From positions 598,994 to 662,993 of the forward strand of contig OZ244055.1 of NCBI GenBank assembly GCA_965214975.1: 64,000 nt of DNA, read 5' to 3'. Positions 1 to 64,000 of this stretch are shown in pieces. Position 1 is the stretch's first letter. The number at the start of each line of letters is the position of its first letter. Both the position numbers and the translations under genes were made by a program. Below the pieces are notes generated by a model. It ran no database searches and was not told the origin of the DNA. It saw only the letters and a list, made by a program, of their open reading frames with translations. This DNA is from Alphaproteobacteria bacterium. Lineage in GTDB: Bacteria > Pseudomonadota > Alphaproteobacteria > MPNO01 > UBA830.

Positions 1-414
1 GCGGGCGTTCGCGGTCGGATGGACGAGCAGAAGCGCGTCCATGTCCGCGTCCCTCCACGCCGCCGCCAGCCGCTCGGGCGCCGGCACGGGGCCGTCGGAC
101 CACAGGATGTCGGCGTTCGCCGCGAAGAACGCGTCGCCGCCGAGAAGGTCGAGCGCGTTGGCGATGCCGCCGCCGGTCTCGAGCGGTTCGGTCTCCCGGG
201 AAACCACGATCCGGGGCGCGGCGCGGCCGGCGAGACTCCTCTCGATCCGCTCCGCCAGCCAGTGGACGTTGACGACGGCGGTTCCGACGCCGGCGCGGAC
301 GAGACGGTCGAGAACGCGGTCGAGAAGGGTTCGGCCGCCGACGCGGACGAGGGGTTTGGGCACGCGATCGGTGAGCGGGCGCATGCGCCGGCCGCGGCCG
401 GCCGCGAGAACCAT
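1..414 (-). CDS. Nucleotidyltransferase, MurU-like (N-acetylmuramate-1-P uridylyltransferase family). The 3' end is cut off by the window edge.
   Basis: Manual minus-strand translation starting at ATG 414..412 gives MVLAAGRGRRMRPLTDRVPKPLVRVGGRTLLDRVLDRL..., a typical nucleotidyltransferase N-terminus (GxGxR motif). It lies downstream of the amgK-like gene, as in the conserved tsaE-amgK-murU arrangement. It is absent from the ORF track because it runs off the window. Confidence 0.7.
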   Translation of the reverse strand, partial: MVLAAGRGRRMRPLTDRVPKPLVRVGGRTLLDRVLDRLVRAGVGTAVVNVHWLAERIERSLAGRAAPRIVVSRETEPLETGGGIANALDLLGGDAFFAANADILWSDGPVPAPERLAAAWRDADMDALLLVHPTANAR

Positions 415-437
415 CGCGCGCGCGGGCCGGGAACTGG

Positions 438-1442
438 TCACGACGCCGCGCGCGCCGGCGGCGCGGTCCGGAGCTCCGGGGGCAGATGGGCGTCGAACCA
501 CCCGCGGAGGGCGGCGAGCGCGGGGCGCGCCAGCGCCGCCTCCAGCATCCGCCACAGGCGCGGCACGTGGACGAGATAGCCGGGCTTGCCGTCGCGGTCG
601 CGCAGGCGCGTGAAGATGCCGAGCACCTTGCAGTGGCGCTGGGCCCCGAGCACGAGGCAGGACCGGTCGAAGGCCGCCGCGTCGATTTCGGGGAAGGCCT
701 CCAGATACCGGTCGCGCGCCGCCGCCGCGACTTCGGCGGGCACGTCGCGTCGGGCGTCCTCGACGAGCGAGACGAGGTCGTAGCTCGCCGGCCCGATCGT
801 GGCGTCCTGGAAATCGAGAAGCCCGCAGCGCGCGACGCCGTCGCGGCCGTCGAGCCGCATCAGGTTGTCGACGTGGAAGTCGCGGAGCACCAGCGTCTCC
901 GGAACGCCGCGCGCGTCGGCGAGCGCGGCCCGCCAGAGGTCGCGGTAGGCGCGGCGCGCGGTCTCGGCGGCCGGCCGGCCGGTCGCCGCCGGCAGGTACC
1001 AGCGGACCAGGAGCTCCGCCTCCTCGAGGAAGAGCCGGTCGTGGTAGTCCGGAAGCCCCGCCGCCCCGCCGTCCCTCCGGAAACGCCGGTGGAGGGCGAC
1101 CAGAAGGTCGGTCGCGAGGGCGTAGAGTTCCACGGGATCCGCGCCGCCGTCGAGCAGCCTGGAGAAGGTCCGGTCCCCGAAATCCTCGAGCAGCGCCAGA
1201 CCCGCCTCCGCGTCGGCCGCGAGGATCCTCGGCGCGCTCAGGCCGAGGCCCGAGAGGACGCGGGCGACGTCGACGAACGCCCGGACGTTCTCGCGCTCCG
1301 GGTCGCCCTCCATGCAGACCGCCCGCCGCCCGTCGAGCGCGATCCTGTGGTAGCGGCGGAAGGAGGCGTCCTCGGCGAGCGGCGTCCGCCGGGCGCCGGC
1401 CCAGCCGGCCGCGGCGAGAAACGGCTCGAGCCGGCCGCTCAC
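438..1442 (-). CDS. Aminoglycoside phosphotransferase family protein (AmgK-like anomeric MurNAc/GlcNAc kinase).
   Basis: ORF 438..1649 contains LAAAGWAGA...DASFRRYHRIAL...DFHVDNLM (APH family Brenner motif). I trimmed the start to GTG at 1442..1440, which overlaps the tsaE stop as GTGA. The upstream 69 codons are R/P-rich junk. Confidence 0.75.
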   Translation of the reverse strand: MSGRLEPFLAAAGWAGARRTPLAEDASFRRYHRIALDGRRAVCMEGDPERENVRAFVDVARVLSGLGLSAPRILAADAEAGLALLEDFGDRTFSRLLDGGADPVELYALATDLLVALHRRFRRDGGAAGLPDYHDRLFLEEAELLVRWYLPAATGRPAAETARRAYRDLWRAALADARGVPETLVLRDFHVDNLMRLDGRDGVARCGLLDFQDATIGPASYDLVSLVEDARRDVPAEVAAAARDRYLEAFPEIDAAAFDRSCLVLGAQRHCKVLGIFTRLRDRDGKPGYLVHVPRLWRMLEAALARPALAALRGWFDAHLPPELRTAPPARAAS

Positions 1443-1933
1443 CCGCCCCTCCGGCCGTCGCGCACGTGCGCGACGCGCAGCTCGGGCCGGCTTCCGGTCT
1501 CGAGGCGGATGCGGACGCAGGCGGCCGGCAGGATCTCCTCGATCCGCTCGGCCCACTCGATCACGGACACGCCCTCGGCGAAGGCGTCCTCGACGCCGAG
1601 CTCGAGGGCGTCGCGCGCCGAGCCGATCCTGTAGAGGTCGAAATGCCACAGCGTGAAGCGCGGGAACTCGTAGGGCTGGACCAGGGTGTAGGTCGGGCTC
1701 GGCACCTCGCCGACCTCGGTTCCCGCCGCCGCGCCGAGCGCGCGGACCAGCCCGCGGGCGAACACGGTCTTGCCGCTGCCGAGGCCGCCGGAGAGGGCGA
1801 CCGCGTCGCCCGGGCGCAGGCCGCCGGCGAAGCCGGCGGCGAAGGCCTCGGTGGCCTCGGGGCCGTCGAGCGCGACCGGACCGTCTCCGGGCGCCGTCGG
1901 CGGACCGGCCGGGCCGGAGGTTCCGGCGGTCAG
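1439..1933 (-). CDS. tsaE: tRNA threonylcarbamoyladenosine biosynthesis protein TsaE.
   Basis: The C-terminal 164 aa of ORF 1439..2893 read [25 protein letters not shown]...WHFDLYR (P-loop, TsaE family). The rest of that ORF is antisense read-through of ahcY. The start codon is uncertain; no ATG is present and an alternative start lies near 1933-1950. Confidence 0.65.
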
Positions 1934-3225
1934 TATCTGTAGTGGTCCGGCTTGAACGGGCCCGAGACGTCGAGCCCGAGATAGGCCGCCTGCTCGGCGC
2001 TGAGTCCGGTGACCTCGGCGCCGAGCTTGTCGAGATGGAGCGACGCGACCTTTTCGTCGAGATGCTTGGGCAGCACGTGGACCCTGGTGTCGTAGCGTTC
2101 GGCGCGCCGCCAGAGCTCGATCTGGGCGAGCACCTGGTTGGTGAACGACGCGCTCATCACGAAGCTGGGATGGCCGGTGGCGCAGCCGAGATTGACGAGG
2201 CGGCCCTCGGCCAGCACGATCAGGCGCTTGCCGTCGGGGAACTCGACCTCGTCGACCTGAGGCTTGACGTTCTCCCACTTGAGGTTGCGCAGCGCCCCGA
2301 CCTGGATCTCGCTGTCGAAGTGCCCGATGTTGCAGACGATCGCCCGGTCCTTCATCCGCCGCATGTGGTCGATCGTGATGACGTCGATGTTGCCGGTCGC
2401 GGTGACGAAGATGTCGCCGTTTTCCGCGGCGCGGTCCATGGTGACGACCTCGTAGCCCTCCATCGCGGCCTGGAGGGCGCAGATCGGGTCGATCTCGGTG
2501 ACCAGCACGCGCGCGCCCTGGTTGCGGAGACTGGCGGCCGATCCCTTGCCGACGTCGCCGTAGCCCGCGACGACGGCGGTCTTGCCGGCGATCATGACGT
2601 CGGTGGCGCGCTTGATGCCGTCGACCAGGCTTTCGCGGCAGCCGTAGAGATTGTCGAACTTCGACTTGGTGACGGAATCGTTGACGTTGATCGCCGGCAC
2701 CAGGAGCTCGCCGTTCCGCTCCATCTCGTAGAGCCGGTGGACTCCGGTGGTGGTCTCCTCGGACAGGCCCCTGACGCCCTTGAGGAGTTCGGGGTGCTTC
2801 TCGTGCATCAGCCTGGTCAGGTCGCCGCCGTCGTCGAGGAGCAGGTCGGGAACCCAGCCGCCGGGTCCCCGGACGGTTCGTTCGATGCACCACCAGAACT
2901 CCTCCTCGGTCTCGCCCTTCCAGGCGAAGACCGGGATTCCCGCCGCGGCGATCGCCGCCGCCGCGTGGTCCTGGGTGGAGAAGACGTTGCAGGAACTCCA
3001 GCGCACCGTCGCGCCGAGCGCCAGGAGGGTCTCGATGAGCACCGCCGTCTGCACGGTCATGTGCAGGCAGCCCACGACCCGCGCGCCCTCGAGCGGCCTC
3101 GATCCGCCGAATTCCTCGCGCAGCGCCATCAGGCCGGGCATCTCGGTCTCGGCGATCGTGATTTCCTTGCGTCCCCAGTCCGCAAGGGACGGATCGGCGA
3201 TCCTGTGATCGGCTGCGGCGTTCAT
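1930..3225 (-). CDS. ahcY: Adenosylhomocysteinase.
   Basis: [40 protein letters not shown]...[47 protein letters not shown] (NAD-binding AhcY signature). The internal ATG at 3225 was chosen; the 69 codons upstream in the ORF are R/P-rich. Confidence 0.9.
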
Positions 3226-3842
3226 GAGCGGGTTCCCGTGACGTGGTGAAGCATGCGCCGGAACCGCGGGGGCGGGAGTCCCGCCTGACGCGCCGGCGTC
3301 TCCGGACCGGCCGCTCCTCCGCCCGGAGACGGCTCCGGAGACGCGGACGGTCCGCGGACGGCGGGATCCTCCGCGCGACGCGGCCAGATCCGGAACCCGC
3401 GCCTTATACAACGGGAGACGGCGCGGCGGCAAGCCGCGCCCCGGCGAAGCCGGGAGAAGGGAACCGGGAACGGCACGGGAGCGGTGCGGGGCCCCCGGGG
3501 CGGCGCGTCCGCGATTCCGCTTCCAAGGCGCGCGGGCCTGTGGCAGAAGACGGCGGGAAATTCCCGCGATCGAGAGCGATCGCGCGCAAGGGGTCTTCCG
3601 CCCGGCATGAACCGCTTCCGCACGGCCCCTCTTCCCGCCGCGATCGCCGCCCTCTTCCCCGGCGCGGGATTCCCCGTCGGCGCCGCGCTCCGCGTCGCGG
3701 TCACCTGGGCCGGCTGCCGGAATCCGGACCGGGCGGTCCTCGCCACGCGCGGAGCCCGCGGGGCCGACGGCCCGTTTCCGACGCGTCCGGGAACCGGGGA
3801 ACGCATCCGCCGCCGCGAGACGGCGGACGCCTGCGCCGGCCC

Positions 3843-5129
3843 GTGGGGTTGACGGGATTCGCGCCGCGCGAGCGGGCGGCGGCGGTCCTGCACCAGGTTC
3901 TCGTCCGCCGACGCGCCCTCGACGGCGCGCTGCGCGCGGACGGCGGCCTCGACCGGCTTTCCGTCCGCGACCGCGCCTTCGCGCGCAATCTCGCCGCCAC
4001 CACCCTGCGCCGGCTGGGCCAGATCGATTCGATCGCGGGCTCCCGCCTCGACCGGTCCCTGCCGCCGTCCGGCGCGGGCGCCCGCATGGCGCTGCGTCTC
4101 GGGATCTGCCAGATCCTCTTTCTCGGCGTCGGCGCGCACGCCGCGGTGGACACCTCGGTGGCGCTCGCGCGCCAGAGGGGGCCGGACCGGTTCGCGGGGC
4201 TCGTCAACGCCGTGCTCCGGCGCATCGCCCGCGAACCGCGCGAGGACGTGCTCGCCCGCCACCCGGAGCGGCTCAACGCGCCGGACTGGCTGTTCCGGTC
4301 GTGGAGCGCGGCCTACGGCGAGAGCGTCGCGGCGCGGATCGCGGCGGCTCATCTGGAGTCCCCGCCGCTCGACGTCACCGTCCGCCGCGACCCCGCCCGA
4401 TGGGCCGCCCGTCTCGACGGCGAGCACCTGCGGGCGAACACGGTCCGGCTTGGCGCCGCCGGCGACGTCGCCGGCCTTCCCGGCTACGCCGAGGGCGCGT
4501 GGTGGGTCCAGGACGCCGCGGCGGCGCTGCCCGCGGAAGTTCTGGCCGCGAGCGTCGCCCCGGGCGCCCGGATCTGCGACATGTGCGCGGCGCCCGGGGG
4601 CAAGACGGCGCAGCTGGCCGCGGCCGGCTTCGACGTGACCGCGGTCGACCTGTCGCCCGGGCGGCTGCGCCTGGTCGCCGGCAACCTCGCCCGCCTCGGG
4701 CTTTCGGCACGGCTCGTGGAGGCGGACGCCGCGGCCTGGAAGCCGCCCGAGCCGTTCGACGCCGTGCTTCTCGACGCTCCGTGCAGCGCCACCGGCACGA
4801 TCCGGCGCCATCCGGACATCCCGGTCCTGAGAACCCGCGGGGACGTCGCGCGGCACGCCGGGCGGCAGGCGCGCCTCCTCGGGGCGGCGGCCGGGCTGGT
4901 CGCGCCCGGCGGCACGGTCGTGTACAGCGTGTGCTCTCTCGAGCCCGAGGAAGGGGAACGGGTCGTCGACGCCGCCTGCGGCGGCGGGCTCGCGCGCGAA
5001 CCCGCGGACGCCGCCGGCCTGCCGGCGGAGGCCACCGCCGCGGGCGACCTGCGCACGCTGCCCTGCGCCATGGCGGAACGCGGCGGCATGGACGGCTTCT
5101 TCGTGAGCCGTCTGCGCCGCGCGGCCTGA
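3843..5129 (+). CDS. rsmB: 16S rRNA (cytosine967-C5)-methyltransferase RsmB/Sun family.
   Basis: NusB-like N-terminus ([15 protein letters not shown]...) followed by a SAM-MTase core ([10 protein letters not shown]...[17 protein letters not shown]...). The first 200 codons of ORF 3243..5129 are R/P-rich junk, so I placed the start at GTG 3843; a TTG at 3849 is also possible. Confidence 0.8.
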
Positions 5130-5253
5130 GACCGGCCCGTTCTCCCGCGGCCGGGGCGGCGAACTTGCCGATGCCGACGCAAGCTGATAGAGGGATCCGG
5201 CCCGCTCCGCAGCCGGGGCGGCCCCCGGTCCCGCCCGTCCTGCCGGAGCGTCG

Positions 5254-5916
5254 ATGCAGCCCCTTCGCATAGCGCCCTCCATTCTCGCGGCCGATTTCGC
5301 GGCGCTCGGCAGCGAGGTGCGGGCGGTCACGGACGCCGGCGCCGACTACATCCACATCGACGTCATGGACGGGCATTTCGTGCCCGAGATCACGATCGGT
5401 CCGGCCGTGGTCGGCGCGCTCCGTCCGTGCAGCGACCTGCCCTTCGACGTCCATCTCATGGTCTCGCCGGTCGATCCGCACGTCGAGGCGTTCGCCGAGG
5501 CCGGCGCCGACATCATCACGGTTCATCCGGAGGCGGGGCCGCATCTCCACCGGACGATCCAGCGCATCAAGGCGTGCGGCAGGAAGGCCGGGGTCTCGCT
5601 CAACCCCGCCACGGCGGCGGCGGCGGCCGTGGAAGTCCTCGACGAGGTCGACCTGGTGCTCGTCATGAGCGTCAACCCCGGCTACGGCGGGCAGAGGTTC
5701 ATTCCGTCCGTGACCGGGAAGATCCGGACCCTGCGCGCCGCCATCGACGAGACGGGGCGGCCGATCGATCTCGAGGTCGACGGCGGCATCAACGGCGACA
5801 CGGCCGCCGTCGCGCGCGAGGCCGGCGCCGACGTGCTGGTGGCCGGCACGGCGGTGTTCGGCGGCGGCCCGGGCGCCTACGCGGACAGCATTCGCGCGCT
5901 TCGCGGCCGCGGATGA
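5254..5916 (+). CDS. rpe: Ribulose-phosphate 3-epimerase.
   Basis: [18 protein letters not shown]...[14 protein letters not shown]...DVHLMV...[10 protein letters not shown] is a full-length Rpe match. Confidence 0.9.
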
Positions 5917-7565
5917 GCGCGCGCGCCGGGGGCCGCCGGGCCGCGGGGAGACGGGCGCGCGCGCGCCGCCGGCTGCGAAGCGGCGCGCACGCCGTCGCGA
6001 GGCTGTGGTTCGGGGGGCTGTTCTACCGTCACTCGCTGAAGGGCGCGGTGCCGCGGGCGCTGCCGTTCGTGCCGCGGGAGGAGACGGCCGGAAGCGCCGG
6101 GGAAGGGAGAGCGATCCTCGACGGGCGGGCGCGGTTTCTCGACGCCGCCGCCGCGCCGCGCGTCCGCGGCGCGGCGATGCGGGCGGCGGAGGCGGATCTC
6201 GTCAGGTATCACGGGTTCGACTGGCTGGCCGATCTCGAGGCGGCCGGCGGCGCGGCGGCGCGCGAGCGGGCGGCGGCGCTGATCGCCGCATGGATCGACC
6301 GCAACGCCCGATGGCATCCGGTTTCCTGGCGCCCCGACGTCCTGTCCCGGCGCGTCTGCAACTGGCTCGTGCACGCGACGTTCGCGGCCGGCGGCGGCGG
6401 CGAGGGGTTTCCGCGGCTGTTTCTCGACAGCCTTGCCCGGCAGGTCCGCCATCTCCGCCGCGTGCGGCCGTTCGTCGAGCACGACCTCGGGCGGCTGACG
6501 GCGTCCAAGGCGCTGGTCTACGCGGCGCTCAGCCTGCCCGGCGGCGCGCGCGACGTGCCGGGGCTTCTGCGGCAGCTTCTCGGGAGCTGCTCCGCCCAGC
6601 TTCTTCCCGACGGCGGCCACGTGCGCCGCGACCCGGAAGCGCAGCTCGACGCGCTGCGTCTGCTGGCGGACGTCCGCGACGCCGTCCGGGACGCCGGGCT
6701 GGCCGCGCCCGGCGAGCTTCAGGAGACGATCTCGCGCGTCGCGGCCGTGGCCGGGCTCTTTCGCCACGGCGACGGCGGCCTTGCGGTGTTCGCCGGCTCG
6801 GGCGAGGGCGACCCGGACCGGATCGCGGCGCTTCTCGCGCGCGCCGCCGGCTCCGTGGAGCCGCTGGTGTCCGCGCGGAGCACCGGGTTCGAGCGGGTCG
6901 CGACGCAGCGCGGACTGCTCGTCGTCGACTGCGGACTGCCGCAAGCGCGCGCCGCCGGCACGCTCGCTTTCGAGTTCAGCGTCGGCCCGCAGAGAATCGT
7001 CGTCAACTGCGGCGCCCGGGAGCGCCGCGGCGGCGCCTGGCGGGGGGCGTTCGGCGCCACGGCGGCGCATTCCACTCTCGTCGTCGAGGACACCAACTCC
7101 TCGGTGCTGCGGCCCGACGGATCCCTTGCGCAGGGGCCGGGCCGCGTGACGTGCAGGCGCTCCGAGCGCGACGGGCAGGTCTGGCTCGACACGAGCCACG
7201 ACGGCTACGCCTCGAGGCTTGGCCTCGTCCACCGCCGCCGGTTCCACATGAACAGCGCCGGCACCGAGCTCCGCGGCGAGGACAGCCTGACCGGCAGCGG
7301 CGCGCGCCGGTTCGACATCAGGTTCCATCTGCATCCGACGGTCCGGGCCTCGGCACTCAGGGACGGAACCACGGTTCTGCTCCAGCTTCCGGACCGGGTC
7401 GGATGGCGTCTGCTCTGCCGCGGCGGCACCGCGCGGCTTGAGGAAAGCCTCTACCTGGCGGCGCCCGGGGAGACGCGGCGGTCCGAACAGGTCGTGATTT
7501 CCGGCAGCACGCGCGACGGCGCCGCCGTCGTGAACTGGGCGCTCACCGAACTGTCGCGACGGTAG
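5913..7565 (+). CDS. Heparinase II/III-like family protein (the conserved alphaproteobacterial gene between rpe and purH).
   Basis: The ATG at 5913 overlaps the rpe TGA as ATGA. The 550-aa product ([12 protein letters not shown]...[22 protein letters not shown]...) matches the heparinase II/III-like fold family found at this syntenic position. The 5427 start of the ORF track is rpe antisense-frame junk. Confidence 0.7.
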
Positions 7566-7576
7566 CGTTCCCGCGG

Positions 7577-8866
7577 TCAGATCTGCCAGCGGCGCACGCC
7601 GTTCCCGAGCGTCAGATCCCGCCACATGCCCTTGACGTCGGCGACCAGCCCGTCGGGTTCGACCAGGGCCGCGAGCCCGTCCGCCGACAGGTTCCTGTAG
7701 GCGTCGTGGGCGACGGCGCCGACGACGCAGGCGTGGGGCGCGCCTGCCCCGAGGCAGGGCAGGAGATCGATGCCGAGCAGTTCCCGCGCCTCGCCGGGGT
7801 CGGCGCGGGCGTCGTGCACATCGACCTTGAAGCCGCGCTCGCCGAGCCCGGAGACCAGGCCTGCCACTCCGGTGTTGCGCAGATCGGAGAGGTTCTCCTT
7901 GAACGTCAGGCCGAGCACGAGGATTCGGGAGCCGGCGCCGCGGCCGAGCTTGCCGGCGATGCGCTCCGCGATGCGCTCGCCCATGTTCTCGTTCACGGAC
8001 CGTCCGGCGCGAACGAGCTCCGGCCGGTGCCCGACGCTCTCGGCCGCGTGGACGAGGTAGTAGGGATCGACGCCGATGCAGTGGCCGCCGACGAGGCCGG
8101 GCCGGAAGTCGAGGAAGTTCCACTTGGTCGCGGCGGCGTCGAGGACGTCGTGGGTCGAGATTCCCATCCTGTCGAGGATCGCGGCCATCTCGTTCACGAA
8201 GGCGATGTTGACGTCCCGCTGCACGTTCTCGACGATCTTGGCCGCCTCGGCCGTCCGGATGTCGGCGGCCCGGAAGATCTTCCCCGACGTGACCTTGCCG
8301 TAGATCCGGCACAGCGTGTCGGCGGCCTCGGGGGTCTGCCCCGCGACCACCTTGTCGACCCGCTCCACGCCATGGTCGCGGTCGCCGGGATTGACCCGTT
8401 CCGGGGAGTAGCCGAGAAGGAAGTCGCGGCCGCAGACGAGGCCGGAGGCCCTTTCGAGGAGCGGGCCGCAGAAATCCTCGGTCACGCCGGGGTAGACGGT
8501 GCTCTCGTAGACCACGACCGCGCCTTTTCCGAGCGCCGCGCCCACGGTCAGGCTGGCCGCCTCGACGGCTCCGAGATCGGGCCGCCTGTCGGAGGTGACC
8601 GGCGTCGGGACGGCGACGACGAACACGTCGCTTCCGGAAATCCGCGACGCGTCATCGGCGAACTCCGCGTTCGTCGCCGCGAGGACGTCGGCGTCGACCT
8701 CGCCCGTGCGGTCGCGGCCCTCGCGCAGTTCGGCGATCCGCCTGCGGTCCACGTCGAACCCGACGACTTCGAACGATCGTGCCAGTGCCATCGCCAGCGG
8801 CAGGCCGATGTAGCCCAGACCGACGACCGCGATCCTCGGTTGGTCCGCCACGCGAGTCTTCCCCAA
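7577..8866 (-). CDS. Nucleotide-sugar dehydrogenase (UDP-glucose/GDP-mannose dehydrogenase family, TviB/WbpO-like).
   Basis: N-terminal Rossmann segment [14 protein letters not shown]...VGFDVD; central catalytic [12 protein letters not shown]; C-terminal UDP-binding domain. It is convergent with the heparinase-like gene. Confidence 0.85.
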
Positions 8867-8946
8867 GAGAGGGCTTGTCTTTACTCTGGGGGCACGGACC
8901 CGTCAAACCCGCCCCAGCGGCGGTCCCGCGCTTCGGAGTCAGCGGC

Positions 8947-10500
8947 ATGACCGACCGGAACCGCGCCGTCAGGCGCGCCCTGATCTCCGTGTCCGACAAG
9001 ACCGGGGCGGCGGAGTTCGCGGGCTTTCTCGCGGCGAGGGGGGCGGAGATCCTCTCGACGGGCGGCACCGCCCGGATCCTGCGGGAGGCCGGGATCCATG
9101 TCGTCGACGTGAGCGAGCGCACCGGCTTTCCCGAGATCCTCGACGGCCGCGTCAAGACGCTCCATCCCGCCGTCCACGGCGGCATTCTCGCCCGCCGCGA
9201 CGATGACGCGCATCTCGCGGCGATCGCGGAGCGCGGCATCGCGCCCATCGATCTCGTCGCCGTCGACCTCTACCCCTTCGAGGCGGCCGTCGCCGCGGGG
9301 CGGGGTTTCGCCGACTGCATCGAGAACATCGACGTCGGCGGTCCCGCGCTGATCAGGGCGGCCGCGAAGAACCACGACGGCGTGGCCGTGGTCGTCGACG
9401 TCGAGGACTACGCGGCGGTCGTGGACGAGATCTCCGCCTCCGGCGGCACGGGCCCGGAACTGCGCCGTCGCCTGGCGGCCGTCGCCTACGCGCGGACCGC
9501 CGCCTACGACGCCGCCGTCGCCGACTGGCTCGCCGGGCGCGGGAGCGGCGGATTCCCCCGCCGGCACGTCGTCGCCGGCGCCCGCGTCCGCGAACTGCGC
9601 TACGGCGAGAACCCCCATCAGCGGGCGGCGTTCTACGCCACCGGCGAGGACGGTCCCGCGGTCGCGACGGCGCGGCAGCTTCAGGGCAAGGACCTGTCCT
9701 GGAACAACCTCAACGACGCCGATGCCGCCTTCGCGCTCGCCGCCGAGTTCGACCGGCCCGCGGCCGCGGTCGTCAAGCACGCCAACCCCTGCGGCGCGGC
9801 GATGGGAGACAGCCTCGCCGAAGCCTTCGCGGCGGCGCTGCGCTGCGACCCCGTGAGCGCCTTCGGAGGCATCGTGGCCGTCAACCGCAGGCTCGACGCG
9901 GCCGCCGCCGCCGCGCTGTCGGAGATCTTCCTGGAGGTCGTGGTGGCGCCGGAGATCGACGCGGAGGCCGCGGAAATCCTGTCGGCGAAAAGGAACCTGC
10001 GGGTTCTGGAGACCGGCGGCCTGCCGGATCCGTCGGCTCCGGGCCGCTCGGTCCGGCCGCTCGCGGGAGGGTTTCTCCTGCAGGACCGCGACGCGGCGCG
10101 CGTTTCCCCCGGGGATCTCGAGGTGGTGACCAGGCGCGCGCCGACCGACGCGGAGACGGCCGATCTGCTGTTCGCCTTCGCCGTCGCGAAGCATGTCCGG
10201 TCGAACGCGATCGTCTACGCGCGCGGCGGCGCCACGGTCGGGATCGGCGCCGGCCAGATGAGCCGCGTGGATTCGGCGCGGATCGCCGCATGGAAATTCC
10301 GCGAGACCGGGGCCGGCGCCCCGGTGGTCGCGTCCGACGCGTTCTTCCCCTTCGCCGACGGCCTTGTCGAGGCCGCCGCCGCCGGCGCCAGCGCCGTGAT
10401 CCAGCCCGGGGGGTCGGTTCGCGATCGGGAGGTCGTGGCCGCCGCCGACGAGCGCGGCCTGGCCATGGTGTTCACGGGGGTCCGGCACTTCCGGCACTGA
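8947..10500 (+). CDS. purH: Bifunctional AICAR transformylase / IMP cyclohydrolase.
   Basis: [20 protein letters not shown]...[13 protein letters not shown]...[11 protein letters not shown] is a canonical PurH sequence. I used the ATG at 8947; the 56 codons upstream in ORF 8779 are junk. Confidence 0.9.
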
Positions 10501-10505
10501 GCCCC

Positions 10506-11837
10506 TCAGGCCGGCGCGCGGACCTTCCAGAGCAGAAGCGCGAGGCCGGCCCCGAGAAACGCGAAGATCGTCGCCATGCCGAGGCGCTGCGAGGCCGCGA
10601 GCGCGGTGACCGTGGCGAGGACGAACGGCCCGACATAGGCGGTGGCGCGGCCCGAGAACGCCAGCAGCCCGAACATCTCGGTCCTGCATTCCGCAGGCGC
10701 GAGATGGGCCATCAGCGAACGGCTCGCCGACTGCGCGGGCCCGACGAACAGGCCGAGGGGCACGGCGAAGGCGAGGAACCACGCCATCGATTCGGAGAGC
10801 AGCGCGGGAACGCCGAGCGCGATGAGGCCGGCGAGCGCGAGCGCGATGGCGGTCTTTGGGCCGAGGCGGTCGTCGAGCCAGGCGAAGCCGGCGGCGCCAA
10901 GGCCCGCGGTGACGTTGAGGGCGATCCCGAACAGCAGGATGTCGAGCGTCGACATGCCGAAGGTCTGGCCGGCGTAGACGCCGCCGAAGGCGAAAAGCGT
11001 GTTCATCCCGTCGACGTAGAGCATGCGCGCGCCGAGGAACCAGGCGATGTCGCGGTGCTCGCGGATGCCCCGGACGGTGGAGACCAGCGTCGCGATCCCG
11101 TCGCGCGCCGTCCGCCACCAGCCGAGAGCGCGGGCCCTGCCGTCCGGCACGAAAAGGAACAGCGGCAGGCAGAACAGCGCGAACCAGGCCGCGACGAACG
11201 GCCCCATGGCGCGCTCCGGCTCGAGGCTCTCCCGCGCGAGACCGAGAAGGGGCGCGTCGGGGAGGATCGCCGCGAGCGGCGTCGCGGAGAGGAATTCCGC
11301 AGCGGGCGTCGCGGGCAGGATGAAGCCGAACAGCAGCGCGGTGAGCGCGCACAGTCCGCCGGCGTAGCCGAGGCCCCAGCCCCACCCCGACAGGCGGCCG
11401 TAGCGGTCGCTCGAGGCGATTTCGGGGAGGATCGAGTTGTAGAAGGCCTGGCCCAGCTCGAAGGCCACGTTGGCCACGACGAACAGCGCCAGCACCGCGA
11501 GCGCCGCGGACGGGTCGGGATAGGCGAACCACAGGAACGCGGAGCAGACGACGGTCGCCGCCGTGAAGGCCGCGAGCCACGGCTTGCGGCGTCCGCCGCG
11601 GTCGGCGATCGACCCGCAGACCGGGGCGAGGACCGCGACCAGGACGCCCGAGACCGCCACCGCGTAGCCCCATTGCGCGGTGCCGGAGATGCTGTCGCCG
11701 ACGACGTGCTGCACGAAATAGTGCGGGAACGCGAACGTCACGACGACGGCCGGGAAGGCGGAGTTCGCCCAGTCGAAAAGACACCAGGAGACGCGGGCCG
11801 CGCGCGACCCCCGCTCGGGCGCGGCGAGGTCCGCCAC
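10506..11837 (-). CDS. MFS transporter (UMF1/Atg22-like family).
   Basis: The C-terminal 443 aa of ORF 10506..13511 read WCLFDWANSAF...; I counted about 12 hydrophobic helices. The GTG start at 11837 sits 2-5 nt after the coxL-like stop, so it is the last gene of the cox-like operon. The upstream part of the ORF is the antisense frame of coxL. Confidence 0.7.
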   Translation of the reverse strand: MADLAAPERGSRAARVSWCLFDWANSAFPAVVVTFAFPHYFVQHVVGDSISGTAQWGYAVAVSGVLVAVLAPVCGSIADRGGRRKPWLAAFTAATVVCSAFLWFAYPDPSAALAVLALFVVANVAFELGQAFYNSILPEIASSDRYGRLSGWGWGLGYAGGLCALTALLFGFILPATPAAEFLSATPLAAILPDAPLLGLARESLEPERAMGPFVAAWFALFCLPLFLFVPDGRARALGWWRTARDGIATLVSTVRGIREHRDIAWFLGARMLYVDGMNTLFAFGGVYAGQTFGMSTLDILLFGIALNVTAGLGAAGFAWLDDRLGPKTAIALALAGLIALGVPALLSESMAWFLAFAVPLGLFVGPAQSASRSLMAHLAPAECRTEMFGLLAFSGRATAYVGPFVLATVTALAASQRLGMATIFAFLGAGLALLLWKVRAPA

Positions 11838-11839
11838 CG

Positions 11840-14215
11840 CTACGCTTCCGCGGCGTCGCGCTCGGCCACCAGCCGGAAGATGCGTTCGGGCGTGGCCGGA
11901 AGCGTCGTGATCTCGAGGCCAAGCGCGTCGGACACCGCGTTCGCGACGCAGGCGGGCGCGCCGATGGTGCCGCCCTCGCCGAGGCCGCGGAAGCCGCCGA
12001 GCGTGTCCGGCAGTTCGGCCTCGACGTGGAAGACCCCGATCTCGGGAACCTCGGACGCCGACGGCACGACGTAGTCGACCAGACTCGCGGTCAGAAGCTG
12101 GCCGTCCTCGTCGTGCACCACCTCTTCCAGGAGCGCGACCCCGATGCCCTGGGCGACGCCGCCATGCGCCTGCCCGTCGGCGATCAGCGGGTTGATGATC
12201 CGGCCGCAGTCCTCGGCGACCACGTAGCGCCGGACCGCGACCTGGTAGGTCTCGGGATCCATCTCGATCAGGCACATGTGCGTCGCCGACGTGGTGGTGC
12301 CCAGAAACGGGTCGTAGACGCGGGTGGCCTCCAGGTTGTCGATCTCGTCGCGCAGTTCCTTGGGCACGCGCCCCATGTCGGAATAGAGCGCGCGGGCGAG
12401 ATCCCGGATGCGCATCGACCGGTCGGTGCCCTTGACCCAGACGTCGCCGTCCCCGGTCTCGAGATCCTCCTCCCCGGCCTCCAGAAGATGGCTGGCGACG
12501 CGGAGGATCTTCTCGCGCACCGTCTGCGCGGCGAGCGTTCCGGCGCCCGCGCCGAACACCGCCGCGCGGCTCGCGTAGGTGCCGGTGGTGTGGCTGACCG
12601 CGGCGGTGTCGCCGAGCACGACGTCGACGTCCTCGACCCGCACGCCGAGAGTCTCGGCAACGACCTGGGCGAGCGTGGTCTCGACGCCCTGGCCCTGGCT
12701 CGTGAGCCCGAAGCTCGCCGTGACCGCGCCGGTGGAATCGACGGCCACGGTCGCGGTTTCCGTTCCGGTGTTGATCGGCATGCCGGGAGCGACCGCGATG
12801 CGCGAGCCGACGCCGGTGAGCTCGGCGTAGCAGGCGACGCCGATTCCCGCCCATCTGCCTTCGGCGCGGGCGGCGTCGCGTTCCCGGACCAGCGCGTCGT
12901 AGCCGATCTCGTCCGCGGCCCGCTGCAGGCAGGCCTGGAAGGCCGCCTTGTCCCACACCAGGCCCGACGCCGCCTTGTAGGGAAACTTCTCGACGAGATT
13001 GCGGCGCCGCATCTCGACCGGATCGAGGCCGAGCCTGCGCGCCGCCATGTCCGTCAGCCGTTCCATCACGAACGCGGAGATCGGCCGTCCGACGCCGCGG
13101 TAGGCGGCGCCGAGGGTCTTGTTGGTGGCGACCGAGCGGACCCGCGCCGCGTAGTTGGCGATCCGGTACGGCCCCGGAAGGAAGCTCACCACCTGGACCG
13201 GTTCCATGGAGGCCGTCCAGGGGTAGATCGAGTAGGCGCCGACGTCGCCGACGACGTCGGCCCTGAGGCCCAGGATCCCGCCGTCCGCGGAGACCGCGAG
13301 CTCGGCGTCCACGATCTCGTCGAAGGCATGGCCCGTCGTCATCAGGTCTTCCATGCGGTCGCTGACCCACTTGACCGGACGGCCGAGGTCGCGGGAGGCG
13401 GCGCAGACGACGATCTCTTCCGAATAGAGGGAGGTCTTGGCGCCGAAGCCGCCGCCGACGTCGGGGGCGACGACCCGGACGCGCGGTCCGGGAAGGTCGA
13501 ACAGCTCGCACAGCTTGTCGCGGACGATCCCGGGAATCTGCGTCGTGCTGTGGAGCGTCAGCGTGCGCGTTCCGGGCTCGTGCTCCGCCACGGCGGCGCG
13601 CGCCTCCACGGTCATCGGGGTCGTCCGCGTGAAACGGAACCTCGCCCCGACCACGGCATGGGCGGACGCGAAGGCCTCCTCGACCTCGCCGCGGGCGAAG
13701 GCGCGTTCGGCGAGCACGTTGGACTCGAGATCGTCGTGGAGCCTGGGGGCGCCTTCCTCCGCCGACCGTTCGGGGTCGACGAGCGCCGGCAGGGGCGCGA
13801 GGTCGACCGCGATCCGGGCCGCGGCGTCTTCCGCGAGATAGCGGCTCTCGGCGACGACGGCGGCAACCGCCTCGCCGACGTAGCGGACCTTGCCGACGGC
13901 GACCGGGGGGATGAAGGTCGCCTGGTAGTTCTTCATCCGCGACGTCGCCCGGTACGGCCGGACGAGGCGGCCGATGTCCTCGCCCGCGTAGACCGCGACC
14001 ACGCCCGGGGAGGCGGCGGCCTCCGCCACGTCCACGCCGCGGATCCGGGCATGGGCCCGGTCGCTCCGCCGGAAGGCGACGTGCAGCATGCCGTGGCGCT
14101 TGATGTCGGCGACGTAGCTGCCGGCCCCGGCGAGAAGCCGGGGATCCTCCTTGCGGGTCACCCGCGCCCCGACGAACCGCGGCCGGACGAGGGCGGCGCC
14201 GTCGGACGGCGTCAT
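11840..14215 (-). CDS. Molybdopterin-binding large subunit of a xanthine dehydrogenase / aerobic CO-dehydrogenase family hydroxylase (CoxL-like, AYRGVGR-type).
   Basis: MTPSDGAALVRPRFVGARVTRKEDPRLL...GGGFGAK...AAYRGVGRP... is a full-length 791-aa aldehyde oxidase / XDH a/b hammerhead plus MoCo domain. Its ATG overlaps the coxS-like stop (ATGA). Confidence 0.85.
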   Translation of the reverse strand: MTPSDGAALVRPRFVGARVTRKEDPRLLAGAGSYVADIKRHGMLHVAFRRSDRAHARIRGVDVAEAAASPGVVAVYAGEDIGRLVRPYRATSRMKNYQATFIPPVAVGKVRYVGEAVAAVVAESRYLAEDAAARIAVDLAPLPALVDPERSAEEGAPRLHDDLESNVLAERAFARGEVEEAFASAHAVVGARFRFTRTTPMTVEARAAVAEHEPGTRTLTLHSTTQIPGIVRDKLCELFDLPGPRVRVVAPDVGGGFGAKTSLYSEEIVVCAASRDLGRPVKWVSDRMEDLMTTGHAFDEIVDAELAVSADGGILGLRADVVGDVGAYSIYPWTASMEPVQVVSFLPGPYRIANYAARVRSVATNKTLGAAYRGVGRPISAFVMERLTDMAARRLGLDPVEMRRRNLVEKFPYKAASGLVWDKAAFQACLQRAADEIGYDALVRERDAARAEGRWAGIGVACYAELTGVGSRIAVAPGMPINTGTETATVAVDSTGAVTASFGLTSQGQGVETTLAQVVAETLGVRVEDVDVVLGDTAAVSHTTGTYASRAAVFGAGAGTLAAQTVREKILRVASHLLEAGEEDLETGDGDVWVKGTDRSMRIRDLARALYSDMGRVPKELRDEIDNLEATRVYDPFLGTTTSATHMCLIEMDPETYQVAVRRYVVAEDCGRIINPLIADGQAHGGVAQGIGVALLEEVVHDEDGQLLTASLVDYVVPSASEVPEIGVFHVEAELPDTLGGFRGLGEGGTIGAPACVANAVSDALGLEITTLPATPERIFRLVAERDAAEA

Positions 14216-14691
14216 TTCCGTTCCCTCCGGCCGACGACCTCGCGGACGGCGCGGACGATGTGCCCGTAGCCGGTGCAGCGGCAGATGTTTCCCGAGATGC
14301 CGTCGCGGATCTCGTCGTCGGTGGCGAGCGGGTACTTGCGGAGCAGGTCGGTGACGGTCATCAGCATGCCCGGCGTGCAGAATCCGCATTGCAGCGCGTG
14401 GTGGGCGCGGAACGCCTCCTGCAGCTCGCCGAGCGAATCGACGCTTCCCAGGCTCTCGACGGTCTCGACCTCGGCGCCGTCGGCCTGCACGGCAAGCGTC
14501 AGGCAGGAGCGCACGCTGTCGCCGTTCATCAGGACGGTGCAGGCGCCGCAGACCCCGTGCTCGCAGCCGACATGGGTTCCCGTGAGATCGAGATTCTCGC
14601 GGAGGAAATCCGCCAGCAGCAGGCGCGGCTCGACCTCGGCGGCATGGCGCGCGCCGTTGACGGTGACCGCGACGGGCATCCTCGCGGTCAC
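14212..14691 (-). CDS. (2Fe-2S)-binding small subunit of the molybdenum hydroxylase (CoxS-like).
   Basis: GCEHGVCGACTVLMNG...CGFCTPGM...CRCTGY carries both 2Fe-2S motifs; the product is 159 aa. Confidence 0.9.
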   Translation of the reverse strand: MTARMPVAVTVNGARHAAEVEPRLLLADFLRENLDLTGTHVGCEHGVCGACTVLMNGDSVRSCLTLAVQADGAEVETVESLGSVDSLGELQEAFRAHHALQCGFCTPGMLMTVTDLLRKYPLATDDEIRDGISGNICRCTGYGHIVRAVREVVGRRERK

Positions 14692-15560
14692 GGCGCCGTC
14701 TCCCCGCGGGCCCGCTCGACGGCCGCCCCGAGGGCGCGGCGCGCCAGAACCTCCGCGAGATGGCGCCGGTAGTCGGCCGAGCCGTGAAGGTCGTCCATGG
14801 GTTCCGCGGCGTCCCGCGCGGCGGCGGCGGCGGCGGCGACCGCGTCCGGCTCCGGCGGGTTGCCGGCGAGGAGTCTCTCGGCCTCCGCCGCCCTGAGCGG
14901 CGTGCCGTGGACGCCGAGCAGCGCGAGCCGGGCCATCGACACCGAGCCGCCGTCGAGCGCGACCAGGGCCGCCGCGCCCGCGACCGCGAAGTCGCCCCGC
15001 CGCCGCGCGACCTCCTCGAAGCCCCAGCCGGTGCCCGGCGGCAGGCCCGGCAAGGTCACCGACACCGCCATCTCGTCGTCGCCGAGCGCGTTCGCCAGAG
15101 GGCCGGCGAAGAACCCGCCGGCCTCGAGCGCGCGTCCGCCCGAGGGGCTCGCGGTCTCGATCACGGCGTCGAGGAGAACCGACATGGCCGGCAGTTCGGC
15201 CGCGGGGTCGGCGTGGCAGAGACTGCCGCCGAAGGTGCCCCGGTTGCGGACGGCGAGATGGGCGACGTGGCGCATCGCGGCGGCGACCACCGGAAACCGC
15301 TCGCGGACCGCGTCCGACGTCTCGACCCGGTGATGGCGGGCGAGCGCGCCGATGCGCAGCCCGCCGCCCTCCTCGGCGATGCCGTCGAGCCCCTCGATGC
15401 CGTTGACGTCGACGAAGGTCGCCGCGTCGACGAGACGGAAGTTGAGCATCGGGACCAGGCTCTGGCCGCCGGCCAGGATCCGGGCGCCGCCCCCGGCAAG
15501 GGCGTCCACCGCGTCGCCGACCGTGGCGGCGCGGACGTAGTCGAACGGGGCGGGCTTCAT
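14688..15560 (-). CDS. FAD-binding medium subunit of the molybdenum hydroxylase (CoxM-like).
   Basis: MKPAPFDYVRAATVGDAVDAL...LAGGQSLVPMLNFRL...AVRNRGTFGGSLCHADPAAELPA is the FAD-binding PCMH domain. I chose the internal ATG at 15560, which has a spacing typical of operon genes. Confidence 0.8.
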   Translation of the reverse strand: MKPAPFDYVRAATVGDAVDALAGGGARILAGGQSLVPMLNFRLVDAATFVDVNGIEGLDGIAEEGGGLRIGALARHHRVETSDAVRERFPVVAAAMRHVAHLAVRNRGTFGGSLCHADPAAELPAMSVLLDAVIETASPSGGRALEAGGFFAGPLANALGDDEMAVSVTLPGLPPGTGWGFEEVARRRGDFAVAGAAALVALDGGSVSMARLALLGVHGTPLRAAEAERLLAGNPPEPDAVAAAAAAARDAAEPMDDLHGSADYRRHLAEVLARRALGAAVERARGETAP

Positions 15561-15573
15561 CGGAGGCGGAACG

Positions 15574-16506
15574 TCAGCCGCGCTGGATGCCGTCGTAGAG
15601 CAGCGCCTCGCCCATGCCTTCGGCAAGGCACCATTCGGCGAAGTTCTCCGGAGTCGTTTCCCAGCTCGCCGCCTCCCACTCGTCGTCGACCACGTCGGAA
15701 TCGAAGTCGTACTCCGCGCCGCCGCCGCAGGGGTTGTGGAAGTACCAGAAGTAGCACGACGAGATCGGGTGGCGGCCCGGCCCGAGCATGGTCTTCCAGC
15801 CCTGCCGGGTCATGCGGTTGCCGCCGCCGAACAGCTCGTGGATCGTGCCGAGCTCGAACGCCGCGTGGTGGAAGCCGCGCTTGCCGGAGCCGGGGTCGAG
15901 CAGGAAGAGGTTGTGGTGGTGGTGCGCGGCGCCGCACCGCGCGAAATACCCCCTTCCGGGATACATGTCCGTGACCTTGAAGCCGAGCCGGTCGACGTAG
16001 AACTCCTTCTGGGCCTCGAGCTCGTCGGTCACGTAGACGACATGGGAGATCTCAAGGGGCCGCGCCCTGTCGATTCTGCGGGCCCGCCTGTTCACGCGCG
16101 TCGCCCGGCCGGGCACGTTGATTTCCTGCTCGGGCGGCGCCACCGGGCGGTTCCGGGTGACGCGGAAGCCGAGGCCGAAGCCGAGCGGGTCGGCGGCGTG
16201 GAGGCCGCCCTCGCCGTCCCGGCGCACCTCGCGGTCCGCGGAAAGCGCCTCTTCCAGCGCGTCGAGGTCGCTTTCGGAGCGCACGCCGAACACGGTCTCG
16301 CGGAGCGTGGCGCCGGCGTCCTCGCCCACCGGCGGCGGGAGCGCGGGGTCGTCCGCCGGGCGCAGCTCGACCACGGCGCCGTTGGCGGCGGCGTAGGAGG
16401 GGAGGCCGCCTTCCGCGCGCTCGAGGCCGAAATCCTCCCAGAACCTCGCCCCCTCCGCAGGGTCGCGCACCCCGTAGACCAGCTTGTCGATTCCGGTGTG
16501 GTTCAT
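15574..16506 (-). CDS. Two-domain VOC-family extradiol ring-cleavage dioxygenase (catechol 2,3-dioxygenase-like).
   Basis: The 310-aa product has two glyoxalase/VOC modules; YFARCGAAHHHHNLFLL resembles the extradiol dioxygenase active-site segment. It is the first gene of the operon with coxMSL-like and the MFS gene. Confidence 0.7.
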   Translation of the reverse strand: MNHTGIDKLVYGVRDPAEGARFWEDFGLERAEGGLPSYAAANGAVVELRPADDPALPPPVGEDAGATLRETVFGVRSESDLDALEEALSADREVRRDGEGGLHAADPLGFGLGFRVTRNRPVAPPEQEINVPGRATRVNRRARRIDRARPLEISHVVYVTDELEAQKEFYVDRLGFKVTDMYPGRGYFARCGAAHHHHNLFLLDPGSGKRGFHHAAFELGTIHELFGGGNRMTRQGWKTMLGPGRHPISSCYFWYFHNPCGGGAEYDFDSDVVDDEWEAASWETTPENFAEWCLAEGMGEALLYDGIQRG

Positions 16507-16583
16507 GCCGGTTCCTCCTCTTCCGCCCCGGGCGCCAACCTACCGCGTCGGCGCCCGGGATCCAACGGCCGGCGGGCCGGAGG

Positions 16584-18092
16584 TCACCACAGCGCGGCGA
16601 TGCCGGCGGCGACGGCGGCGGCGCCCGCGATCCACCATGCGCCGCCGCGCCCGGCACGGCGTTCCTCCGGCCCTGCCGGCGGGGTGCGGGCGGGGGTCCG
16701 GCCGGCGTCGCCGGCCGCCGCGCGCTCGAGCCGGGCCGGGAAGCGCTCGAGAGCGTCGAGGAGGCCGTCGACGGTCTCGCGCATGCGCGCCTCCGGCGCG
16801 GTCGCGGAGCGCATCCACGAATCGACGAGCGGCCGCGCGAGCTCCCACATGTTGACCCCCGGGCACAGGCTCCGCCCGACCCCCTCGGCCACGAGCATCG
16901 TCTTCTGCAGGAGCAGGAGCTGGGGCTGGGTCTGCATGTCGAACCGGCGCGTGACGGCGAACAGCTGGCTGAGCAGGCGGGCGAGCGAGATCTCCCCGAG
17001 CGGCAGGCCGAGGATCGGCTCGGCGATCGCCCGCGCGGCCTGCGCGAACTCGGCCGTCGAATGGTGCGCCGGCACGTAGCCGGCGCGCAGGTGGACCCGT
17101 GCGACGCGGTCGTAGTCTCCCGAGAGGAATCCGTGCAGCATCTCGGCGAGATACCGTCGCGTGGACGGGTCGAGCCGGCCCATGATCCCGAAATCCACCG
17201 CATGGACCGTGCCGTCGCCGTCGACGAACAGGTTGCCGGGATGCAGGTCGGCGTGGAAGAAGCCGTCGCGGAACACCTGCAGGAAGAACGTCTGGGCGAG
17301 GCCGGCGACGATCGCCTCGCGGTCGGCGTCCTCGCCGAGCCGGTCGATCGGCGCGGCGTCGATCCAGCGCATGGTGAGCACCCTCCGCCCCGTGCGCTGC
17401 CAGTCGATCGCCGGGACAGAGAAACGCGGCTCGTCGGCGAGGTTGGCCCGAAGCTCGTCGGCCGCGGCCCCCTCGAGGCGGAGGTCGGTCTCCATCTCGA
17501 CCGACCGGGCGATGGTGCGCACGCACTCCACGGGACGCAGGCGACGGGACGCGGGAAGATGGCGCTCGACCAGGCGGGCGAACCAGAGGGCGAGATCGAT
17601 GTCGCGCGCGAACGCCTCCTCGATCCCGGGTCGGAGGATCTTGACCGCGACGTCGGTTCCGTCCGCGGCCGTCGCGCGGTGGACCTGCGCGATCGACGCC
17701 GCCGCGACGGCCTCGTCCCCGAATTCCGCGAACAGCTCTCCGGCCGGCCGGCCGAACTCCCTCTCGATGACGGCGCGCGCCCCGGCGCCCGGGAAGGACG
17801 GCATCTCGTCCTGCAGCGCCGCGAGATCGTCGGCGATGCGCTCGCCCACGAGGTCCGGACGGACCGACAGCGCCTGGCCGATCTTCACGAAACCCGGGCC
17901 GAGCGCCGTCAGGGCCATGCCCAGCCGTTCGCCCGGGCGTCTTCCGGCGACGCCGCGGACGGGCGGAGCGAGCAGCGCCCATGCCGCCGCGCGCAGGAGC
18001 GCGCCCGGCGCGCCGAGCCGCTCGAGCGCGAACGCGGCGTCGTGCCGGGCCAGGGCGCGGAAGACCGCGACCGTCCGCATCAGCTGTCTCAT
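16584..18092 (-). CDS. ubiB: Ubiquinone biosynthesis protein kinase UbiB (AarF/ABC1 family).
   Basis: ASIAQVHRA...VAVKILRPG...HADLHPGNLFV is ABC1 kinase-like; 502 aa, immediately downstream of ubiE. Confidence 0.9.
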   Translation of the reverse strand: MRQLMRTVAVFRALARHDAAFALERLGAPGALLRAAAWALLAPPVRGVAGRRPGERLGMALTALGPGFVKIGQALSVRPDLVGERIADDLAALQDEMPSFPGAGARAVIEREFGRPAGELFAEFGDEAVAAASIAQVHRATAADGTDVAVKILRPGIEEAFARDIDLALWFARLVERHLPASRRLRPVECVRTIARSVEMETDLRLEGAAADELRANLADEPRFSVPAIDWQRTGRRVLTMRWIDAAPIDRLGEDADREAIVAGLAQTFFLQVFRDGFFHADLHPGNLFVDGDGTVHAVDFGIMGRLDPSTRRYLAEMLHGFLSGDYDRVARVHLRAGYVPAHHSTAEFAQAARAIAEPILGLPLGEISLARLLSQLFAVTRRFDMQTQPQLLLLQKTMLVAEGVGRSLCPGVNMWELARPLVDSWMRSATAPEARMRETVDGLLDALERFPARLERAAAGDAGRTPARTPPAGPEERRAGRGGAWWIAGAAAVAAGIAALW

Positions 18093-18141
18093 CGGGCGGC
18101 CCCTCGGCGGCGTCCGCGGGGCGGCGGCGCGCCCGCCGGGC

Positions 18142-18882
18142 CTAGGTCACGCGCCATGCGGAGTGGATGCGGACGATGCCGCCCGAAAGCGGCATGTGGG
18201 TGACGTTGCCGAACCCGGCGTCGCGGAGATCGGCGGCCAGACGCTCCGGTCCCGGAAACGCGCGGACGCTTTCCGCGAGATAGCGGTAGGCGTCGCGGTC
18301 GCCGGCGACGAGGCCGCCGAGTCTCGGCAGCGCGCCGAAGCTGTAGGCGTCGTAGAGCGGCTTGAGAAGCGGCAGCACGGAAGGGCTGAACTCGAGGCAG
18401 AGGAAGTGTCCGCCGACGACCAGGACGCGCCGCGTCTCCGAGAGCGCGTCCGTCCGTCCGGCCACGTTGCGCAGCCCGAAGGAGATGGTGCAGACGTCGG
18501 CGCAGCGGTCGCCGAGCGGCAGGGCCCGCGCGTCGCCGCAGACCCGCGGCGGGCCGTGGAGAACGCCCCGGTCGAGGCGGCGGTCGGCGCCTGTCCGGAG
18601 CATGCGCTCGTTGACGTCGCACAGCACGGCCTCGCCGCCGCGGGCCATGAACGCCGAGGCGACGTCGCCGGTTCCGCCCGCGACGTCGATCAGCCGCCTG
18701 CCGGCGCGGGGGTCGGCGCGGTCGACGAGCACCGACTTCCAGAACCGGTGGAGACCTCCCGACATCAGGTCGTTCATGAGGTCGTAGCGGTCCGCCACGC
18801 TGTCGAACACGCGCCCGACGAGGCCGGCATGCTCCGCCCGGGACACCTCGCGGAATCCGAAACGCGCGCGATCTTCCTCCAT
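18142..18882 (-). CDS. ubiE: Ubiquinone/menaquinone biosynthesis C-methyltransferase UbiE.
   Basis: MEEDRARFGFREV...VFDSVADRYDLMNDLMSGGLHRFWK...LIDVAGGTGD is a UbiE signature. I used the ATG at 18882; the ORF-track N-terminal extension is junk. Confidence 0.85.
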   Translation of the reverse strand: MEEDRARFGFREVSRAEHAGLVGRVFDSVADRYDLMNDLMSGGLHRFWKSVLVDRADPRAGRRLIDVAGGTGDVASAFMARGGEAVLCDVNERMLRTGADRRLDRGVLHGPPRVCGDARALPLGDRCADVCTISFGLRNVAGRTDALSETRRVLVVGGHFLCLEFSPSVLPLLKPLYDAYSFGALPRLGGLVAGDRDAYRYLAESVRAFPGPERLAADLRDAGFGNVTHMPLSGGIVRIHSAWRVT

Positions 18883-19157
18883 GCCGGCGAGGATAGCGCG
18901 GGAGGCGTTCTGCGGCCAGCCCGGAGTTCCCGCGCGGCCGGCGCGCGCGGGAATCCGGAAACCGTCATGTTCCGTGGAATCAACAGGCTGCGGAACGCGG
19001 GGCGGAACGCCTTCCGGCCGCGGCCCGCCGCCGGCGGCGTTCGCGGGAGGCGGCGACCGGCCCGCCAGGCCGGCCTCCGGCCGCATCCGGCCCGAAAACC
19101 TGCTACTCTCCCGCCGGTCGGACGAGCGAACGCGGGACAGGCCGGCGGGGTTGGCGC

Positions 19158-19991
19158 ATGCCCGAACTTCCCGAGGTGGAGACGGTCCGGAGGGGGCTGG
19201 CGGCGGTTCTCGAGGGCCGCCGGATCGAGAGCGTGGAGGTGCGCCGCCGCGATCTCAGGGTTCCGGTCCCGGAAGACTTCGCCGAGCGGCTTCGCGGGCG
19301 GACGCTGACCAGCCTCGGCCGGCGCGCCAAGTACCTCGTGGGCCGGTTCGACGACGACACCGTGCTGCTCGCCCATCTCGGCATGTCCGGCCGCATGCTC
19401 GTCGACCGGACGGGCGAGGGGGCCCGGGGCGGCCATGCCGCCCACGTGCATGTCGTCCTGGAGGCCGGAAACGGCACCACGGTCCGGTTCTCCGATCCGC
19501 GGCGTTTCGGCCTGATGACGCTCACCGACCGTTCCGGGCTTCCGGATCATCCGCTGCTTCGCGGTCTCGGGCCGGAACCTCTGTCGGAGAGCTTCACCGG
19601 GCCCGTGCTGGCGGCCCGGCTCGACGGCCGGCGGAGTTCGGTCAAGGCGGCCCTGCTCGACCAGAAGGTCGTGGCCGGCGTCGGCAACATCTACGCCTGC
19701 GAGGCGTTGCACGTCGCCGGGCTGTCGCCGCGCCGCAGGGCGGCGGGCGTGCGCGGGCGGCGCGCGGACCGTCTGGCGGGCGCCGTCCGCTCCGTTCTGG
19801 AGGACGCGATCGCGGCCGGAGGGTCGTCGCTTCGCGACCACGTGGCGCCGGACGGCGAGCTCGGCTATTTTCAGCACAACTTCAGGGTCTACGGCCGTGA
19901 CGGAAAACCATGCCCCGGCTGCGGCGCCGGCGTCAGGCGCATCACGCAGAGCGGGCGTTCGACGTACCACTGCCCGGCGTGCCAGAGATAG
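19158..19991 (+). CDS. mutM: Formamidopyrimidine-DNA glycosylase.
   Basis: MPELPEVETVRRGL (catalytic Pro2/Glu3), KYLVG..., and a C-terminal zinc finger CPGCG...YHCPACQ. It is divergent from ubiE. Confidence 0.9.
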   Translation: MPELPEVETVRRGLAAVLEGRRIESVEVRRRDLRVPVPEDFAERLRGRTLTSLGRRAKYLVGRFDDDTVLLAHLGMSGRMLVDRTGEGARGGHAAHVHVVLEAGNGTTVRFSDPRRFGLMTLTDRSGLPDHPLLRGLGPEPLSESFTGPVLAARLDGRRSSVKAALLDQKVVAGVGNIYACEALHVAGLSPRRRAAGVRGRRADRLAGAVRSVLEDAIAAGGSSLRDHVAPDGELGYFQHNFRVYGRDGKPCPGCGAGVRRITQSGRSTYHCPACQR

Positions 19992-20358
19992 CCTCGCGGG
20001 GCGGCGGCTCGCGCCGTTCGCGGCGGTCGTCGCGCTGTCGCTGCACGCGTCCCCCGCCCCGGCGCAGACCGTCTTCTTCTCGATGATCGACGATCTCCCC
20101 GTGGCCGAGGGGCTTGCCGAGGATCCGGAGAGGGGGTTCGAGTTCGACAGCGTTCACGGCAGCATCGTCACCGCATGCGCGGGCGGCCGCGTCTCGACCG
20201 CCGACGTCCGCCGTTTCTACAGGCGGGTTCTGCCGGCTCTGGGGTGGCAGCCGCGGGGCGGGGGTTACGGACGCGACGAGGAGCGCCTGGCCATGAGCGT
20301 CGAGAGCCGCGGCGGGCTGGTGACGGCCTGCTTTCGCCTGTCCGCCGGACCGTCGTGA
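19897..20358 (+). CDS. Hypothetical secreted protein; start uncertain.
   Basis: The ORF starts at GTG inside the mutM 3' end. It encodes a signal-peptide-like stretch RRLAPFAAVVALSLHASPAPAQ followed by a small non-repetitive domain. No ATG/GTG/TTG lies between the mutM stop and the hydrophobic segment, so either it overlaps mutM by ~95 nt or the true product is shorter, starting at MIDDLP (~20083). Confidence 0.3.
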   Translation: MTENHAPAAAPASGASRRAGVRRTTARRARDSLAGRRLAPFAAVVALSLHASPAPAQTVFFSMIDDLPVAEGLAEDPERGFEFDSVHGSIVTACAGGRVSTADVRRFYRRVLPALGWQPRGGGYGRDEERLAMSVESRGGLVTACFRLSAGPS

Positions 20359-20392
20359 CGGCCGGCCTCCCGCCGGCCGGAGGGGCGGCCGG

Positions 20393-22030
20393 ATGACTGG
20401 CGCCGCGCGGATGACCGGAGGCGCGGCGATCGTCGACGCGCTCGCGCGGCACGGCGTCGAGGTCGCGTTCGGCATCCCCGGCGTTCAGCTCGACCCCTTG
20501 TTCGCCGCCCTTCACGACGCCCGCGACCGCATCCGGATCGTCCACACGCGCCACGAGCAGGGGGCTGGGTACATGGCGCTCGGCTACGCCATGGCGACGG
20601 GCAGGCCGGGAACCGCGATCGTGGTTCCCGGGCCGGGCCTCCTCAACGCCTCGTCCGCGATCGCCACCGGCTACGCCGTCAACGCGCCGCTTCTGTGCGT
20701 TGCCGGGCAGATCCCCTCGCGCCTGATCGGCAGGGGAACGGGGCAGCTTCACGAGATTCCCGACCAGCTCGCTCTCGCCAGGGGGCTGACCAAGTGGGCC
20801 GCCCGCATGGACGCCCCGGGCGACGCCCCGGCGGTCGTCGGAGAGGCCTTCCGCCGCCTCGCCGGCGGACGCCGCCGTCCGGTGGTCGTCGAGATGGCGA
20901 TGGACGTGATGGCGGCCGAGGGCGAGGTGCGGCCCCTCGACCCCGCGCCGGCGGAGGCGCCTCCGGCGCCGGATCCGGATTCCGTCGAAGCCGCCGCGAG
21001 ACTCCTCGGCTCCGCCGAAAGGCCGCTCATCGTCGCCGGAGGCGGCGCCGTCGATGCCGGCGAGGGACTGGTCCTGCTCGCGGAGATGCTGCAGGCTCCG
21101 GTGGTCCTGACCCGGGGCGCTCTCGGAACGGTGAGCGCCCGCCATCCCCTGGCCTTCACGCCGCCGTTCGGCCATCGGCTGTGGCGGGACGCGGATGCCG
21201 TGCTCGGAGTCGGGACGCGGCTGGTGCCGATGATCCCGGGCTGGGGAGTCGACGACGCGCTGAAGGTGGTCCGTCTCGACATCGATGCGGCGGAGCTGTC
21301 CCGGAACCGCGCGCCGGATGCGGCGATTCACGCCGATGCGGCAGCCGGGCTGGCCGCGCTTCTCGAAACGCTGCCGGCGCACAACGCGGTCCGCGGCTCC
21401 CGCGCCGAGGAGCTTGCGGAGGTCAGGGCCGCCCTCGACGCCGAGTTCGCGAAGCTCGATCCGCAGGTGCCGATCCTCCGCGCCATCCGCCGGGCGCTTC
21501 CCGAGGACGGGATCTTCGTCGAGGAGCTGACGCAGCCGGGGTACGTCGCGAGGCTGGTCTTTCCGGTCTACGAGCCGCGCACCTACATCCATCCCGGATA
21601 CCAGGGGACGCTGGGCTACGCCGCCCCCACCGCGATGGGCGCGAAGGTGGGGCGTCCGGACCGCAAGGTGCTGGCGATTTCGGGGGACGGCGGCTTCATG
21701 TTCAACGTCCAGGAACTGGCGACCGCCGCGCAGCACGGCATCGACGTCGTGCTGGTGGTCTTCAACGACGGCGCCTACGGCAACGTCAAGCGTTTCCAGC
21801 GGCAGCTGTTCGGCGGCAGGGAGATCGCCGTCGATCTGAGGAATCCGGATTTCATGAAACTCGCCGAGGCGTTCGGCATCCAGGGGCTTCGCGCCCGCAC
21901 GCCGGGCGAACTGGAGCGGGCCATCGTCGAGGGCTTCGGCACCGCGGGACCGACGCTGATCGAGTATCCGATCGGGGAGGTTCCGGATCCGTGGCATCTG
22001 GTCCAGCCCGGAAAGGTGCGTGGAACCTGA
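20393..22030 (+). CDS. Thiamine-pyrophosphate-dependent enzyme (acetolactate synthase / benzoylformate decarboxylase family).
   Basis: 545 aa with the N-terminal Pyr domain (AIVDALARHGVEVAFGIPG...), the central domain, and the C-terminal PP domain (LAISGDGGFMFNVQELATA...NDGAYG). Confidence 0.85.
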   Translation: MTGAARMTGGAAIVDALARHGVEVAFGIPGVQLDPLFAALHDARDRIRIVHTRHEQGAGYMALGYAMATGRPGTAIVVPGPGLLNASSAIATGYAVNAPLLCVAGQIPSRLIGRGTGQLHEIPDQLALARGLTKWAARMDAPGDAPAVVGEAFRRLAGGRRRPVVVEMAMDVMAAEGEVRPLDPAPAEAPPAPDPDSVEAAARLLGSAERPLIVAGGGAVDAGEGLVLLAEMLQAPVVLTRGALGTVSARHPLAFTPPFGHRLWRDADAVLGVGTRLVPMIPGWGVDDALKVVRLDIDAAELSRNRAPDAAIHADAAAGLAALLETLPAHNAVRGSRAEELAEVRAALDAEFAKLDPQVPILRAIRRALPEDGIFVEELTQPGYVARLVFPVYEPRTYIHPGYQGTLGYAAPTAMGAKVGRPDRKVLAISGDGGFMFNVQELATAAQHGIDVVLVVFNDGAYGNVKRFQRQLFGGREIAVDLRNPDFMKLAEAFGIQGLRARTPGELERAIVEGFGTAGPTLIEYPIGEVPDPWHLVQPGKVRGT

Positions 22031-22290
22031 TTCCGCCGGGCGGCGGGACGGGGGTCGCCGGAGCCCGGAGCGTCAGGGCGACCGCCGGGCCGCCGCAGCC
22101 GGCGCGGGGCTCGCGGATCCGGGCGCCGCGGGCGGAGTCGGGTTCGACCGCGACAGCTCCGGGACGGCGAGGCGGCCTCGGCAACGCTGCCGCAGAGGGC
22201 GCCGACACCCGGGCGACACCTCCCGTCGATATTCTCTTCCGCGCCGCCCCGCTCACCTGCCCTCGAAAGGATTGAGCAGCTTGACTCATC
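20568..22290. repeat. Direct repeat copy 1 (~1.72 kb), near-identical to 24570-26285.
   Basis: Direct comparison of the two stretches: only a handful of substitutions (giving A/T, V/I, E/G, G/D, K/R protein differences) and one 1-nt indel near 22262. Copy 1 ends at ...gcagcttgac, immediately followed by the AT-richer IS left end. Confidence 0.9.
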
Positions 22291-22477
22291 TTCGACAGTT
22301 CGAGGGCTGACTTGACGCTCCCGGGACGGGGAAGTCCTGCATTTCAGGGCTTTTCCGCCCCGTCCCGGTGCCGGATTCCAGAAAAAGTGGTGCCACCCTG
22401 CGCTTGAAAGATTCGGACAATACACAATTTTAATGCTCCCTTTCGTGAGAACACTTGGCAGGATGAGTGGTGTCCCA

Positions 22478-23361
22478 ATGGAGGCCACCATGTTCTGCCG
22501 CACCAAGGTCAGCGGTTCCAACACGTACCTCCGGATCGTCGAGAACCGCCGCGAGGGCGGGAAAGTCCGCCAGCGCGTCATCGCGACCCTCGGGCGCCTC
22601 GACCATCTCCAGGCCAGCGGCGCCCTCGACCGCCTGCTCCAGTCCGCCTGCCGCTTCTCCGAACAGCTCGTCGCGCTCGCCGCGCGGCCCGGCGACGGCA
22701 ACGGCGAGGACGGTGCCGTCGTACGCCATGTCGGACTCGCGCTGGCGTTCGAAAGCCTGTGGCGTGCCAGCGGCTGCCGGGAGATCGCGCGGGAGCCGCT
22801 TGGCGGGCGGCGCTTCCGGTTCGACGTCGAGCGCGCGGTCTTCGCCAGCGTGCTCCACCGCATCATGGTCTCGGGCTCCGTCCGCGCGGCCCGCGCGTGG
22901 ATGCGCGACCAGGCCATCGACGGGACGGCGGGGCTCGACCTCCAGCACCCGTGCCGGGCGATGGCGTGGCTGGGAGAGGCGCTGCCGGACGCCGGCCAGC
23001 GTCACTCCACCCATGCGCCGCGCTGCGTGAAGGACGTGTTCGAGGAGGCGCTATTCGCGCGCGAGCGGGATCTGTTCACCGGGCTCGACCTGGTGTTCTT
23101 CGACACCACGTCGCCGCACTTCACCGGCCGGGGCGGCGAGACGATCGGACGCCGCGGGCGCTCGAAGGACCGCCGTGCCGCCAGATGGTTCCGGGGCTGG
23201 TGCTGGATCGGGACGGACGTCCGGTCAGGGCGCGAAAAAGAGCTCGATGGCCTCGTCGCCGCCGCCCACAACGCGATGGCCGAGACCATGAACGAAGGCC
23301 CGGCGTGAGCGATTCCTTTGCCGGATTGCGTGAGCACGGCATCCCGACTATCAAGCCATGA
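22478..23361 (+). pseudogene. IS1634-family transposase, frameshifted and 3'-truncated.
   Basis: MEATMFCRTKVSGSNTYLRIVENRREGGKVRQRVIATLGRLD matches the IS1634/ISNCY-type transposase N-terminus. The conserved SKDHRPDLKQ...GL..DRDG.P segment is split between frame 22433 (GRSKDRRAAR) and frame 22759 (QMVPGLVLDRDGRPV), which indicates a frameshift near 23150-23200. The reading frame stops at 23361 at about half the expected length. Confidence 0.7.
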
Positions 23362-23438
23362 CAGTGCGCCTGCCCTTCGGGCGCGACCTTGTCCTGCGGA
23401 CGGCTTCCAGTTTCGAGCCGTGGACCGATGGCGGAGCT

Positions 23439-24323
23439 TCCATGGCTTGGCTGTTCTTCATCGACGAGAGCGGGCACGACCACAAGCACATGCCCTACGA
23501 GGTGCGCGGCGGCTTCGCGATCCATGTGAGCCAACTCTGGCCGTTCGTGCAGGCGATGCAGGATTTGGAGACCGATTGCTTCGGTTGCCGGCTCGGCGAT
23601 GTTGGCAAGGAGATCAAGGGCTCGACCCTGATCGACCGCAAACGCTTTGCGTTTGCGGTCCAAGGCGAGCCGTTTCCCGACCGGGAGCGGCGGGAACTCT
23701 GCCGATCCTTTCTCGCGCAGAGCCGCACCGGAAACACGCCGGGGCGGGACATGTTCACCGCCTACGGCCAGGCCTGCCTGCGCATGGCTCGGGAAATCAT
23801 CGCGCTTCTGAAGCGAAGCGGCGCCGTCCTGATGGCAGCCGCCATCCCGCGCGGCATCGCAAGGCCGCGGGACACCCGGTTCAACGATTATCTACGCAAG
23901 GACGTGGTGTTCCTGTTCGAGCGGTTCTTCTATTTCCTGGAGAGGAAGCGGGAGCACGGCGTGCTGGTCATGGACGAGACCGACAAGCGGGAGGACCGCC
24001 GCTTCGTCGTCAGAATGGAGAGGTATTTCACGCGAACAGCCACGGGACGGTACCGGACGGCGTGGATCGTGCCGACGCCGTTCTTCGTCTCATCTGACAT
24101 GGCCCGCGCCGTGCAGGCAGCGGATCTGTGCATCTACGCCGTCAACTGGGGCTTCCGCTTACCCGGTCGGGGCATGGACGCGCCGCGCCGTGACGAGATC
24201 GCCGAGATGTTCGGGGCGGATCTGGCCGATCTCCAGTATCGCGGCCAGGGTGTCCGCGACGGTCGAGTGTTCGACAGCTATGGGATCATCTATGTCCCCG
24301 ATCCCTACGATTCACGAGCCTGA
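23439..24323 (+). CDS. DUF3800-like protein.
   Basis: MAWLFFIDESGH (the N-terminal h-h-DESG motif) and a C-terminal SSDMARAVQAADLCIYA (the conserved Q..AD motif), in a ~294-aa product. Its GC is lower than neighbouring genes. I chose the internal ATG at 23439 because the protein family begins at the DESG motif. Confidence 0.6.
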   Translation, partial: SMAWLFFIDESGHDHKHMPYEVRGGFAIHVSQLWPFVQAMQDLETDCFGCRLGDVGKEIKGSTLIDRKRFAFAVQGEPFPDRERRELCRSFLAQSRTGNTPGRDMFTAYGQACLRMAREIIALLKRSGAVLMAAAIPRGIARPRDTRFNDYLRKDVVFLFERFFYFLERKREHGVLVMDETDKREDRRFVVRMERYFTRTATGRYRTAWIVPTPFFVSSDMARAVQAADLCIYAVNWGFRLPGRGMDAPRRDEIAEMFGADLADLQYRGQGVRDGRVFDSYGIIYVPDPYDSRA

Positions 24324-24569
24324 TCACCAAAGGCGAAGCGTGAAAAAGGAGGTAACGCCCCGTCGCTCAATCCCGCGCACCGAGGTGGCGAGTTTCATAC
24401 GGGGCCGAACCTCCACGGGCGAATGTGGCCCGCAATCCGGCGAAAGTCAAGCTTCTGTCCTGGTTCAGGACATATGAGTCGGCGGAGGTTCTTCGGCTGT
24501 CAGGTTGGCAAGGTAGTCTGCGGGGGTTCGTCCGCCAAGGGCTTGGTGCGGTCAGAAGGCGTTGAACTC

Positions 24570-26285
24570 GGTACATGGCGCTCGGCTACGCCATGGCGAC
24601 GGGCAGGCCGGGAACCGCGATCGTGGTTCCCGGGCCGGGCCTCCTCAACGCCTCGTCCGCGATCGCCACCGGCTACACGGTCAACGCGCCGCTTCTGTGC
24701 GTTGCCGGGCAGATCCCCTCGCGCCTGATCGGCAGGGGGACGGGACAGCTTCACGAGATTCCCGACCAGCTCGCTCTCGCCAGGGGGCTGACCAAGTGGG
24801 CCGCCCGCATGGACGCCCCGGGCGACGCCCCGGCGATCGTCGGAGAGGCCTTCCGCCGCCTCGCCGGCGGACGCCGCCGTCCGGTGGTCGTCGAGATGGC
24901 GATGGACGTGATGGCGGCCGAGGGCGAGGTGCGGCCCCTCGACCCCGCGCCGGCGGAGGCGCCTCCGGCGCCGGATCCGGATTCCGTCGAAGCCGCCGCG
25001 AGACTCCTCGGCTCCGCCGAAAGGCCGCTCATCGTCGCCGGAGGCGGCGCCGTCGATGCCGGCGAGGGACTGGTCCTGCTCGCGGAGATGCTGCAGGCTC
25101 CGGTGGTCCTGACCCGGGGCGCTCTCGGAACGGTGAGCGCCCGCCATCCCCTGGCCTTCACGCCGCCGTTCGGCCATCGGCTGTGGCGGGACGCGGATGC
25201 CGTGCTCGGAGTCGGGACGCGGCTGGTGCCGATGATCCCGGGCTGGGGAGTCGACGACGCGCTGAAGGTGGTCCGTCTCGACATCGATGCGGCGGAGCTG
25301 TCCCGGAACCGCGCGCCGGATGCGGCGATTCACGCCGATGCGGCGGCCGGGCTGGCCGCGCTTCTCGAAACGCTGCCGGCGCACAACGCGGTCCGCGGCT
25401 CCCGCGCCGGGGAGCTTGCGGAGGTCAGGGCCGCCCTCGACGCCGAGTTCGCGAAGCTCGATCCGCAGGTGCCGATCCTCCGCGCCATCCGCCGGGCGCT
25501 TCCCGAGGACGGGATCTTCGTCGAGGAGCTGACGCAGCCGGGGTACGTCGCGAGGCTGGTCTTTCCGGTCTACGAGCCGCGCACCTACATCCATCCCGGA
25601 TACCAGGGGACGCTGGGCTACGCCGCCCCCACCGCGATGGGCGCGAAGGTGGGGCGTCCGGACCGCAAGGTGCTGGCGATTTCGGGGGACGGCGGCTTCA
25701 TGTTCAACGTCCAGGAGCTGGCGACCGCCGCGCAGCACGGCATCGACGTCGTGCTGGTGGTCTTCAACGACGGCGCCTACGGCAACGTCAAGCGTTTCCA
25801 GCGGCAGCTGTTCGGCGGCAGGGAGATCGCCGTCGATCTGAGGAATCCGGATTTCATGAAACTCGCCGAGGCGTTCGGCATCCAGGGGCTTCGCGCCCGC
25901 ACGCCGGACGAACTCGAGCGGGCCGTCGCCGAGGGTTTCGGAACCGCGGGACCGACGCTGATCGAGTATCCGATCGGGGAGGTTCCGGATCCGTGGCATC
26001 TGGTCCAGCCCGGAAGGGTCCGCGGAACCTGATTCCGCCGGGCGGCGGGACGGGGGTCGCCGGAGCCCGGAGCGTCAGGGCGACCGCCGGGCCGCCGCAG
26101 CCGGCGCGGGGCTCGCGGATCTGGGCGCCGCGGGCGGAGTCGGGTTCGACCGCGACGGCTCCGGGACGGCGAGGCGGCCTCGGCAACGCTGCCGCAGAGG
26201 GCGCCGACACCCGGGCGACACCTCCCGTCGATATTCTCTTCCGCGCCGCCCCGCTCACCGCCCTCGAACGGATTGAGCAGCTTGA
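24570..26285. repeat. Direct repeat copy 2 (~1.72 kb).
   Basis: It starts at ggtacatggcgctcggctacgcc and matches 20568-22290. It ends at ...gcagcttgac, followed by an 18-bp tandem duplication (ttgacatcgagtttccgg twice) and then unique vapC sequence. Confidence 0.9.
24575..26032 (+). pseudogene. N-terminally truncated duplicate of the TPP-dependent enzyme gene (codons 61-545 only).
   Basis: MALGYAMATGRPGTAIVVPG... is identical to residues 61 onward of the 20393..22030 product apart from five substitutions. It lacks the first 60 codons (the start of the Pyr domain) and any native upstream region. An ATG exists at the internal Met, so expression cannot be excluded. Confidence 0.6.
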
Positions 26286-26679
26286 CATCGAGTTTCCGGT
26301 TGACATCGAGTTTCCGGAAGTCCCGAACGTTCCGCGTCGCGACCGTCAACCGGTGGACTCTCGCAGTGGCTGCGATCATGGCGTCCTCGAGCAGGGTATC
26401 CGACTTGCGGTGCTTGAGACGCGCCCACTCCCGGAAAGACGCCGTGTCCATCGCAAGGATGCCGTAGCTGTCGACTATCCGGTCGAGCCAGAACGCGAGT
26501 TCTTCCGCCTTCGCCACGTCCTGCTTGCGCGTCGCTTCGATACCGGCCTGGATTTCGCCGACCGTGACGGCCGACAGGAACAGTCGATCGGCGGGAACCC
26601 CTTCGATCCACTTCAAAACCCTCTTGTGGGGCCGGGGACGGCGGAGCTCCGGGACGACGTTGGTGTCCAACAGGTACAC
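25777..26679 (-). CDS. vapC: PIN-domain toxin VapC, with an aberrant C-terminal read-through. The PIN core is about 26270..26679.
   Basis: MYLLDTNVVPELRRPRPH...LSAVTVGEIQAGIE...TRNVRDFRKLDV is a VapC PIN domain with a GTG start. The expected end KLLNPFEGR* is replaced by RKLDVN-RKLDV (an 18-bp tandem duplication) and a 1-nt indel that removes the stop. The ORF therefore runs ~165 extra codons into the antisense of repeat copy 2. Confidence 0.65.
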   Translation of the reverse strand: MYLLDTNVVPELRRPRPHKRVLKWIEGVPADRLFLSAVTVGEIQAGIEATRKQDVAKAEELAFWLDRIVDSYGILAMDTASFREWARLKHRKSDTLLEDAMIAATARVHRLTVATRNVRDFRKLDVNRKLDVKLLNPFEGGERGGAEENIDGRCRPGVGALCGSVAEAASPSRSRRGRTRLRPRRPDPRAPRRLRRPGGRPDAPGSGDPRPAARRNQVPRTLPGWTRCHGSGTSPIGYSISVGPAVPKPSATARSSSSGVRARSPWMPNASASFMKSGFLRSTAISLPPNSCRWKRLTLP

Positions 26680-26686
26680 CGCCGTC

Positions 26687-26947
26687 CTATTCGAGGGCTG
26701 ATGCCGGACGGGAACGGTGCTGCGAGCGAGGCGGCGCGAGCGCCTCGATGCGGGGTTCCGGCGCGAGCAGCATCTCCTTCAGATCAGGTTGCGCTGTTTC
26801 CCGCAACCTCCGCCACTGCCCGATCGGCAACAGCACCGCCGCCTCGACGCCACGCCTGGTCACGATCTGCGGCCCCTCGTTGATGCTCGCTTCAAGGAAC
26901 TCGCCGAATCGGGCCTTCGCTTCCTGCACCTGCCATGACCTGCCCAT
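26687..26947 (-). CDS. Phd/YefM-type antitoxin (VapB partner).
   Basis: MGRSWQVQEAKARFGEFLEASINEGPQIVTRRGVEAAVLLPIGQWRRL is the Phd/YefM fold, 86 aa, ending 8 nt before the vapC start. An alternative ATG lies at 26980. Confidence 0.7.
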   Translation of the reverse strand: MGRSWQVQEAKARFGEFLEASINEGPQIVTRRGVEAAVLLPIGQWRRLRETAQPDLKEMLLAPEPRIEALAPPRSQHRSRPASALE

Positions 26948-27411
26948 GATTTTCTCCGCGTCAAGGTGCTGACCATTCATACAACCCTCCGGGATCGGGT
27001 GCAAGCCGGCGCCGAATCCGCGGAACCGGGGTGCCCGGTCCGAACGCGCCCCAGACTCTTCATTTCGTGCAACTGCCCGGGTGCCCCATCTCCGGTGACG
27101 GCGTGCCGGCAACTGTCGCCACGGAGGCGGCGTCCGCTCGCCTGTTGGCATTACAGCCTTGAGGGTTCAAGGTTCGCTCCGGTGCGGGACAGGAGTGTCC
27201 CACGCTCCCCGATTGCGGCCGATTCCGGTCGATCCGAGCCGCGTCCGGGCGTCGCGGCTGGCGCGCGACGGTCCGTTTCGCGGGTTCGCGGTCTTCTTTC
27301 GGGGCGGGATTCGGGTTCGGAGGCGCCGGATGCCGCTGCCGGCGGACCGGCGGCGTGGCGGCAGCGCCCCGCCTCCCGGATGGCTCTCGATGCAGACGGA
27401 ATGAGGAGGCA

Positions 27412-28758
27412 TCAGCGCAACCGTCGCCTGGCACAGGTCATGCGGGGGCGCGGTCGGTCTCCCACTCGACCAGGAGCTTCTGGACGCCGCGGAACGTGAG
27501 CGTCGGCAGATAGCGCCAGGGCCTGTCCCTCGACCAGCCTCATGTGCGGCAGACGGCGGGTCAGTTCCTCGAGGATGACGCGCATCTCGAGGCGGGCCAG
27601 AGGCGCTCCCATGCAGAAATGCGCCCCGTTCCCGAAGGCGAGATGCCGCTTGGCGTTGGCGCGCCCGACATCGAACGTCCCGCCGTCGGGAAAAACCGCG
27701 TCGTCGCGGTTTCCCGAACCCAGAAGGAGAAGAATCCGGGAGCCGGCCGGAACCGGCGTGCCGGCGATTTCCGCGTCGCGGGTCGCGATGCGCCGCCAGG
27801 TGAATATCGAAGTGTCGAAGCGCAGGATCTCCTCCACGGCGTTCGGGATCAGCCCGGGGTCGTCGCACAGCCTCTCCCATTGCGCACGGTCGCCCAGAAG
27901 GGCTTTCAGGCCGTTGGCCGAGGCCTGGGTCGTCGTCTCGTGCCCGGCGAACTGCATGAGAAACATGACGTTGCGGAGATAGTTGACCGTGAAACGGGAC
28001 GGCTCCTCGCGATGCAGGCGGACCATGTCCCCGAGATAGTTGTCGCCGGGCTCCTCCAGCGCGGCGTCGACCAGTTCCCTGGTGAACGCCCAATGCGCGC
28101 CCATGTCCTTCATCATCTCGACCTGTTCGTCCTCGTCGGGCCTGCCCCAGTTCACGATCGCCCGCGTCGAGCCGAGGCGCTTGACGAGAACGGCGTCGTC
28201 GTCCCGCGCGCCGAGAAAGATGAAGATCGCGAGCGCGGGCACCTCGTAGAGCATCTGGGACACGAGCTCCGCGTGCCCGTCGTCCGCGAACCGGTCGATG
28301 TAGCGGGTCACGATGGCGCGGATGCGGGGCTCGATCTCGTTGACCCGTCTGGGCGTGAACGCGTCGCCGAAAATCTTCCGGTGGGCCAGGTGGGTTCCCG
28401 GCTCCTCGTCGACCAGGGACGGCTCGATGGCGATGTCGAGGCTGTCCCGAACCGCCTCCGCCGCGGGGCAGAGCGGGGTCACCGGGTGGCGGGCGAGCGC
28501 CGGCGAGAAGGTTTCCGGATCGCGGAAGACCGAGACGATGTCCTCGTGCCGCGCGACGACCCAGTAGCCCGTTTCCGGGCTGTAGAAGACCGGCTCCTCG
28601 CGGCGCGCCCGCTCGAAGAAGGGGTAGGGGTCGTTCAAATAGGTCTCGGAGAACGGATGGAAATCGGCGCCGACGGCGCTGGCGGGGCAGCCGTTCCCGG
28701 CCGGCGCGGCATCGTCCGGACTCGACTGGAACATTCCCAGGGTCGTTCGCTCGGGCAT
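27412..28758 (-). CDS. Cytochrome P450, with an apparent frameshift in the last ~30 codons.
   Basis: EXXR (ETTTQ region), the heme loop FGNGAHFCMGAPLARLE, and LPHMRLVEGQ are all present. The ATG is at 28758. The canonical C-terminus WRYLPTLTFRGVQKLLVEWETDRAPA* lies in the +1 frame and ends at 27438, whereas the annotated frame continues with R/P-rich junk to 27412. Confidence 0.8.
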   Translation of the reverse strand: MPERTTLGMFQSSPDDAAPAGNGCPASAVGADFHPFSETYLNDPYPFFERARREEPVFYSPETGYWVVARHEDIVSVFRDPETFSPALARHPVTPLCPAAEAVRDSLDIAIEPSLVDEEPGTHLAHRKIFGDAFTPRRVNEIEPRIRAIVTRYIDRFADDGHAELVSQMLYEVPALAIFIFLGARDDDAVLVKRLGSTRAIVNWGRPDEDEQVEMMKDMGAHWAFTRELVDAALEEPGDNYLGDMVRLHREEPSRFTVNYLRNVMFLMQFAGHETTTQASANGLKALLGDRAQWERLCDDPGLIPNAVEEILRFDTSIFTWRRIATRDAEIAGTPVPAGSRILLLLGSGNRDDAVFPDGGTFDVGRANAKRHLAFGNGAHFCMGAPLARLEMRVILEELTRRLPHMRLVEGQALALSADAHVPRRPEAPGRVGDRPRPRMTCARRRLR

Positions 28759-28897
28759 CGCCGGAAGCCTCTTTCGGTTGCGCTCTCGGGTCGCCGGGCG
28801 CCGCGCCGGTTGCCCTCGCCAGAGTAACCCACTACACAGGCGCCGCAACCGCGGTGGCGGCGGACGGTCCGGGCCCGCTCCGGAGAGAGGAAGGACG

Positions 28898-30529
28898 ATG
28901 GGCGAAGCGAGGAACGTTCTGTGGATCATGGCCGACCAGCTGCGATGGGACTACCTGTCCTGCTACGGCCATCCGCATCTTCACACGCCGCATCTCGACC
29001 GCCTCGCCGAGCGCGGCGTGCGCTTCACCAACGCCTACGTGCAGTCGCCGTTCTGCGGCCCCTCGCGGATGTCCTCCTACACCGGACGGTACTGCCGTTC
29101 GCACGGCGCCACGTGGAACGGCTTTCCGCTGCGGGTCGGCGAGCCGACGCTCGGCGACCACCTGCGCGGGATTGGCGTCAGGCCGGTGATCGTCGGCAAG
29201 ACCCACATGGTTCCGGACGCCGCGGGCATGGAGCGGCTCGGGATCGACCCGGTCTCGGAGATCGGCGTTCACGTCGCCGAGTGCGGGTTCGAGCCGTTCG
29301 AGCGCGACGACGGGCTCCACCCCTTCGGGCCGATGGACCCGAACCCGGTCTACAACGACTACCTGAGGCAGCGGGGCCTGAACTCGTCGAACCCGTGGGA
29401 GGAGAACGCCAACGCGGGAATCGACGAAAACGGGGATCTCCGCTCCGGGTGGCTCATGAAGCACGCCAACCTGCCGGCGAACGTCCCCGAGGAGCATTCC
29501 GAAACGCCCTACATGACGGGGAGGGCGATCGACTTCATGAAACAGGCCGGCGACGCGCCTTGGCTCTGCCATCTCTCCTACATCAAGCCGCACTGGCCCT
29601 ACATCGTGCCGGCCCCCTACCACGCGATGTACGGCAGCGAGCACGTGCTGGCGCCGGTGCGCTCCGACGAGGAGCGCGAGACCGACCATCCGGTCTTCCG
29701 CGCCTACATCGATTCGAGAATCTGCCGCACCATGTCCCGCGACGAGGTCCGCGCCCGCGTGATCCCGGCCTACATGGGGCTCGTCAAGCAGATCGACGAC
29801 CAGCTCGGCCGCCTGTTCTCGTGGATGGAGGAGGCCGGCCTGATGGACAGCACCCTGATCGCGTTCACGTCCGACCACGGCGACTATCTCGGCGACCACT
29901 GGATGGGCGAGAAGGATCTGTTCCACGACCAGTCCGTCAAGGTGCCGCTGATCGTCTGCGACCCCCGCGCCGAGGCCGACGCGACCCGCGGCCTGGCGCG
30001 GGACGAACTCGTCGAGTGCATCGACCTCGCCCCGACGTTCCTGCGCTATTTCGGCGGTCCGGAACTGCCGCACGTGATGGAGGGCCGGACGCTGGATCCG
30101 CTGCTCCATTCGGCCGGCCGGCCCGCGGACTGGCGGCGTCACGCGATTTCCGAATACGACTACGCCACCCGCGAGGCGCGGCAGCTGATCGGCAACGCGC
30201 AGGAGGACGCGAGGCTGATCATGATCCGCGACGCGCGGTGGAAGTACGTCCATGCCGAGGGCTTCCGCCCGATGCTTTTCGATCTCGAGGCGGATCCCCA
30301 GGAACTGCGCGACCTCGGGGACAGCCCCGATCCGGAGCACGCGCGGGTCCGCGAGGCCCTGCGCGAGGGGATCTTCGCCTGGGCGCGAAGGCATCACAAC
30401 CGGTTCACGCTCGATCCCGCGACCATCGAGAGAATGACCGGAGGGGAACCGCCGGGCGTGCTGATCGGCTTCTGGGACGAGGAGGAGTTCGAGTCCGTCT
30501 TCGGCAAGCCGTTCGCGGAACGCCCCTGA
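28898..30529 (+). CDS. Sulfatase family protein (alkaline phosphatase superfamily; formylglycine-type C-x-P-x-R).
   Basis: WIMADQLRWDY...SPFCGPSRMSSYTGRY is the sulfatase signature with Cys for FGly. The ATG at 28898 has a GAGAGGAAGGA Shine-Dalgarno sequence. The product is 543 aa. Confidence 0.85.
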   Translation: MGEARNVLWIMADQLRWDYLSCYGHPHLHTPHLDRLAERGVRFTNAYVQSPFCGPSRMSSYTGRYCRSHGATWNGFPLRVGEPTLGDHLRGIGVRPVIVGKTHMVPDAAGMERLGIDPVSEIGVHVAECGFEPFERDDGLHPFGPMDPNPVYNDYLRQRGLNSSNPWEENANAGIDENGDLRSGWLMKHANLPANVPEEHSETPYMTGRAIDFMKQAGDAPWLCHLSYIKPHWPYIVPAPYHAMYGSEHVLAPVRSDEERETDHPVFRAYIDSRICRTMSRDEVRARVIPAYMGLVKQIDDQLGRLFSWMEEAGLMDSTLIAFTSDHGDYLGDHWMGEKDLFHDQSVKVPLIVCDPRAEADATRGLARDELVECIDLAPTFLRYFGGPELPHVMEGRTLDPLLHSAGRPADWRRHAISEYDYATREARQLIGNAQEDARLIMIRDARWKYVHAEGFRPMLFDLEADPQELRDLGDSPDPEHARVREALREGIFAWARRHHNRFTLDPATIERMTGGEPPGVLIGFWDEEEFESVFGKPFAERP

Positions 30530-30603
30530 CCGCAACGCCCCTGACCGCAACGCCCCTGACCGCAACGCCCCTGACCGCGGGGCCCCTGACCGCGGGGCCC
30601 CGG
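30524..30603. repeat. 15-bp tandem repeat, about 5.5 units (gcccctgaccgcaac x4, then gcccctgaccgcggg x2).
   Basis: Read directly: cgcccctgaccgcaacgcccctgaccgcaacgcccctgaccgcaacgcccctgaccgcggggcccctgaccgcggggcccc. It spans from the sulfatase stop (which is inside the first unit) to the convergent ligase stop. Confidence 0.9.
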
Positions 30604-32574
30604 TCAGCCGCCGTCCGGCGGGGCGAGCGCGGTCTTGACGATCTTGCGCGTCGGCGTCATCGGCATCCGCTCGACGACCGTCAGCGCTTCCGGCCATTTC
30701 ATCTTGGCCACGCCGTGGCGCCCGAGCCAGGCGCGGATGTCCTCGAGCGTGAGCTCCGTGTCCGGCAGCAGCTGAACGTAGGCCGCGGCCCGCTCCCCGA
30801 GAACCTCGTCGGGGATCGGGGCGATCGCCGAGACGGTCACCGCGGGATGCCGGTCGAGGACCGCCTCGACGTCCGTCGGGTTGATCTTGACGCCGCCCCT
30901 GTTGATGATGTCCTTGAGGCGCCCGGTGAAACGCACGTCGTCGTCGGCGTGCCGCACGGCGAGGTCGCCGGTGCGGAACCAGCCGTCGTCGGTGAAGCTC
31001 TCGCGGTTGGCCTGCTCGTTGCCGAAATACCCCGGGATGACCGAGCATCCGCGGATCTGCAGCTCGCCCTCCTCGCCGTCCGCCGCGGGCGAGCCGTCGG
31101 ACCGCGCGATCCGGACGCCGAAGGTCGGGGTCGGGCCGCCGAGGCTCTCCAGCCGGGGTCCGGCCGGGCCGTCGAAGGGCGTGTGCAGGCCCATGAAGCA
31201 TTCGGTCATGCCCCACATCAGCCCGACCGCGCCGTTGGGCAGCGCGTCGTCGAGGGCGCGGGCCACCTCCGGCGGGCAGGCCGAGCCCGAGATCGTCGCG
31301 ATCCGGAGCGACGACAGGTCGCGCCCCTTCAGAAGGCCCGAGGACAGTGTGGCGGCGACGTGGGCCGGCGCCGCGAACAGCACCGACGGGCGTCCGGTCT
31401 CGATGGTCTCCGCCAGGCCTTCCGGGCTGAACGCCGGCATCAGCAGGTTCGTGGCGCCAGCCATCAGGGCCAGGTTCATCACGCAGATGCCGAAGGCGTG
31501 GGTGAACGGCGGCAGGCCGAGGACGACGTCGTCCGGCGAGAGCGCGTAGAGCCCGGCCGCGTTGCGGTTGTTCGAGAGCATGGTGTGGCAGTTGTGGACC
31601 ACGGCCTTCGGCGCCGCCGACGTTCCCGAGGTGAAGCACAGGATCGCGGGGTCGGCCGCGACCGGCGGGTCGGCGACGGCGGCCGTCGAGCCGCCGTCGC
31701 GCAGCTCGGCCAGCGCCAGCGCCCCGGGCGGCGCGTCGCCGCCGGCGACGATCACGTGATCGAGGGACTCGACGCTCCCGCGCAGTTCCAGCATCGTCTC
31801 CGGCGCGTCGTAGCCGCCGTCGGCGGGACCGCACAGGATGGCGCGGGCCCGGGCGTGACGGAGCAGGGGGGCCATCTCTCCGCCCCGGTAGGGCATGTGC
31901 ATGGTCGAGACGACGGCGCCGATCGTCGCGGCCGCGAAATAGAAGACCGCGAAGTCCGGAACGTTCGGAAGCTGGACCGCCACCACGTCGCCCTTGCGGA
32001 TGCCGAGCTCGAGAAGCCCGTTGGCGACGCGCAGGGCGCGCTCGAACGCCTCGCCGTAGCCGATCTCGCCGCCGCCGTGGCGCAGGGCCGCCGTTTCGGG
32101 CGCCCGCTCGGCGCGGGCGGCGAGCCAGGAGGCGACGGTGTCCGCGTTCCAGCGGCCCTCGCGCAGGTACCGGGCGGCGTCCGCCGGCGGGAAGGACAGC
32201 GCGCCGCGGAGCTCCATGGCCGCGGGGCTGAACGCGAAACGGTCCTCGTGCGGGGTGAAGCGCTCGGCGCGGAACCGGCGGCCGCCGCCGAGCTCGTAGA
32301 GCCGCGCGTAGCGCCGGCGATCGAAGCGGCGGTGCTCGGCGATGACGCGGATGTAGGTCACCTGCTCGCGGGTCAGGCCGATCCTGCGCGCGATCTCGGG
32401 GTCGGAGAGGCCGGCGCCCTCGCGCTGGCGCTCGATCTCGTCCCAGTCGAGCTCGCGGACCGGGTCGCCGCGGCGGACCTGCAGGTTGTGGCTGAGCTCG
32501 AGGACGGCGTCGCTCCAGGTCCGGACGAGGGCTTCGGTGACGCCGGTCTGTCCGCGCCTCAGCCCGCGGGTCAT
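30604..32574 (-). CDS. AMP-dependent synthetase/ligase (acyl-CoA synthetase family) with a ~130-aa N-terminal extension containing an HTH-like segment.
   Basis: The adenylation core has FTSGTSAAPKAV (AMP motif), GYFGNEQANRESF...GWFRTGDL, and GRLKDIINRGGVKINPTDVE. The N-terminal extension MTRGLRRGQ...GLSDPEIARRIGLTREQVTYIRV resembles a sigma70-r4/LuxR-type HTH. The ATG at 32574 overlaps the upstream Fe-S gene stop (ATGA). An alternative internal start is at 32217 (MELRGALSF). Confidence 0.75.
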   Translation of the reverse strand: MTRGLRRGQTGVTEALVRTWSDAVLELSHNLQVRRGDPVRELDWDEIERQREGAGLSDPEIARRIGLTREQVTYIRVIAEHRRFDRRRYARLYELGGGRRFRAERFTPHEDRFAFSPAAMELRGALSFPPADAARYLREGRWNADTVASWLAARAERAPETAALRHGGGEIGYGEAFERALRVANGLLELGIRKGDVVAVQLPNVPDFAVFYFAAATIGAVVSTMHMPYRGGEMAPLLRHARARAILCGPADGGYDAPETMLELRGSVESLDHVIVAGGDAPPGALALAELRDGGSTAAVADPPVAADPAILCFTSGTSAAPKAVVHNCHTMLSNNRNAAGLYALSPDDVVLGLPPFTHAFGICVMNLALMAGATNLLMPAFSPEGLAETIETGRPSVLFAAPAHVAATLSSGLLKGRDLSSLRIATISGSACPPEVARALDDALPNGAVGLMWGMTECFMGLHTPFDGPAGPRLESLGGPTPTFGVRIARSDGSPAADGEEGELQIRGCSVIPGYFGNEQANRESFTDDGWFRTGDLAVRHADDDVRFTGRLKDIINRGGVKINPTDVEAVLDRHPAVTVSAIAPIPDEVLGERAAAYVQLLPDTELTLEDIRAWLGRHGVAKMKWPEALTVVERMPMTPTRKIVKTALAPPDGG

Positions 32575-33488
32575 GGGGCGGTCTTGCCGGCGTTGCGGGC
32601 GCGGCGGCGGCGGATCGGGTCGGAGAGCGGCGCCTGGGTCGCGATCGGGCACACGCGCATGCACTCGAAGCACTGGGCGAGCAGCCCGCCGGACCCCACG
32701 GACATCTTGTACCAGAGCATCTTGTTGTCGGGGCCGAACAGCATGTCCTCCCGCTCGGCCTCGTCGTCGAGCTCGATCGCGGCCTGGAACATGTCCGGCA
32801 GGGTCTCGTACTGCTGCGTCATCTCCGCGCAGGCGGCCATGTCGTAGCGCATCTCGCGCTGCCTGCCGTTCTCGTCGATGTCTCCGGAAAGGCACTGCAC
32901 CGGGCAGAACTTCATGCAGGGCGTCTGGCCGCTCTTGCGGAACAGGTCGACGCAGGACGGCGTCGGGCAGGGGTTCTCGGCCATGGGCCGGTCCGGCGGC
33001 AGCTCGAGCTCGGTGAACACCGAGGCGTAGTACATGTAGCCGAACTCGGGGTGCAGCAGGATGTCGCCCGCGAGCGACCGCGCGCCGATGCCGGCGATCT
33101 CGGCGTGGAGCTTGAGGCTCTGGAAGGGGGTGCGCGGCCCGGCCTCCGGATCCATGTCGGGCGGGCAGTAGATCGCGCGCTTGCCGTAGGCGTTCTCGAT
33201 GAAGAACGCGCAGCCGTAGGCCACCGTGTAGGCCCGGGTCTCGGTCGAGCCGAAATACCCCAGCGCCCGCGCCGGAACGCTCCAGGCGCCCTGGGTCTGG
33301 CCGCCGACGCCGATCGCGACGATGGAGCGCGCCCGCGGCCACAGGTCGCTCGGCCGGTGGCCTTCCGGCGCGATCCGTTCCACCACGTCGATGTCGGCGA
33401 CGCCCGCCGCCAGCGCCCCCTTTCGCAGGCAGTAGCCGAGGATGCTCTCCTTCGCTTCCTCCGGGTCGATCTCCGGCTCTGGGGCCAT
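32571..33488 (-). CDS. Cys-rich Fe-S cluster-binding protein (ferredoxin-type C-x2-C-x3-C-P motif); family not recognised.
   Basis: 305 aa containing CPTPSCVDLFRKSGQTPCMKFCPVQC and AQCFECMRVCPIA. Start ATG at 33488. It is translationally coupled to the ligase gene downstream. Confidence 0.55.
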   Translation of the reverse strand: MAPEPEIDPEEAKESILGYCLRKGALAAGVADIDVVERIAPEGHRPSDLWPRARSIVAIGVGGQTQGAWSVPARALGYFGSTETRAYTVAYGCAFFIENAYGKRAIYCPPDMDPEAGPRTPFQSLKLHAEIAGIGARSLAGDILLHPEFGYMYYASVFTELELPPDRPMAENPCPTPSCVDLFRKSGQTPCMKFCPVQCLSGDIDENGRQREMRYDMAACAEMTQQYETLPDMFQAAIELDDEAEREDMLFGPDNKMLWYKMSVGSGGLLAQCFECMRVCPIATQAPLSDPIRRRRARNAGKTAP

Positions 33489-33632
33489 GCGGCGGCTCCC
33501 GTGCTGCGGCGCGTCGCGCTCTCTCCAGACCTCTAGACGAACGGCGCCGGCTGCGCAAACCCGCGCGACGGACTTGATCCCGCGCGGCCGCGGCGGGATA
33601 ACCGTTCGCCCGGGACGCGGGGAGGGAGCGCG

Positions 33633-33800
33633 ATGAACAGGCCTCTGGCGGTCGGCGCGGCCGCGGCCGCCGTCGTCGTGGCGGCGATCGCGTCGACGTT
33701 CTTCATCGACCGGAAACCCGATTCCCCGGTCCCGCCGCCGGCGGCGGAACCGCCCCCGCGCCCCGGCGCCGGCCGGCCGCCCCCCGCGGTTCCGGGATGA
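33633..33800 (+). CDS. Small ORF (55 aa): an N-terminal hydrophobic helix followed by a Pro-rich tail.
   Basis: ATG at 33633 preceded by GGGGAGGGAG 6 nt upstream. It encodes MNRPLAVGAAAAAVVVAAIASTFFIDRKPDSPVPPPAAEPPPRPGAGRPPPAVPG*. It is not in the ORF track (below the size cut-off) and sits 55 nt upstream of the PhtD-like gene. Confidence 0.35.
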   Translation: MNRPLAVGAAAAAVVVAAIASTFFIDRKPDSPVPPPAAEPPPRPGAGRPPPAVPG

Positions 33801-33854
33801 CCCCGGCGCGGCGGGCTGGTATGGTCGCCGGCGCGACGCCCACCGGAGAGCGGC

Positions 33855-34853
33855 ATGGACAACGACATCCCCCTGACGATGGCCACGTGGGACTACGACC
33901 ACGTGCGCGACATCGCGTCGGGCGAGGTCAGGCCGAAGGGCGTCAGGATCACCCATCTCCAGATGGAGGTGGAAGAGATCTTCTACCGCTTCGCGAAGTC
34001 CCTGGAATGGGACGTCTCGGAACTGTCCTTCGCCAAGTACTGCTCCATCCTGTCCCGGGACGATCCGCCGATCACCGGGATCCCGGTGTTCGTGAGCCGC
34101 GTGTTCCGCCATTCGGCCTTCTACGTCCGCGGAGACGGCAGGATCCTCGGGCCGGAGGATCTGCGGGGAGGGCGGATCGGGATTCCCGAATGGTCGCAGA
34201 CGGCGACCGTCTACGCGCGGGGCTGGCTTCAGCACCAGGGCGGCGTGGGGCTCGACGAGGTCGAGTGGATCCAGGCCGGCGTCAACGCCCCCGGCCGCGT
34301 CGAGATGGCCGAGCTCAGGCTTCCGGACGGCGTCCGCTGCGTCCCGGTTCCGGACCGGTCGCTGTCGGACATGCTGCTCGCGGGCGAGATCGACTGCATG
34401 ATCTCGGCGCATCCGCCGGCCGTCTTCGAGGACGGGCACCCGGACGTGACGCGGCTGTTTCCGGATTTCCGGGAGGTCGAGGAGAGGTATTTCGAAGAAA
34501 CCGGCATCTACCCGATCATGCACACGATCGCGATCCGCCGCGACGTCTACGAACGCAACCGCTGGATCGCCCGCAACCTGATGACGGCGTTCGAGGAGGC
34601 GCGGGACCGTTCGGTCGCGCGGCTGACGAGCGTGACGGCCTCGCGGATTCCCGTGCCCTGGGGCTACGAGAACGCCGTTCGCGTCGGCCGGCGGGTTTTC
34701 GGCGGGAACGGGCTCTGGCCCTACGGCATCGAGGCCAACCGCGCGACCATCGAGGCGTTTCTCGGGTATTGCCACGAACAGGGCGTCTGCCATCGCAGGC
34801 TGGCGCCCGAGGAACTCTTCGCGCCCGAATCTCTCAGCGAGTTCGTGATATGA
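33855..34853 (+). CDS. PhtD-like (4,5-dihydroxyphthalate decarboxylase family; NMT1/THI5-like fold) protein.
   Basis: TMATWDYDHVRDIASGEVRPKGV...FHRAF-like EEIFYRFAKSLEWDVSELSFAKY...GIPVFVSRVFRHSAFYVR. The length and motifs match the PhtD family. Confidence 0.7.
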   Translation: MDNDIPLTMATWDYDHVRDIASGEVRPKGVRITHLQMEVEEIFYRFAKSLEWDVSELSFAKYCSILSRDDPPITGIPVFVSRVFRHSAFYVRGDGRILGPEDLRGGRIGIPEWSQTATVYARGWLQHQGGVGLDEVEWIQAGVNAPGRVEMAELRLPDGVRCVPVPDRSLSDMLLAGEIDCMISAHPPAVFEDGHPDVTRLFPDFREVEERYFEETGIYPIMHTIAIRRDVYERNRWIARNLMTAFEEARDRSVARLTSVTASRIPVPWGYENAVRVGRRVFGGNGLWPYGIEANRATIEAFLGYCHEQGVCHRRLAPEELFAPESLSEFVI

Positions 34854-35425
34854 TCGACCGACCGCCCTTTCTCCCGAAGCTTCTGCTCGCCGCCGCAACC
34901 GGGATCGCCGTCATGGCCACCAGCCCCGCCGCGCGCGCTGCGGACGCCGAGAACACCCTCCATCTCGATCTCAGGTACGGGCGGGTCGTCATCGAGCTCC
35001 TGCCCGGCCTCGCGCCGAACCATGTCCGGCGGATCAAGGAACTCGCGCGCGAGAAATTCTACGACGGCCTCAAGTTCCACCGCGTCATCGACGGCTTCAT
35101 GGTGCAGACCGGGGATCCCCGGGGGAACGGCACGGGCGGTTCGGACAAGCCGGATCTCGAGGCGGAGTTCTCCGCCGAGAGCCATGTGCGCGGGATCGCG
35201 TCGATGGCGCGGGCGCGGGATCCGGACAGCGCCAACAGCCAGTTCTTCATCGTGCTGGCCGATTCGACCTTCCTCGACCGCAAGTACACGGTCTGGGGGC
35301 GCGTCGTTTCCGGCATGGAGTTCGTGGACAGGATCCGCAAGGGCGACCGGGCGCGCAACGGCATGGTGGACGACCCGGACGTCATCGAGACCCTGCGCGT
35401 GGCGGCGGACGCGGAGGGCCGCTGA
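34850..35425 (+). CDS. Peptidyl-prolyl cis-trans isomerase, cyclophilin type, with a signal peptide.
   Basis: The ATG overlaps the PhtD-like stop (ATGA). The product has a signal peptide (LLLAAATGIAVMATSPAARA) and the cyclophilin core FHRVIDGFMVQTGDP...SMAR...NSQFFI. Confidence 0.85.
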   Translation: MIDRPPFLPKLLLAAATGIAVMATSPAARAADAENTLHLDLRYGRVVIELLPGLAPNHVRRIKELAREKFYDGLKFHRVIDGFMVQTGDPRGNGTGGSDKPDLEAEFSAESHVRGIASMARARDPDSANSQFFIVLADSTFLDRKYTVWGRVVSGMEFVDRIRKGDRARNGMVDDPDVIETLRVAADAEGR

Positions 35426-36065
35426 CCGTTCGCCGGCACGGGCGCGCGAAATCCGCCCGCGCCCGCTCGACCCTCTCCCGCGCGAAGCATCCGGCGGCGT
35501 GGTCGTTGACGAGGCCCATGGCCTGCATGAAGGAATACGCCGTGGTCGGGCCGACGAACGTCCAGCCGCGCCGCTTGAGTTCCCGCGACAGCGCCGTCGA
35601 TTCCGGGCTCGCGGAAGGGGGCGGGTGACCGCCGGGCGCCGTCCGCGCGGCCGGATCGGGCTCCCACCGCCAGAAGAACGCGGCGAGCGACCCGAATTCC
35701 CCGGCCATCTCGCAGGCGCGGCGGGCGTTGCTGACGGTCGCCTCGATCTTGCCGCGGTGGCGGACGATGCCGGCGTCCTCGAGAAGCGCGGAGATCTCGG
35801 CCGGCCCGAACGCGGCGACCGCCTCGAAGTCGAAGCCGGAGAAGGCGCGGCGGAAGTTCTCACGCTTGCGGAGAATGGTGAGCCACGACAGGCCCGACTG
35901 GAAGCCCTCGAGGCAGATCTTCTCGAACAGGCGGCGGTCGTCCGCCGCGGGCATGCCCCACTCCAGGTCGTGATAGGCCAGGTAGCCGGGATCCTCTCCC
36001 GGCCATGCGCACCGGACCCGGCCGTCGCGGCCCCGGGCCAGCCCGTCTGCGGCGTCTGCGGACAT
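35382..36065 (-). CDS. tag: DNA-3-methyladenine glycosylase I.
   Basis: CAWPGEDPGYLAYHDLEWGMP...GFQSGLSWLTILRKRENFRRAF... is a Tag family sequence. The 3' end overlaps the PPIase gene end convergently because no earlier stop is present. Confidence 0.8.
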   Translation of the reverse strand: MSADAADGLARGRDGRVRCAWPGEDPGYLAYHDLEWGMPAADDRRLFEKICLEGFQSGLSWLTILRKRENFRRAFSGFDFEAVAAFGPAEISALLEDAGIVRHRGKIEATVSNARRACEMAGEFGSLAAFFWRWEPDPAARTAPGGHPPPSASPESTALSRELKRRGWTFVGPTTAYSFMQAMGLVNDHAAGCFARERVERARADFARPCRRTVSGPPRPPPRAGSR

Positions 36066-36138
36066 CGCGGCGCCCCCTCTTCCGGCGATCGGTAGGCCGC
36101 GGGCATCCTATCATGCGCCCGCGCCGTCTCCCGGCCCG

Positions 36139-37449
36139 ATGAACCGCGCGAGCCACCTGCGGGTCTGGCGCGTCGCCGGCCCCATCATGGCGTCCAACGT
36201 CTCGGTGCCGCTGCTCGGCGCGGTGGACACGTTCGTGATGGGCCATCTTCCCGACCCCGCGTTCCTCGGGGCGGTGGCGGTCGGGGCGATGATCTTCACG
36301 TTCCTGTACTGGGGTTTCGGGTTTCTCAGGATGGGGACGGGCGGCCTCACGGCCCAGGCCTACGGCGCGCGCGACGGCGACGAGGTGCGCGCCTGCCTCG
36401 CGCGGGCCGCGCTGGTCGCGCTGCCGGTGTCGCTGGTCCTGATCGCGGTCCAGGGTCCGGTCTCGTTCGTCGCCCTGGAGCTGGTGGACGCCTCCGCTCG
36501 GGTGGAGGAGCTGGCGGCGGACTACTTCCGCGTCCGCATCTGGGGGGCGCCGGCGACCCTGGCCAACTTCGCGCTTCTCGGCTGGTTCATCGGCTGCCGC
36601 CGGGCGCGCACGGCGCTGTGGCACCAGCTCTGGCTCAACGGCGTCAACATCCTGCTCGACCTGGTCTTCGTTCTCGGCTTCGGCTGGGGCGTCGCGGGGG
36701 TCGCCGCGGCGACGGTCGTCGCCGAGTTCGCGGCCGCGGCGTTCGGGCTGCGGCTGGCGCGCCCGGTTCTGCGCGGTCTCGGCGGCGCCTTCGTCCGCGG
36801 GCGCATCCTCGACGGCGCGCGGATGCGGCGCACGGTCGCGCTGAGCGCCGACATCTTCGTGCGCACCGTCTGCCTGGTGTTCGCCTTCGCGTACTTCACC
36901 GCGAGAGGCGCCGCGTTCGGCGACGTGGTGCTGGCGGCCAACGCGATTCTGCTCAACTTCCAGACGTTCATGGCGCACGCGCTCGACGGGTTCGCGCATG
37001 CGGCCGAGGCTCTGGGCGGCAACGCCGTGGGCGCGCGCGACCGGCGCCGGTTCCGCGACGCCGTCCATGCCTCGACGCTGTGGGCGGTGATCGTCGCGGC
37101 GGGATTCTCCGCGGTCTATGTCGCCGCCGGAGCGCACGTGATCGACCTTCTGACCGGGATCCCGGAGGTGCGCGCCGCGGCCCGGGACTTCCTGGCGTGG
37201 TCGCAGGTTCTGCCGCTGCTGTCGGTGCTGCCGTTCGTGCTCGACGGGATCTTCCTCGGCGCCACCCGCGGGCGCGCGATGCGCAACGCGATGGCGCTCT
37301 CGCTCGCGGCCTATCTGGGGGCCTGCTTCTGGCTGGTTCCGCTCTGGGGCAATCACGGGCTGTGGGCGGCGCTCGCGATTTTCATGGCCGCGCGCGGGGT
37401 GACGCTCGGCGTGCTCTATCCGGGGCTGGAGCGGTCGGTCGGGCGGTGA
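36139..37449 (+). CDS. MATE family efflux transporter (DinF-like).
   Basis: 436 aa with 12 predicted TM helices and MATE-typical repeats (GAVDTFVMGHL..., second half LDGFAHAAEALGG). Confidence 0.85.
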   Translation: MNRASHLRVWRVAGPIMASNVSVPLLGAVDTFVMGHLPDPAFLGAVAVGAMIFTFLYWGFGFLRMGTGGLTAQAYGARDGDEVRACLARAALVALPVSLVLIAVQGPVSFVALELVDASARVEELAADYFRVRIWGAPATLANFALLGWFIGCRRARTALWHQLWLNGVNILLDLVFVLGFGWGVAGVAAATVVAEFAAAAFGLRLARPVLRGLGGAFVRGRILDGARMRRTVALSADIFVRTVCLVFAFAYFTARGAAFGDVVLAANAILLNFQTFMAHALDGFAHAAEALGGNAVGARDRRRFRDAVHASTLWAVIVAAGFSAVYVAAGAHVIDLLTGIPEVRAAARDFLAWSQVLPLLSVLPFVLDGIFLGATRGRAMRNAMALSLAAYLGACFWLVPLWGNHGLWAALAIFMAARGVTLGVLYPGLERSVGR

Positions 37450-37471
37450 GCGCGCGGTGCCGGGGTTCCGG

Positions 37472-38227
37472 CTACTCCCGGTACCCGATGCCGTTGATGA
37501 AGTCGACCACCGCCGGCGCGATCGGGTCGGTCATCTCCTCGCGGACGTGCGCGATCAGCCCGGCCGCCCGGCCGACGGCGGCCACCGAGCGCATGACCTC
37601 GACCGGGAACTCGATCTCGTTCAGGACCGCGCCGAGGGCTCCGGTGACGTTGAGGGTGAGCGGCTTGCCGCGGGCCTTCTCGATCTCCTCGCCGACCAGC
37701 CCGGCCAGCGCGATGTAGCCGCCCTCGCATCCGGCCTCCTCGGCGATCCCGAAGATCCGGTCGGCGCGCGGATCGGTGGGGAAGTAGTAGGGATGGCCGT
37801 ATCCGGGGATGAACGCCTTGCGTTCGCGGAAACGCCGGACGGCGCCGGCCGCCCACTCGCGCTTGTCGCCCTCGGCGTCGGCGCCCTCCCGGAACAGCGC
37901 CCCGGCCCCGGCCATGGTGCCGGCGAACTTGCCGCCCACCATCATGGCGCCGGCGACCATCGGCAGCTGCACGTCGTCGGGCAGCGAGTCGTGCACCATG
38001 CGCGCGACGAGCGCGGTCGGCGTCAGCCCGTGGTCCATCAGGACGACCATGCAGGCGTCGAAGACGCGAACCCTTTCCGGGGCGAGCTCGCGTCCGGTGA
38101 CGATGAAGTAGAAGGCCTCGGAGAAGGACTTCTCCCCGACGATCTCGCTCAGCACGTCCTTGCCCCGCATGCGGAAGCGCCCGGTGTCCGAGGGGGGCGT
38201 GCCGATGCGGGTGCCGGGTTCCGTCAT
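37472..38227 (-). CDS. Citrate synthase-like small protein (citryl-CoA lyase family).
   Basis: 251 aa with FIPGYGHPYY (the citrate synthase HPYY-like active-site region) and GLIAH. Confidence 0.6.
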   Translation of the reverse strand: MTEPGTRIGTPPSDTGRFRMRGKDVLSEIVGEKSFSEAFYFIVTGRELAPERVRVFDACMVVLMDHGLTPTALVARMVHDSLPDDVQLPMVAGAMMVGGKFAGTMAGAGALFREGADAEGDKREWAAGAVRRFRERKAFIPGYGHPYYFPTDPRADRIFGIAEEAGCEGGYIALAGLVGEEIEKARGKPLTLNVTGALGAVLNEIEFPVEVMRSVAAVGRAAGLIAHVREEMTDPIAPAVVDFINGIGYRE

Positions 38228-38278
38228 CCGTCGTCTCCTGCCGCCTCCGGCCCCCGCCGGCCGCGGGCTGCCGGACGT

Positions 38279-39577
38279 TCAGCCCGCCGAGGCGTTCAGC
38301 GCCTGGTCGAGATCCGCGACGATGTCGTCGACGTGCTCGATGCCGATCGACAGGCGGACGTAGCCGGGGGTCACGCCGGTCTGCAGCTGCTCCTCCTCGC
38401 TGAGCTGGGAGTGGGTGGTCGTGGCCGGGTGAATGGCGAGGCTCCGCGCGTCGCCGATGTTGGCGACATGGTAGAGAAGCTTGAGCGAATCGATGAACTT
38501 CCGTCCCGCCTCCCTGCCGCCCCTGAGCTCGCAGCCGACGAGGGCGCCGTAGCCTCCCGACAGGTACCTGTCGGCCCGCTCGCGCATCAGGCCGCTCTGG
38601 AGGCTCGGATGGATCACGCTGTCGACCGCATCGTGGCGGTCGAGGAATTCGGCGACCGCCGCGGCGTTTTCCGCATGGGCGCGCATGCGCAGCGGGAGCG
38701 TCTCGAGGCCCTGCAGGGTCAGGAACGAGTTGAACGGGCTCGGGGCCGAACCGAGGTCGCGTAGCATCGTCACGCGCGCCTTGAGGATGTAGGCGATCGG
38801 GCCGAGCGGCTTCACCGCTTCCGTCCACACCGCGCCGTGATAGTTGGGATCGGGCCGGTTGAGCAGCGGCTGGCGCTCGGCATGGGCCTCCCAGTCGAAA
38901 TTGCCGCCGTCCACGAGTGCGCCGCCGATGCAGGTTCCGTGGCCGCCGATGTACTTGGTGGTCGAGTGGACGACCACCGCCGCGCCGTGGTCGAGCGGAC
39001 GGCACAGGACCGGGGTCGCGGTGTTGTCCACGACCAGCGGAATCCCGAACTCCCTTCCGATGTCCGCGACCTCGCGGATGGGAAAGACGTTGAGCTTGGG
39101 GTTGGGCAGCGTCTCCGCGTAGTAGGCGCGCGTCCGGTCGTCCGTCAGCCTGCGGAACTCCTCGGGGTCTTCGGGGTCGGCGAACCGGACGTCGAGCCCC
39201 TGCTGGCGCAGGGCGTTGTTGAAGAGGTTCCAGGTGCCGCCGTAAAGGTCGGTGGAACTCACCACGTTGTCGCCGGCGACGGCGAGATTCTGCAGCGCGA
39301 ACGCCGACGCGGCCTGCCCCGACGACAGCGCCAGCGCCGCCGCGCCGCCTTCGAGCGCGGCGAGCCGCTTCTCCAGCACGTCCGTCGTCGGGTTCATGAT
39401 CCGCGTGTAGATGTTGCCCAGTTCCTTCAGGGCGAAGAGGTTCTCCGCATGCTGCGTGTTCTCGAACTGGTAGGACGTGGTCTGGTAGATCGGAACCGCC
39501 ACCGAGCCGGTGACCGGATCCGCCCGGTACCCTTCGTGGAGAACGATGGTTTCCGGATGCCGTCGGTTGTCGCTCAT
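38279..39577 (-). CDS. metY: O-acetylhomoserine aminocarboxypropyltransferase (O-acetylhomoserine sulfhydrylase).
   Basis: PIYQTTSYQF...NPTTDVLEKR...HSTTKYIGGHG (PLP-lysine), full length 432 aa. Confidence 0.9.
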   Translation of the reverse strand: MSDNRRHPETIVLHEGYRADPVTGSVAVPIYQTTSYQFENTQHAENLFALKELGNIYTRIMNPTTDVLEKRLAALEGGAAALALSSGQAASAFALQNLAVAGDNVVSSTDLYGGTWNLFNNALRQQGLDVRFADPEDPEEFRRLTDDRTRAYYAETLPNPKLNVFPIREVADIGREFGIPLVVDNTATPVLCRPLDHGAAVVVHSTTKYIGGHGTCIGGALVDGGNFDWEAHAERQPLLNRPDPNYHGAVWTEAVKPLGPIAYILKARVTMLRDLGSAPSPFNSFLTLQGLETLPLRMRAHAENAAAVAEFLDRHDAVDSVIHPSLQSGLMRERADRYLSGGYGALVGCELRGGREAGRKFIDSLKLLYHVANIGDARSLAIHPATTTHSQLSEEEQLQTGVTPGYVRLSIGIEHVDDIVADLDQALNASAG

Positions 39578-39735
39578 GAAACTTCCTTCCGGCCGGAGCC
39601 GCGAGTGGTTGCCGCCCGAGGTTCGAGGGCCGCGCGCCGGGCCGGTGCGCCGGGGCGGTGCCGTCGACGTTCGCGCTTATATGTCACCGCGGCCGCCGCA
39701 AGGCAAGGCCGTTCCTCGCGCGGAACGCGCGGCGA

Positions 39736-42066
39736 TCACCTGCGGAAGACGTAGATGGGGCTGGACCATGCCTGGTGCCCGTCCATCTGCGTGACGCGGA
39801 CGTAGGGCCGGGTGTCGCCCCCGGACCGGATCCCGATCTCGCGGTCGAGCGCGGCGGCGCGGCGGTCCCCCTCGACGGCGCCGATCGAGACCCGCGTGTC
39901 GATCCCCTCGAACGTCGCGACGCGCTCGGCGGTCCCCCTCATGTCGAATCCCGCCTCTCCGTGTTCGGAAACGAAGCGCAGCTTCCCGGCGCCGGCCTCG
40001 GCGCAGGTCAGGTCCAGCCCCTGGAGGTTGCCCGCCGTCAGCCCCTTGAAGGAGACCCGCTCCGGTCCCGACCGCGCCGGCTGGTCGTCGGGGGACCAGA
40101 AATTCACGGCCGTGAAGGTCTCGATGGCGTTGCCCTCGGCCGAGACCTCGCCGGTCCACTGCATGTTGCGGCCCCGGCCGCGGTAGCGGGCGCCCTGCCA
40201 GACCACCCGGAACCGCCGGCCCGCCGCCGACCGGGGCGCGTTCGGGCGGACGGTCTCCAGAAGGTCCGGCCCGTCGAACAGGTCGATCCGCTCGATCGGC
40301 GCGGAGCCGGTCACGTCGACCGACAGGCGGAAGCTCGCGACGGCGTCGCCGACGCCCACGATGTCGCCCATGGTGGCGGTCCGCGCGCCGTCGGAATCCG
40401 CTTCCGGACCGAAGGCGTCGGGGTCGCGCCGGTACACCCGCACGTCTTCGCCGAAATCCGCCCGGACCGAGAGGTAGAGCCGCGCGCCGGTCGTGGCGTA
40501 GTGGTGCCGACGGCGCATCGCCTCGAAAAGCCGGTCGCGGTCGAGTCCGGGCATCTCGAAGCAGGTGAGGCCGCCCATGGAGGCGAAGAAGGAGCCGCCG
40601 GGGTAGCTGGCGCCCGGCCGCCCCTTGTGACCGTCGCTGTTGGCGACGATGCCGACCCGGTAGCCCTGCTCGAACGCGTCGCGGAGGATCCACTCGAAAG
40701 TGCCCCATGCCGAATGGATCTCGACCGCGTTCTCGATCCGGCCGTCATGGGCGAGGACGATGTCGGCGTGACGCCCGCCGCAATGGGCGGCGACCGCCGC
40801 GTCCTCGTTCCCGCGCGCCAGCGCCTCGAACAGCGCCTCGGCGGTGTGGCAGTCGGTGCCGGACGCGGCGTCCGGGACGAGGGCGCGGTGCGCCCGGCGA
40901 ATCGGGCGGTTCTCGCTTCGGAACCACACGTTGCGGTCGCCCCCGACCCGGGTGTTGCCCGACCATTCGTAGCCGGGAACCGCGAGGAAGCGGCCCGGCT
41001 CGTCGAATTCGGCGGTGAGCCTGTTGAGTTCGGCCCAGAACGCGTCGGAGATCTGGAAATCGTTGCCCTGGTGGCCGGACACGTCGAGGAAGGCCTTGTC
41101 GCGGGCGAACTCGAAGTAGCGCCGCGCGCTGTTGGTGCCGATCGTCTCCTCGGTCTGGCCGTGCAGGTCTCCCCAGAAGTGGCGCCGCCCGTCCCCGGCG
41201 GCGACGCGGAGCGGATTGGTCGAGCAGAGGGGCGCCCCCGCGTCGTCGAGGACGTCGACAACGAGCTCGGTCTCCTCGGCGACCGACAGATTCCCGGCGA
41301 CGGCGCTGAAGGCGCCGGGCGCGAGGCGGAGCCGGTCGGGCAGTCCGGTCACCGGAACCCCGGCCCGGAGCCGCAGGGTCCGGTCGGCGCGGTCGCTCGG
41401 GTTGCCCCATCTGTCCTCGCACTTGACGCCGAGCCGGAACGGCTCGCCGGGCGTCCGGAGGGTCGGCAGCACGGCGACCCATCGATGTTCCGGGCCCGGC
41501 CCGATCTCGATCGAGGGCGTTTCCGGAAGCTCGAAGAACTGCTGGGACGAGAACGGGTTGACGAGCGCGCGGAACTTGAAGCTGTCCTGGCAGTGGGTCT
41601 GGAGGCGGAAGCCGGGGCCGCCCCCGCTCCGGTCGCCGAGCGTCACGAGGATCTCGTCGCCCGGGGAGAGGCCGCCCTGCGTCAGATGCGCCTCCAGCGT
41701 GTTGAACCACGGCCGTTCGTGGAGAAACGGGCTCCACGAGACCTCGACCGGCAGCCCGGTCGAGGTTCGCGCGGTGACGTAGCCCGGTTCCCGGGGTTCG
41801 TCCGTCTGCGGCGTCGAATAGTCCTTCGCCCCGTGGAACACGAACCGCACGGAGCCCTTGTCGTCCATGCCGAGCGATCCCACCCTGACGGCGAGAACGA
41901 AGGTCTCGAACGAGGCGACCTCGAAGGAACCGGAGGGCGCCACCGAGAAGGAGCCGAGCTGGTCGTCCGTGAAAGGCGCTTTCACCGCGTTTCCTGCCGT
42001 GCGGGACGGGCGGGGTTTCCCTCCGCCGGGCGGCAGGATACCCGGTCGCCGTCGGCTCGTCACCAT
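39736..42066 (-). CDS. DUF3604 domain protein (PHP-like metal-dependent phosphoesterase fold).
   Basis: HFWGDLHGQTEETIGTNSARRYFEFARDKAFLDVSGHQGNDFQI (the DUF3604 DLH..T motif). The coding sequence is long and non-repetitive. The start is uncertain: ATG 42066 is chosen, ATG 41868 is the alternative, and the first ~147 codons of ORF 39736..42507 are R/P-rich junk. Confidence 0.65.
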   Translation of the reverse strand: MVTSRRRPGILPPGGGKPRPSRTAGNAVKAPFTDDQLGSFSVAPSGSFEVASFETFVLAVRVGSLGMDDKGSVRFVFHGAKDYSTPQTDEPREPGYVTARTSTGLPVEVSWSPFLHERPWFNTLEAHLTQGGLSPGDEILVTLGDRSGGGPGFRLQTHCQDSFKFRALVNPFSSQQFFELPETPSIEIGPGPEHRWVAVLPTLRTPGEPFRLGVKCEDRWGNPSDRADRTLRLRAGVPVTGLPDRLRLAPGAFSAVAGNLSVAEETELVVDVLDDAGAPLCSTNPLRVAAGDGRRHFWGDLHGQTEETIGTNSARRYFEFARDKAFLDVSGHQGNDFQISDAFWAELNRLTAEFDEPGRFLAVPGYEWSGNTRVGGDRNVWFRSENRPIRRAHRALVPDAASGTDCHTAEALFEALARGNEDAAVAAHCGGRHADIVLAHDGRIENAVEIHSAWGTFEWILRDAFEQGYRVGIVANSDGHKGRPGASYPGGSFFASMGGLTCFEMPGLDRDRLFEAMRRRHHYATTGARLYLSVRADFGEDVRVYRRDPDAFGPEADSDGARTATMGDIVGVGDAVASFRLSVDVTGSAPIERIDLFDGPDLLETVRPNAPRSAAGRRFRVVWQGARYRGRGRNMQWTGEVSAEGNAIETFTAVNFWSPDDQPARSGPERVSFKGLTAGNLQGLDLTCAEAGAGKLRFVSEHGEAGFDMRGTAERVATFEGIDTRVSIGAVEGDRRAAALDREIGIRSGGDTRPYVRVTQMDGHQAWSSPIYVFRR

Positions 42067-42559
42067 CCGCGGGGGCCGTTCCCGGGCCTGTCCCGCGCCC
42101 GGTTCCCGGCGAGGCCGGTCGCGCTTCGCTCCGGCCGTTCGCCGCCGATGCGGTCGAGGGCGGCGGCGCGGGCCACCGGGCGGACGAGGGGACGCGGCAG
42201 CGCCGTCCCGGGCCGTTCCCCGCCCTTGCGCAAGCGGTCGCCGAATCCCGCGGCACGCCGGCGACCTCGCCGTCCCGCGCGCCGTCGCGGCCACCGCGCG
42301 AGAGCGGGGCCGGAACGCTGTCGGAACCCCGGTCCGACGCAACCGGCTCCGCGACCGCGCGCCCGGAATCCGCCGTCGCCGGACCGAATCGCCGCAATCC
42401 CCCGCGTCCCGACGCCCGGAGAGACCGGGCCCGGACAGTTGTCCGGAAGCGAGGCCGTCCGGAGACTCCGGGATCCCTTCGAACCGCGAGCCGGCAGCAG
42501 CCGCCACGGGCGCTTCTCCGCCCCGCTCCGCCGCCGCGGCGGCCTCCCGGCACTCCCGC

Positions 42560-43354
42560 TCAAAACCTGCCCGTGGTCACGGCCCAGAGCATCGCCAGCT
42601 GTCTTGCCGTCCGGCTCGGCTCGAGGCCGGGCGCGTCGATCTCTTCGTCCGCCCGTTCGAGACGCCGGAGGTACTGGCGTGCGACAGGCAGGTATCCGAC
42701 GACGGCCCTGCCGGGCCTGTCCAGCCGGCCGAGGCCCGCCCTTCCGGAGACCAGCAGGTCGCGGGCGGACACCGCGACCGCGGCCCGGACCGCCGAATGC
42801 CCGGAACGGCCCGTCAGGCCGTTCGGCACGACGGCCGCCCGCGGATTCCGCGCCCGGAACGACGCCATCCTGAGAAGTCCCGCAAGCCCCCACGCCGTGC
42901 CGGCATCCTCCAGCGCTTCCGGCGGACGGGATCCCCCGAAACAGGCCCGCCAGGCCAGCCCGGCGAGCGTTCCGGCGGTGTTCCGGGCGTAGGCCTCGAG
43001 CGCGGCCGCGCTGCATTCCGCCGCATCGTCGAAATCGCGTGATCGGGCGCCGATCAGCCGTTCCAGCTCGCCTGGGGGGAGGACATGCAGGATCCTCGCC
43101 AGTTCCGCGACCACGGCATGGCGGGGCGTCAGCCCCTCCCGCGCCTCCGCGAGAGCGTCGCGCCACCATTGCAGCCGGATCTCGCCAAGCGGCGCCTCGC
43201 TGACGAGATCGCCGACCGACGCGAGTTCCAGATTGAAGGCGTACAGCGCGATCAGGCCTCTGCACGCGCCGGCGGGGGCCAGCAGGCTCGCGAAGTAGCG
43301 GTCGTAGTCGTGGGTCCGCACCCGCTTCATGCAGTACCGCCGATCAGGCTCCAT
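42560..43354 (-). CDS. Squalene/phytoene synthase family protein (HpnD/CrtB-like, short form).
   Basis: THDYDRYFASLLAP...ALYAFNLELASVGD...LQWWRDAL is the trans-isoprenyl diphosphate synthase head-to-head fold family. Product 264 aa. Confidence 0.65.
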   Translation of the reverse strand: MEPDRRYCMKRVRTHDYDRYFASLLAPAGACRGLIALYAFNLELASVGDLVSEAPLGEIRLQWWRDALAEAREGLTPRHAVVAELARILHVLPPGELERLIGARSRDFDDAAECSAAALEAYARNTAGTLAGLAWRACFGGSRPPEALEDAGTAWGLAGLLRMASFRARNPRAAVVPNGLTGRSGHSAVRAAVAVSARDLLVSGRAGLGRLDRPGRAVVGYLPVARQYLRRLERADEEIDAPGLEPSRTARQLAMLWAVTTGRF

Positions 43355-43464
43355 TTCCGCACCTTCCCCGGCCGGAGGGAATCGCCCCGTGATTGCGCGA
43401 CGGGAGCATAGTCGCTAACGTTCGCGCCACGGATGGACGAGGAGTCAACGAAAGGAGTTCGGCG

Positions 43465-44073
43465 ATGGCCAAGATTCTCTCCGACCTGACCAGCACCGTC
43501 ATTGCGGGCATCGTGCTTGCTGTCGTTCTGGTCGTCGTTATCTCGTGGTGGCACGGTGCGGGGTTGATGCTCGACAACTCGTGGTGGGCGTTTCTCTTCA
43601 GGTGGCTTCACGTCCTGAGCGGCGTGATGTGGATCGGACTCCTGTGGTACTTCAATTTCGTGCAGATCCCGAACATGGGCAAGATACCCGACGAGCAGAA
43701 GCCCGCCGTGACGGGCGTCATCGCCCCCGCCGCCCTGTTCTGGTTCCGCTGGGGCGCGATGGCGACGATCGTCACCGGCCTCATCCTCGCCTGGCTCAAC
43801 GGCTATCTCGGCCAGGCGATCCTCATCGGCCTCACCGAGGACGGCGTCGACAAGCACTCGATGATCGGCATCGGCATGTGGCTCGGAACCATCATGTGGT
43901 TCAACGTCTGGTTCGTGATCTGGCCGAACCAGAAGAAGGCGCTTGGAATCGTCGAGGTCGGCGCCGACGAGAAGGCGAAGGCGGGCCGCACCGCGATGCT
44001 TTTCTCGCGGACCAACACGATGCTCTCGATCCCGATGCTGTACGCGATGGTGTCCGCCCAGAACCTGTTCTGA
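43465..44073 (+). CDS. Hypothetical integral membrane protein (5-6 TM helices, Trp-rich).
   Basis: ATG at 43465 preceded by AAAGGAG. The product reads MAKILSDLTSTVIAGIVLAVVLVVV...WWAFLFRWLHVLSGVMWIGLLWYFNFVQIPN... The family is not recognised with confidence. Confidence 0.55.
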   Translation: MAKILSDLTSTVIAGIVLAVVLVVVISWWHGAGLMLDNSWWAFLFRWLHVLSGVMWIGLLWYFNFVQIPNMGKIPDEQKPAVTGVIAPAALFWFRWGAMATIVTGLILAWLNGYLGQAILIGLTEDGVDKHSMIGIGMWLGTIMWFNVWFVIWPNQKKALGIVEVGADEKAKAGRTAMLFSRTNTMLSIPMLYAMVSAQNLF

Positions 44074-44090
44074 TCGGACCGGCGGAAGTT

Positions 44091-44125
44091 CGCGAAAGGG
44101 GGCCCCTCCGGGGCCCCCTTTTCAC
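44091..44125. terminator. Bidirectional rho-independent terminator.
   Basis: aaagggggcccctccggggccccctttt is a perfect 9-bp GC stem flanked by an A-run and a T-run. It lies between the convergent membrane-protein gene and secF. Confidence 0.7.
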
Positions 44126-44166
44126 GGGGAGGAGGCGCGAGCTTCCGGGGTCGGGCCGCCGTCGCG

Positions 44167-45114
44167 TCAGCCGGACGCGCTCTCGCCGGGAAGATCGCTT
44201 TCCTCGTCCCCCGCGAGCAGCCCGGTCCGGCGCAGATTCATGTAGACCAGCAGCGGAACCGCGACGAAGATCGAGGAGTAGGTTCCCACCAGCACGCCCC
44301 AGATCATCGCGAAGCTGAAGCCCTTGATCACCTCCCCGCCGAGAAGGAACAGGACGCCGAGCGCGATCAGCGTGGTCACGCTGGTCAGAAGCGTGCGGGA
44401 CAGGGTTCCGTTGAGCGACAGGTTGAGCAGCTCGGTCCGCGGCATCTGCTTGTACTTTCGAAGGTTCTCCCGCACCCGGTCGTATATGACCACGGTGTCG
44501 TTTATCGAATAGCCGGCGATCGTCAGGATCGCGGCCACCGTGGACAGGTTGAATTCAAGCCCGATCAGGGAAAACACGCCGACGGTCAGAAGCACGTCGT
44601 GCAGGAGCGCGATGACCGCTCCGATGCCGAACTGCCACTCGAAACGGAACCAGATGTAGACCAGCATGGCCGCGAGCGCGACGAGAACCGCGGTCACGCC
44701 GGCCTCGATGAGTTCGGCGCCGACCTTGGGGCCGACGAACTCGGTCCGGCGGTAGTCGACCCCGTCCCCCAGCGCCTTCTTGGCGGTCTCGACGGCTTCG
44801 AGCTGCGCCTTCTCCCCTCCGGCCTGGCGCTCGATCCGGATCAGGACGTCGGTGTCGCGGCCGAATTCCTGCAGCTGGATCTCCCCCAGCCCGAGGCCGC
44901 CGAGCGTCCGGCGCAGTTCCGAGAGGTTCGCGGGTTGCGGGGTCCGGATCTCGAGCAGGATGCCGCCCCTGAAATCGATCCCGTAGTTCAGCCCCTTGGC
45001 GAAGAACAGGCCGATCGAGACCAGGCACAGCGCGACGGAGAGAACGCCGGCCAGCCGCCGGAGCCGCAGGAAATCGATCCGCGTTCCGACAGGCACGAAT
45101 TGAACCAGGCGCAT
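44167..45114 (-). CDS. secF: Protein translocase subunit SecF.
   Basis: GIDFRGGILLEIRT...INDTVVIYDRVREN, 315 aa. Confidence 0.9.
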   Translation of the reverse strand: MRLVQFVPVGTRIDFLRLRRLAGVLSVALCLVSIGLFFAKGLNYGIDFRGGILLEIRTPQPANLSELRRTLGGLGLGEIQLQEFGRDTDVLIRIERQAGGEKAQLEAVETAKKALGDGVDYRRTEFVGPKVGAELIEAGVTAVLVALAAMLVYIWFRFEWQFGIGAVIALLHDVLLTVGVFSLIGLEFNLSTVAAILTIAGYSINDTVVIYDRVRENLRKYKQMPRTELLNLSLNGTLSRTLLTSVTTLIALGVLFLLGGEVIKGFSFAMIWGVLVGTYSSIFVAVPLLVYMNLRRTGLLAGDEESDLPGESASG

Positions 45115-45127
45115 CGGCTTCTCTCTT

Positions 45128-46708
45128 CTAGATCGGCAGGGCCGACGGGCGCCGCCGGACCAGCCAGGTGACCACCATGAGGCGCGTGACCATGATGGCG
45201 GTGAACATCGAGGTCATCAGCCCGATCGCCAGCGTGACGGCGAACCCCCGGACCGGCCCCGACCCGAACACGTACAGGAGAACCGCCGCGATCAAGGTCG
45301 TGAGGTTGGCGTCGATGATCGTGGTCAGCGCCCGCTGGTAGCCGGCGCTCACCGCCGACATCGGCGTCCGCCCGTTGCGCGTCTCCTCCCGTATTCGCTC
45401 GAAGACGAGGACGTTGGCGTCGACCGCCATGCCGATGGTCAGCACGATGCCCGCGATTCCCGGAAGCGTCAGGGTCGCCTGGAGCATCGACAGCACCGCG
45501 GCCAGCAGGATCATGTTCAGAATCAGCGCGACGTTCGCCATCAGGCCGAACATGCCGTAGGCGACGGCTATGAAGACGATGACAAGCACGACCGCAAGCA
45601 CGCTCGCGATCTTGCCGGCCGCGACCGAGTCGGCCCCGAGTTCCGCGCCGACGGTGCGCTCCTCGAGCACCGTGAGCGGTGCCGGAAGCGCTCCGGCGCG
45701 AAGCAGAAGCGCCAGATCCTGCGCCGACTGGACGGTGAAATTCCCCGATATGACGCCGCTGCCGCCAAGGATGGGCTCGCGGATCACCGGCGCGCTGATG
45801 ACCTTGCGGTCGAGCACGATGGCGAACGGGTGGCCGACGTTCCTGCGGGTCACGTCGCCGAACCGGCGGGCGCCGACCGCGTCGAACCGGAAGGACACGA
45901 CCGGCTGGGCGTCCTGGAAGGTGCCCTGCGCGTCGACCAGGGTGTCGCCGCTCACCATCACCCGGCGCTTCACCAGATACTGTATCGGCGCGCCGTTGAC
46001 GTCGCGGTCGCTGTCCGAGGGAAGGCACATCGTCCCGGCCGGCGGGCGGCGGCCCGGGGCGCAGACGGTCGCCGCGCTGGAACCGCGCTCGAGCAGGTGG
46101 AAGGTCAGTTTCGCGGTCTTGCCGATCAGCCGTTTCACGCGTTCGGGATCCTTGACGCCGGGCAGCTGCACGAGAATCCGCTCGGTGCCCTGGCGCTGTA
46201 TCGTCGGTTCCCGGGTTCCGCTCTCGTCGATCCGCCGCCGCACGATCTCGATCGACTGTCCGACCGCCGAAGCGCGGACCTCGGCCCGTTCGCTGTCCGA
46301 CATGCAGATCCTGAACCGCATGCCTTCGACGGAGACGTTTTCGGACAGATCCTCGATGGCCTCGCGGGCGCGCGCGATGTCGCCCTCGTCCCTCAGGTCG
46401 AACCCGGCGCACCGGTCGTGAACGCCGAGACGGGTGTAGCCGATGCGCGGCGTGGCCCGGCGAAGCGCGGTCCGGACCGCGTCGACCATGCCCTCCTGGC
46501 GCTCGCGGAACACCGACGCGACGTCGACCTCCAGCAGGAGATGCGAGCCGCCCTGGAGGTCGAGGCCGAGATTGATCTTCTGATGGGGGAGCCACGACGG
46601 GACGTCCTGCAGGCTCTCGTCGTCGAGAAGGTTGGGAAACGCGAAGCCGATCCCGAGCGCGCAGACGACGGCGACGAGGATCTTCTTCCAGGCGGCGAAG
46701 TAGATCAT
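45128..46708 (-). CDS. secD: Protein translocase subunit SecD.
   Basis: LGLDLQGGSHLLLEVD...a large periplasmic domain...C-terminal TM bundle, 526 aa. Confidence 0.9.
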   Translation of the reverse strand: MIYFAAWKKILVAVVCALGIGFAFPNLLDDESLQDVPSWLPHQKINLGLDLQGGSHLLLEVDVASVFRERQEGMVDAVRTALRRATPRIGYTRLGVHDRCAGFDLRDEGDIARAREAIEDLSENVSVEGMRFRICMSDSERAEVRASAVGQSIEIVRRRIDESGTREPTIQRQGTERILVQLPGVKDPERVKRLIGKTAKLTFHLLERGSSAATVCAPGRRPPAGTMCLPSDSDRDVNGAPIQYLVKRRVMVSGDTLVDAQGTFQDAQPVVSFRFDAVGARRFGDVTRRNVGHPFAIVLDRKVISAPVIREPILGGSGVISGNFTVQSAQDLALLLRAGALPAPLTVLEERTVGAELGADSVAAGKIASVLAVVLVIVFIAVAYGMFGLMANVALILNMILLAAVLSMLQATLTLPGIAGIVLTIGMAVDANVLVFERIREETRNGRTPMSAVSAGYQRALTTIIDANLTTLIAAVLLYVFGSGPVRGFAVTLAIGLMTSMFTAIMVTRLMVVTWLVRRRPSALPI

Positions 46709-46762
46709 GCGGCGCGGCCCGCGGCCGGCGGCCCCCCGCGAGAGACGCGGGAAACCTCCGGA

Positions 46763-47155
46763 TCACTCGCTCTTGTCGGCAATCTTCTTCTCGTCGCCCT
46801 TGGCGGAATCCCCGTCCGCTTCGCGCTCCCGCCCGTCTCCCGCGGGCTCGTCCCCGGCGAGGGTTTCGGCGATCATGCCCCGCATGACGCGCACCTTGGT
46901 GTTGTCGGCGACCTCGACGATCAGTTCACGCTCGTTGGGAACCCGGCTGATGGTGCCGATGAGCCCGCCATTGGTCACGATCCGGTCCCCGCGGCGCAGG
47001 TTGCCGATCATCTCGCGATGGGCCTTCGCCTTCTTCTGCTGCGGCCGGATCAGCAGGAACCAGAACACCACGAATATCAGAACGAGCGGCAGGAGCTGTT
47101 CCATGCCTCCGAAACCGCCCCCCGAGTCCTGTGCCCAAGCCGGGGAAATCCACAT
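46763..47155 (-). CDS. yajC: Preprotein translocase subunit YajC.
   Basis: MWISPAWAQDSGGG...LLPLVLIFVVFWFLLIRPQQKK...GDRIVTNGGLIGTI. I chose the internal ATG at 47155; the upstream ORF part is junk. Confidence 0.85.
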   Translation of the reverse strand: MWISPAWAQDSGGGFGGMEQLLPLVLIFVVFWFLLIRPQQKKAKAHREMIGNLRRGDRIVTNGGLIGTISRVPNERELIVEVADNTKVRVMRGMIAETLAGDEPAGDGREREADGDSAKGDEKKIADKSE

Positions 47156-47666
47156 GCGACTCTCCGCATCAGCCGTTTGCAGCAGCGCGGAATATAGCGG
47201 CATGGCCGCGACTTGCAACCGTCGGCGGAGCCTTCGCGGGACTGTCCCCGCCACGATCCCGTACCGGGACCGGCGCCCCGGATGACGGGCTCCGGACGGG
47301 ATCCGCCCCGTCGGCGGCGTCCTCGGAGCCCGGAGACCGTCGCGACCGCGCGGACGGGACCGCCCCGACCCGCCCGGAGCGGAGGCCCGGCCGGCGCGGG
47401 ATGGTCCCGGACGCCTCCGAGGCGCGCTTTCCGGGCGGGATCGGTCCGGGAAGCGGACGTTCCGCCGTCGGGTCCGTCGCCCGAGGGTCTCCGGGGGTTC
47501 GGAACAGAAGGGATCCGTGCTACACTCCGTTCGCGTCGGCAGGACGCTCCGGCGGCGACGGCCTTTCGCGGTTCGGGGCGCGGTGCCGGCACCGAAGCCC
47601 CGACGGCCTCCGTGGCGCGGGAGACCCGCGTCCGCCGTTCCCGATCCGCTGCACCGAGTCTTCCTG

Positions 47667-48524
47667 ATGGGCAGCCACGAGACCCGGGCGCTTCTCGCCC
47701 GCATCGCCGACGCGCTTGACCGCCTCTCTCCGCCGTCCGGCGACGAGCCGCTCGACGACGGCTGCGAAGCCTACGTCTGGCGTCCCGAAGCGGCGCGGCT
47801 CGCGCCCGTGCGCGAGGTCAGTCGCGTCGATATCGGGCTTCTCGTCGGCATCGACAGGATCCGGGATTCCCTGCTCGAGAACACGCGCTGGTTCGCGCGG
47901 GGCCTGCCGGCCAACAACGTCCTCCTCTGGGGCGCGCGCGGCATGGGCAAGAGCTCCCTTGTCAAGGCCGTTCACGGCAAGGTCGCGAAGGAGGCCGGCG
48001 GCACGCTGGCGCTGGTGGAGATCCACCGCGAGGATCTGCCGTCGCTGGCGGCGCTTCTGGACCGGCTTCGCGGTTGTCCGCGGAATTTCATCCTGTTCTG
48101 CGACGATCTGTCCTTCGACGCCGGGGACGCCACCTACAAGTCGCTCAAGGCGATGCTCGAGGGCGGCATCGAGGGCCGTCCCCGCAACGTGGTGTTCTAC
48201 GCGACGTCGAACCGCCGCCACCTGATGCCGCGCGAGATGATCGAGAACGAGCGCTCCACCGGGATCAACCCCGGCGAGGCGACGCAGGAGAAAGTTTCGC
48301 TCTCGGACCGTTTCGGCCTGTGGCTGGGTTTCCACCACTGCGACCAGGACACCTTTCTCGCCATCGTCGACCGCTATGCGGAACACTTCGGAATCGGCGT
48401 CGACCGCTCCGTCCTCCATGCCGAGGCGACGGAGTGGTCGATCACCCGGGGCGCCCGCTCGGGGCGCGTCGCCTGGCAGTTCGTGCAGCACCTCGCGGGC
48501 AGGACGGGCACGAGACTCTCCTGA
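47667..48524 (+). CDS. DUF815-type ATP-binding protein (AAA-like).
   Basis: NNVLLWGARGMGKSSLVKAV (Walker A)...ILFCDDLSF (Walker B). This family is commonly found next to yajC-secDF in alphaproteobacteria. ATG at 47667. Confidence 0.75.
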   Translation: MGSHETRALLARIADALDRLSPPSGDEPLDDGCEAYVWRPEAARLAPVREVSRVDIGLLVGIDRIRDSLLENTRWFARGLPANNVLLWGARGMGKSSLVKAVHGKVAKEAGGTLALVEIHREDLPSLAALLDRLRGCPRNFILFCDDLSFDAGDATYKSLKAMLEGGIEGRPRNVVFYATSNRRHLMPREMIENERSTGINPGEATQEKVSLSDRFGLWLGFHHCDQDTFLAIVDRYAEHFGIGVDRSVLHAEATEWSITRGARSGRVAWQFVQHLAGRTGTRLS

Positions 48525-49312
48525 AACGCCGACGGGCCGGACGCGATCGACTCGCGGAGATAGCGTTCAGGGTCGACCGGCTCGTTCCGTTTCCGGAGCT
48601 CGAAATGGAGCTGCGGAGCGGTCACGTTGCCGCTCGCGCCGACCCGCGCGACCACCTGTCCCTGCCGCACGTTCTGCCCCTGCCGCACGAGCGTCGTCTC
48701 GTTGTGCGCGTAGGCCGAAACCCAGACGCCGTCGTGGCGGATCAGCAGCAGGTTCCCGAACCCCGGGATCTCGTTTCCGACATAGGCGACGACGCCGCCT
48801 CCGACCGCCCGCACGGGGCTTCCCCGTGGCGCGCCGATGTTGATGCCGTCGTTGTAGAGACCCTTGCCGATGCGGCCGTAGCGCGAGATCACGGGGCCCT
48901 TGAGCGGCCAGATGAAGCGGTTGCCCCCCGCTTTCGGCGGCGTCGGCGCAGGCGGACGCCGTTCCTCCCGGGGCGGCAGGGCGGCGGTCTTCGTGCCGTC
49001 GCTTCCGCGGGCACTCCCGCCGTCCCAGCGGCCGCCGCCGGCTGTCCGCGCAGGCCGGGCCGGCTCCCCGGGCAACGTCAGAAGCTGTCCGGGGCGGATG
49101 ACGTAGGGGGGGGCCGCGCCGTTGGCGTCGATCAGGGCGCGCAGGCCCACGCCGTGCCGGCGGGCGATCTTGTAGAGCGTGTCGCCCGGGCGCACGACGG
49201 CCTTGCCGTCCTTGCTGCCCTGCACGACCGGCGCCGGGGTCGACGAACAGGCGGCCAGAACCGCAGCCAGCACCGGAACCGCCCAGGAAAAGTCTTTCGC
49301 CGACCGGGGCAT
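48374..49312 (-). CDS. LysM-domain M23 family peptidoglycan metalloendopeptidase (lipoprotein).
   Basis: Lipobox LAAC; LysM (VRPGDTLYKIARRHG); M23 core (HDGVWVSAYAHN...GASGNVTAPQLHFELR). The reading frame lacks a stop for ~50 codons past the usual family end and overlaps the convergent DUF815 gene by ~150 nt, so the 3' end is uncertain. Confidence 0.7.
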   Translation of the reverse strand: MPRSAKDFSWAVPVLAAVLAACSSTPAPVVQGSKDGKAVVRPGDTLYKIARRHGVGLRALIDANGAAPPYVIRPGQLLTLPGEPARPARTAGGGRWDGGSARGSDGTKTAALPPREERRPPAPTPPKAGGNRFIWPLKGPVISRYGRIGKGLYNDGINIGAPRGSPVRAVGGGVVAYVGNEIPGFGNLLLIRHDGVWVSAYAHNETTLVRQGQNVRQGQVVARVGASGNVTAPQLHFELRKRNEPVDPERYLRESIASGPSAFQESLVPVLPARCCTNCQATRPERAPRVIDHSVASAWRTERSTPIPKCSA

Positions 49313-49947
49313 GGCGCCGAGTCCCGTCTCCCGTCCGCCGAACGGGCTCGATCCGTTCGCGGTTCCGCTCCGGCTTCCGCGTCGTCCCGCCCGTCTCGGA
49401 GCCGGTTTTCCCGGCCCCCGGGCACGTTCTCCGATGGTGTATCAGCGTGGACGGGATATCAAGCGCCTTCACGTGAGGCGCGCGGTCCGCTTCCTGTCCG
49501 GCAACCGGTGCACCGGCCTGTCCGGCGGGTCGTTCGGAAGCGCGTTTCTCCCTCCGCGTGCCGGTTCGGACCCGACGGAGCCGCCCCGATCGCGCGGCGG
49601 GCGGTTCCACGCCCGCCGCCGGCACTCGGTCACGACAGGCACGGGCCTTCCCGGGCGAAGGGCGCCGGTTCGGTGCCGCGGATCGCAATGGTCTCGATGC
49701 GGCGCCGGCGACGGAACAGCCGGACGAGCGTGTCGACGGAGTTCGTCGCCCCAGGCCGGCCGGGCGGGGCGCCGAGGCCGGAGGGGCGGTCGGGAAGGCG
49801 GGGCGGGCCGAAGCCAGTGCGCGACGGGAAGTCCGGTCGCGTTCCCGATATCCTCGACCGTGGCGACCGCGGCAACCCTCCCGCCGCCGGCGACGCCGTC
49901 ACCGACCCGGATCCGGACGACGTGCCGGCCGGTCGGGGGGGCTCCTC

Positions 49948-52323
49948 TCAGATCCTGCCGAGCGCCTCGAGCACGATCTCGGGGGTCATCGGCTGTTCGG
50001 TGACCCGCCCCTTCGCGATCGGGCGGATGGCGTCGTTCACGGCGTTCATGACCACGCCCGGGGCGGCGCCGGTTCCGGATTCCCCGGCGCCCTTGGCGCC
50101 GAGTTCGGATTCGCTGGTCGGCGTCTCGACATGGGCGACGCCGATGTCGGGCATCTCTCCGGCCATCGGCGTGATGTAGTCGGCCATGGTGCCGTTGGTC
50201 AGCTGGCCGTGCGCGTCGTAGACGCAGCGCTCGTAGAGCGCTCCGCCGAGACCCTGGACCGTGCCGCCGCGCACTTGCTCGTCGGCGAGCTGCGGGTTGA
50301 TGATGCGTCCGCAGTCCTCGACCACCCAATGCGCGAGGTGGCGGATCCATCCGGTGTCCGCGTCCACCTCGACCCAGGCGCCGTGGATGCCGTTGGTGAA
50401 GATGTAGGGCAGATCCCGCAGCCGGTAGCGCCGGGTGTGGGACAGGACCGGCTGGTAGTCGTCGGGCAGTTCCCCGAGCTGGAAGTGGCCGATTCTCCCG
50501 ATTTCGTCGAGGGGGATCCGCGGCGTTCCCGAACCGGCGGCGACGACGTCTCCGTCGACGATGTCGAGGGTGTCCGGGGCGGCCTGCAGCAGATGTCCGG
50601 CCATTTCCAGGATCTCCCCGCGCAGGTCGAGCGCGGCCTGGTAGGCGGCCTCGCCGCCGATCGCGGTGGCCCGGGAGGCGTAGGTTCCGCCGCCGTAGGG
50701 CACGGCGTCGGTGTCGCCGGAGATCGCCCGCACCCGTTCCGCGGGAACGCCGATCGCCGCTGCGGCGATCTGCTCCATGACCGTGTCCACGCCCTGTCCC
50801 TGGTCGGTCACGCCGAGATGCACGAGAACGCCACCCGAGGGCTCGAGCTTGACGGTGGCGGCGTCCTGGGCCGCGATGCGGGCGCCGCCCGCGCCGTAGT
50901 AGCCGACGGGGCTTGGCGCCGTGCCCTTGATGAAGCCCGCGATCCCGATGCCGCGCCAGATTCCCCGTTCGCGCAGCGCCGCCTGCTCCGCCCGGAGCTC
51001 GTCGTATTTCATCAGCTCGAGGAGCTTCTCGAGGCACGCCTGGTGGGACAGATCCTTCATCGTGATGCCGGCGCCGATCTCGCGCGGGTAGGAATCGTCC
51101 TCCATCACGTTGCGGCGCCGGACCTCCGCGGGATCCAGGCCCGTCGCTTCGGCCGCCAGATCCATCATCGCCTCCCCGACCGAGATCCCGATCGGGTGTC
51201 CGACCGCGCGGTACTGCGACGTCGGCACGGCGTTGAGATAGGCCACCCGCGCCCTGGCCCGGTAGTTCGGGTGCTTGTAGGGGCCGAAGGTGACGTTGAG
51301 AATCTGGTTGGCCTCGAAAACGCTGGTCCGCGGGTACTGGGAATAGGCGCCGATGCCGGCCAGCACGTCGATCTCCGCCGCCGTCATCGTGCCGTCGTTC
51401 ATGACCGCGATCCGGGCCCGGACGCGGTTCTCCCGGGCGTGGATGTCCGAGACGAACGATTCCAGGCGGTCGGCGACGAACTTGACCGGACGCCCGAGCC
51501 TGACAGCGGCCGCGGCCGCGGCCACCTCGTCGCCGAAGGTGTGGATCTTGAGGCCGAAGGAGCCGCCGACATCGGGCGCGACGACCCGGACGTTGTGCTC
51601 GTCGATCCCCAGGGTCCGCGCGAAGACGGTCTGCATCATGTGCGGGCACTGGCTCGAGGCATGAAGCGTCAGCCGCCCGGTTCCCGGGTCGTGCTCGGCG
51701 ACGAGCGTGCGGGGTTCCAGGCTGACCGCGGTGTGCCTTCCGAACCGGAACGTCTCCTCGATCACGTGGTCGGCGCCGCGGAACGCGGCGTCGACGTCGC
51801 CCGAGCCGGTCTCCTTCTCCCAGGCCAGGTTGTCGCCGAGCTCGGGGTGGATGGGCGCGTCGCCGAGCGCCGTTTCCTTGTCGATGACGACAGGGAGCTC
51901 CTCGTAGGCGATCTCGACCAGCTCGGCGGCGTCCTCGGCCTCGGCGCGCGTGTCGGCGACGACCATGACCACCGGTTCGCCGTGCCAGCAGGCGCGGTCC
52001 ACGGCCATCGGGTGCTGGGGCGCCGCCTTCATCCCCGGAAACACCGTCAGCGTGCCGATCCAGGGGCCGGTGCACGTTTCCGCGAGCTCGCGGCCGGTCA
52101 CGACCAGCTTGACGCCGTGCGCCGACCTCGCCCTTCCGGTGTCGATCGAGAGGATGCGGGCGTGGGCGTGGGGGCTGCGCACGAAGGCCGCATGCAGCGC
52201 GCGGGGCGGGGCGATGTCGTCCGCGTAGCGCGCGCGGCCGGCGACGGCGCGCCGGGCCCGGGCGCGGGAAAGGCTGCGGCCGATGTAGGAGTTGGGCCGT
52301 TCGTAGGGGTGGACGGCGGTCAT
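49948..52323 (-). CDS. Molybdopterin-binding large subunit of a second CoxL-like molybdenum hydroxylase (AYRAVG-type).
   Basis: MTAVHPYERPNSYIGRSLSRARARRAVAGRARYADDIAPP...GGSFGLK...QYRAVGHP..., 791 aa. The ATG overlaps the coxS-like stop (ATGA). It is a paralogue of 11840..14215. Confidence 0.85.
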   Translation of the reverse strand: MTAVHPYERPNSYIGRSLSRARARRAVAGRARYADDIAPPRALHAAFVRSPHAHARILSIDTGRARSAHGVKLVVTGRELAETCTGPWIGTLTVFPGMKAAPQHPMAVDRACWHGEPVVMVVADTRAEAEDAAELVEIAYEELPVVIDKETALGDAPIHPELGDNLAWEKETGSGDVDAAFRGADHVIEETFRFGRHTAVSLEPRTLVAEHDPGTGRLTLHASSQCPHMMQTVFARTLGIDEHNVRVVAPDVGGSFGLKIHTFGDEVAAAAAAVRLGRPVKFVADRLESFVSDIHARENRVRARIAVMNDGTMTAAEIDVLAGIGAYSQYPRTSVFEANQILNVTFGPYKHPNYRARARVAYLNAVPTSQYRAVGHPIGISVGEAMMDLAAEATGLDPAEVRRRNVMEDDSYPREIGAGITMKDLSHQACLEKLLELMKYDELRAEQAALRERGIWRGIGIAGFIKGTAPSPVGYYGAGGARIAAQDAATVKLEPSGGVLVHLGVTDQGQGVDTVMEQIAAAAIGVPAERVRAISGDTDAVPYGGGTYASRATAIGGEAAYQAALDLRGEILEMAGHLLQAAPDTLDIVDGDVVAAGSGTPRIPLDEIGRIGHFQLGELPDDYQPVLSHTRRYRLRDLPYIFTNGIHGAWVEVDADTGWIRHLAHWVVEDCGRIINPQLADEQVRGGTVQGLGGALYERCVYDAHGQLTNGTMADYITPMAGEMPDIGVAHVETPTSESELGAKGAGESGTGAAPGVVMNAVNDAIRPIAKGRVTEQPMTPEIVLEALGRI

Positions 52324-52823
52324 CGCGCGCTCCGTTCGCCGCCCGCGGCGCGGCGCGCGGCGCCGACGGTTTCGATGGCGTCGACGATCGCGTGGTAGCC
52401 GGTGCACCGGCAGTAGTTGCCGGACATGAACTCGCGGATGTCCTCGCGGCTTCGCTGCCGGTTCCCGGCCAGCAGTTCCGCCGCGGTCATCAGCATCCCG
52501 GGCGTGCAGTATCCGCACTGCAGCGCGTTCCGCTCCACGAACGCGTCCTGCAGGTCCGCGATCTCCCCGGACTCGCTCAGCCCCTCGATCGTCGTGATCT
52601 CGGAGCCGTCGCACTGCACCGCCAGCATCAGGCAGCCCCTGACCACGGCGCCGTCGACGCGCAGCGAGCAGGCGCCGCACACCCCGTGTTCGCAGCCGAG
52701 ATGCGAACCGGTCAGCCCGAGTTCGGAGCGCAGGAAATCCACCAGGTGCCGGCGCACGGGAACGCTCCGGGTCACCGGCTCGCCGTTGACCGTCATCGAG
52801 ACCGTCGCCGTCTCCTCGTTCAT
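52320..52823 (-). CDS. (2Fe-2S)-binding small subunit (CoxS-like), second copy.
   Basis: GCEHGVCGACSLRVDG...CGYCTPGM...CRCTGY, 167 aa. ATG at 52823. Confidence 0.9.
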   Translation of the reverse strand: MNEETATVSMTVNGEPVTRSVPVRRHLVDFLRSELGLTGSHLGCEHGVCGACSLRVDGAVVRGCLMLAVQCDGSEITTIEGLSESGEIADLQDAFVERNALQCGYCTPGMLMTAAELLAGNRQRSREDIREFMSGNYCRCTGYHAIVDAIETVGAARRAAGGERSAR

Positions 52824-53692
52824 GCCTTGCCCCCGGCGCGGGCGACGGCGGCGTCCAGGGCGCGCCCGCTCAGCACTTTCTGGAGATGCATCTTCATCGC
52901 CGGGCTTCCGGCCAGATTGTCCATCGGATCGAGGTCGTCCTCGAGCGCGGTCTCGACGGCCCGTCTCGTCTCGTCCGACCATTCGCGCCCCGCCAGCGCC
53001 GCCGCGGCGCGGACGCCGACGACCGGCCGGTCCTCGCTCGCGAAATAGACCAGCCGCATCTCGTTGACCGTCCGTCCCGAGAGGCTGCCGCAGGCCGCGA
53101 CCCCCGCGACGGCGAAGTCCCCCCTTCGCCGCGCGAGTTCCATGAAGACCGAGACGTTCTCCGCCCTCTGCGCCGGAAGGCGGACCTCGACGAGGAGCTC
53201 GTCGTCGCGGCGGGCGGTCTCGTAGAGGCCCAGGAAATAGTCGTCGGCCGCGACCTCGCGCGTCCCAGAGACGCTGCGCAGCACGATCGTGCCGCCGAGC
53301 GCGAGAACGCAGGCCGGCAGTTCCGCGGCCGGGTCGGCGAGCGCGACGCTGCCGCCGAAGGTTCCCCGGTTGCGCACCGCGACATGGGCGACGTGCGGCA
53401 TCGCCTCGGCGACCAGCGGCAGGCGTTCGGCGACGATTCCGGATCCCATGACCTCGGCGTGGCGGGCCAGCGCGCCGATGCGCACGGTGTCGCCGTCGAC
53501 GGAGATGCCCCCGAGCTCGTCGAGGCGGTTGATGTCGACGAGAAGCCTGGGCCTCGAGAGGCGCATGTTGAGCGTCGGCATGAGACTCTGGCCGCCCGCG
53601 AGGACGCGGGCGTCGTCCCCGTGCTCTTCGAGGAGACCGAGGGCGTGGGGCACGCTCTCGGCACGCACGTATCCGAACTTCGGCGCCTTCAC
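52820..53692 (-). CDS. FAD-binding medium subunit (CoxM-like), second copy.
   Basis: MKAPKFGYVRAESVPHALGLLEEHGDDARVLAGGQSLMPTLNMRL...AVRNRGTFGGS, 290 aa. Its stop overlaps the coxS-like start. Confidence 0.8.
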   Translation of the reverse strand: MKAPKFGYVRAESVPHALGLLEEHGDDARVLAGGQSLMPTLNMRLSRPRLLVDINRLDELGGISVDGDTVRIGALARHAEVMGSGIVAERLPLVAEAMPHVAHVAVRNRGTFGGSVALADPAAELPACVLALGGTIVLRSVSGTREVAADDYFLGLYETARRDDELLVEVRLPAQRAENVSVFMELARRRGDFAVAGVAACGSLSGRTVNEMRLVYFASEDRPVVGVRAAAALAGREWSDETRRAVETALEDDLDPMDNLAGSPAMKMHLQKVLSGRALDAAVARAGGKA

Positions 53693-53817
53693 GCTGGCCT
53701 CCCGTTCCCGGAGTTTCGCGGACCGGACAGGATTCCACCGGCGCGACGGCGGCGCAAGTGGCTTTTGCGGTCGGGGGCGAGGGGATATGCTGTCGTCCTC
53801 CGCGCGGGGGAGACACC

Positions 53818-54711
53818 GTGAAACTGCGCACCCATGACCGCTACGACTACTCCCCGATCGTCGACCGGCCCGACTACGACTGGCCCGGCGGACGCAGGCT
53901 TGCGGTGTATTTCGGACTGAACATCGAGCATTTCAGCTTCGGCGAGGGGCTCGGCCACACGCCGACGGCGCCCGGCGCCGAACCCGACGTTCGCAACTAC
54001 GCCTGGCGGGACTACGGGCTTCGGGTCGGGATCTGGCGCATCTTCGATCTGTTCGAGGAGTTCGGCCTGCCGCTGTGCCATCTCATGAACACGGCGGTCT
54101 ACGACCACGCGCTCCGGATTCCGGAGCGCATCCGCGAGCGCGGGGACGAGTTCATCGGGCACGGGCGCACCAATTCGGAGGCCCAGGGCGGACTCTCGGA
54201 GGACGAGGAACGGAAGCTCGTCGAGGAGGCGACGGAGGCGTTCCGGCGCCACGAGGGCGAGGCCCCGGGAGGCTGGATGGGGCCGTGGATCTCGGAGAGC
54301 CGTGCCACGCCGGACCTTCTCAAGGAGGCCGGCTACAGCTACGTCATGGACTGGTCGGCGGACGACCAGCCGTTCTGGATGCGCACCCGCGCGGGGCCGC
54401 TCCTCGCGATCCCCTACCACATCGAGATCAACGATTCGCCGGCCCAGCTCACCCGGCGCCACACCGCGGACGACTTCACCCGCATCGTGATGCGGCATTT
54501 CGACGAGCAGGTTCGCCAGAGCGCCGGGCAGCCGCTGGTGTTCAGCCTGGCGCTGCACACTTTCGTCGTCGGGCAACCCTACCGGCTCGCGGGCCTTCGC
54601 GACATCCTGCGGCACATGACCGGCCACCCGGAAGCGCACCGCGTGTGGTTCACGCGGCCTCGGGACATCTACGCGCATGTCTCGGCGCTGCCGGCGGGGA
54701 CGGTGCCCTGA
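53818..54711 (+). CDS. Polysaccharide deacetylase family protein (PuuE-allantoinase-like / NodB fold).
   Basis: KLRTHDRYDYSPIVDRPDYDWPGGRRLAVYFGLNIEHFSFGEG...HGRTN... is a NodB-homology domain similar in architecture to PuuE. GTG at 53818 has a GGGGGAGA RBS; an alternative ATG is at 53758. It is divergent from the second cox-like operon. Confidence 0.65.
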   Translation: MKLRTHDRYDYSPIVDRPDYDWPGGRRLAVYFGLNIEHFSFGEGLGHTPTAPGAEPDVRNYAWRDYGLRVGIWRIFDLFEEFGLPLCHLMNTAVYDHALRIPERIRERGDEFIGHGRTNSEAQGGLSEDEERKLVEEATEAFRRHEGEAPGGWMGPWISESRATPDLLKEAGYSYVMDWSADDQPFWMRTRAGPLLAIPYHIEINDSPAQLTRRHTADDFTRIVMRHFDEQVRQSAGQPLVFSLALHTFVVGQPYRLAGLRDILRHMTGHPEAHRVWFTRPRDIYAHVSALPAGTVP

Positions 54712-55044
54712 CGCTGGTCGGCAAGGCGGCGGTGCGGCGACAGCGTTCGGCGTCCCGGGAAGCGGTCGGCCCGGCGCCGACGGGAACGGCGGTCTTCAGG
54801 GGGTCGGCCCGTGCCGCGGCGGCCTCTCTCTCTCCGGCCAGCGGCCCCGCGGGCCGGTTCGATGCCGCCTGCGCGGCGCCCGGGGCGGTGCGGAGGCTGT
54901 CGTCGCGGAAAGCGGCGACCGCGACCGTGCCGGTCCGGGGCAAGACCCGGTTGCGGCGAAGCGCGGAGGTCGCGGACGGGCGCGTCGTCCAGCCATTGCG
55001 CGTCGGATCCCGCGTGAGCGGGGCCAGCGCTCCCGGCCACGGCG

Positions 55045-57135
55045 TCATCTTCCCGCCACCGGAGCCGAGGCCGGGGTGACCGCCTTGACCCGGTTGCCGG
55101 CCGCGTCCGTGTAGAGGACGTGCGCCCGCAGACGGTGGCCGACGTCGGCTTCGGACACGATGTACCGAAAGCTTTCGCCGCAAAGGCCGTCATTCGGGAA
55201 CCGGCTCCATCCCGCCTTGTCATTGCCGCGCTCGAATCGCCACGTTCCGCGGTCCGTGACGCCGGCCGTTCTCGTCGCGTCCGACAGGCGGACGACGAAC
55301 TCCTCGCCCACGGCGGCGCTGCCGTCGCCGACGATGACGGCGGCGACCGTGACGGGACTCGCAAGGCGCCCGTTCACGGACTCCCTGTCGGAGAACGCCG
55401 CGAAGCTCTCGCGCACCCACCGGCGGTCCGCGTCGAAAGGCATCCACAGGCCGGAACCGACCCGAACGGCATAGGGCGCCACGCCGAGGGCCTCGGCTTC
55501 ACTGGAAGCTGCCGGGAAGACTTCGTGGAAGCGGACCCCGCGCTCGTCGAGATATCCGGGTGGCACGCAACGGTCGTGCGCCATGCTCCGTTGGCTGTTG
55601 GGCCGCGAGACCGGATGGCGCGCGATCGTCGCGTCGGTCAATCCGTGGGTGTCGATAACCTTCAGGTCCGGAATATAGAATGAAAAAACGCCTATGTCGC
55701 CTCGGGCCGTCACGGCATCATCGGGGAGCGCGCCGCGTTCCATGCTCTCGTACGGCCGAAATCGGCGAAGCCGCCATTCGACGAATTCGCCATGGTCCGC
55801 GAATCTGTTCCCCACGTTCTGCCGATTGAGATTCCGGCGCAGATCGCTGGCGACCGCGTTGATCGTTTCCATCCCCGGCGCCGCGAGCAGCCACCCCGCG
55901 TCCCGCTCGTCGAGCTCGGGAAGACTCTCGTGAAGACTCTTGCCGCTCCTGGCGGACTCGAACAGCAGCGCGCCCTGCATGGCCCCGGCGTAGAACAGCA
56001 CGGGCGCGAACAGGACCAGGGCGCATGTCCGGGTTCCCGGCCACCGGAACCGGGGGGGGACTCCCCACCATTTTGAAAGGGCTTGGAACGCGCGCGGGTA
56101 CGCGCGATTCGCGGCCCCGGCGCCCAGGCGGGCGATGCCGGCGGCGGCGGGGACGGCCAGCAGCGGCCAGTAGAAGTCCAGAGGACGCCACTCGAAGTGG
56201 TCGCCGCCGATCCGGGCGACGTAGGCCGCGTGAACGGCGACGCAGGCCAGGGCCAGCGCGCAGGTTCCGTCCCGCGCCGTTCGCCAGCGCGCCCACAGCC
56301 CCGCCAGCGCCAGCGGCGCCAGCAGGTACAGCCCGGTCTCCAGAGCGGCCGCCCAGAGATAGCGGAAGCCCGCCTCGTACCACGGCCGCACGTGCTTGGC
56401 GTGGTAGGTGTTGGGCAGCCACTCGCCGTAGTAGCCGTAGCGGAACAGGTAGTGCGCCACGACGACCGCGGCGAACGGCGCGCCCAGGCTCGCGAGGTCG
56501 CGCCAGTCCGGCCGCCAGCGGCCGGTGTCGGCCCGTCGCTGGAAGGCGAACCAGCCGAAACAGCACGCGGCGACCAGCGGTCCCTCGGGCCGGGTCAGCG
56601 CCGCCAGCGCCAGGCACAGCGAAGCGGCCAGAAGCCCCGGGCGGCGGTCCCGGTGAAGGCCCAGGCACACCACGGCCAGGACGACGAGGAACGTGAACTG
56701 CCGCGTTTCCAGCCCGCCGCCGGAAGTCCACACCGCGAAGGTGGCGCTGCCGCACACGAGCCCCATCGCCATCCAGGCGACCAGCCACCGGTGGGGCAGC
56801 GCGGGCCAACGCGCCACCCACCACAGCATCGCGGCGAGCGTGGCGGCGGTGAAGACCGTCGACAGCCACGGGGCGGCGTGCTCGGGACGCAGGCCGAACG
56901 CGCCCCAGAGCGCCGCCAGCTCCAGCACCCACAGGAAGTTGGAGTACCCCTCGACCCGCTCGCCCGGGTTGAAGACCAGGCCGTGCCCTTCCAGCAGGTT
57001 GCGGGCGTAGCGGAAGCTGATGAAGGCGTCGTCGGTCAGGAACCAGGACGCCTCGGCCATCCAGCCCAGCAACGCCAGCCACGGCAGGAACAGCGGCAAC
57101 CCCAGCAGAACGTGAACCCGTCTGATGCGCGACAT
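55045..57135 (-). CDS. Integral-membrane GT-C-fold glycosyltransferase (GT39/GT83-like) with a C-terminal soluble domain.
   Basis: N-terminal [35 protein letters not shown] (a conserved GT-C motif region) followed by ~12 TM helices, 696 aa. Confidence 0.7.
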
Positions 57136-57402
57136 GCGAGGTCAATTCGACTTCGTGGACATCCGCCCCGCGATGCAGGAACGGTTCTCAGTCGTGGCCG
57201 AGGCCCCGGACCGGGCGAGACCGCTCGTTGCCGAGTCCCGCCAAACCCCCGGCCCGCCGGTTGCCGGACTCTTTCGCCGGACGACACCCTGCACCCTACA
57301 CCCTGTACCGGTTGATGACACCCGGGGTTGGCAGTTCGCCGATGGACAGGATCTTCACCGTGGGCTGCGTTTTCGGGGAAGGGGCACGTGGCCGATGTCG
57401 CA

Positions 57403-58638
57403 TCATGCCGACTTTCGGAACATGATCCGGGCGTACGCCTCGGCGGCCCGCTCCACGGTGAACACCATTGCCCGCTGGCGCAGCGGTTCCCGTGGCGGCG
57501 GGTCGTCCAGGGTGGTGACGATGGCCGCTGCCAGCGCCGCGTCGTCACCGACAGGCAAGAGGTTCTCCCCCCTGAGAATCTCGGACGGGCCGATGCAGTC
57601 GGTGCTGACCACCGGGCAGCCGCACGCCAGCGCCTCGATGAGAGCCGCCGACAGCGACTCGGACTTCGACGACAGGACGAACACACCGGCGCGGGACATC
57701 CAGGCGAAGGGGTTGGGGACGAAGCCCGGCATCGCCACGTCCTGCGTGACGCCCAGCGCCGCCGCCATCGCCTCCAGTTCGCCGCGCCGGTCGCCCTCGC
57801 CGAGAATCGCCAGCCGCGCCGGTCTCTGTCGGCGGACGCGGGCGAAGGCGCGAATCAGCGTCGGGAAGTCCTTGTCGTCCACCAGCCGGCCGACGCCGAG
57901 GATCACCGGCGGGGCGCCCGGGCGGAACCATGGATGTTCGGGCGGGGAGGAGGGCGCCGCCGCCAGTTCGGAGCCGACGACGGGATTGTGGATGACGACG
58001 ATGCGTTCCCGCGGGATGCGGAGGGTGCGGGCCAGGTCGTCGCCCGCCGCTTCCGACACGGCCACGATCGCGTCGGCCTCGAGGAAGGCGCGGCCCATCA
58101 GTCCCGCCGCGCGGCGCGTGCGCCACCCACCCACCTGTGCGGCGTGCATGCGAAGGCGCGCCGTCGCGAGACTGTGATGGGAAATCACGACCCGGGTTCC
58201 GGCGCCGGCGATGCGCCGCGCCAGCAACGCAAGCAGGTTGGACCAGTCCCCGGCGGAGCAGACGACGGCCGGCCGACCGCGCCGCAGATACCGCACCAGA
58301 GCAAGGAGAGCCAGCGTTCCCCGTAGAATTCCCAATGCGCTCGAACGCGGTTGAGCGATCGGCCGCGCCATCAGCAAGCAGCTCCAGAGCAACGCCCTCA
58401 GGCCGCTCGGATGGAGCATGAGAAAACGGGCCAATCGCCAAGGACTGCGTTCGGTCCGCAGGTCGACGATATTGACGGCGGACGGCACCTGGTCCGGATT
58501 GGGGCCCGGAGAGGTCCAAAACAGGAAGTCGACCTGATGCCCGGGGCGGGCAAGGGCGCCTGCCAGGTTGGCGACGACCCTTGCCTGCCCTCCACCGGAC
58601 AGTTCGTGATTGAGCATGGCGATCCTGGTTGATGCCAT
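57403..58638 (-). CDS. Glycosyltransferase family 4 (GT-B).
   Basis: MASTRIAMLNHELSGGGQARVV...EALACGCPVVSTD (the GT4 E-x7-E region). ATG at 58638; the upstream ORF part is junk. Confidence 0.8.
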   Translation of the reverse strand: MASTRIAMLNHELSGGGQARVVANLAGALARPGHQVDFLFWTSPGPNPDQVPSAVNIVDLRTERSPWRLARFLMLHPSGLRALLWSCLLMARPIAQPRSSALGILRGTLALLALVRYLRRGRPAVVCSAGDWSNLLALLARRIAGAGTRVVISHHSLATARLRMHAAQVGGWRTRRAAGLMGRAFLEADAIVAVSEAAGDDLARTLRIPRERIVVIHNPVVGSELAAAPSSPPEHPWFRPGAPPVILGVGRLVDDKDFPTLIRAFARVRRQRPARLAILGEGDRRGELEAMAAALGVTQDVAMPGFVPNPFAWMSRAGVFVLSSKSESLSAALIEALACGCPVVSTDCIGPSEILRGENLLPVGDDAALAAAIVTTLDDPPPREPLRQRAMVFTVERAAEAYARIMFRKSA

Positions 58639-58953
58639 CGCGATCTCACACATCGCCGGATCGGCAGCGGTCCATCTCTGTGTCAGCCCGAGTTCGACGG
58701 TTTGGGGGTCGCGCGTCCGGCTGTCCCGGCTGCGACAAGCCCGCTTTCGCGACGTCGGTCTCTTGCAGGCGCGTTCGAGCGGTCGCCAATTCCTCGGCAT
58801 GTCTGGTCGCACGGAGACTCGATCGGCTCCGGTCTTGTATCCGGTCCGGGACATCCGGCGAATGCACGTCGGTATCGCGCACCGCACACTCCTCGGAGGG
58901 AGACGAGCGGCTTTCCGAGCCTCCATGATCCGACTTGGAATCTGCACCCATCT

Positions 58954-59712
58954 CTAGAATCTGCTTTTTTTGTACTCGTTCAACACCTCGTCAATGGGTC
59001 CGCAGGCCTTGACTCTTCCCGCGTCGAGCAGAATGCCGGAGGAGCAGGTTCGCTGGAGAAGATCGGTGTCTTGTGACGCGAGCACCAGGATTCCGGCCCG
59101 TTTCACGAATCCCTGGAGGCGGTGCTGGGCTTTTTCGGCAAAGCTGCGGTCGCCCATGCTGAACCACTCGTCCATCAACAGGATCTCGGGCTCGAAGCAG
59201 GTGCAGACCGCAAAGGCCAGCCGCAGCCTCATGCCTGCCGAATAGGTGCGCACCGGCATCGCCAGATAATCGCCAAGCTCGGTGAATTCAACGATTTCGT
59301 CCGTGCGCTCGTGCAGCTGTTTCGGTGACAATCCGAGGAAGAGTCCACGGGTGACGATGTTCTCGTAGCCCGTTGCCTCCCAATCGATGCCGAACATCAT
59401 GCTAAGCAGCGATGCCGTGCGGCCGTGCCGCTCGACGCGGCCGCGCTGAGGTTCGTAGACGCCCGCAAGCACGCGCAGCAGTGTCGTCTTGCCCGCACCG
59501 TTGGGTCCGACGAGACCGACCCGGTCGCCGTGCTTGAACGCGAGGCTTACATCTTCAAGCCCGCGCACCGACATCCGTCTGCCGATGCCCCGCGCGATGC
59601 GACCGCCCGTGCCGTGATGCAGCAACCGGTTCCGCAGCGAGCGCGTGTCGATGTTGTAGATGGGGAAGTCGACGGTGACTGCTTCGAGCCGGATGCGGAC
59701 CAGGGCGCTCAT
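58954..59712 (-). CDS. ABC transporter ATP-binding protein, polysaccharide-export type (Wzt/KpsT/TagH-like).
   Basis: GLVGPNGAGKTTLL (Walker A), YSAGMRLRLAFA (ABC signature), ILLMDEW (Walker B). Local GC is ~60%. ATG at 59712. Confidence 0.85.
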   Translation of the reverse strand: MSALVRIRLEAVTVDFPIYNIDTRSLRNRLLHHGTGGRIARGIGRRMSVRGLEDVSLAFKHGDRVGLVGPNGAGKTTLLRVLAGVYEPQRGRVERHGRTASLLSMMFGIDWEATGYENIVTRGLFLGLSPKQLHERTDEIVEFTELGDYLAMPVRTYSAGMRLRLAFAVCTCFEPEILLMDEWFSMGDRSFAEKAQHRLQGFVKRAGILVLASQDTDLLQRTCSSGILLDAGRVKACGPIDEVLNEYKKSRF

Positions 59713-59716
59713 GCAC

Positions 59717-60664
59717 TCATACCCAGTAGGCGATCTGCCGTCGATAACGGCGGAAGAGCGCAAACGTCATGAGCCACCCGCCGATCGTCAAGCCCAGCAC
59801 CGCGATCCAGGAGGAAAGCCCCGGAAGCTCTCCCAGCAGCGGGGCCCGCACCACCTCGACCATATGGTAAAAGGGATTGAATTCCAGCACTATGGCGCGT
59901 TCCGGCAGGGCCTCCGGCATCCAGATGACCGGAGTCACGAAGAAGCAGATGCGCGTGACGCTCGCCACGATCGGCGGAACGTCGCGAAAGCGAGCCGAGA
60001 TCATGCCGAGCAGAATGGCCGCCCACAGGCCGTTGAGGCAAAGGAGCGCGAGGCCCGGCAGGGCGACAAGGCCGGTCCAGCCCGGCCACACGCCAAAAAC
60101 GGCGGCCACGACAACGAAGATCGCGGCATTGTGACAGAGGATGAGGAGGTTGCGCCAGAGCAGGCGATACACGTGGATGGAAAGCGGCAACCCCACCTGC
60201 ATGATGATGTTCTCCGCCTTGACGAACACTTGGCAACCGTCGGTGATGACATCGGCGATCAGCGTCCACACGATGAAGCCGAGCGCGAGGTGCGGCACGT
60301 AAATTGCGCTCTCCACCTTGAACAACAGGCCGTAGAGCGTGCCCAACGTCCCCACAAGCACGCCCGTGCTAAGGGTGAGCCAGAACGGCCCAAGCACGGA
60401 GCGTCGATACTTTTGCTTGATGTCCCGCTTGCCGAGCGTGTACCAGAGGTGATACGCCCGCAGGCCTTGCCGAAGATCGAGAAGGGCCAGCGTTGCCTGC
60501 GAAGATGCGGGATACGTGTCCGATTCCGTGGTCTCGAAGGTCACGGTCGTCCCATCCTCGCCCGTTGCCGCCAGACGGCGTGGTTTCCTCGGATCTCTCT
60601 GCGTGCCGCCGTCGCGCTTGCGGGGTATGGCAGGGTGCGGCAGGGTGCGCAGCGGCTCGTCCAT
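59717..60664 (-). CDS. ABC-2 type polysaccharide export permease (Wzm/KpsM-like).
   Basis: YRRSVLGPFWLTLSTGVLVGTL... with 6 TM helices. Its stop is 4 nt before the wzt-like start. The start is uncertain; ATG 60664 gives ~50 extra N-terminal residues. Confidence 0.7.
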   Translation of the reverse strand: MDEPLRTLPHPAIPRKRDGGTQRDPRKPRRLAATGEDGTTVTFETTESDTYPASSQATLALLDLRQGLRAYHLWYTLGKRDIKQKYRRSVLGPFWLTLSTGVLVGTLGTLYGLLFKVESAIYVPHLALGFIVWTLIADVITDGCQVFVKAENIIMQVGLPLSIHVYRLLWRNLLILCHNAAIFVVVAAVFGVWPGWTGLVALPGLALLCLNGLWAAILLGMISARFRDVPPIVASVTRICFFVTPVIWMPEALPERAIVLEFNPFYHMVEVVRAPLLGELPGLSSWIAVLGLTIGGWLMTFALFRRYRRQIAYWV

Positions 60665-61502
60665 TGCGTTCGCGGGCGGACCGTTCCTGTGGCGCGGCGG
60701 TCCGGACGAGAACTGCGCGCCAGTCAGGACGGGATTCCCGACGGTGAAGACGGGACATGATTGCAGGCGCGGCCATGGATTGCAAGTCCCGTCGCCGGTC
60801 AATCAGGACTGTCCCACGCTGGCCGGACCTCCGCTCCCGGCGGGCCGGGGCGCTCCCGTCCAGGCCGTCACCACGGTCTGCGGGTTCCGCGGGCGTCCCC
60901 GATCGGCCGGATCCGGCCCCGATCCTGTCATCCGGGCGATCGAATGGGTTCTGGGCCGCAGCGTGGGATCGCTCTGCCGGTCAATTGTCGCGGCGCGACG
61001 CGCGAACGGCTTGTCGCCCGCTGCCGGTTCGGGCGGCCGGCGTGCCGTCGCGTCGGGGGATTGCGGCCGGCTGGCGCCGGGAGCCGGATCGTGGCCCTGG
61101 ACGTCCGGCGGTGCGGACCGGCGTCGCCGTGCTTCCGGCGCCCGGCGGCCGCGGCGCAGGAGCCCTGGCGGTGTTCTCACCATCCCCGGCGGCGGCCCTG
61201 GCGTCCGCCTCGGCCCCGCCTCCAGGGCCGCCCCGTCCTCCCCGACCCGGGCCAGGCGCTTCTGCCCGCGGGCCGCCCGGGACGGCATCCCGTCACCGCG
61301 CCGTTTGATGCCCAGCGCCTCGTCCCCGGTCGCATCCGACCGTTCCGCGCGCCCCGGCCGGGCCGCTGTTCCGGGCTCCGGGACGGTCTCGCCGGCGGCC
61401 GTCCGGCAACGGTTCGTCGCCGCGCGTCCGGACGCGCGGGCCTTGACCGGGTGCCGTCCAGTGCGGCAGGGCCGTGCCGGACCCGCTCCGCGGCGCAGCT
61501 TC

Positions 61503-63347
61503 CTAGTCGACGATGTGGTGGACGGGGGCCTTCTCCATGGCCCATTCCCCGGATTCCCGGTCGTAGCGGGACAAGGTGAAGCAATGCCAGTCGGCGTCAT
61601 CCAGCTTCGGGTGATCGGCCCGATAGTAGTATCCCGGCCACCGCGTTTCCGTCCTGAACATCGTGTGATGCGTCACGGACTCCGAGGCCAGGATCCGATG
61701 GTGGAGTTCCCACGCCCGCTGGAGCTGGTGAAGGTCTTCGGCCCCGAGACTGGCGAGATCCTCCTTCAGCATGGTCAGCAGCTCCAGCCCGCGCGTGAGC
61801 ATGGGTTCGTTCGTGACGTAAGCCGAGCTGATGCCGCCGACATATTCGTCCATGATCTTCTCGAGACGCTGGAGACCGTGAAGCGGCAACATGTAGCTCG
61901 GCGAGACGGTTCCCGCGACGATCTCGTTGCGCCCGACCCGGTAGGTCTCCAGAGGCTGGAACACGGCCCTCTTGAGGGCCTCGCACTCCCGCTCGCTCAC
62001 CTGGGGCCGGTCGCTCTTCAGGTCGTTGACGTAGTTGACCGCCGCCTTTCCGGCTATCCGCCCTTCCGTGAAGGAGCCCGAGGAGAACTTGTGGGCGGCC
62101 CCGCCGATGGCGTCGCCGGCGCCGAACAGCCCCTCGACGGTCGTCATGCGGTTGTATCCCCACTGGTAGTCCGCCGGCGCGCAGTCCTCGGGACCGCTCG
62201 CCCAGGCGCCCGAGCACGTGGCATGCGATCCCAGGACGTAGGGCTCGGACGTGGTCAGCTCCGGATTGGTGTGCTTGGGGTCGATGTTCTGGGACGCCCA
62301 GACAACCGCCTGTCCGACCGTCATGCCGAGGAAGTTCTCCCAGCCGATCCGCTCCAGGCGGGGGTCGGCGAAGGCCTTCTTCGTCACCATGCGGATCGGA
62401 CCCCCGCCGGCCTTGACCTCCTCCAGAAAGGCGTGGTTGCGCAGGCAGGTGGGTACCGGATGCCGGTCGATGTAGTCCCCGACCAGCTCCTTGGTGCGGT
62501 CGTACCATTTGGACTCGTAGTCCTCTCCGTAGGCGTTCTCGGTGTGCGTCTTGAGATGGAGGAAATAGGCGCCGACCGGACCGTAGCCGTCCTTGAAGCG
62601 GGTGAGGACGACCCGGTTCTCCATCTGGGTCATCTTGGCGCCGACGAGGAGCGGCAGCGCATAGGCCGACGCGCTGCTCCAGGGGGCGTACCAGGTTCGC
62701 CCCATGCCCTCGCCCACCGCCCGGGGCTTGAAGATGTGCGACGCGCCGCCGGCGGACACGATGACGGCTTTCGCGCGGAAGACGTGGAAGTTGCCGCTGC
62801 GGACGTTGAACCCGACGGCGCCGGCGACGCGGTTGGGCTTCGTCGGGTCCGTCAGCAGGTGGGTGACCATGATCCGGTTATGGACTTCGGTGGCCGCCTT
62901 GCGGGCGGCCTCCGCGACGATGGGCTTGTAGCTCTCGCCGTGGATCATGATCTGCCACTGGCCCTCGCGCTGATAGCGTCCGGTTTCCGGATCCTTCATG
63001 ATGGGAAGGCCCCACTCCTCGAACTTGTGCACCGCGGAGTCGACATGCCGGGCGATGTCGAAGCCGAGGTCCTCCCGCACCAGGCCCATGAGGTCGTTCC
63101 GGGCGTAGCGGACATGGTCCTCGGGCCGGTTCTCGTTCCACCGCATGCCCATGTAGCAGTTGATTGCGTACAGGCCCTGGGCCGCTGCGCCGCTGCGCTC
63201 GATGTTCGCCTTCTCGACGCAGACCACTTTCAGGTCGCGTCCCCAGTAGCCGGCCTCGTACGTGGCGCCGCAGCCGGCCATGCCGCCGCCAACGACCAGG
63301 ATGTCCGCATCCACGAAAACCGTTTTCCGGCGAGCGAACAGACTCAC
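61503..63347 (-). CDS. aprA: Adenylylsulfate (APS) reductase alpha subunit.
   Basis: ILVVGGGMAGCGATYEA...KVVCVEKANIERSGAAAQGLYAINCYMG...C-terminal ...RWPGYYYRADHPKLDDADWHCF. The GTG start overlaps the aprB stop (GTGA). Confidence 0.85.
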   Translation of the reverse strand: MSLFARRKTVFVDADILVVGGGMAGCGATYEAGYWGRDLKVVCVEKANIERSGAAAQGLYAINCYMGMRWNENRPEDHVRYARNDLMGLVREDLGFDIARHVDSAVHKFEEWGLPIMKDPETGRYQREGQWQIMIHGESYKPIVAEAARKAATEVHNRIMVTHLLTDPTKPNRVAGAVGFNVRSGNFHVFRAKAVIVSAGGASHIFKPRAVGEGMGRTWYAPWSSASAYALPLLVGAKMTQMENRVVLTRFKDGYGPVGAYFLHLKTHTENAYGEDYESKWYDRTKELVGDYIDRHPVPTCLRNHAFLEEVKAGGGPIRMVTKKAFADPRLERIGWENFLGMTVGQAVVWASQNIDPKHTNPELTTSEPYVLGSHATCSGAWASGPEDCAPADYQWGYNRMTTVEGLFGAGDAIGGAAHKFSSGSFTEGRIAGKAAVNYVNDLKSDRPQVSERECEALKRAVFQPLETYRVGRNEIVAGTVSPSYMLPLHGLQRLEKIMDEYVGGISSAYVTNEPMLTRGLELLTMLKEDLASLGAEDLHQLQRAWELHHRILASESVTHHTMFRTETRWPGYYYRADHPKLDDADWHCFTLSRYDRESGEWAMEKAPVHHIVD

Positions 63348-63808
63348 TGGAGGCCTTCCTCGCCGGCCCGGTCCGGCCGCAACGCGGGCAGTGTCTTGAC
63401 GTGGAGCGCGTCCGGCTCGTGTGCGAGTTCCTGGGACTTCATCGCTTCGGGAGTGGGCGCCTCGTAGTCGGCCGGGGGCCTGATCGACCCCCAGGGCGTG
63501 GTCCGGATCGGCGAAACGAAGTTCTTTTCCCGGCCGTCCCGGAACCTGATCCTCCAGGAAACGACCCCCTTCGCCTCTTCCCTCAGCACCCGGACGCTGT
63601 GTCCCAGGGGCGCGAAGTCGGCGTAGCCGCGACAGTCGATGGCGTTCTGCGGACACGCTTTGACGCAGGCGTAGCACTCCCAGCACATGTTGGGCTCGAT
63701 GTTGTAGGCGCGCCGGGTGACGCTGTCGATGTGCATGATGTCCGAGGGACAGATATCGACGCAATATCCGCATCCGTCGCAGTCTGCCATGTACACGAAT
63801 GTCGGCAT
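63344..63808 (-). CDS. aprB: Adenylylsulfate reductase beta subunit (two [4Fe-4S] clusters).
   Basis: MPTFVYMADCDGCGYCVDICPSDIMHID...CWECYACVKACPQNAI is the canonical AprB. Confidence 0.85.
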   Translation of the reverse strand: MPTFVYMADCDGCGYCVDICPSDIMHIDSVTRRAYNIEPNMCWECYACVKACPQNAIDCRGYADFAPLGHSVRVLREEAKGVVSWRIRFRDGREKNFVSPIRTTPWGSIRPPADYEAPTPEAMKSQELAHEPDALHVKTLPALRPDRAGEEGLQ

Positions 63809-63844
63809 GCGGCTCCGTTACCTCCCGAATCGAAGACCGGCAAC

Positions 63845-64000
63845 GGGCCGATCAGTAGTGGCGGGGTCTTTCGCGCGCACTGCCGAACGTTTCGGGCTTG
63901 CCGGAAGGGGCCGGCAGGTTGCGCCTCGCGCCGGTCGCCTCGGACACCCGTTTCTCCAACGCCGCCGCGGGCTTGTAGAACATGTGCGCGAACTTGGACC
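63845..64000 (-). CDS. Unidentified CDS; only the 3' end falls inside the window.
   Basis: Minus-strand translation ...FAHMFYKPAAALEKRVSEATGARRNLPAPSGKPETFGSARERPRHY* ends with TGA at 63845. The composition is protein-like, but the family is not recognisable from 50 residues. Confidence 0.3.

What the first reader, a model, noticed from the sequence alone, without database searches (positions are those of the whole stretch)
25777..26947. vapBC locus in which the VapC toxin has lost its stop codon through an 18-bp tandem duplication plus a 1-nt indel
Directly upstream of the PIN-toxin C-terminus, the sequence ttgacatcgagtttccgg occurs twice in tandem, inserting RKLDVN in frame. A 1-nt difference relative to repeat copy 1 (cacctgccc versus caccgccc) then removes the TGA, so the PIN protein reads on for ~165 codons into the antisense of the duplicated region. 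The Phd/YefM antitoxin is intact. This could be a decaying TA module or a toxin with an altered C-terminus. The 18-bp duplication sits exactly at the repeat/unique boundary, so it probably records the recombination event.
Basis: seen in the sequence. Interest (0 to 1): 0.6.

Follow-up and report, generated by a model that had tools for sequence, protein, structure and literature searches.

The report
Decaying VapC toxin beside IS scar
An ordinary Phd-VapC toxin-antitoxin cassette whose toxin gene carries a 6-codon in-frame duplication and a 1-base deletion that removes its stop codon, right where an IS1634-type insertion sequence and a 1.7-kb duplication have rearranged the DNA; it is best read as a toxin gene going out of service, not as a new kind of system.

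Summary
A perfect 18-bp tandem duplication lies at 26282-26317. One base is missing between 26259 and 26260 relative to the paralogous copy at 22258. The minus-strand PIN/VapC ORF therefore runs 300 codons (26679 to 25777) instead of 135. The Phd/YefM antitoxin (26947 to 26687, 86 aa) is intact.

The title's causality is wrong in one respect. The stop is lost only through the -1 frameshift in the penultimate codon (GGC AGG TGA becomes GGC GGT GAG). The 18-bp duplication is in frame and only inserts RKLDVN.

None of the 120 closest homologues has the insert, and 103 of 120 are 134-135 aa long. Undoing both lesions gives exactly 135 aa. The 160-codon tail has no coding signature, is predicted disordered, and lies in a frame that is also open in the other repeat copy.

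The 1.72-kb repeat flanks a mosaic made of an IS1634-family relic, a DUF3800 module and 114 nt of unknown origin. The relic's true left terminus (CTTGACTCATCTTCGACAGTT) abuts a severed vapC tail that still carries the ancestral ...KLLNPFEGR-TGA. The 18-bp array starts 1-5 nt from the equivalent point in the full-length vapC gene.

Best reading: a toxin-first decaying TA cassette scarred by IS-associated rearrangement. Interest is low.

The parts
26687..26947 (-). Phd/YefM-type antitoxin gene (86 aa plus stop), intact
   Evidence: Pfam PF02604, E 1.5e-14. NCBIfam phd_fam, 50 bits against a cut-off of 20.8. It has the same length (86 aa) and no indels against the partners of the closest VapC homologues, at 71-73% identity.
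26260..26679 (-). VapC/PIN toxin, homologous part (aa 1-140; GTG start; 7-nt spacer after the antitoxin stop)
   Evidence: Pfam PIN PF01850, E 4.4e-16, aa 2-125. 7,978 homologues at E<=1e-10, the best at 78-80% identity. FitB (2H1C) E 2.7e-15 by sequence and top Foldseek hit for the model. The acidic residues D5, E42, D99 and D120 are conserved. Unusual substitutions: S10P (116 of 120 homologues have S) and E52K.
26282..26317 (.). Perfect 18-bp tandem duplication, in frame, inserting RKLDVN ahead of the last beta-strand of the PIN domain
   Evidence: The insert is absent from all 120 closest homologues and from homologous DNA in L087 and L088. AF2 places it in a short helical turn at residues 126-130, before strand 133-135.
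26259..26260 (-). Site of the 1-nt deletion (T/A present at 22258 in copy 1). It causes a -1 frameshift in the penultimate codon and destroys the TGA.
   Evidence: Copy 1 reads GGC AGG TGA. L087 reads GGT GAA TGA and L088 reads GGC AAA TGA at the same alignment columns. Copy 2 reads GGC -GG TGA.
25777..26259 (-). Read-through extension (160 codons plus stop): 76 codons of intergenic DNA, then 84 codons antisense to the truncated TPP gene copy
   Evidence: GC by codon position is .65/.75/.79, against .66/.40/.82 for the PIN part. AF2 pLDDT is below 50 with no secondary structure for residues 143-300. The same frame is open in copy 1 (ORF 21775..22917).
22253..22285 (-). Severed vapC 3' tail in repeat copy 1: (V)KLLNPFEGR plus TGA, preserving the ancestral end
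20568..22285 (+). Repeat copy 1: codons 59-545 of the full-length TPP-enzyme gene (20393-22030), the intergenic spacer and the vapC tail
   Evidence: The TPP enzyme matches NCBIfam PRK08266 at 730 bits.
24570..26286 (+). Repeat copy 2: 5'-truncated TPP gene (ORF 24575-26032), the spacer and the 3' end of the full-length vapC gene
22280..23228 (+). IS1634-family relic: genuine left terminus, leader, and transposase aa 1-227 followed by a frameshift and aa 228-246; the 3' half and the right terminus are missing
   Evidence: NCBIfam transpos_IS1634, profile positions 1-161 of 483. tblastn against the 559-aa Acidiphilium transposase. Window 22280-22300 is 21/21 identical to the reverse complement of the right terminus of a 94.7%-identical IS in L095. 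Homology to the IS copies in L092 and L093 starts at 22283-22284.
23229..24455 (+). DUF3800 gene module (true CDS about 23442-24323, 293 aa)
   Evidence: Pfam PF12686. 92-95% DNA identity, without gaps, to five ENA metagenome contigs, L082-L086.
24456..24569 (.). 114 nt of unknown origin joining the DUF3800 module to the truncated TPP copy
   Evidence: No match in the window, in any fetched locus or in plasmids. No tRNA or Rfam hit. It does not match the right end of the related IS copies.

Best explanation
This is a horizontally acquired two-gene type II toxin-antitoxin cassette. A Phd/YefM antitoxin gene is followed by a FitB-like PIN/VapC ribonuclease toxin gene. In its normal form the cassette encodes 86 aa plus 135 aa.

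The antitoxin gene is intact here. The 3' end of the toxin gene carries two lineage-specific lesions. One is a perfect in-frame 18-bp tandem duplication that adds six residues before the last beta-strand. The other is a 1-nt deletion in codon 135 that shifts the frame across the TGA.

Translation, if it occurs, would run 160 more codons through GC-rich intergenic DNA and the antisense strand of a truncated TPP-enzyme gene. The product would carry an Arg/Pro/Gly-rich tail with no predicted structure. The tail has no selected function.

The locus is best read as toxin-first decay of an addiction module, or at least attenuation of it. Mutations that weaken the toxin are tolerated, while loss of the antitoxin is not (established TA logic).

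The lesions sit at a rearrangement scar. An IS1634-family element was joined to vapC at ...GAGCAG|CTTGAC. A 1.72-kb segment running from inside the TPP gene to that same point is present twice, flanking the IS relic, a DUF3800 module and 114 nt of unknown origin. The 18-bp duplication begins 1-5 nt from that point, so it is most likely a by-product of the same DNA-breakage and repair or transposition history.

Shown: the lesions, their uniqueness among homologues, the non-coding character of the tail, the IS terminus and the repeat structure. Inferred: that the toxin is inactive or attenuated, that the lesions are real rather than assembly errors, and that the 18-bp duplication is mechanistically tied to the IS junction.
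For: Lesions and ancestral state:
- Sequence evidence.
- Removing the 18 bp and restoring the T gives exactly 135 aa. That is the modal family length: 86 of 120 homologues are 135 aa and 17 are 134 aa.
- 107 of 120 homologues end 2-3 residues after the [ND]PF motif.
- None of the 120 has the insert.
- The TGA of copy 1 aligns with the TGA of homologues.

Module identity:
- Pfam and NCBIfam matches, PDB sequence match, Foldseek match.
- Homologous cassettes are 86 aa plus 135 aa.
- The antitoxin aligns without gaps.

The tail is not coding:
- GC by codon position is .65/.75/.79 against .66/.40/.82 for the PIN part. That antisense frame has 10 stops in 545 codons.
- The same frame is open in copy 1.
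- pLDDT is below 50 for residues 143-300.

Extra sign of relaxed constraint: S10P at a site where 116 of 120 homologues have S.

IS junction: 21/21 identity of 22280-22300 to the right terminus of the L095 IS, and homology boundaries with L092 and L093.

The sequence is not indel-noisy. There are no gaps in 1,285 nt, 1,227 nt (four contigs), 904 nt and 81 nt of alignment to independent assemblies. The two 1.72-kb copies differ by only one indel.

Precedent: a frameshifted toxin gene in an otherwise intact TA locus, hicAB, found non-functional in a kill-rescue assay (PMC7650669).
Against: - No independent assembly or reads of this locus could be found. The 1-nt deletion therefore rests on one sequence.
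- All four PIN acidic residues are intact and AF2 still models a PIN fold with the insert, so the protein could remain toxic.
- No transcript or protein data are available.
- The link between the 18-bp duplication and the IS junction rests on position only. The expected full 18-bp copy is not present next to the IS terminus in copy 1, and no simple one-step mechanism fits.
- dN/dS between the two TPP copies (about 0.3, from 9 synonymous and 8 non-synonymous changes) does not discriminate between in-situ duplication and import of a second allele.
Confidence: 0.65

Rival explanations
1. The 1-nt deletion is an assembly or base-calling error. The real gene would have the 6-aa insert but a normal ...FEGR-TGA end (141 aa).
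For: - The source appears to be a single 3.8-Mb contig (P0241, 100% identical to the IS-relic ORF). That suggests a long-read assembly, in which single-base indels are the commonest error.
- Two 98.7%-identical 1.72-kb copies can confuse read mapping during polishing.
- No second assembly of the locus was found.
Against: - The missing base is not in a homopolymer (CC-T-GCCC).
- It is the only indel among 22 differences between the copies.
- The window aligns without a single gap to independent assemblies over about 3.5 kb nearby.
- The same gene carries two other unique changes, the 18-bp duplication and S10P, which cannot be base-calling errors.
Confidence: 0.12
2. The toxin is still active. 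The PIN domain folds with a longer loop and the disordered tail is tolerated, or it changes stability or regulation, for example faster proteolysis. On this view the module is a functional TA system with an altered C-terminus.
For: - D5, E42, D99 and D120 are intact.
- AF2 keeps the PIN fold. pLDDT is 73-85 across residues 121-140, and the last strand is retained at 133-135.
- Foldseek still returns FitB and VapC.
- An intact antitoxin is what one expects if the toxin is still dangerous.
Against: - The C-terminal strand and the residues after NPF are length-constrained in the family: 107 of 120 homologues have 2-3 residues there and the maximum is 25.
- The tail shows no coding signature.
- S10P hits a near-invariant site.
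- AF2 is insensitive to destabilising changes, so the retained fold is weak evidence.
- Retention of the antitoxin is also expected early in decay.
Confidence: 0.15
3. The A-B-A arrangement, and with it the comparison between 'copy 1' and 'copy 2', is an assembly chimera of two strain haplotypes. One haplotype would have the IS in vapC and the other an uninterrupted vapBC.
For: - The 1.3% divergence between the copies is typical of strain-level variation.
- A related population carries the same IS with its right end next to the homologue of window 27195-27275, so alternative haplotypes around vapBC do exist.
Against: - A chimeric join would be expected to fall inside shared sequence.
- Here both novel junctions (vapC tail|IS terminus at 22279-22285, and unknown 114 nt|TPP codon 59 at 24569/24570) join non-homologous sequences, so each must exist in a real molecule.
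- The lesions in vapC would be unaffected either way.
Confidence: 0.05

Closest known systems
Phd/YefM-antitoxin plus VapC (PIN) type II TA cassettes of Alphaproteobacteria and metagenomes, e.g. the modules in L087-L089 encoding P0001 and P0003
   Same: Same gene order and orientation. Antitoxin of 86 aa. Toxin 73-80% identical over the PIN domain. 78-81% DNA identity over 26300-26948. These cassettes sit among transposase and integrase genes.
   Different: The homologues have a 135-aa toxin ending 2-3 residues after NPF/DPF. This one has a 6-aa insert, a frameshifted last codon and a 300-codon ORF.
FitAB of Neisseria gonorrhoeae (FitB PIN toxin; PDB 2H1C, 2BSQ, 2H1O)
   Same: FitB is the closest solved structure by sequence (E 2.7e-15) and by fold (probability 1.00, target-normalised TM 0.64-0.65).
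   Different: From my own knowledge, the FitA antitoxin is a ribbon-helix-helix protein. Here the antitoxin is Phd/YefM. The FitB D122 position is N117 here, and the fourth acidic residue is D120, as in VapC-type 'xxDF' motifs (alignment).
Toxin genes of TA loci inactivated by frameshift, e.g. hicAB variants in Stenotrophomonas maltophilia (PMC7650669)
   Same: A frameshift in the toxin gene with the rest of the locus retained. The paper also raises the same doubt about sequencing error.
   Different: There, the loss of toxicity was shown by kill-rescue assay. Here nothing has been tested. Here the frameshift sits in the last sense codon, so the catalytic domain is untouched.
IS1634 / IS1549 (IS1634 family), known for long, variable-length direct repeats of 8-514 bp on insertion (PMC2266710)
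   Same: An IS1634-family left terminus abuts the repeat. An 18-bp perfect duplication would fall within the documented range of repeat lengths. The architecture flank-A-insert-A-flank is formally that of a target-site duplication.
   Different: The element is a relic, with transposase aa 1-246 of about 560 and a frameshift. No right terminus is present. The right junction is made by unrelated DNA. The 1.72-kb repeat is 3.3 times the longest repeat reported, and its copies differ by 1.3%.

Membership tests
VapBC (PIN-domain) type II toxin-antitoxin system | Toxin with a PIN domain carrying the four conserved acidic residues | tested here: met
   PF01850, E 4.4e-16, aa 2-125. D5, E42, D99 and D120 are invariant or nearly invariant in alignments of 20-36 homologues. 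FitB and VapC are the top structural matches.
VapBC (PIN-domain) type II toxin-antitoxin system | Small antitoxin gene immediately upstream, on the same strand and closely spaced | tested here: met
   Phd/YefM gene at 26947 to 26687. vapC GTG at 26679, after a 7-nt spacer. Homologous cassettes have the same layout.
VapBC (PIN-domain) type II toxin-antitoxin system | Compact toxin of about 130-140 aa that ends a few residues after the C-terminal [ND]P[FW] strand | tested here: not met
   The ORF is 300 aa with 162 residues after NPF. The family has 2-3 residues there in 107 of 120 homologues, with a maximum of 25. The cause is a 1-nt deletion.
VapBC (PIN-domain) type II toxin-antitoxin system | Toxin is a ribonuclease whose growth inhibition is neutralised by the cognate antitoxin | not testable with these tools
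   Needs a kill-rescue assay and RNA-cleavage assays.
tRNA(fMet)-specific VapC (NCBIfam equivalogs NF047863, PRK13725) | Score above the curated equivalog cut-off | tested here: not met
   38.2 bits against a cut-off of 140, and 17.6 bits against 143. No RNA target can be assigned.
FitAB | FitB-like PIN toxin paired with a ribbon-helix-helix FitA antitoxin | tested here: not met
   The toxin resembles FitB, but the antitoxin is Phd/YefM, PF02604.
IS1634-family insertion sequence | Full-length DDE transposase of about 480-570 aa | tested here: not met
   Only aa 1-227 in frame, then a frameshift and aa 228-246 of a 559-aa reference. NCBIfam 64 bits against a cut-off of 100, profile positions 1-161 of 483.
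IS1634-family insertion sequence | Terminal inverted repeats at both ends | tested here: not met
   The left terminus is present: 22280-22300 is 21/21 identical to the right terminus of the L095 IS. No second terminus exists anywhere in the window. The right edge of the insert does not match the right ends of related IS copies.
IS1634-family insertion sequence | Direct target repeats flanking the element (5-6 bp typically, 8-514 bp for IS1634 and IS1549) | tested here: inconclusive
   A 1.72-kb direct repeat flanks the mosaic insert, but only its left junction is an IS terminus. The family data come from PMC2266710.

The most novel reading that the evidence does not exclude
The perfect 18-bp tandem duplication in vapC is a retained target-site duplication, that is, an excision or repair footprint, of the IS1634-family element whose terminus is joined to the severed vapC tail at the same nucleotide. 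The 1.72-kb repeat around the IS relic would then be another product of this family's unexplained habit of making long, variable direct repeats. The window would preserve both a short and a record-length example of IS1634-type target duplication in an alphaproteobacterium, and would offer a natural substrate for working out that mechanism.
Probability: 0.15. Interest if true: 0.45.

Novelty: new member of a known kind. Interest (0 to 1): 0.2.

Why it matters
It matters little beyond annotation. The 300-codon ORF should not be annotated as a long PIN-fusion protein. It is a VapC gene with a frameshifted last codon, next to a truncated second copy of a TPP-enzyme gene.

It is a clean example of two things. 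First, in high-GC genomes the loss of a stop codon automatically creates a long but meaningless ORF. Second, a paralogous fragment (the severed tail in copy 1) can preserve the ancestral state of a gene.

The only wider interest lies in the IS1634 angle. This family is known to make long, variable target duplications by an unknown mechanism, and this locus may carry two such scars.

Tried and rejected
Searches for an independent copy of the locus:
- Exact-protein look-ups of the antitoxin, the TPP enzyme and the IS-relic ORF found nothing on record.
- A 27-mer from the spacer just 3' of vapC had no hit in metagenome contigs.
- The VapC search found nothing closer than 78-80% identity.
- The stop-loss therefore could not be cross-checked.

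Synteny:
- 80 loci with TPP-enzyme orthologues were examined, the best at 83% aa identity (L063).
- None has vapBC downstream, so the pre-insertion site could not be reconstructed.

Is the insert a discrete IS with two ends?
- No terminal inverted repeat was found.
- No second copy of the terminus occurs in the window.
- The right-hand 114 nt match nothing.
- A 10/11 resemblance of the right edge to the Acidiphilium IS left terminus was not borne out by the much closer IS copies in L092, L093 and L095. I treat it as chance.

Is the right edge of the insert a tRNA or attachment site? There is no tRNA gene and no Rfam match.

Other checks that gave nothing:
- No intrinsic terminator that would make a non-stop mRNA, and no sigma-70 promoter consensus.
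- The spacer RNA folds no better than shuffled sequence (z = 0.69).
- Polarising the TPP amino-acid differences with outgroups suggests that 4-5 of the 7 changes are on the truncated copy, but the numbers are too small to date or order the events.

Several multi-step histories were considered: a giant target-site duplication, Campbell-type integration of a second allele, homology-facilitated illegitimate recombination, and template switching. None fits all the junctions in one step.
Full report
OBSERVATION

The unit TTGACATCGAGTTTCCGG occurs exactly twice in the window, head to tail, at 26282-26299 and 26300-26317. TRF scores it as period 18, 2.0 copies, 100% identity. It is the only perfect array among the four arrays scoring at least 60 in the whole 64 kb.

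A self-comparison shows one long direct repeat: 20565-22285 against 24567-26286, 98.7% identical. Base by base, the solid homology starts at 20568/24570. The copies differ by 21 substitutions and a single indel. The indel is a T at 22258 in copy 1 that is absent between 26259 and 26260 in copy 2 (cacctgccc versus caccgccc).

On the minus strand, copy 1 reads GTC AAG CTG CTC AAT CCT TTC GAG GGC AGG TGA (V K L L N P F E G R stop). Copy 2 reads ...TTC GAG GGC GGT GAG CGG... The ORF that starts with GTG at 26679 runs to 25777, 300 codons. The extension is 160 codons rather than about 165.

WHAT THE GENES ARE

The ORF's first 125 residues are a PIN domain (PF01850, E 4.4e-16). The gene upstream (26947 to 26687, 86 aa) is a Phd/YefM antitoxin (PF02604, E 1.5e-14; NCBIfam phd_fam above its cut-off).

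The closest solved structure is FitB. The sequence match to 2H1C has E 2.7e-15. Foldseek on the AF2 model returns 2BSQ and 2H1C with probability 1.00 and target-normalised TM 0.64-0.65. NCBIfam equivalogs for the tRNA(fMet)-specific VapC score far below their cut-offs, so no RNA target can be named.

The protein database holds 7,978 relatives at E<=1e-10. The best are 78-80% identical. Of the 120 closest:
- 86 are 135 aa and 17 are 134 aa;
- 107 end 2-3 residues after the [ND]PF motif, and the longest tail is 25 residues;
- none has the RKLDVN insert.

Removing the 18 bp and restoring the T gives exactly 135 aa.

In three homologous cassettes whose DNA I fetched (L087-L089), the layout is Phd 86 aa, a 4-nt spacer, then PIN 135 aa. 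Their TGA falls in the same alignment columns as the TGA of the copy-1 tail, and they lack the 18 bp. The antitoxin aligns to theirs without any gap at 71-73% identity.

The ancestral state is therefore clear, and the severed tail in copy 1 has preserved it. The stop is lost only because of the 1-nt deletion. The 18-bp duplication is in frame and has nothing to do with the stop.

THE TAIL IS NOT A GENE

GC content by codon position is .66/.40/.82 in the PIN part and .70/.51/.79 in the antitoxin. In the extension it is .65/.75/.79, and in the extension's intergenic part .85/.80/.77, so the coding periodicity is gone.

The last 84 codons are antisense to the truncated TPP gene. They lie in a frame that carries only 10 stops per 545 codons. 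The same frame is open over the same sequence in copy 1, where no PIN domain precedes it (ORF 21775..22917).

AlphaFold2, run with a 37-sequence alignment, models residues 1-142 as a PIN fold. Block pLDDT there is mostly 73-91, and 53-67 for residues 71-100. Residues 143-300 have pLDDT below 50 and no secondary structure. A long read-through is simply what happens when a stop is lost in 71-80% GC DNA.

CONTEXT: AN IS-SCARRED REARRANGEMENT

Copy 1 of the repeat contains codons 59-545 of a full-length TPP-dependent enzyme gene (20393-22030; NCBIfam PRK08266, 730 bits). It also contains the 224-nt spacer and the last ten codons plus the stop of vapC. Copy 2 contains the same TPP segment, now 5'-truncated, then the spacer, and continues into the full-length vapC.

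Between the copies lies a 2.28-kb mosaic of lower GC (65.6% against 72-74%). It has three parts.

(i) 22280-23228 is an IS1634-family relic. It has a leader, then transposase residues 1-227, a frameshift, and residues 228-246 of a 559-aa Acidiphilium reference. Its left end is a genuine IS terminus:
- Window 22280-22300 (CTTGACTCATCTTCGACAGTT) is 21/21 identical to the reverse complement of the right terminus of a 94.7%-identical IS in an ENA contig (L095).
- Homology to two further copies (L092, L093; boundaries defined by their mutual alignment) begins at 22283-22284.

(ii) 23229-24455 is a DUF3800 gene module. It is 92-95% identical, without gaps, to five ENA contigs. One of them (L086) shares the IS-relic|DUF3800 junction.

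(iii) 24456-24569 is 114 nt that match nothing.

There is no right IS terminus anywhere in the window. The last six bases of repeat copy 1 (CTTGAC) are also the first six bases of the IS terminus. The vapC|IS junction is therefore ambiguous over 22279-22285.

In L095 the right end of the intact IS is followed by 81 nt that are 96% identical to window 27195-27275. That segment lies on the far side of vapBC. Related populations therefore carry other arrangements of the same IS around this spot.

HOW THE 18-bp DUPLICATION RELATES TO THIS

The array starts at 26282, which is 1-5 nt from the point in the full-length vapC gene that corresponds to the vapC|IS junction of copy 1. For an independent event to land there by chance has a probability of about 3% within the gene and about 0.02% within the window. 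The other two differences in the vapC tail lie 16 nt (A/C at 22268/26269) and 26 nt (the deletion) from the same point.

- The architecture flank-A-insert-A-flank is formally a target-site duplication. IS1634 and IS1549 are documented to make long, variable direct repeats of 8-514 bp (PMC2266710). Against this, only the left junction is an IS terminus, the repeat would be 3.3 times the record, and its copies differ by 1.3%.
- An 18-bp excision footprint (a retained target duplication) fits the family's range and the perfect identity of the two units. Against this, the full 18-bp copy expected next to the IS terminus in copy 1 is not there.
- Import of a second allele by illegitimate recombination, or template switching during repair, would also fit parts of the picture.
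- dN/dS between the TPP copies (9 synonymous and 8 non-synonymous changes, about 0.3) and outgroup polarisation are too weak to choose among these.

REAL OR ERROR?

I found no second assembly of the locus. The IS-relic ORF is 100% identical to a protein recorded on a 3.8-Mb contig. The source is therefore probably a long-read assembly, where single-base indels are the typical error.

Several points argue against an error here:
- The missing T is not in a homopolymer.
- It is the only indel among 22 differences between the copies.
- The window aligns without one gap to independent assemblies over 1,285, 1,227 (four contigs), 904 and 81 nt nearby.
- The same gene has two other unique changes that cannot be base-calling errors: the 18-bp duplication, and S10P at a position where 116 of 120 homologues have Ser.

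I put the error reading at about 0.12.

HOW IT MOST LIKELY WORKS NOW

The antitoxin is intact and the catalytic quartet (D5, E42, D99, D120) is intact. The insert lies between the strand that ends in the fourth acidic residue and the last beta-strand. AF2 accommodates it as a short helical turn (residues 126-130) and keeps the final strand (133-135).

Whether the protein, with its 160-residue Arg/Pro/Gly-rich tail, is still toxic cannot be decided in silico. The family tightly constrains the length of this C-terminus. TA loci are expected to lose the toxin first, and frameshifted toxin genes in otherwise intact loci have been shown to be non-functional elsewhere (PMC7650669). The most likely state is therefore an attenuated or dead toxin with a retained antitoxin (confidence 0.65). 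No terminator or promoter consensus and no unusual RNA structure were found downstream.

COMPARISON AND NOVELTY

By domain content and gene organisation this is a member of the VapBC type II TA family, of the Phd-antitoxin/FitB-like-toxin subtype. That subtype is abundant in metagenomes and typically sits among transposase genes. It fails one family feature, the compact toxin with a stop just after the NPF strand, for a trivial mutational reason. It is not FitAB, because the antitoxin class differs. The IS relic is not a functional IS1634-family member.

Nothing here is a new kind of system. It is a damaged new member of a known kind.

The organism is an alphaproteobacterium. The best TPP orthologues are in Rhodospirillaceae and Alphaproteobacteria MAGs at 71-83% identity. 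None of those loci has vapBC downstream. That fits the lower GC of the cassette (63.9%) and its horizontal origin.

VERDICT

Interest is 0.2. The only reading that would raise the interest is that the 18-bp duplication and the 1.72-kb repeat are both IS1634-type target duplications (probability about 0.15).

Noticed in passing
window 20568-22285 and 24570-26286: 1.72-kb direct repeat, 98.7% identical (21 substitutions, 1 indel), duplicating codons 59-545 of a TPP-dependent enzyme gene (PRK08266 family). The second copy lacks its first 58 codons, so it is presumably a pseudogene, yet it keeps an open frame of 485 codons. The differences comprise 9 synonymous and 8 non-synonymous nucleotide changes. 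Nine of the differences cluster in 21906-22021.
   Followed up: partly
window 22280-23228; L095 1-2008; L092 4546-6589; L093 4796-6842: Relic of an IS1634-family element (transposase aa 1-246 with a frameshift) with an authentic left terminus, CTTGACTCATCTTCGACAGTT. Near-full-length relatives (81-95% identical) occur in ENA metagenome contigs. Their transposase genes are also called in two pieces.
   Followed up: yes
window 27195-27275; L095 2010-2090: An 81-nt segment between the antitoxin gene and the P450 gene is 96% identical to the DNA immediately right of the intact IS in contig L095. Homology stops after 81 nt on the far side. It may be a small mobile or repeated unit, or the remnant of another arrangement of the same IS around vapBC.
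   Followed up: partly
window 23229-24455; L082-L086: A DUF3800 gene module is 92-95% identical, without gaps, to five ENA contigs. In the four long contigs (L082-L085) it lies at the edge of a variable block next to a conserved MarR/HpaB aromatic-degradation cluster. The block carries SSB (L083, L084), YAcAr (L082, L085) and RelE/HTH (L082-L084) genes. The 321-aa ORF in the window is over-extended; the real start is M29, giving 293 aa.
   Followed up: partly
window 26650-26652 (VapC codon 10) and 26524-26526 (codon 52): VapC has Pro where 116 of 120 homologues have Ser (the other 4 have Ala), and Lys where 109 of 120 have Glu. These are further unusual changes in the toxin. The antitoxin shows no indel against its homologues.
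   Followed up: partly
window 30519-30593: Five copies (95% matches) of a 15-bp unit (AACGCCCCTGACCGC) overlapping the 3' end of the sulfatase-like ORF that ends at 30529. In one frame the array reads PLTAT/PLTAG repeats.
   Followed up: no
window 20377-20425: Imperfect 18-19-nt tandem repeat (2.6 copies, 70% matches) across the start of the TPP-enzyme gene, giving the N-terminus MTGAAR-MTGGAA. Orthologues begin around the second Met, so the annotated start may be too far upstream.
   Followed up: no
window 12015-15495 versus 50118-53621: Three collinear stretches of 67-73% DNA identity between two distant parts of the window. These are presumably paralogous genes or operons.
   Followed up: no
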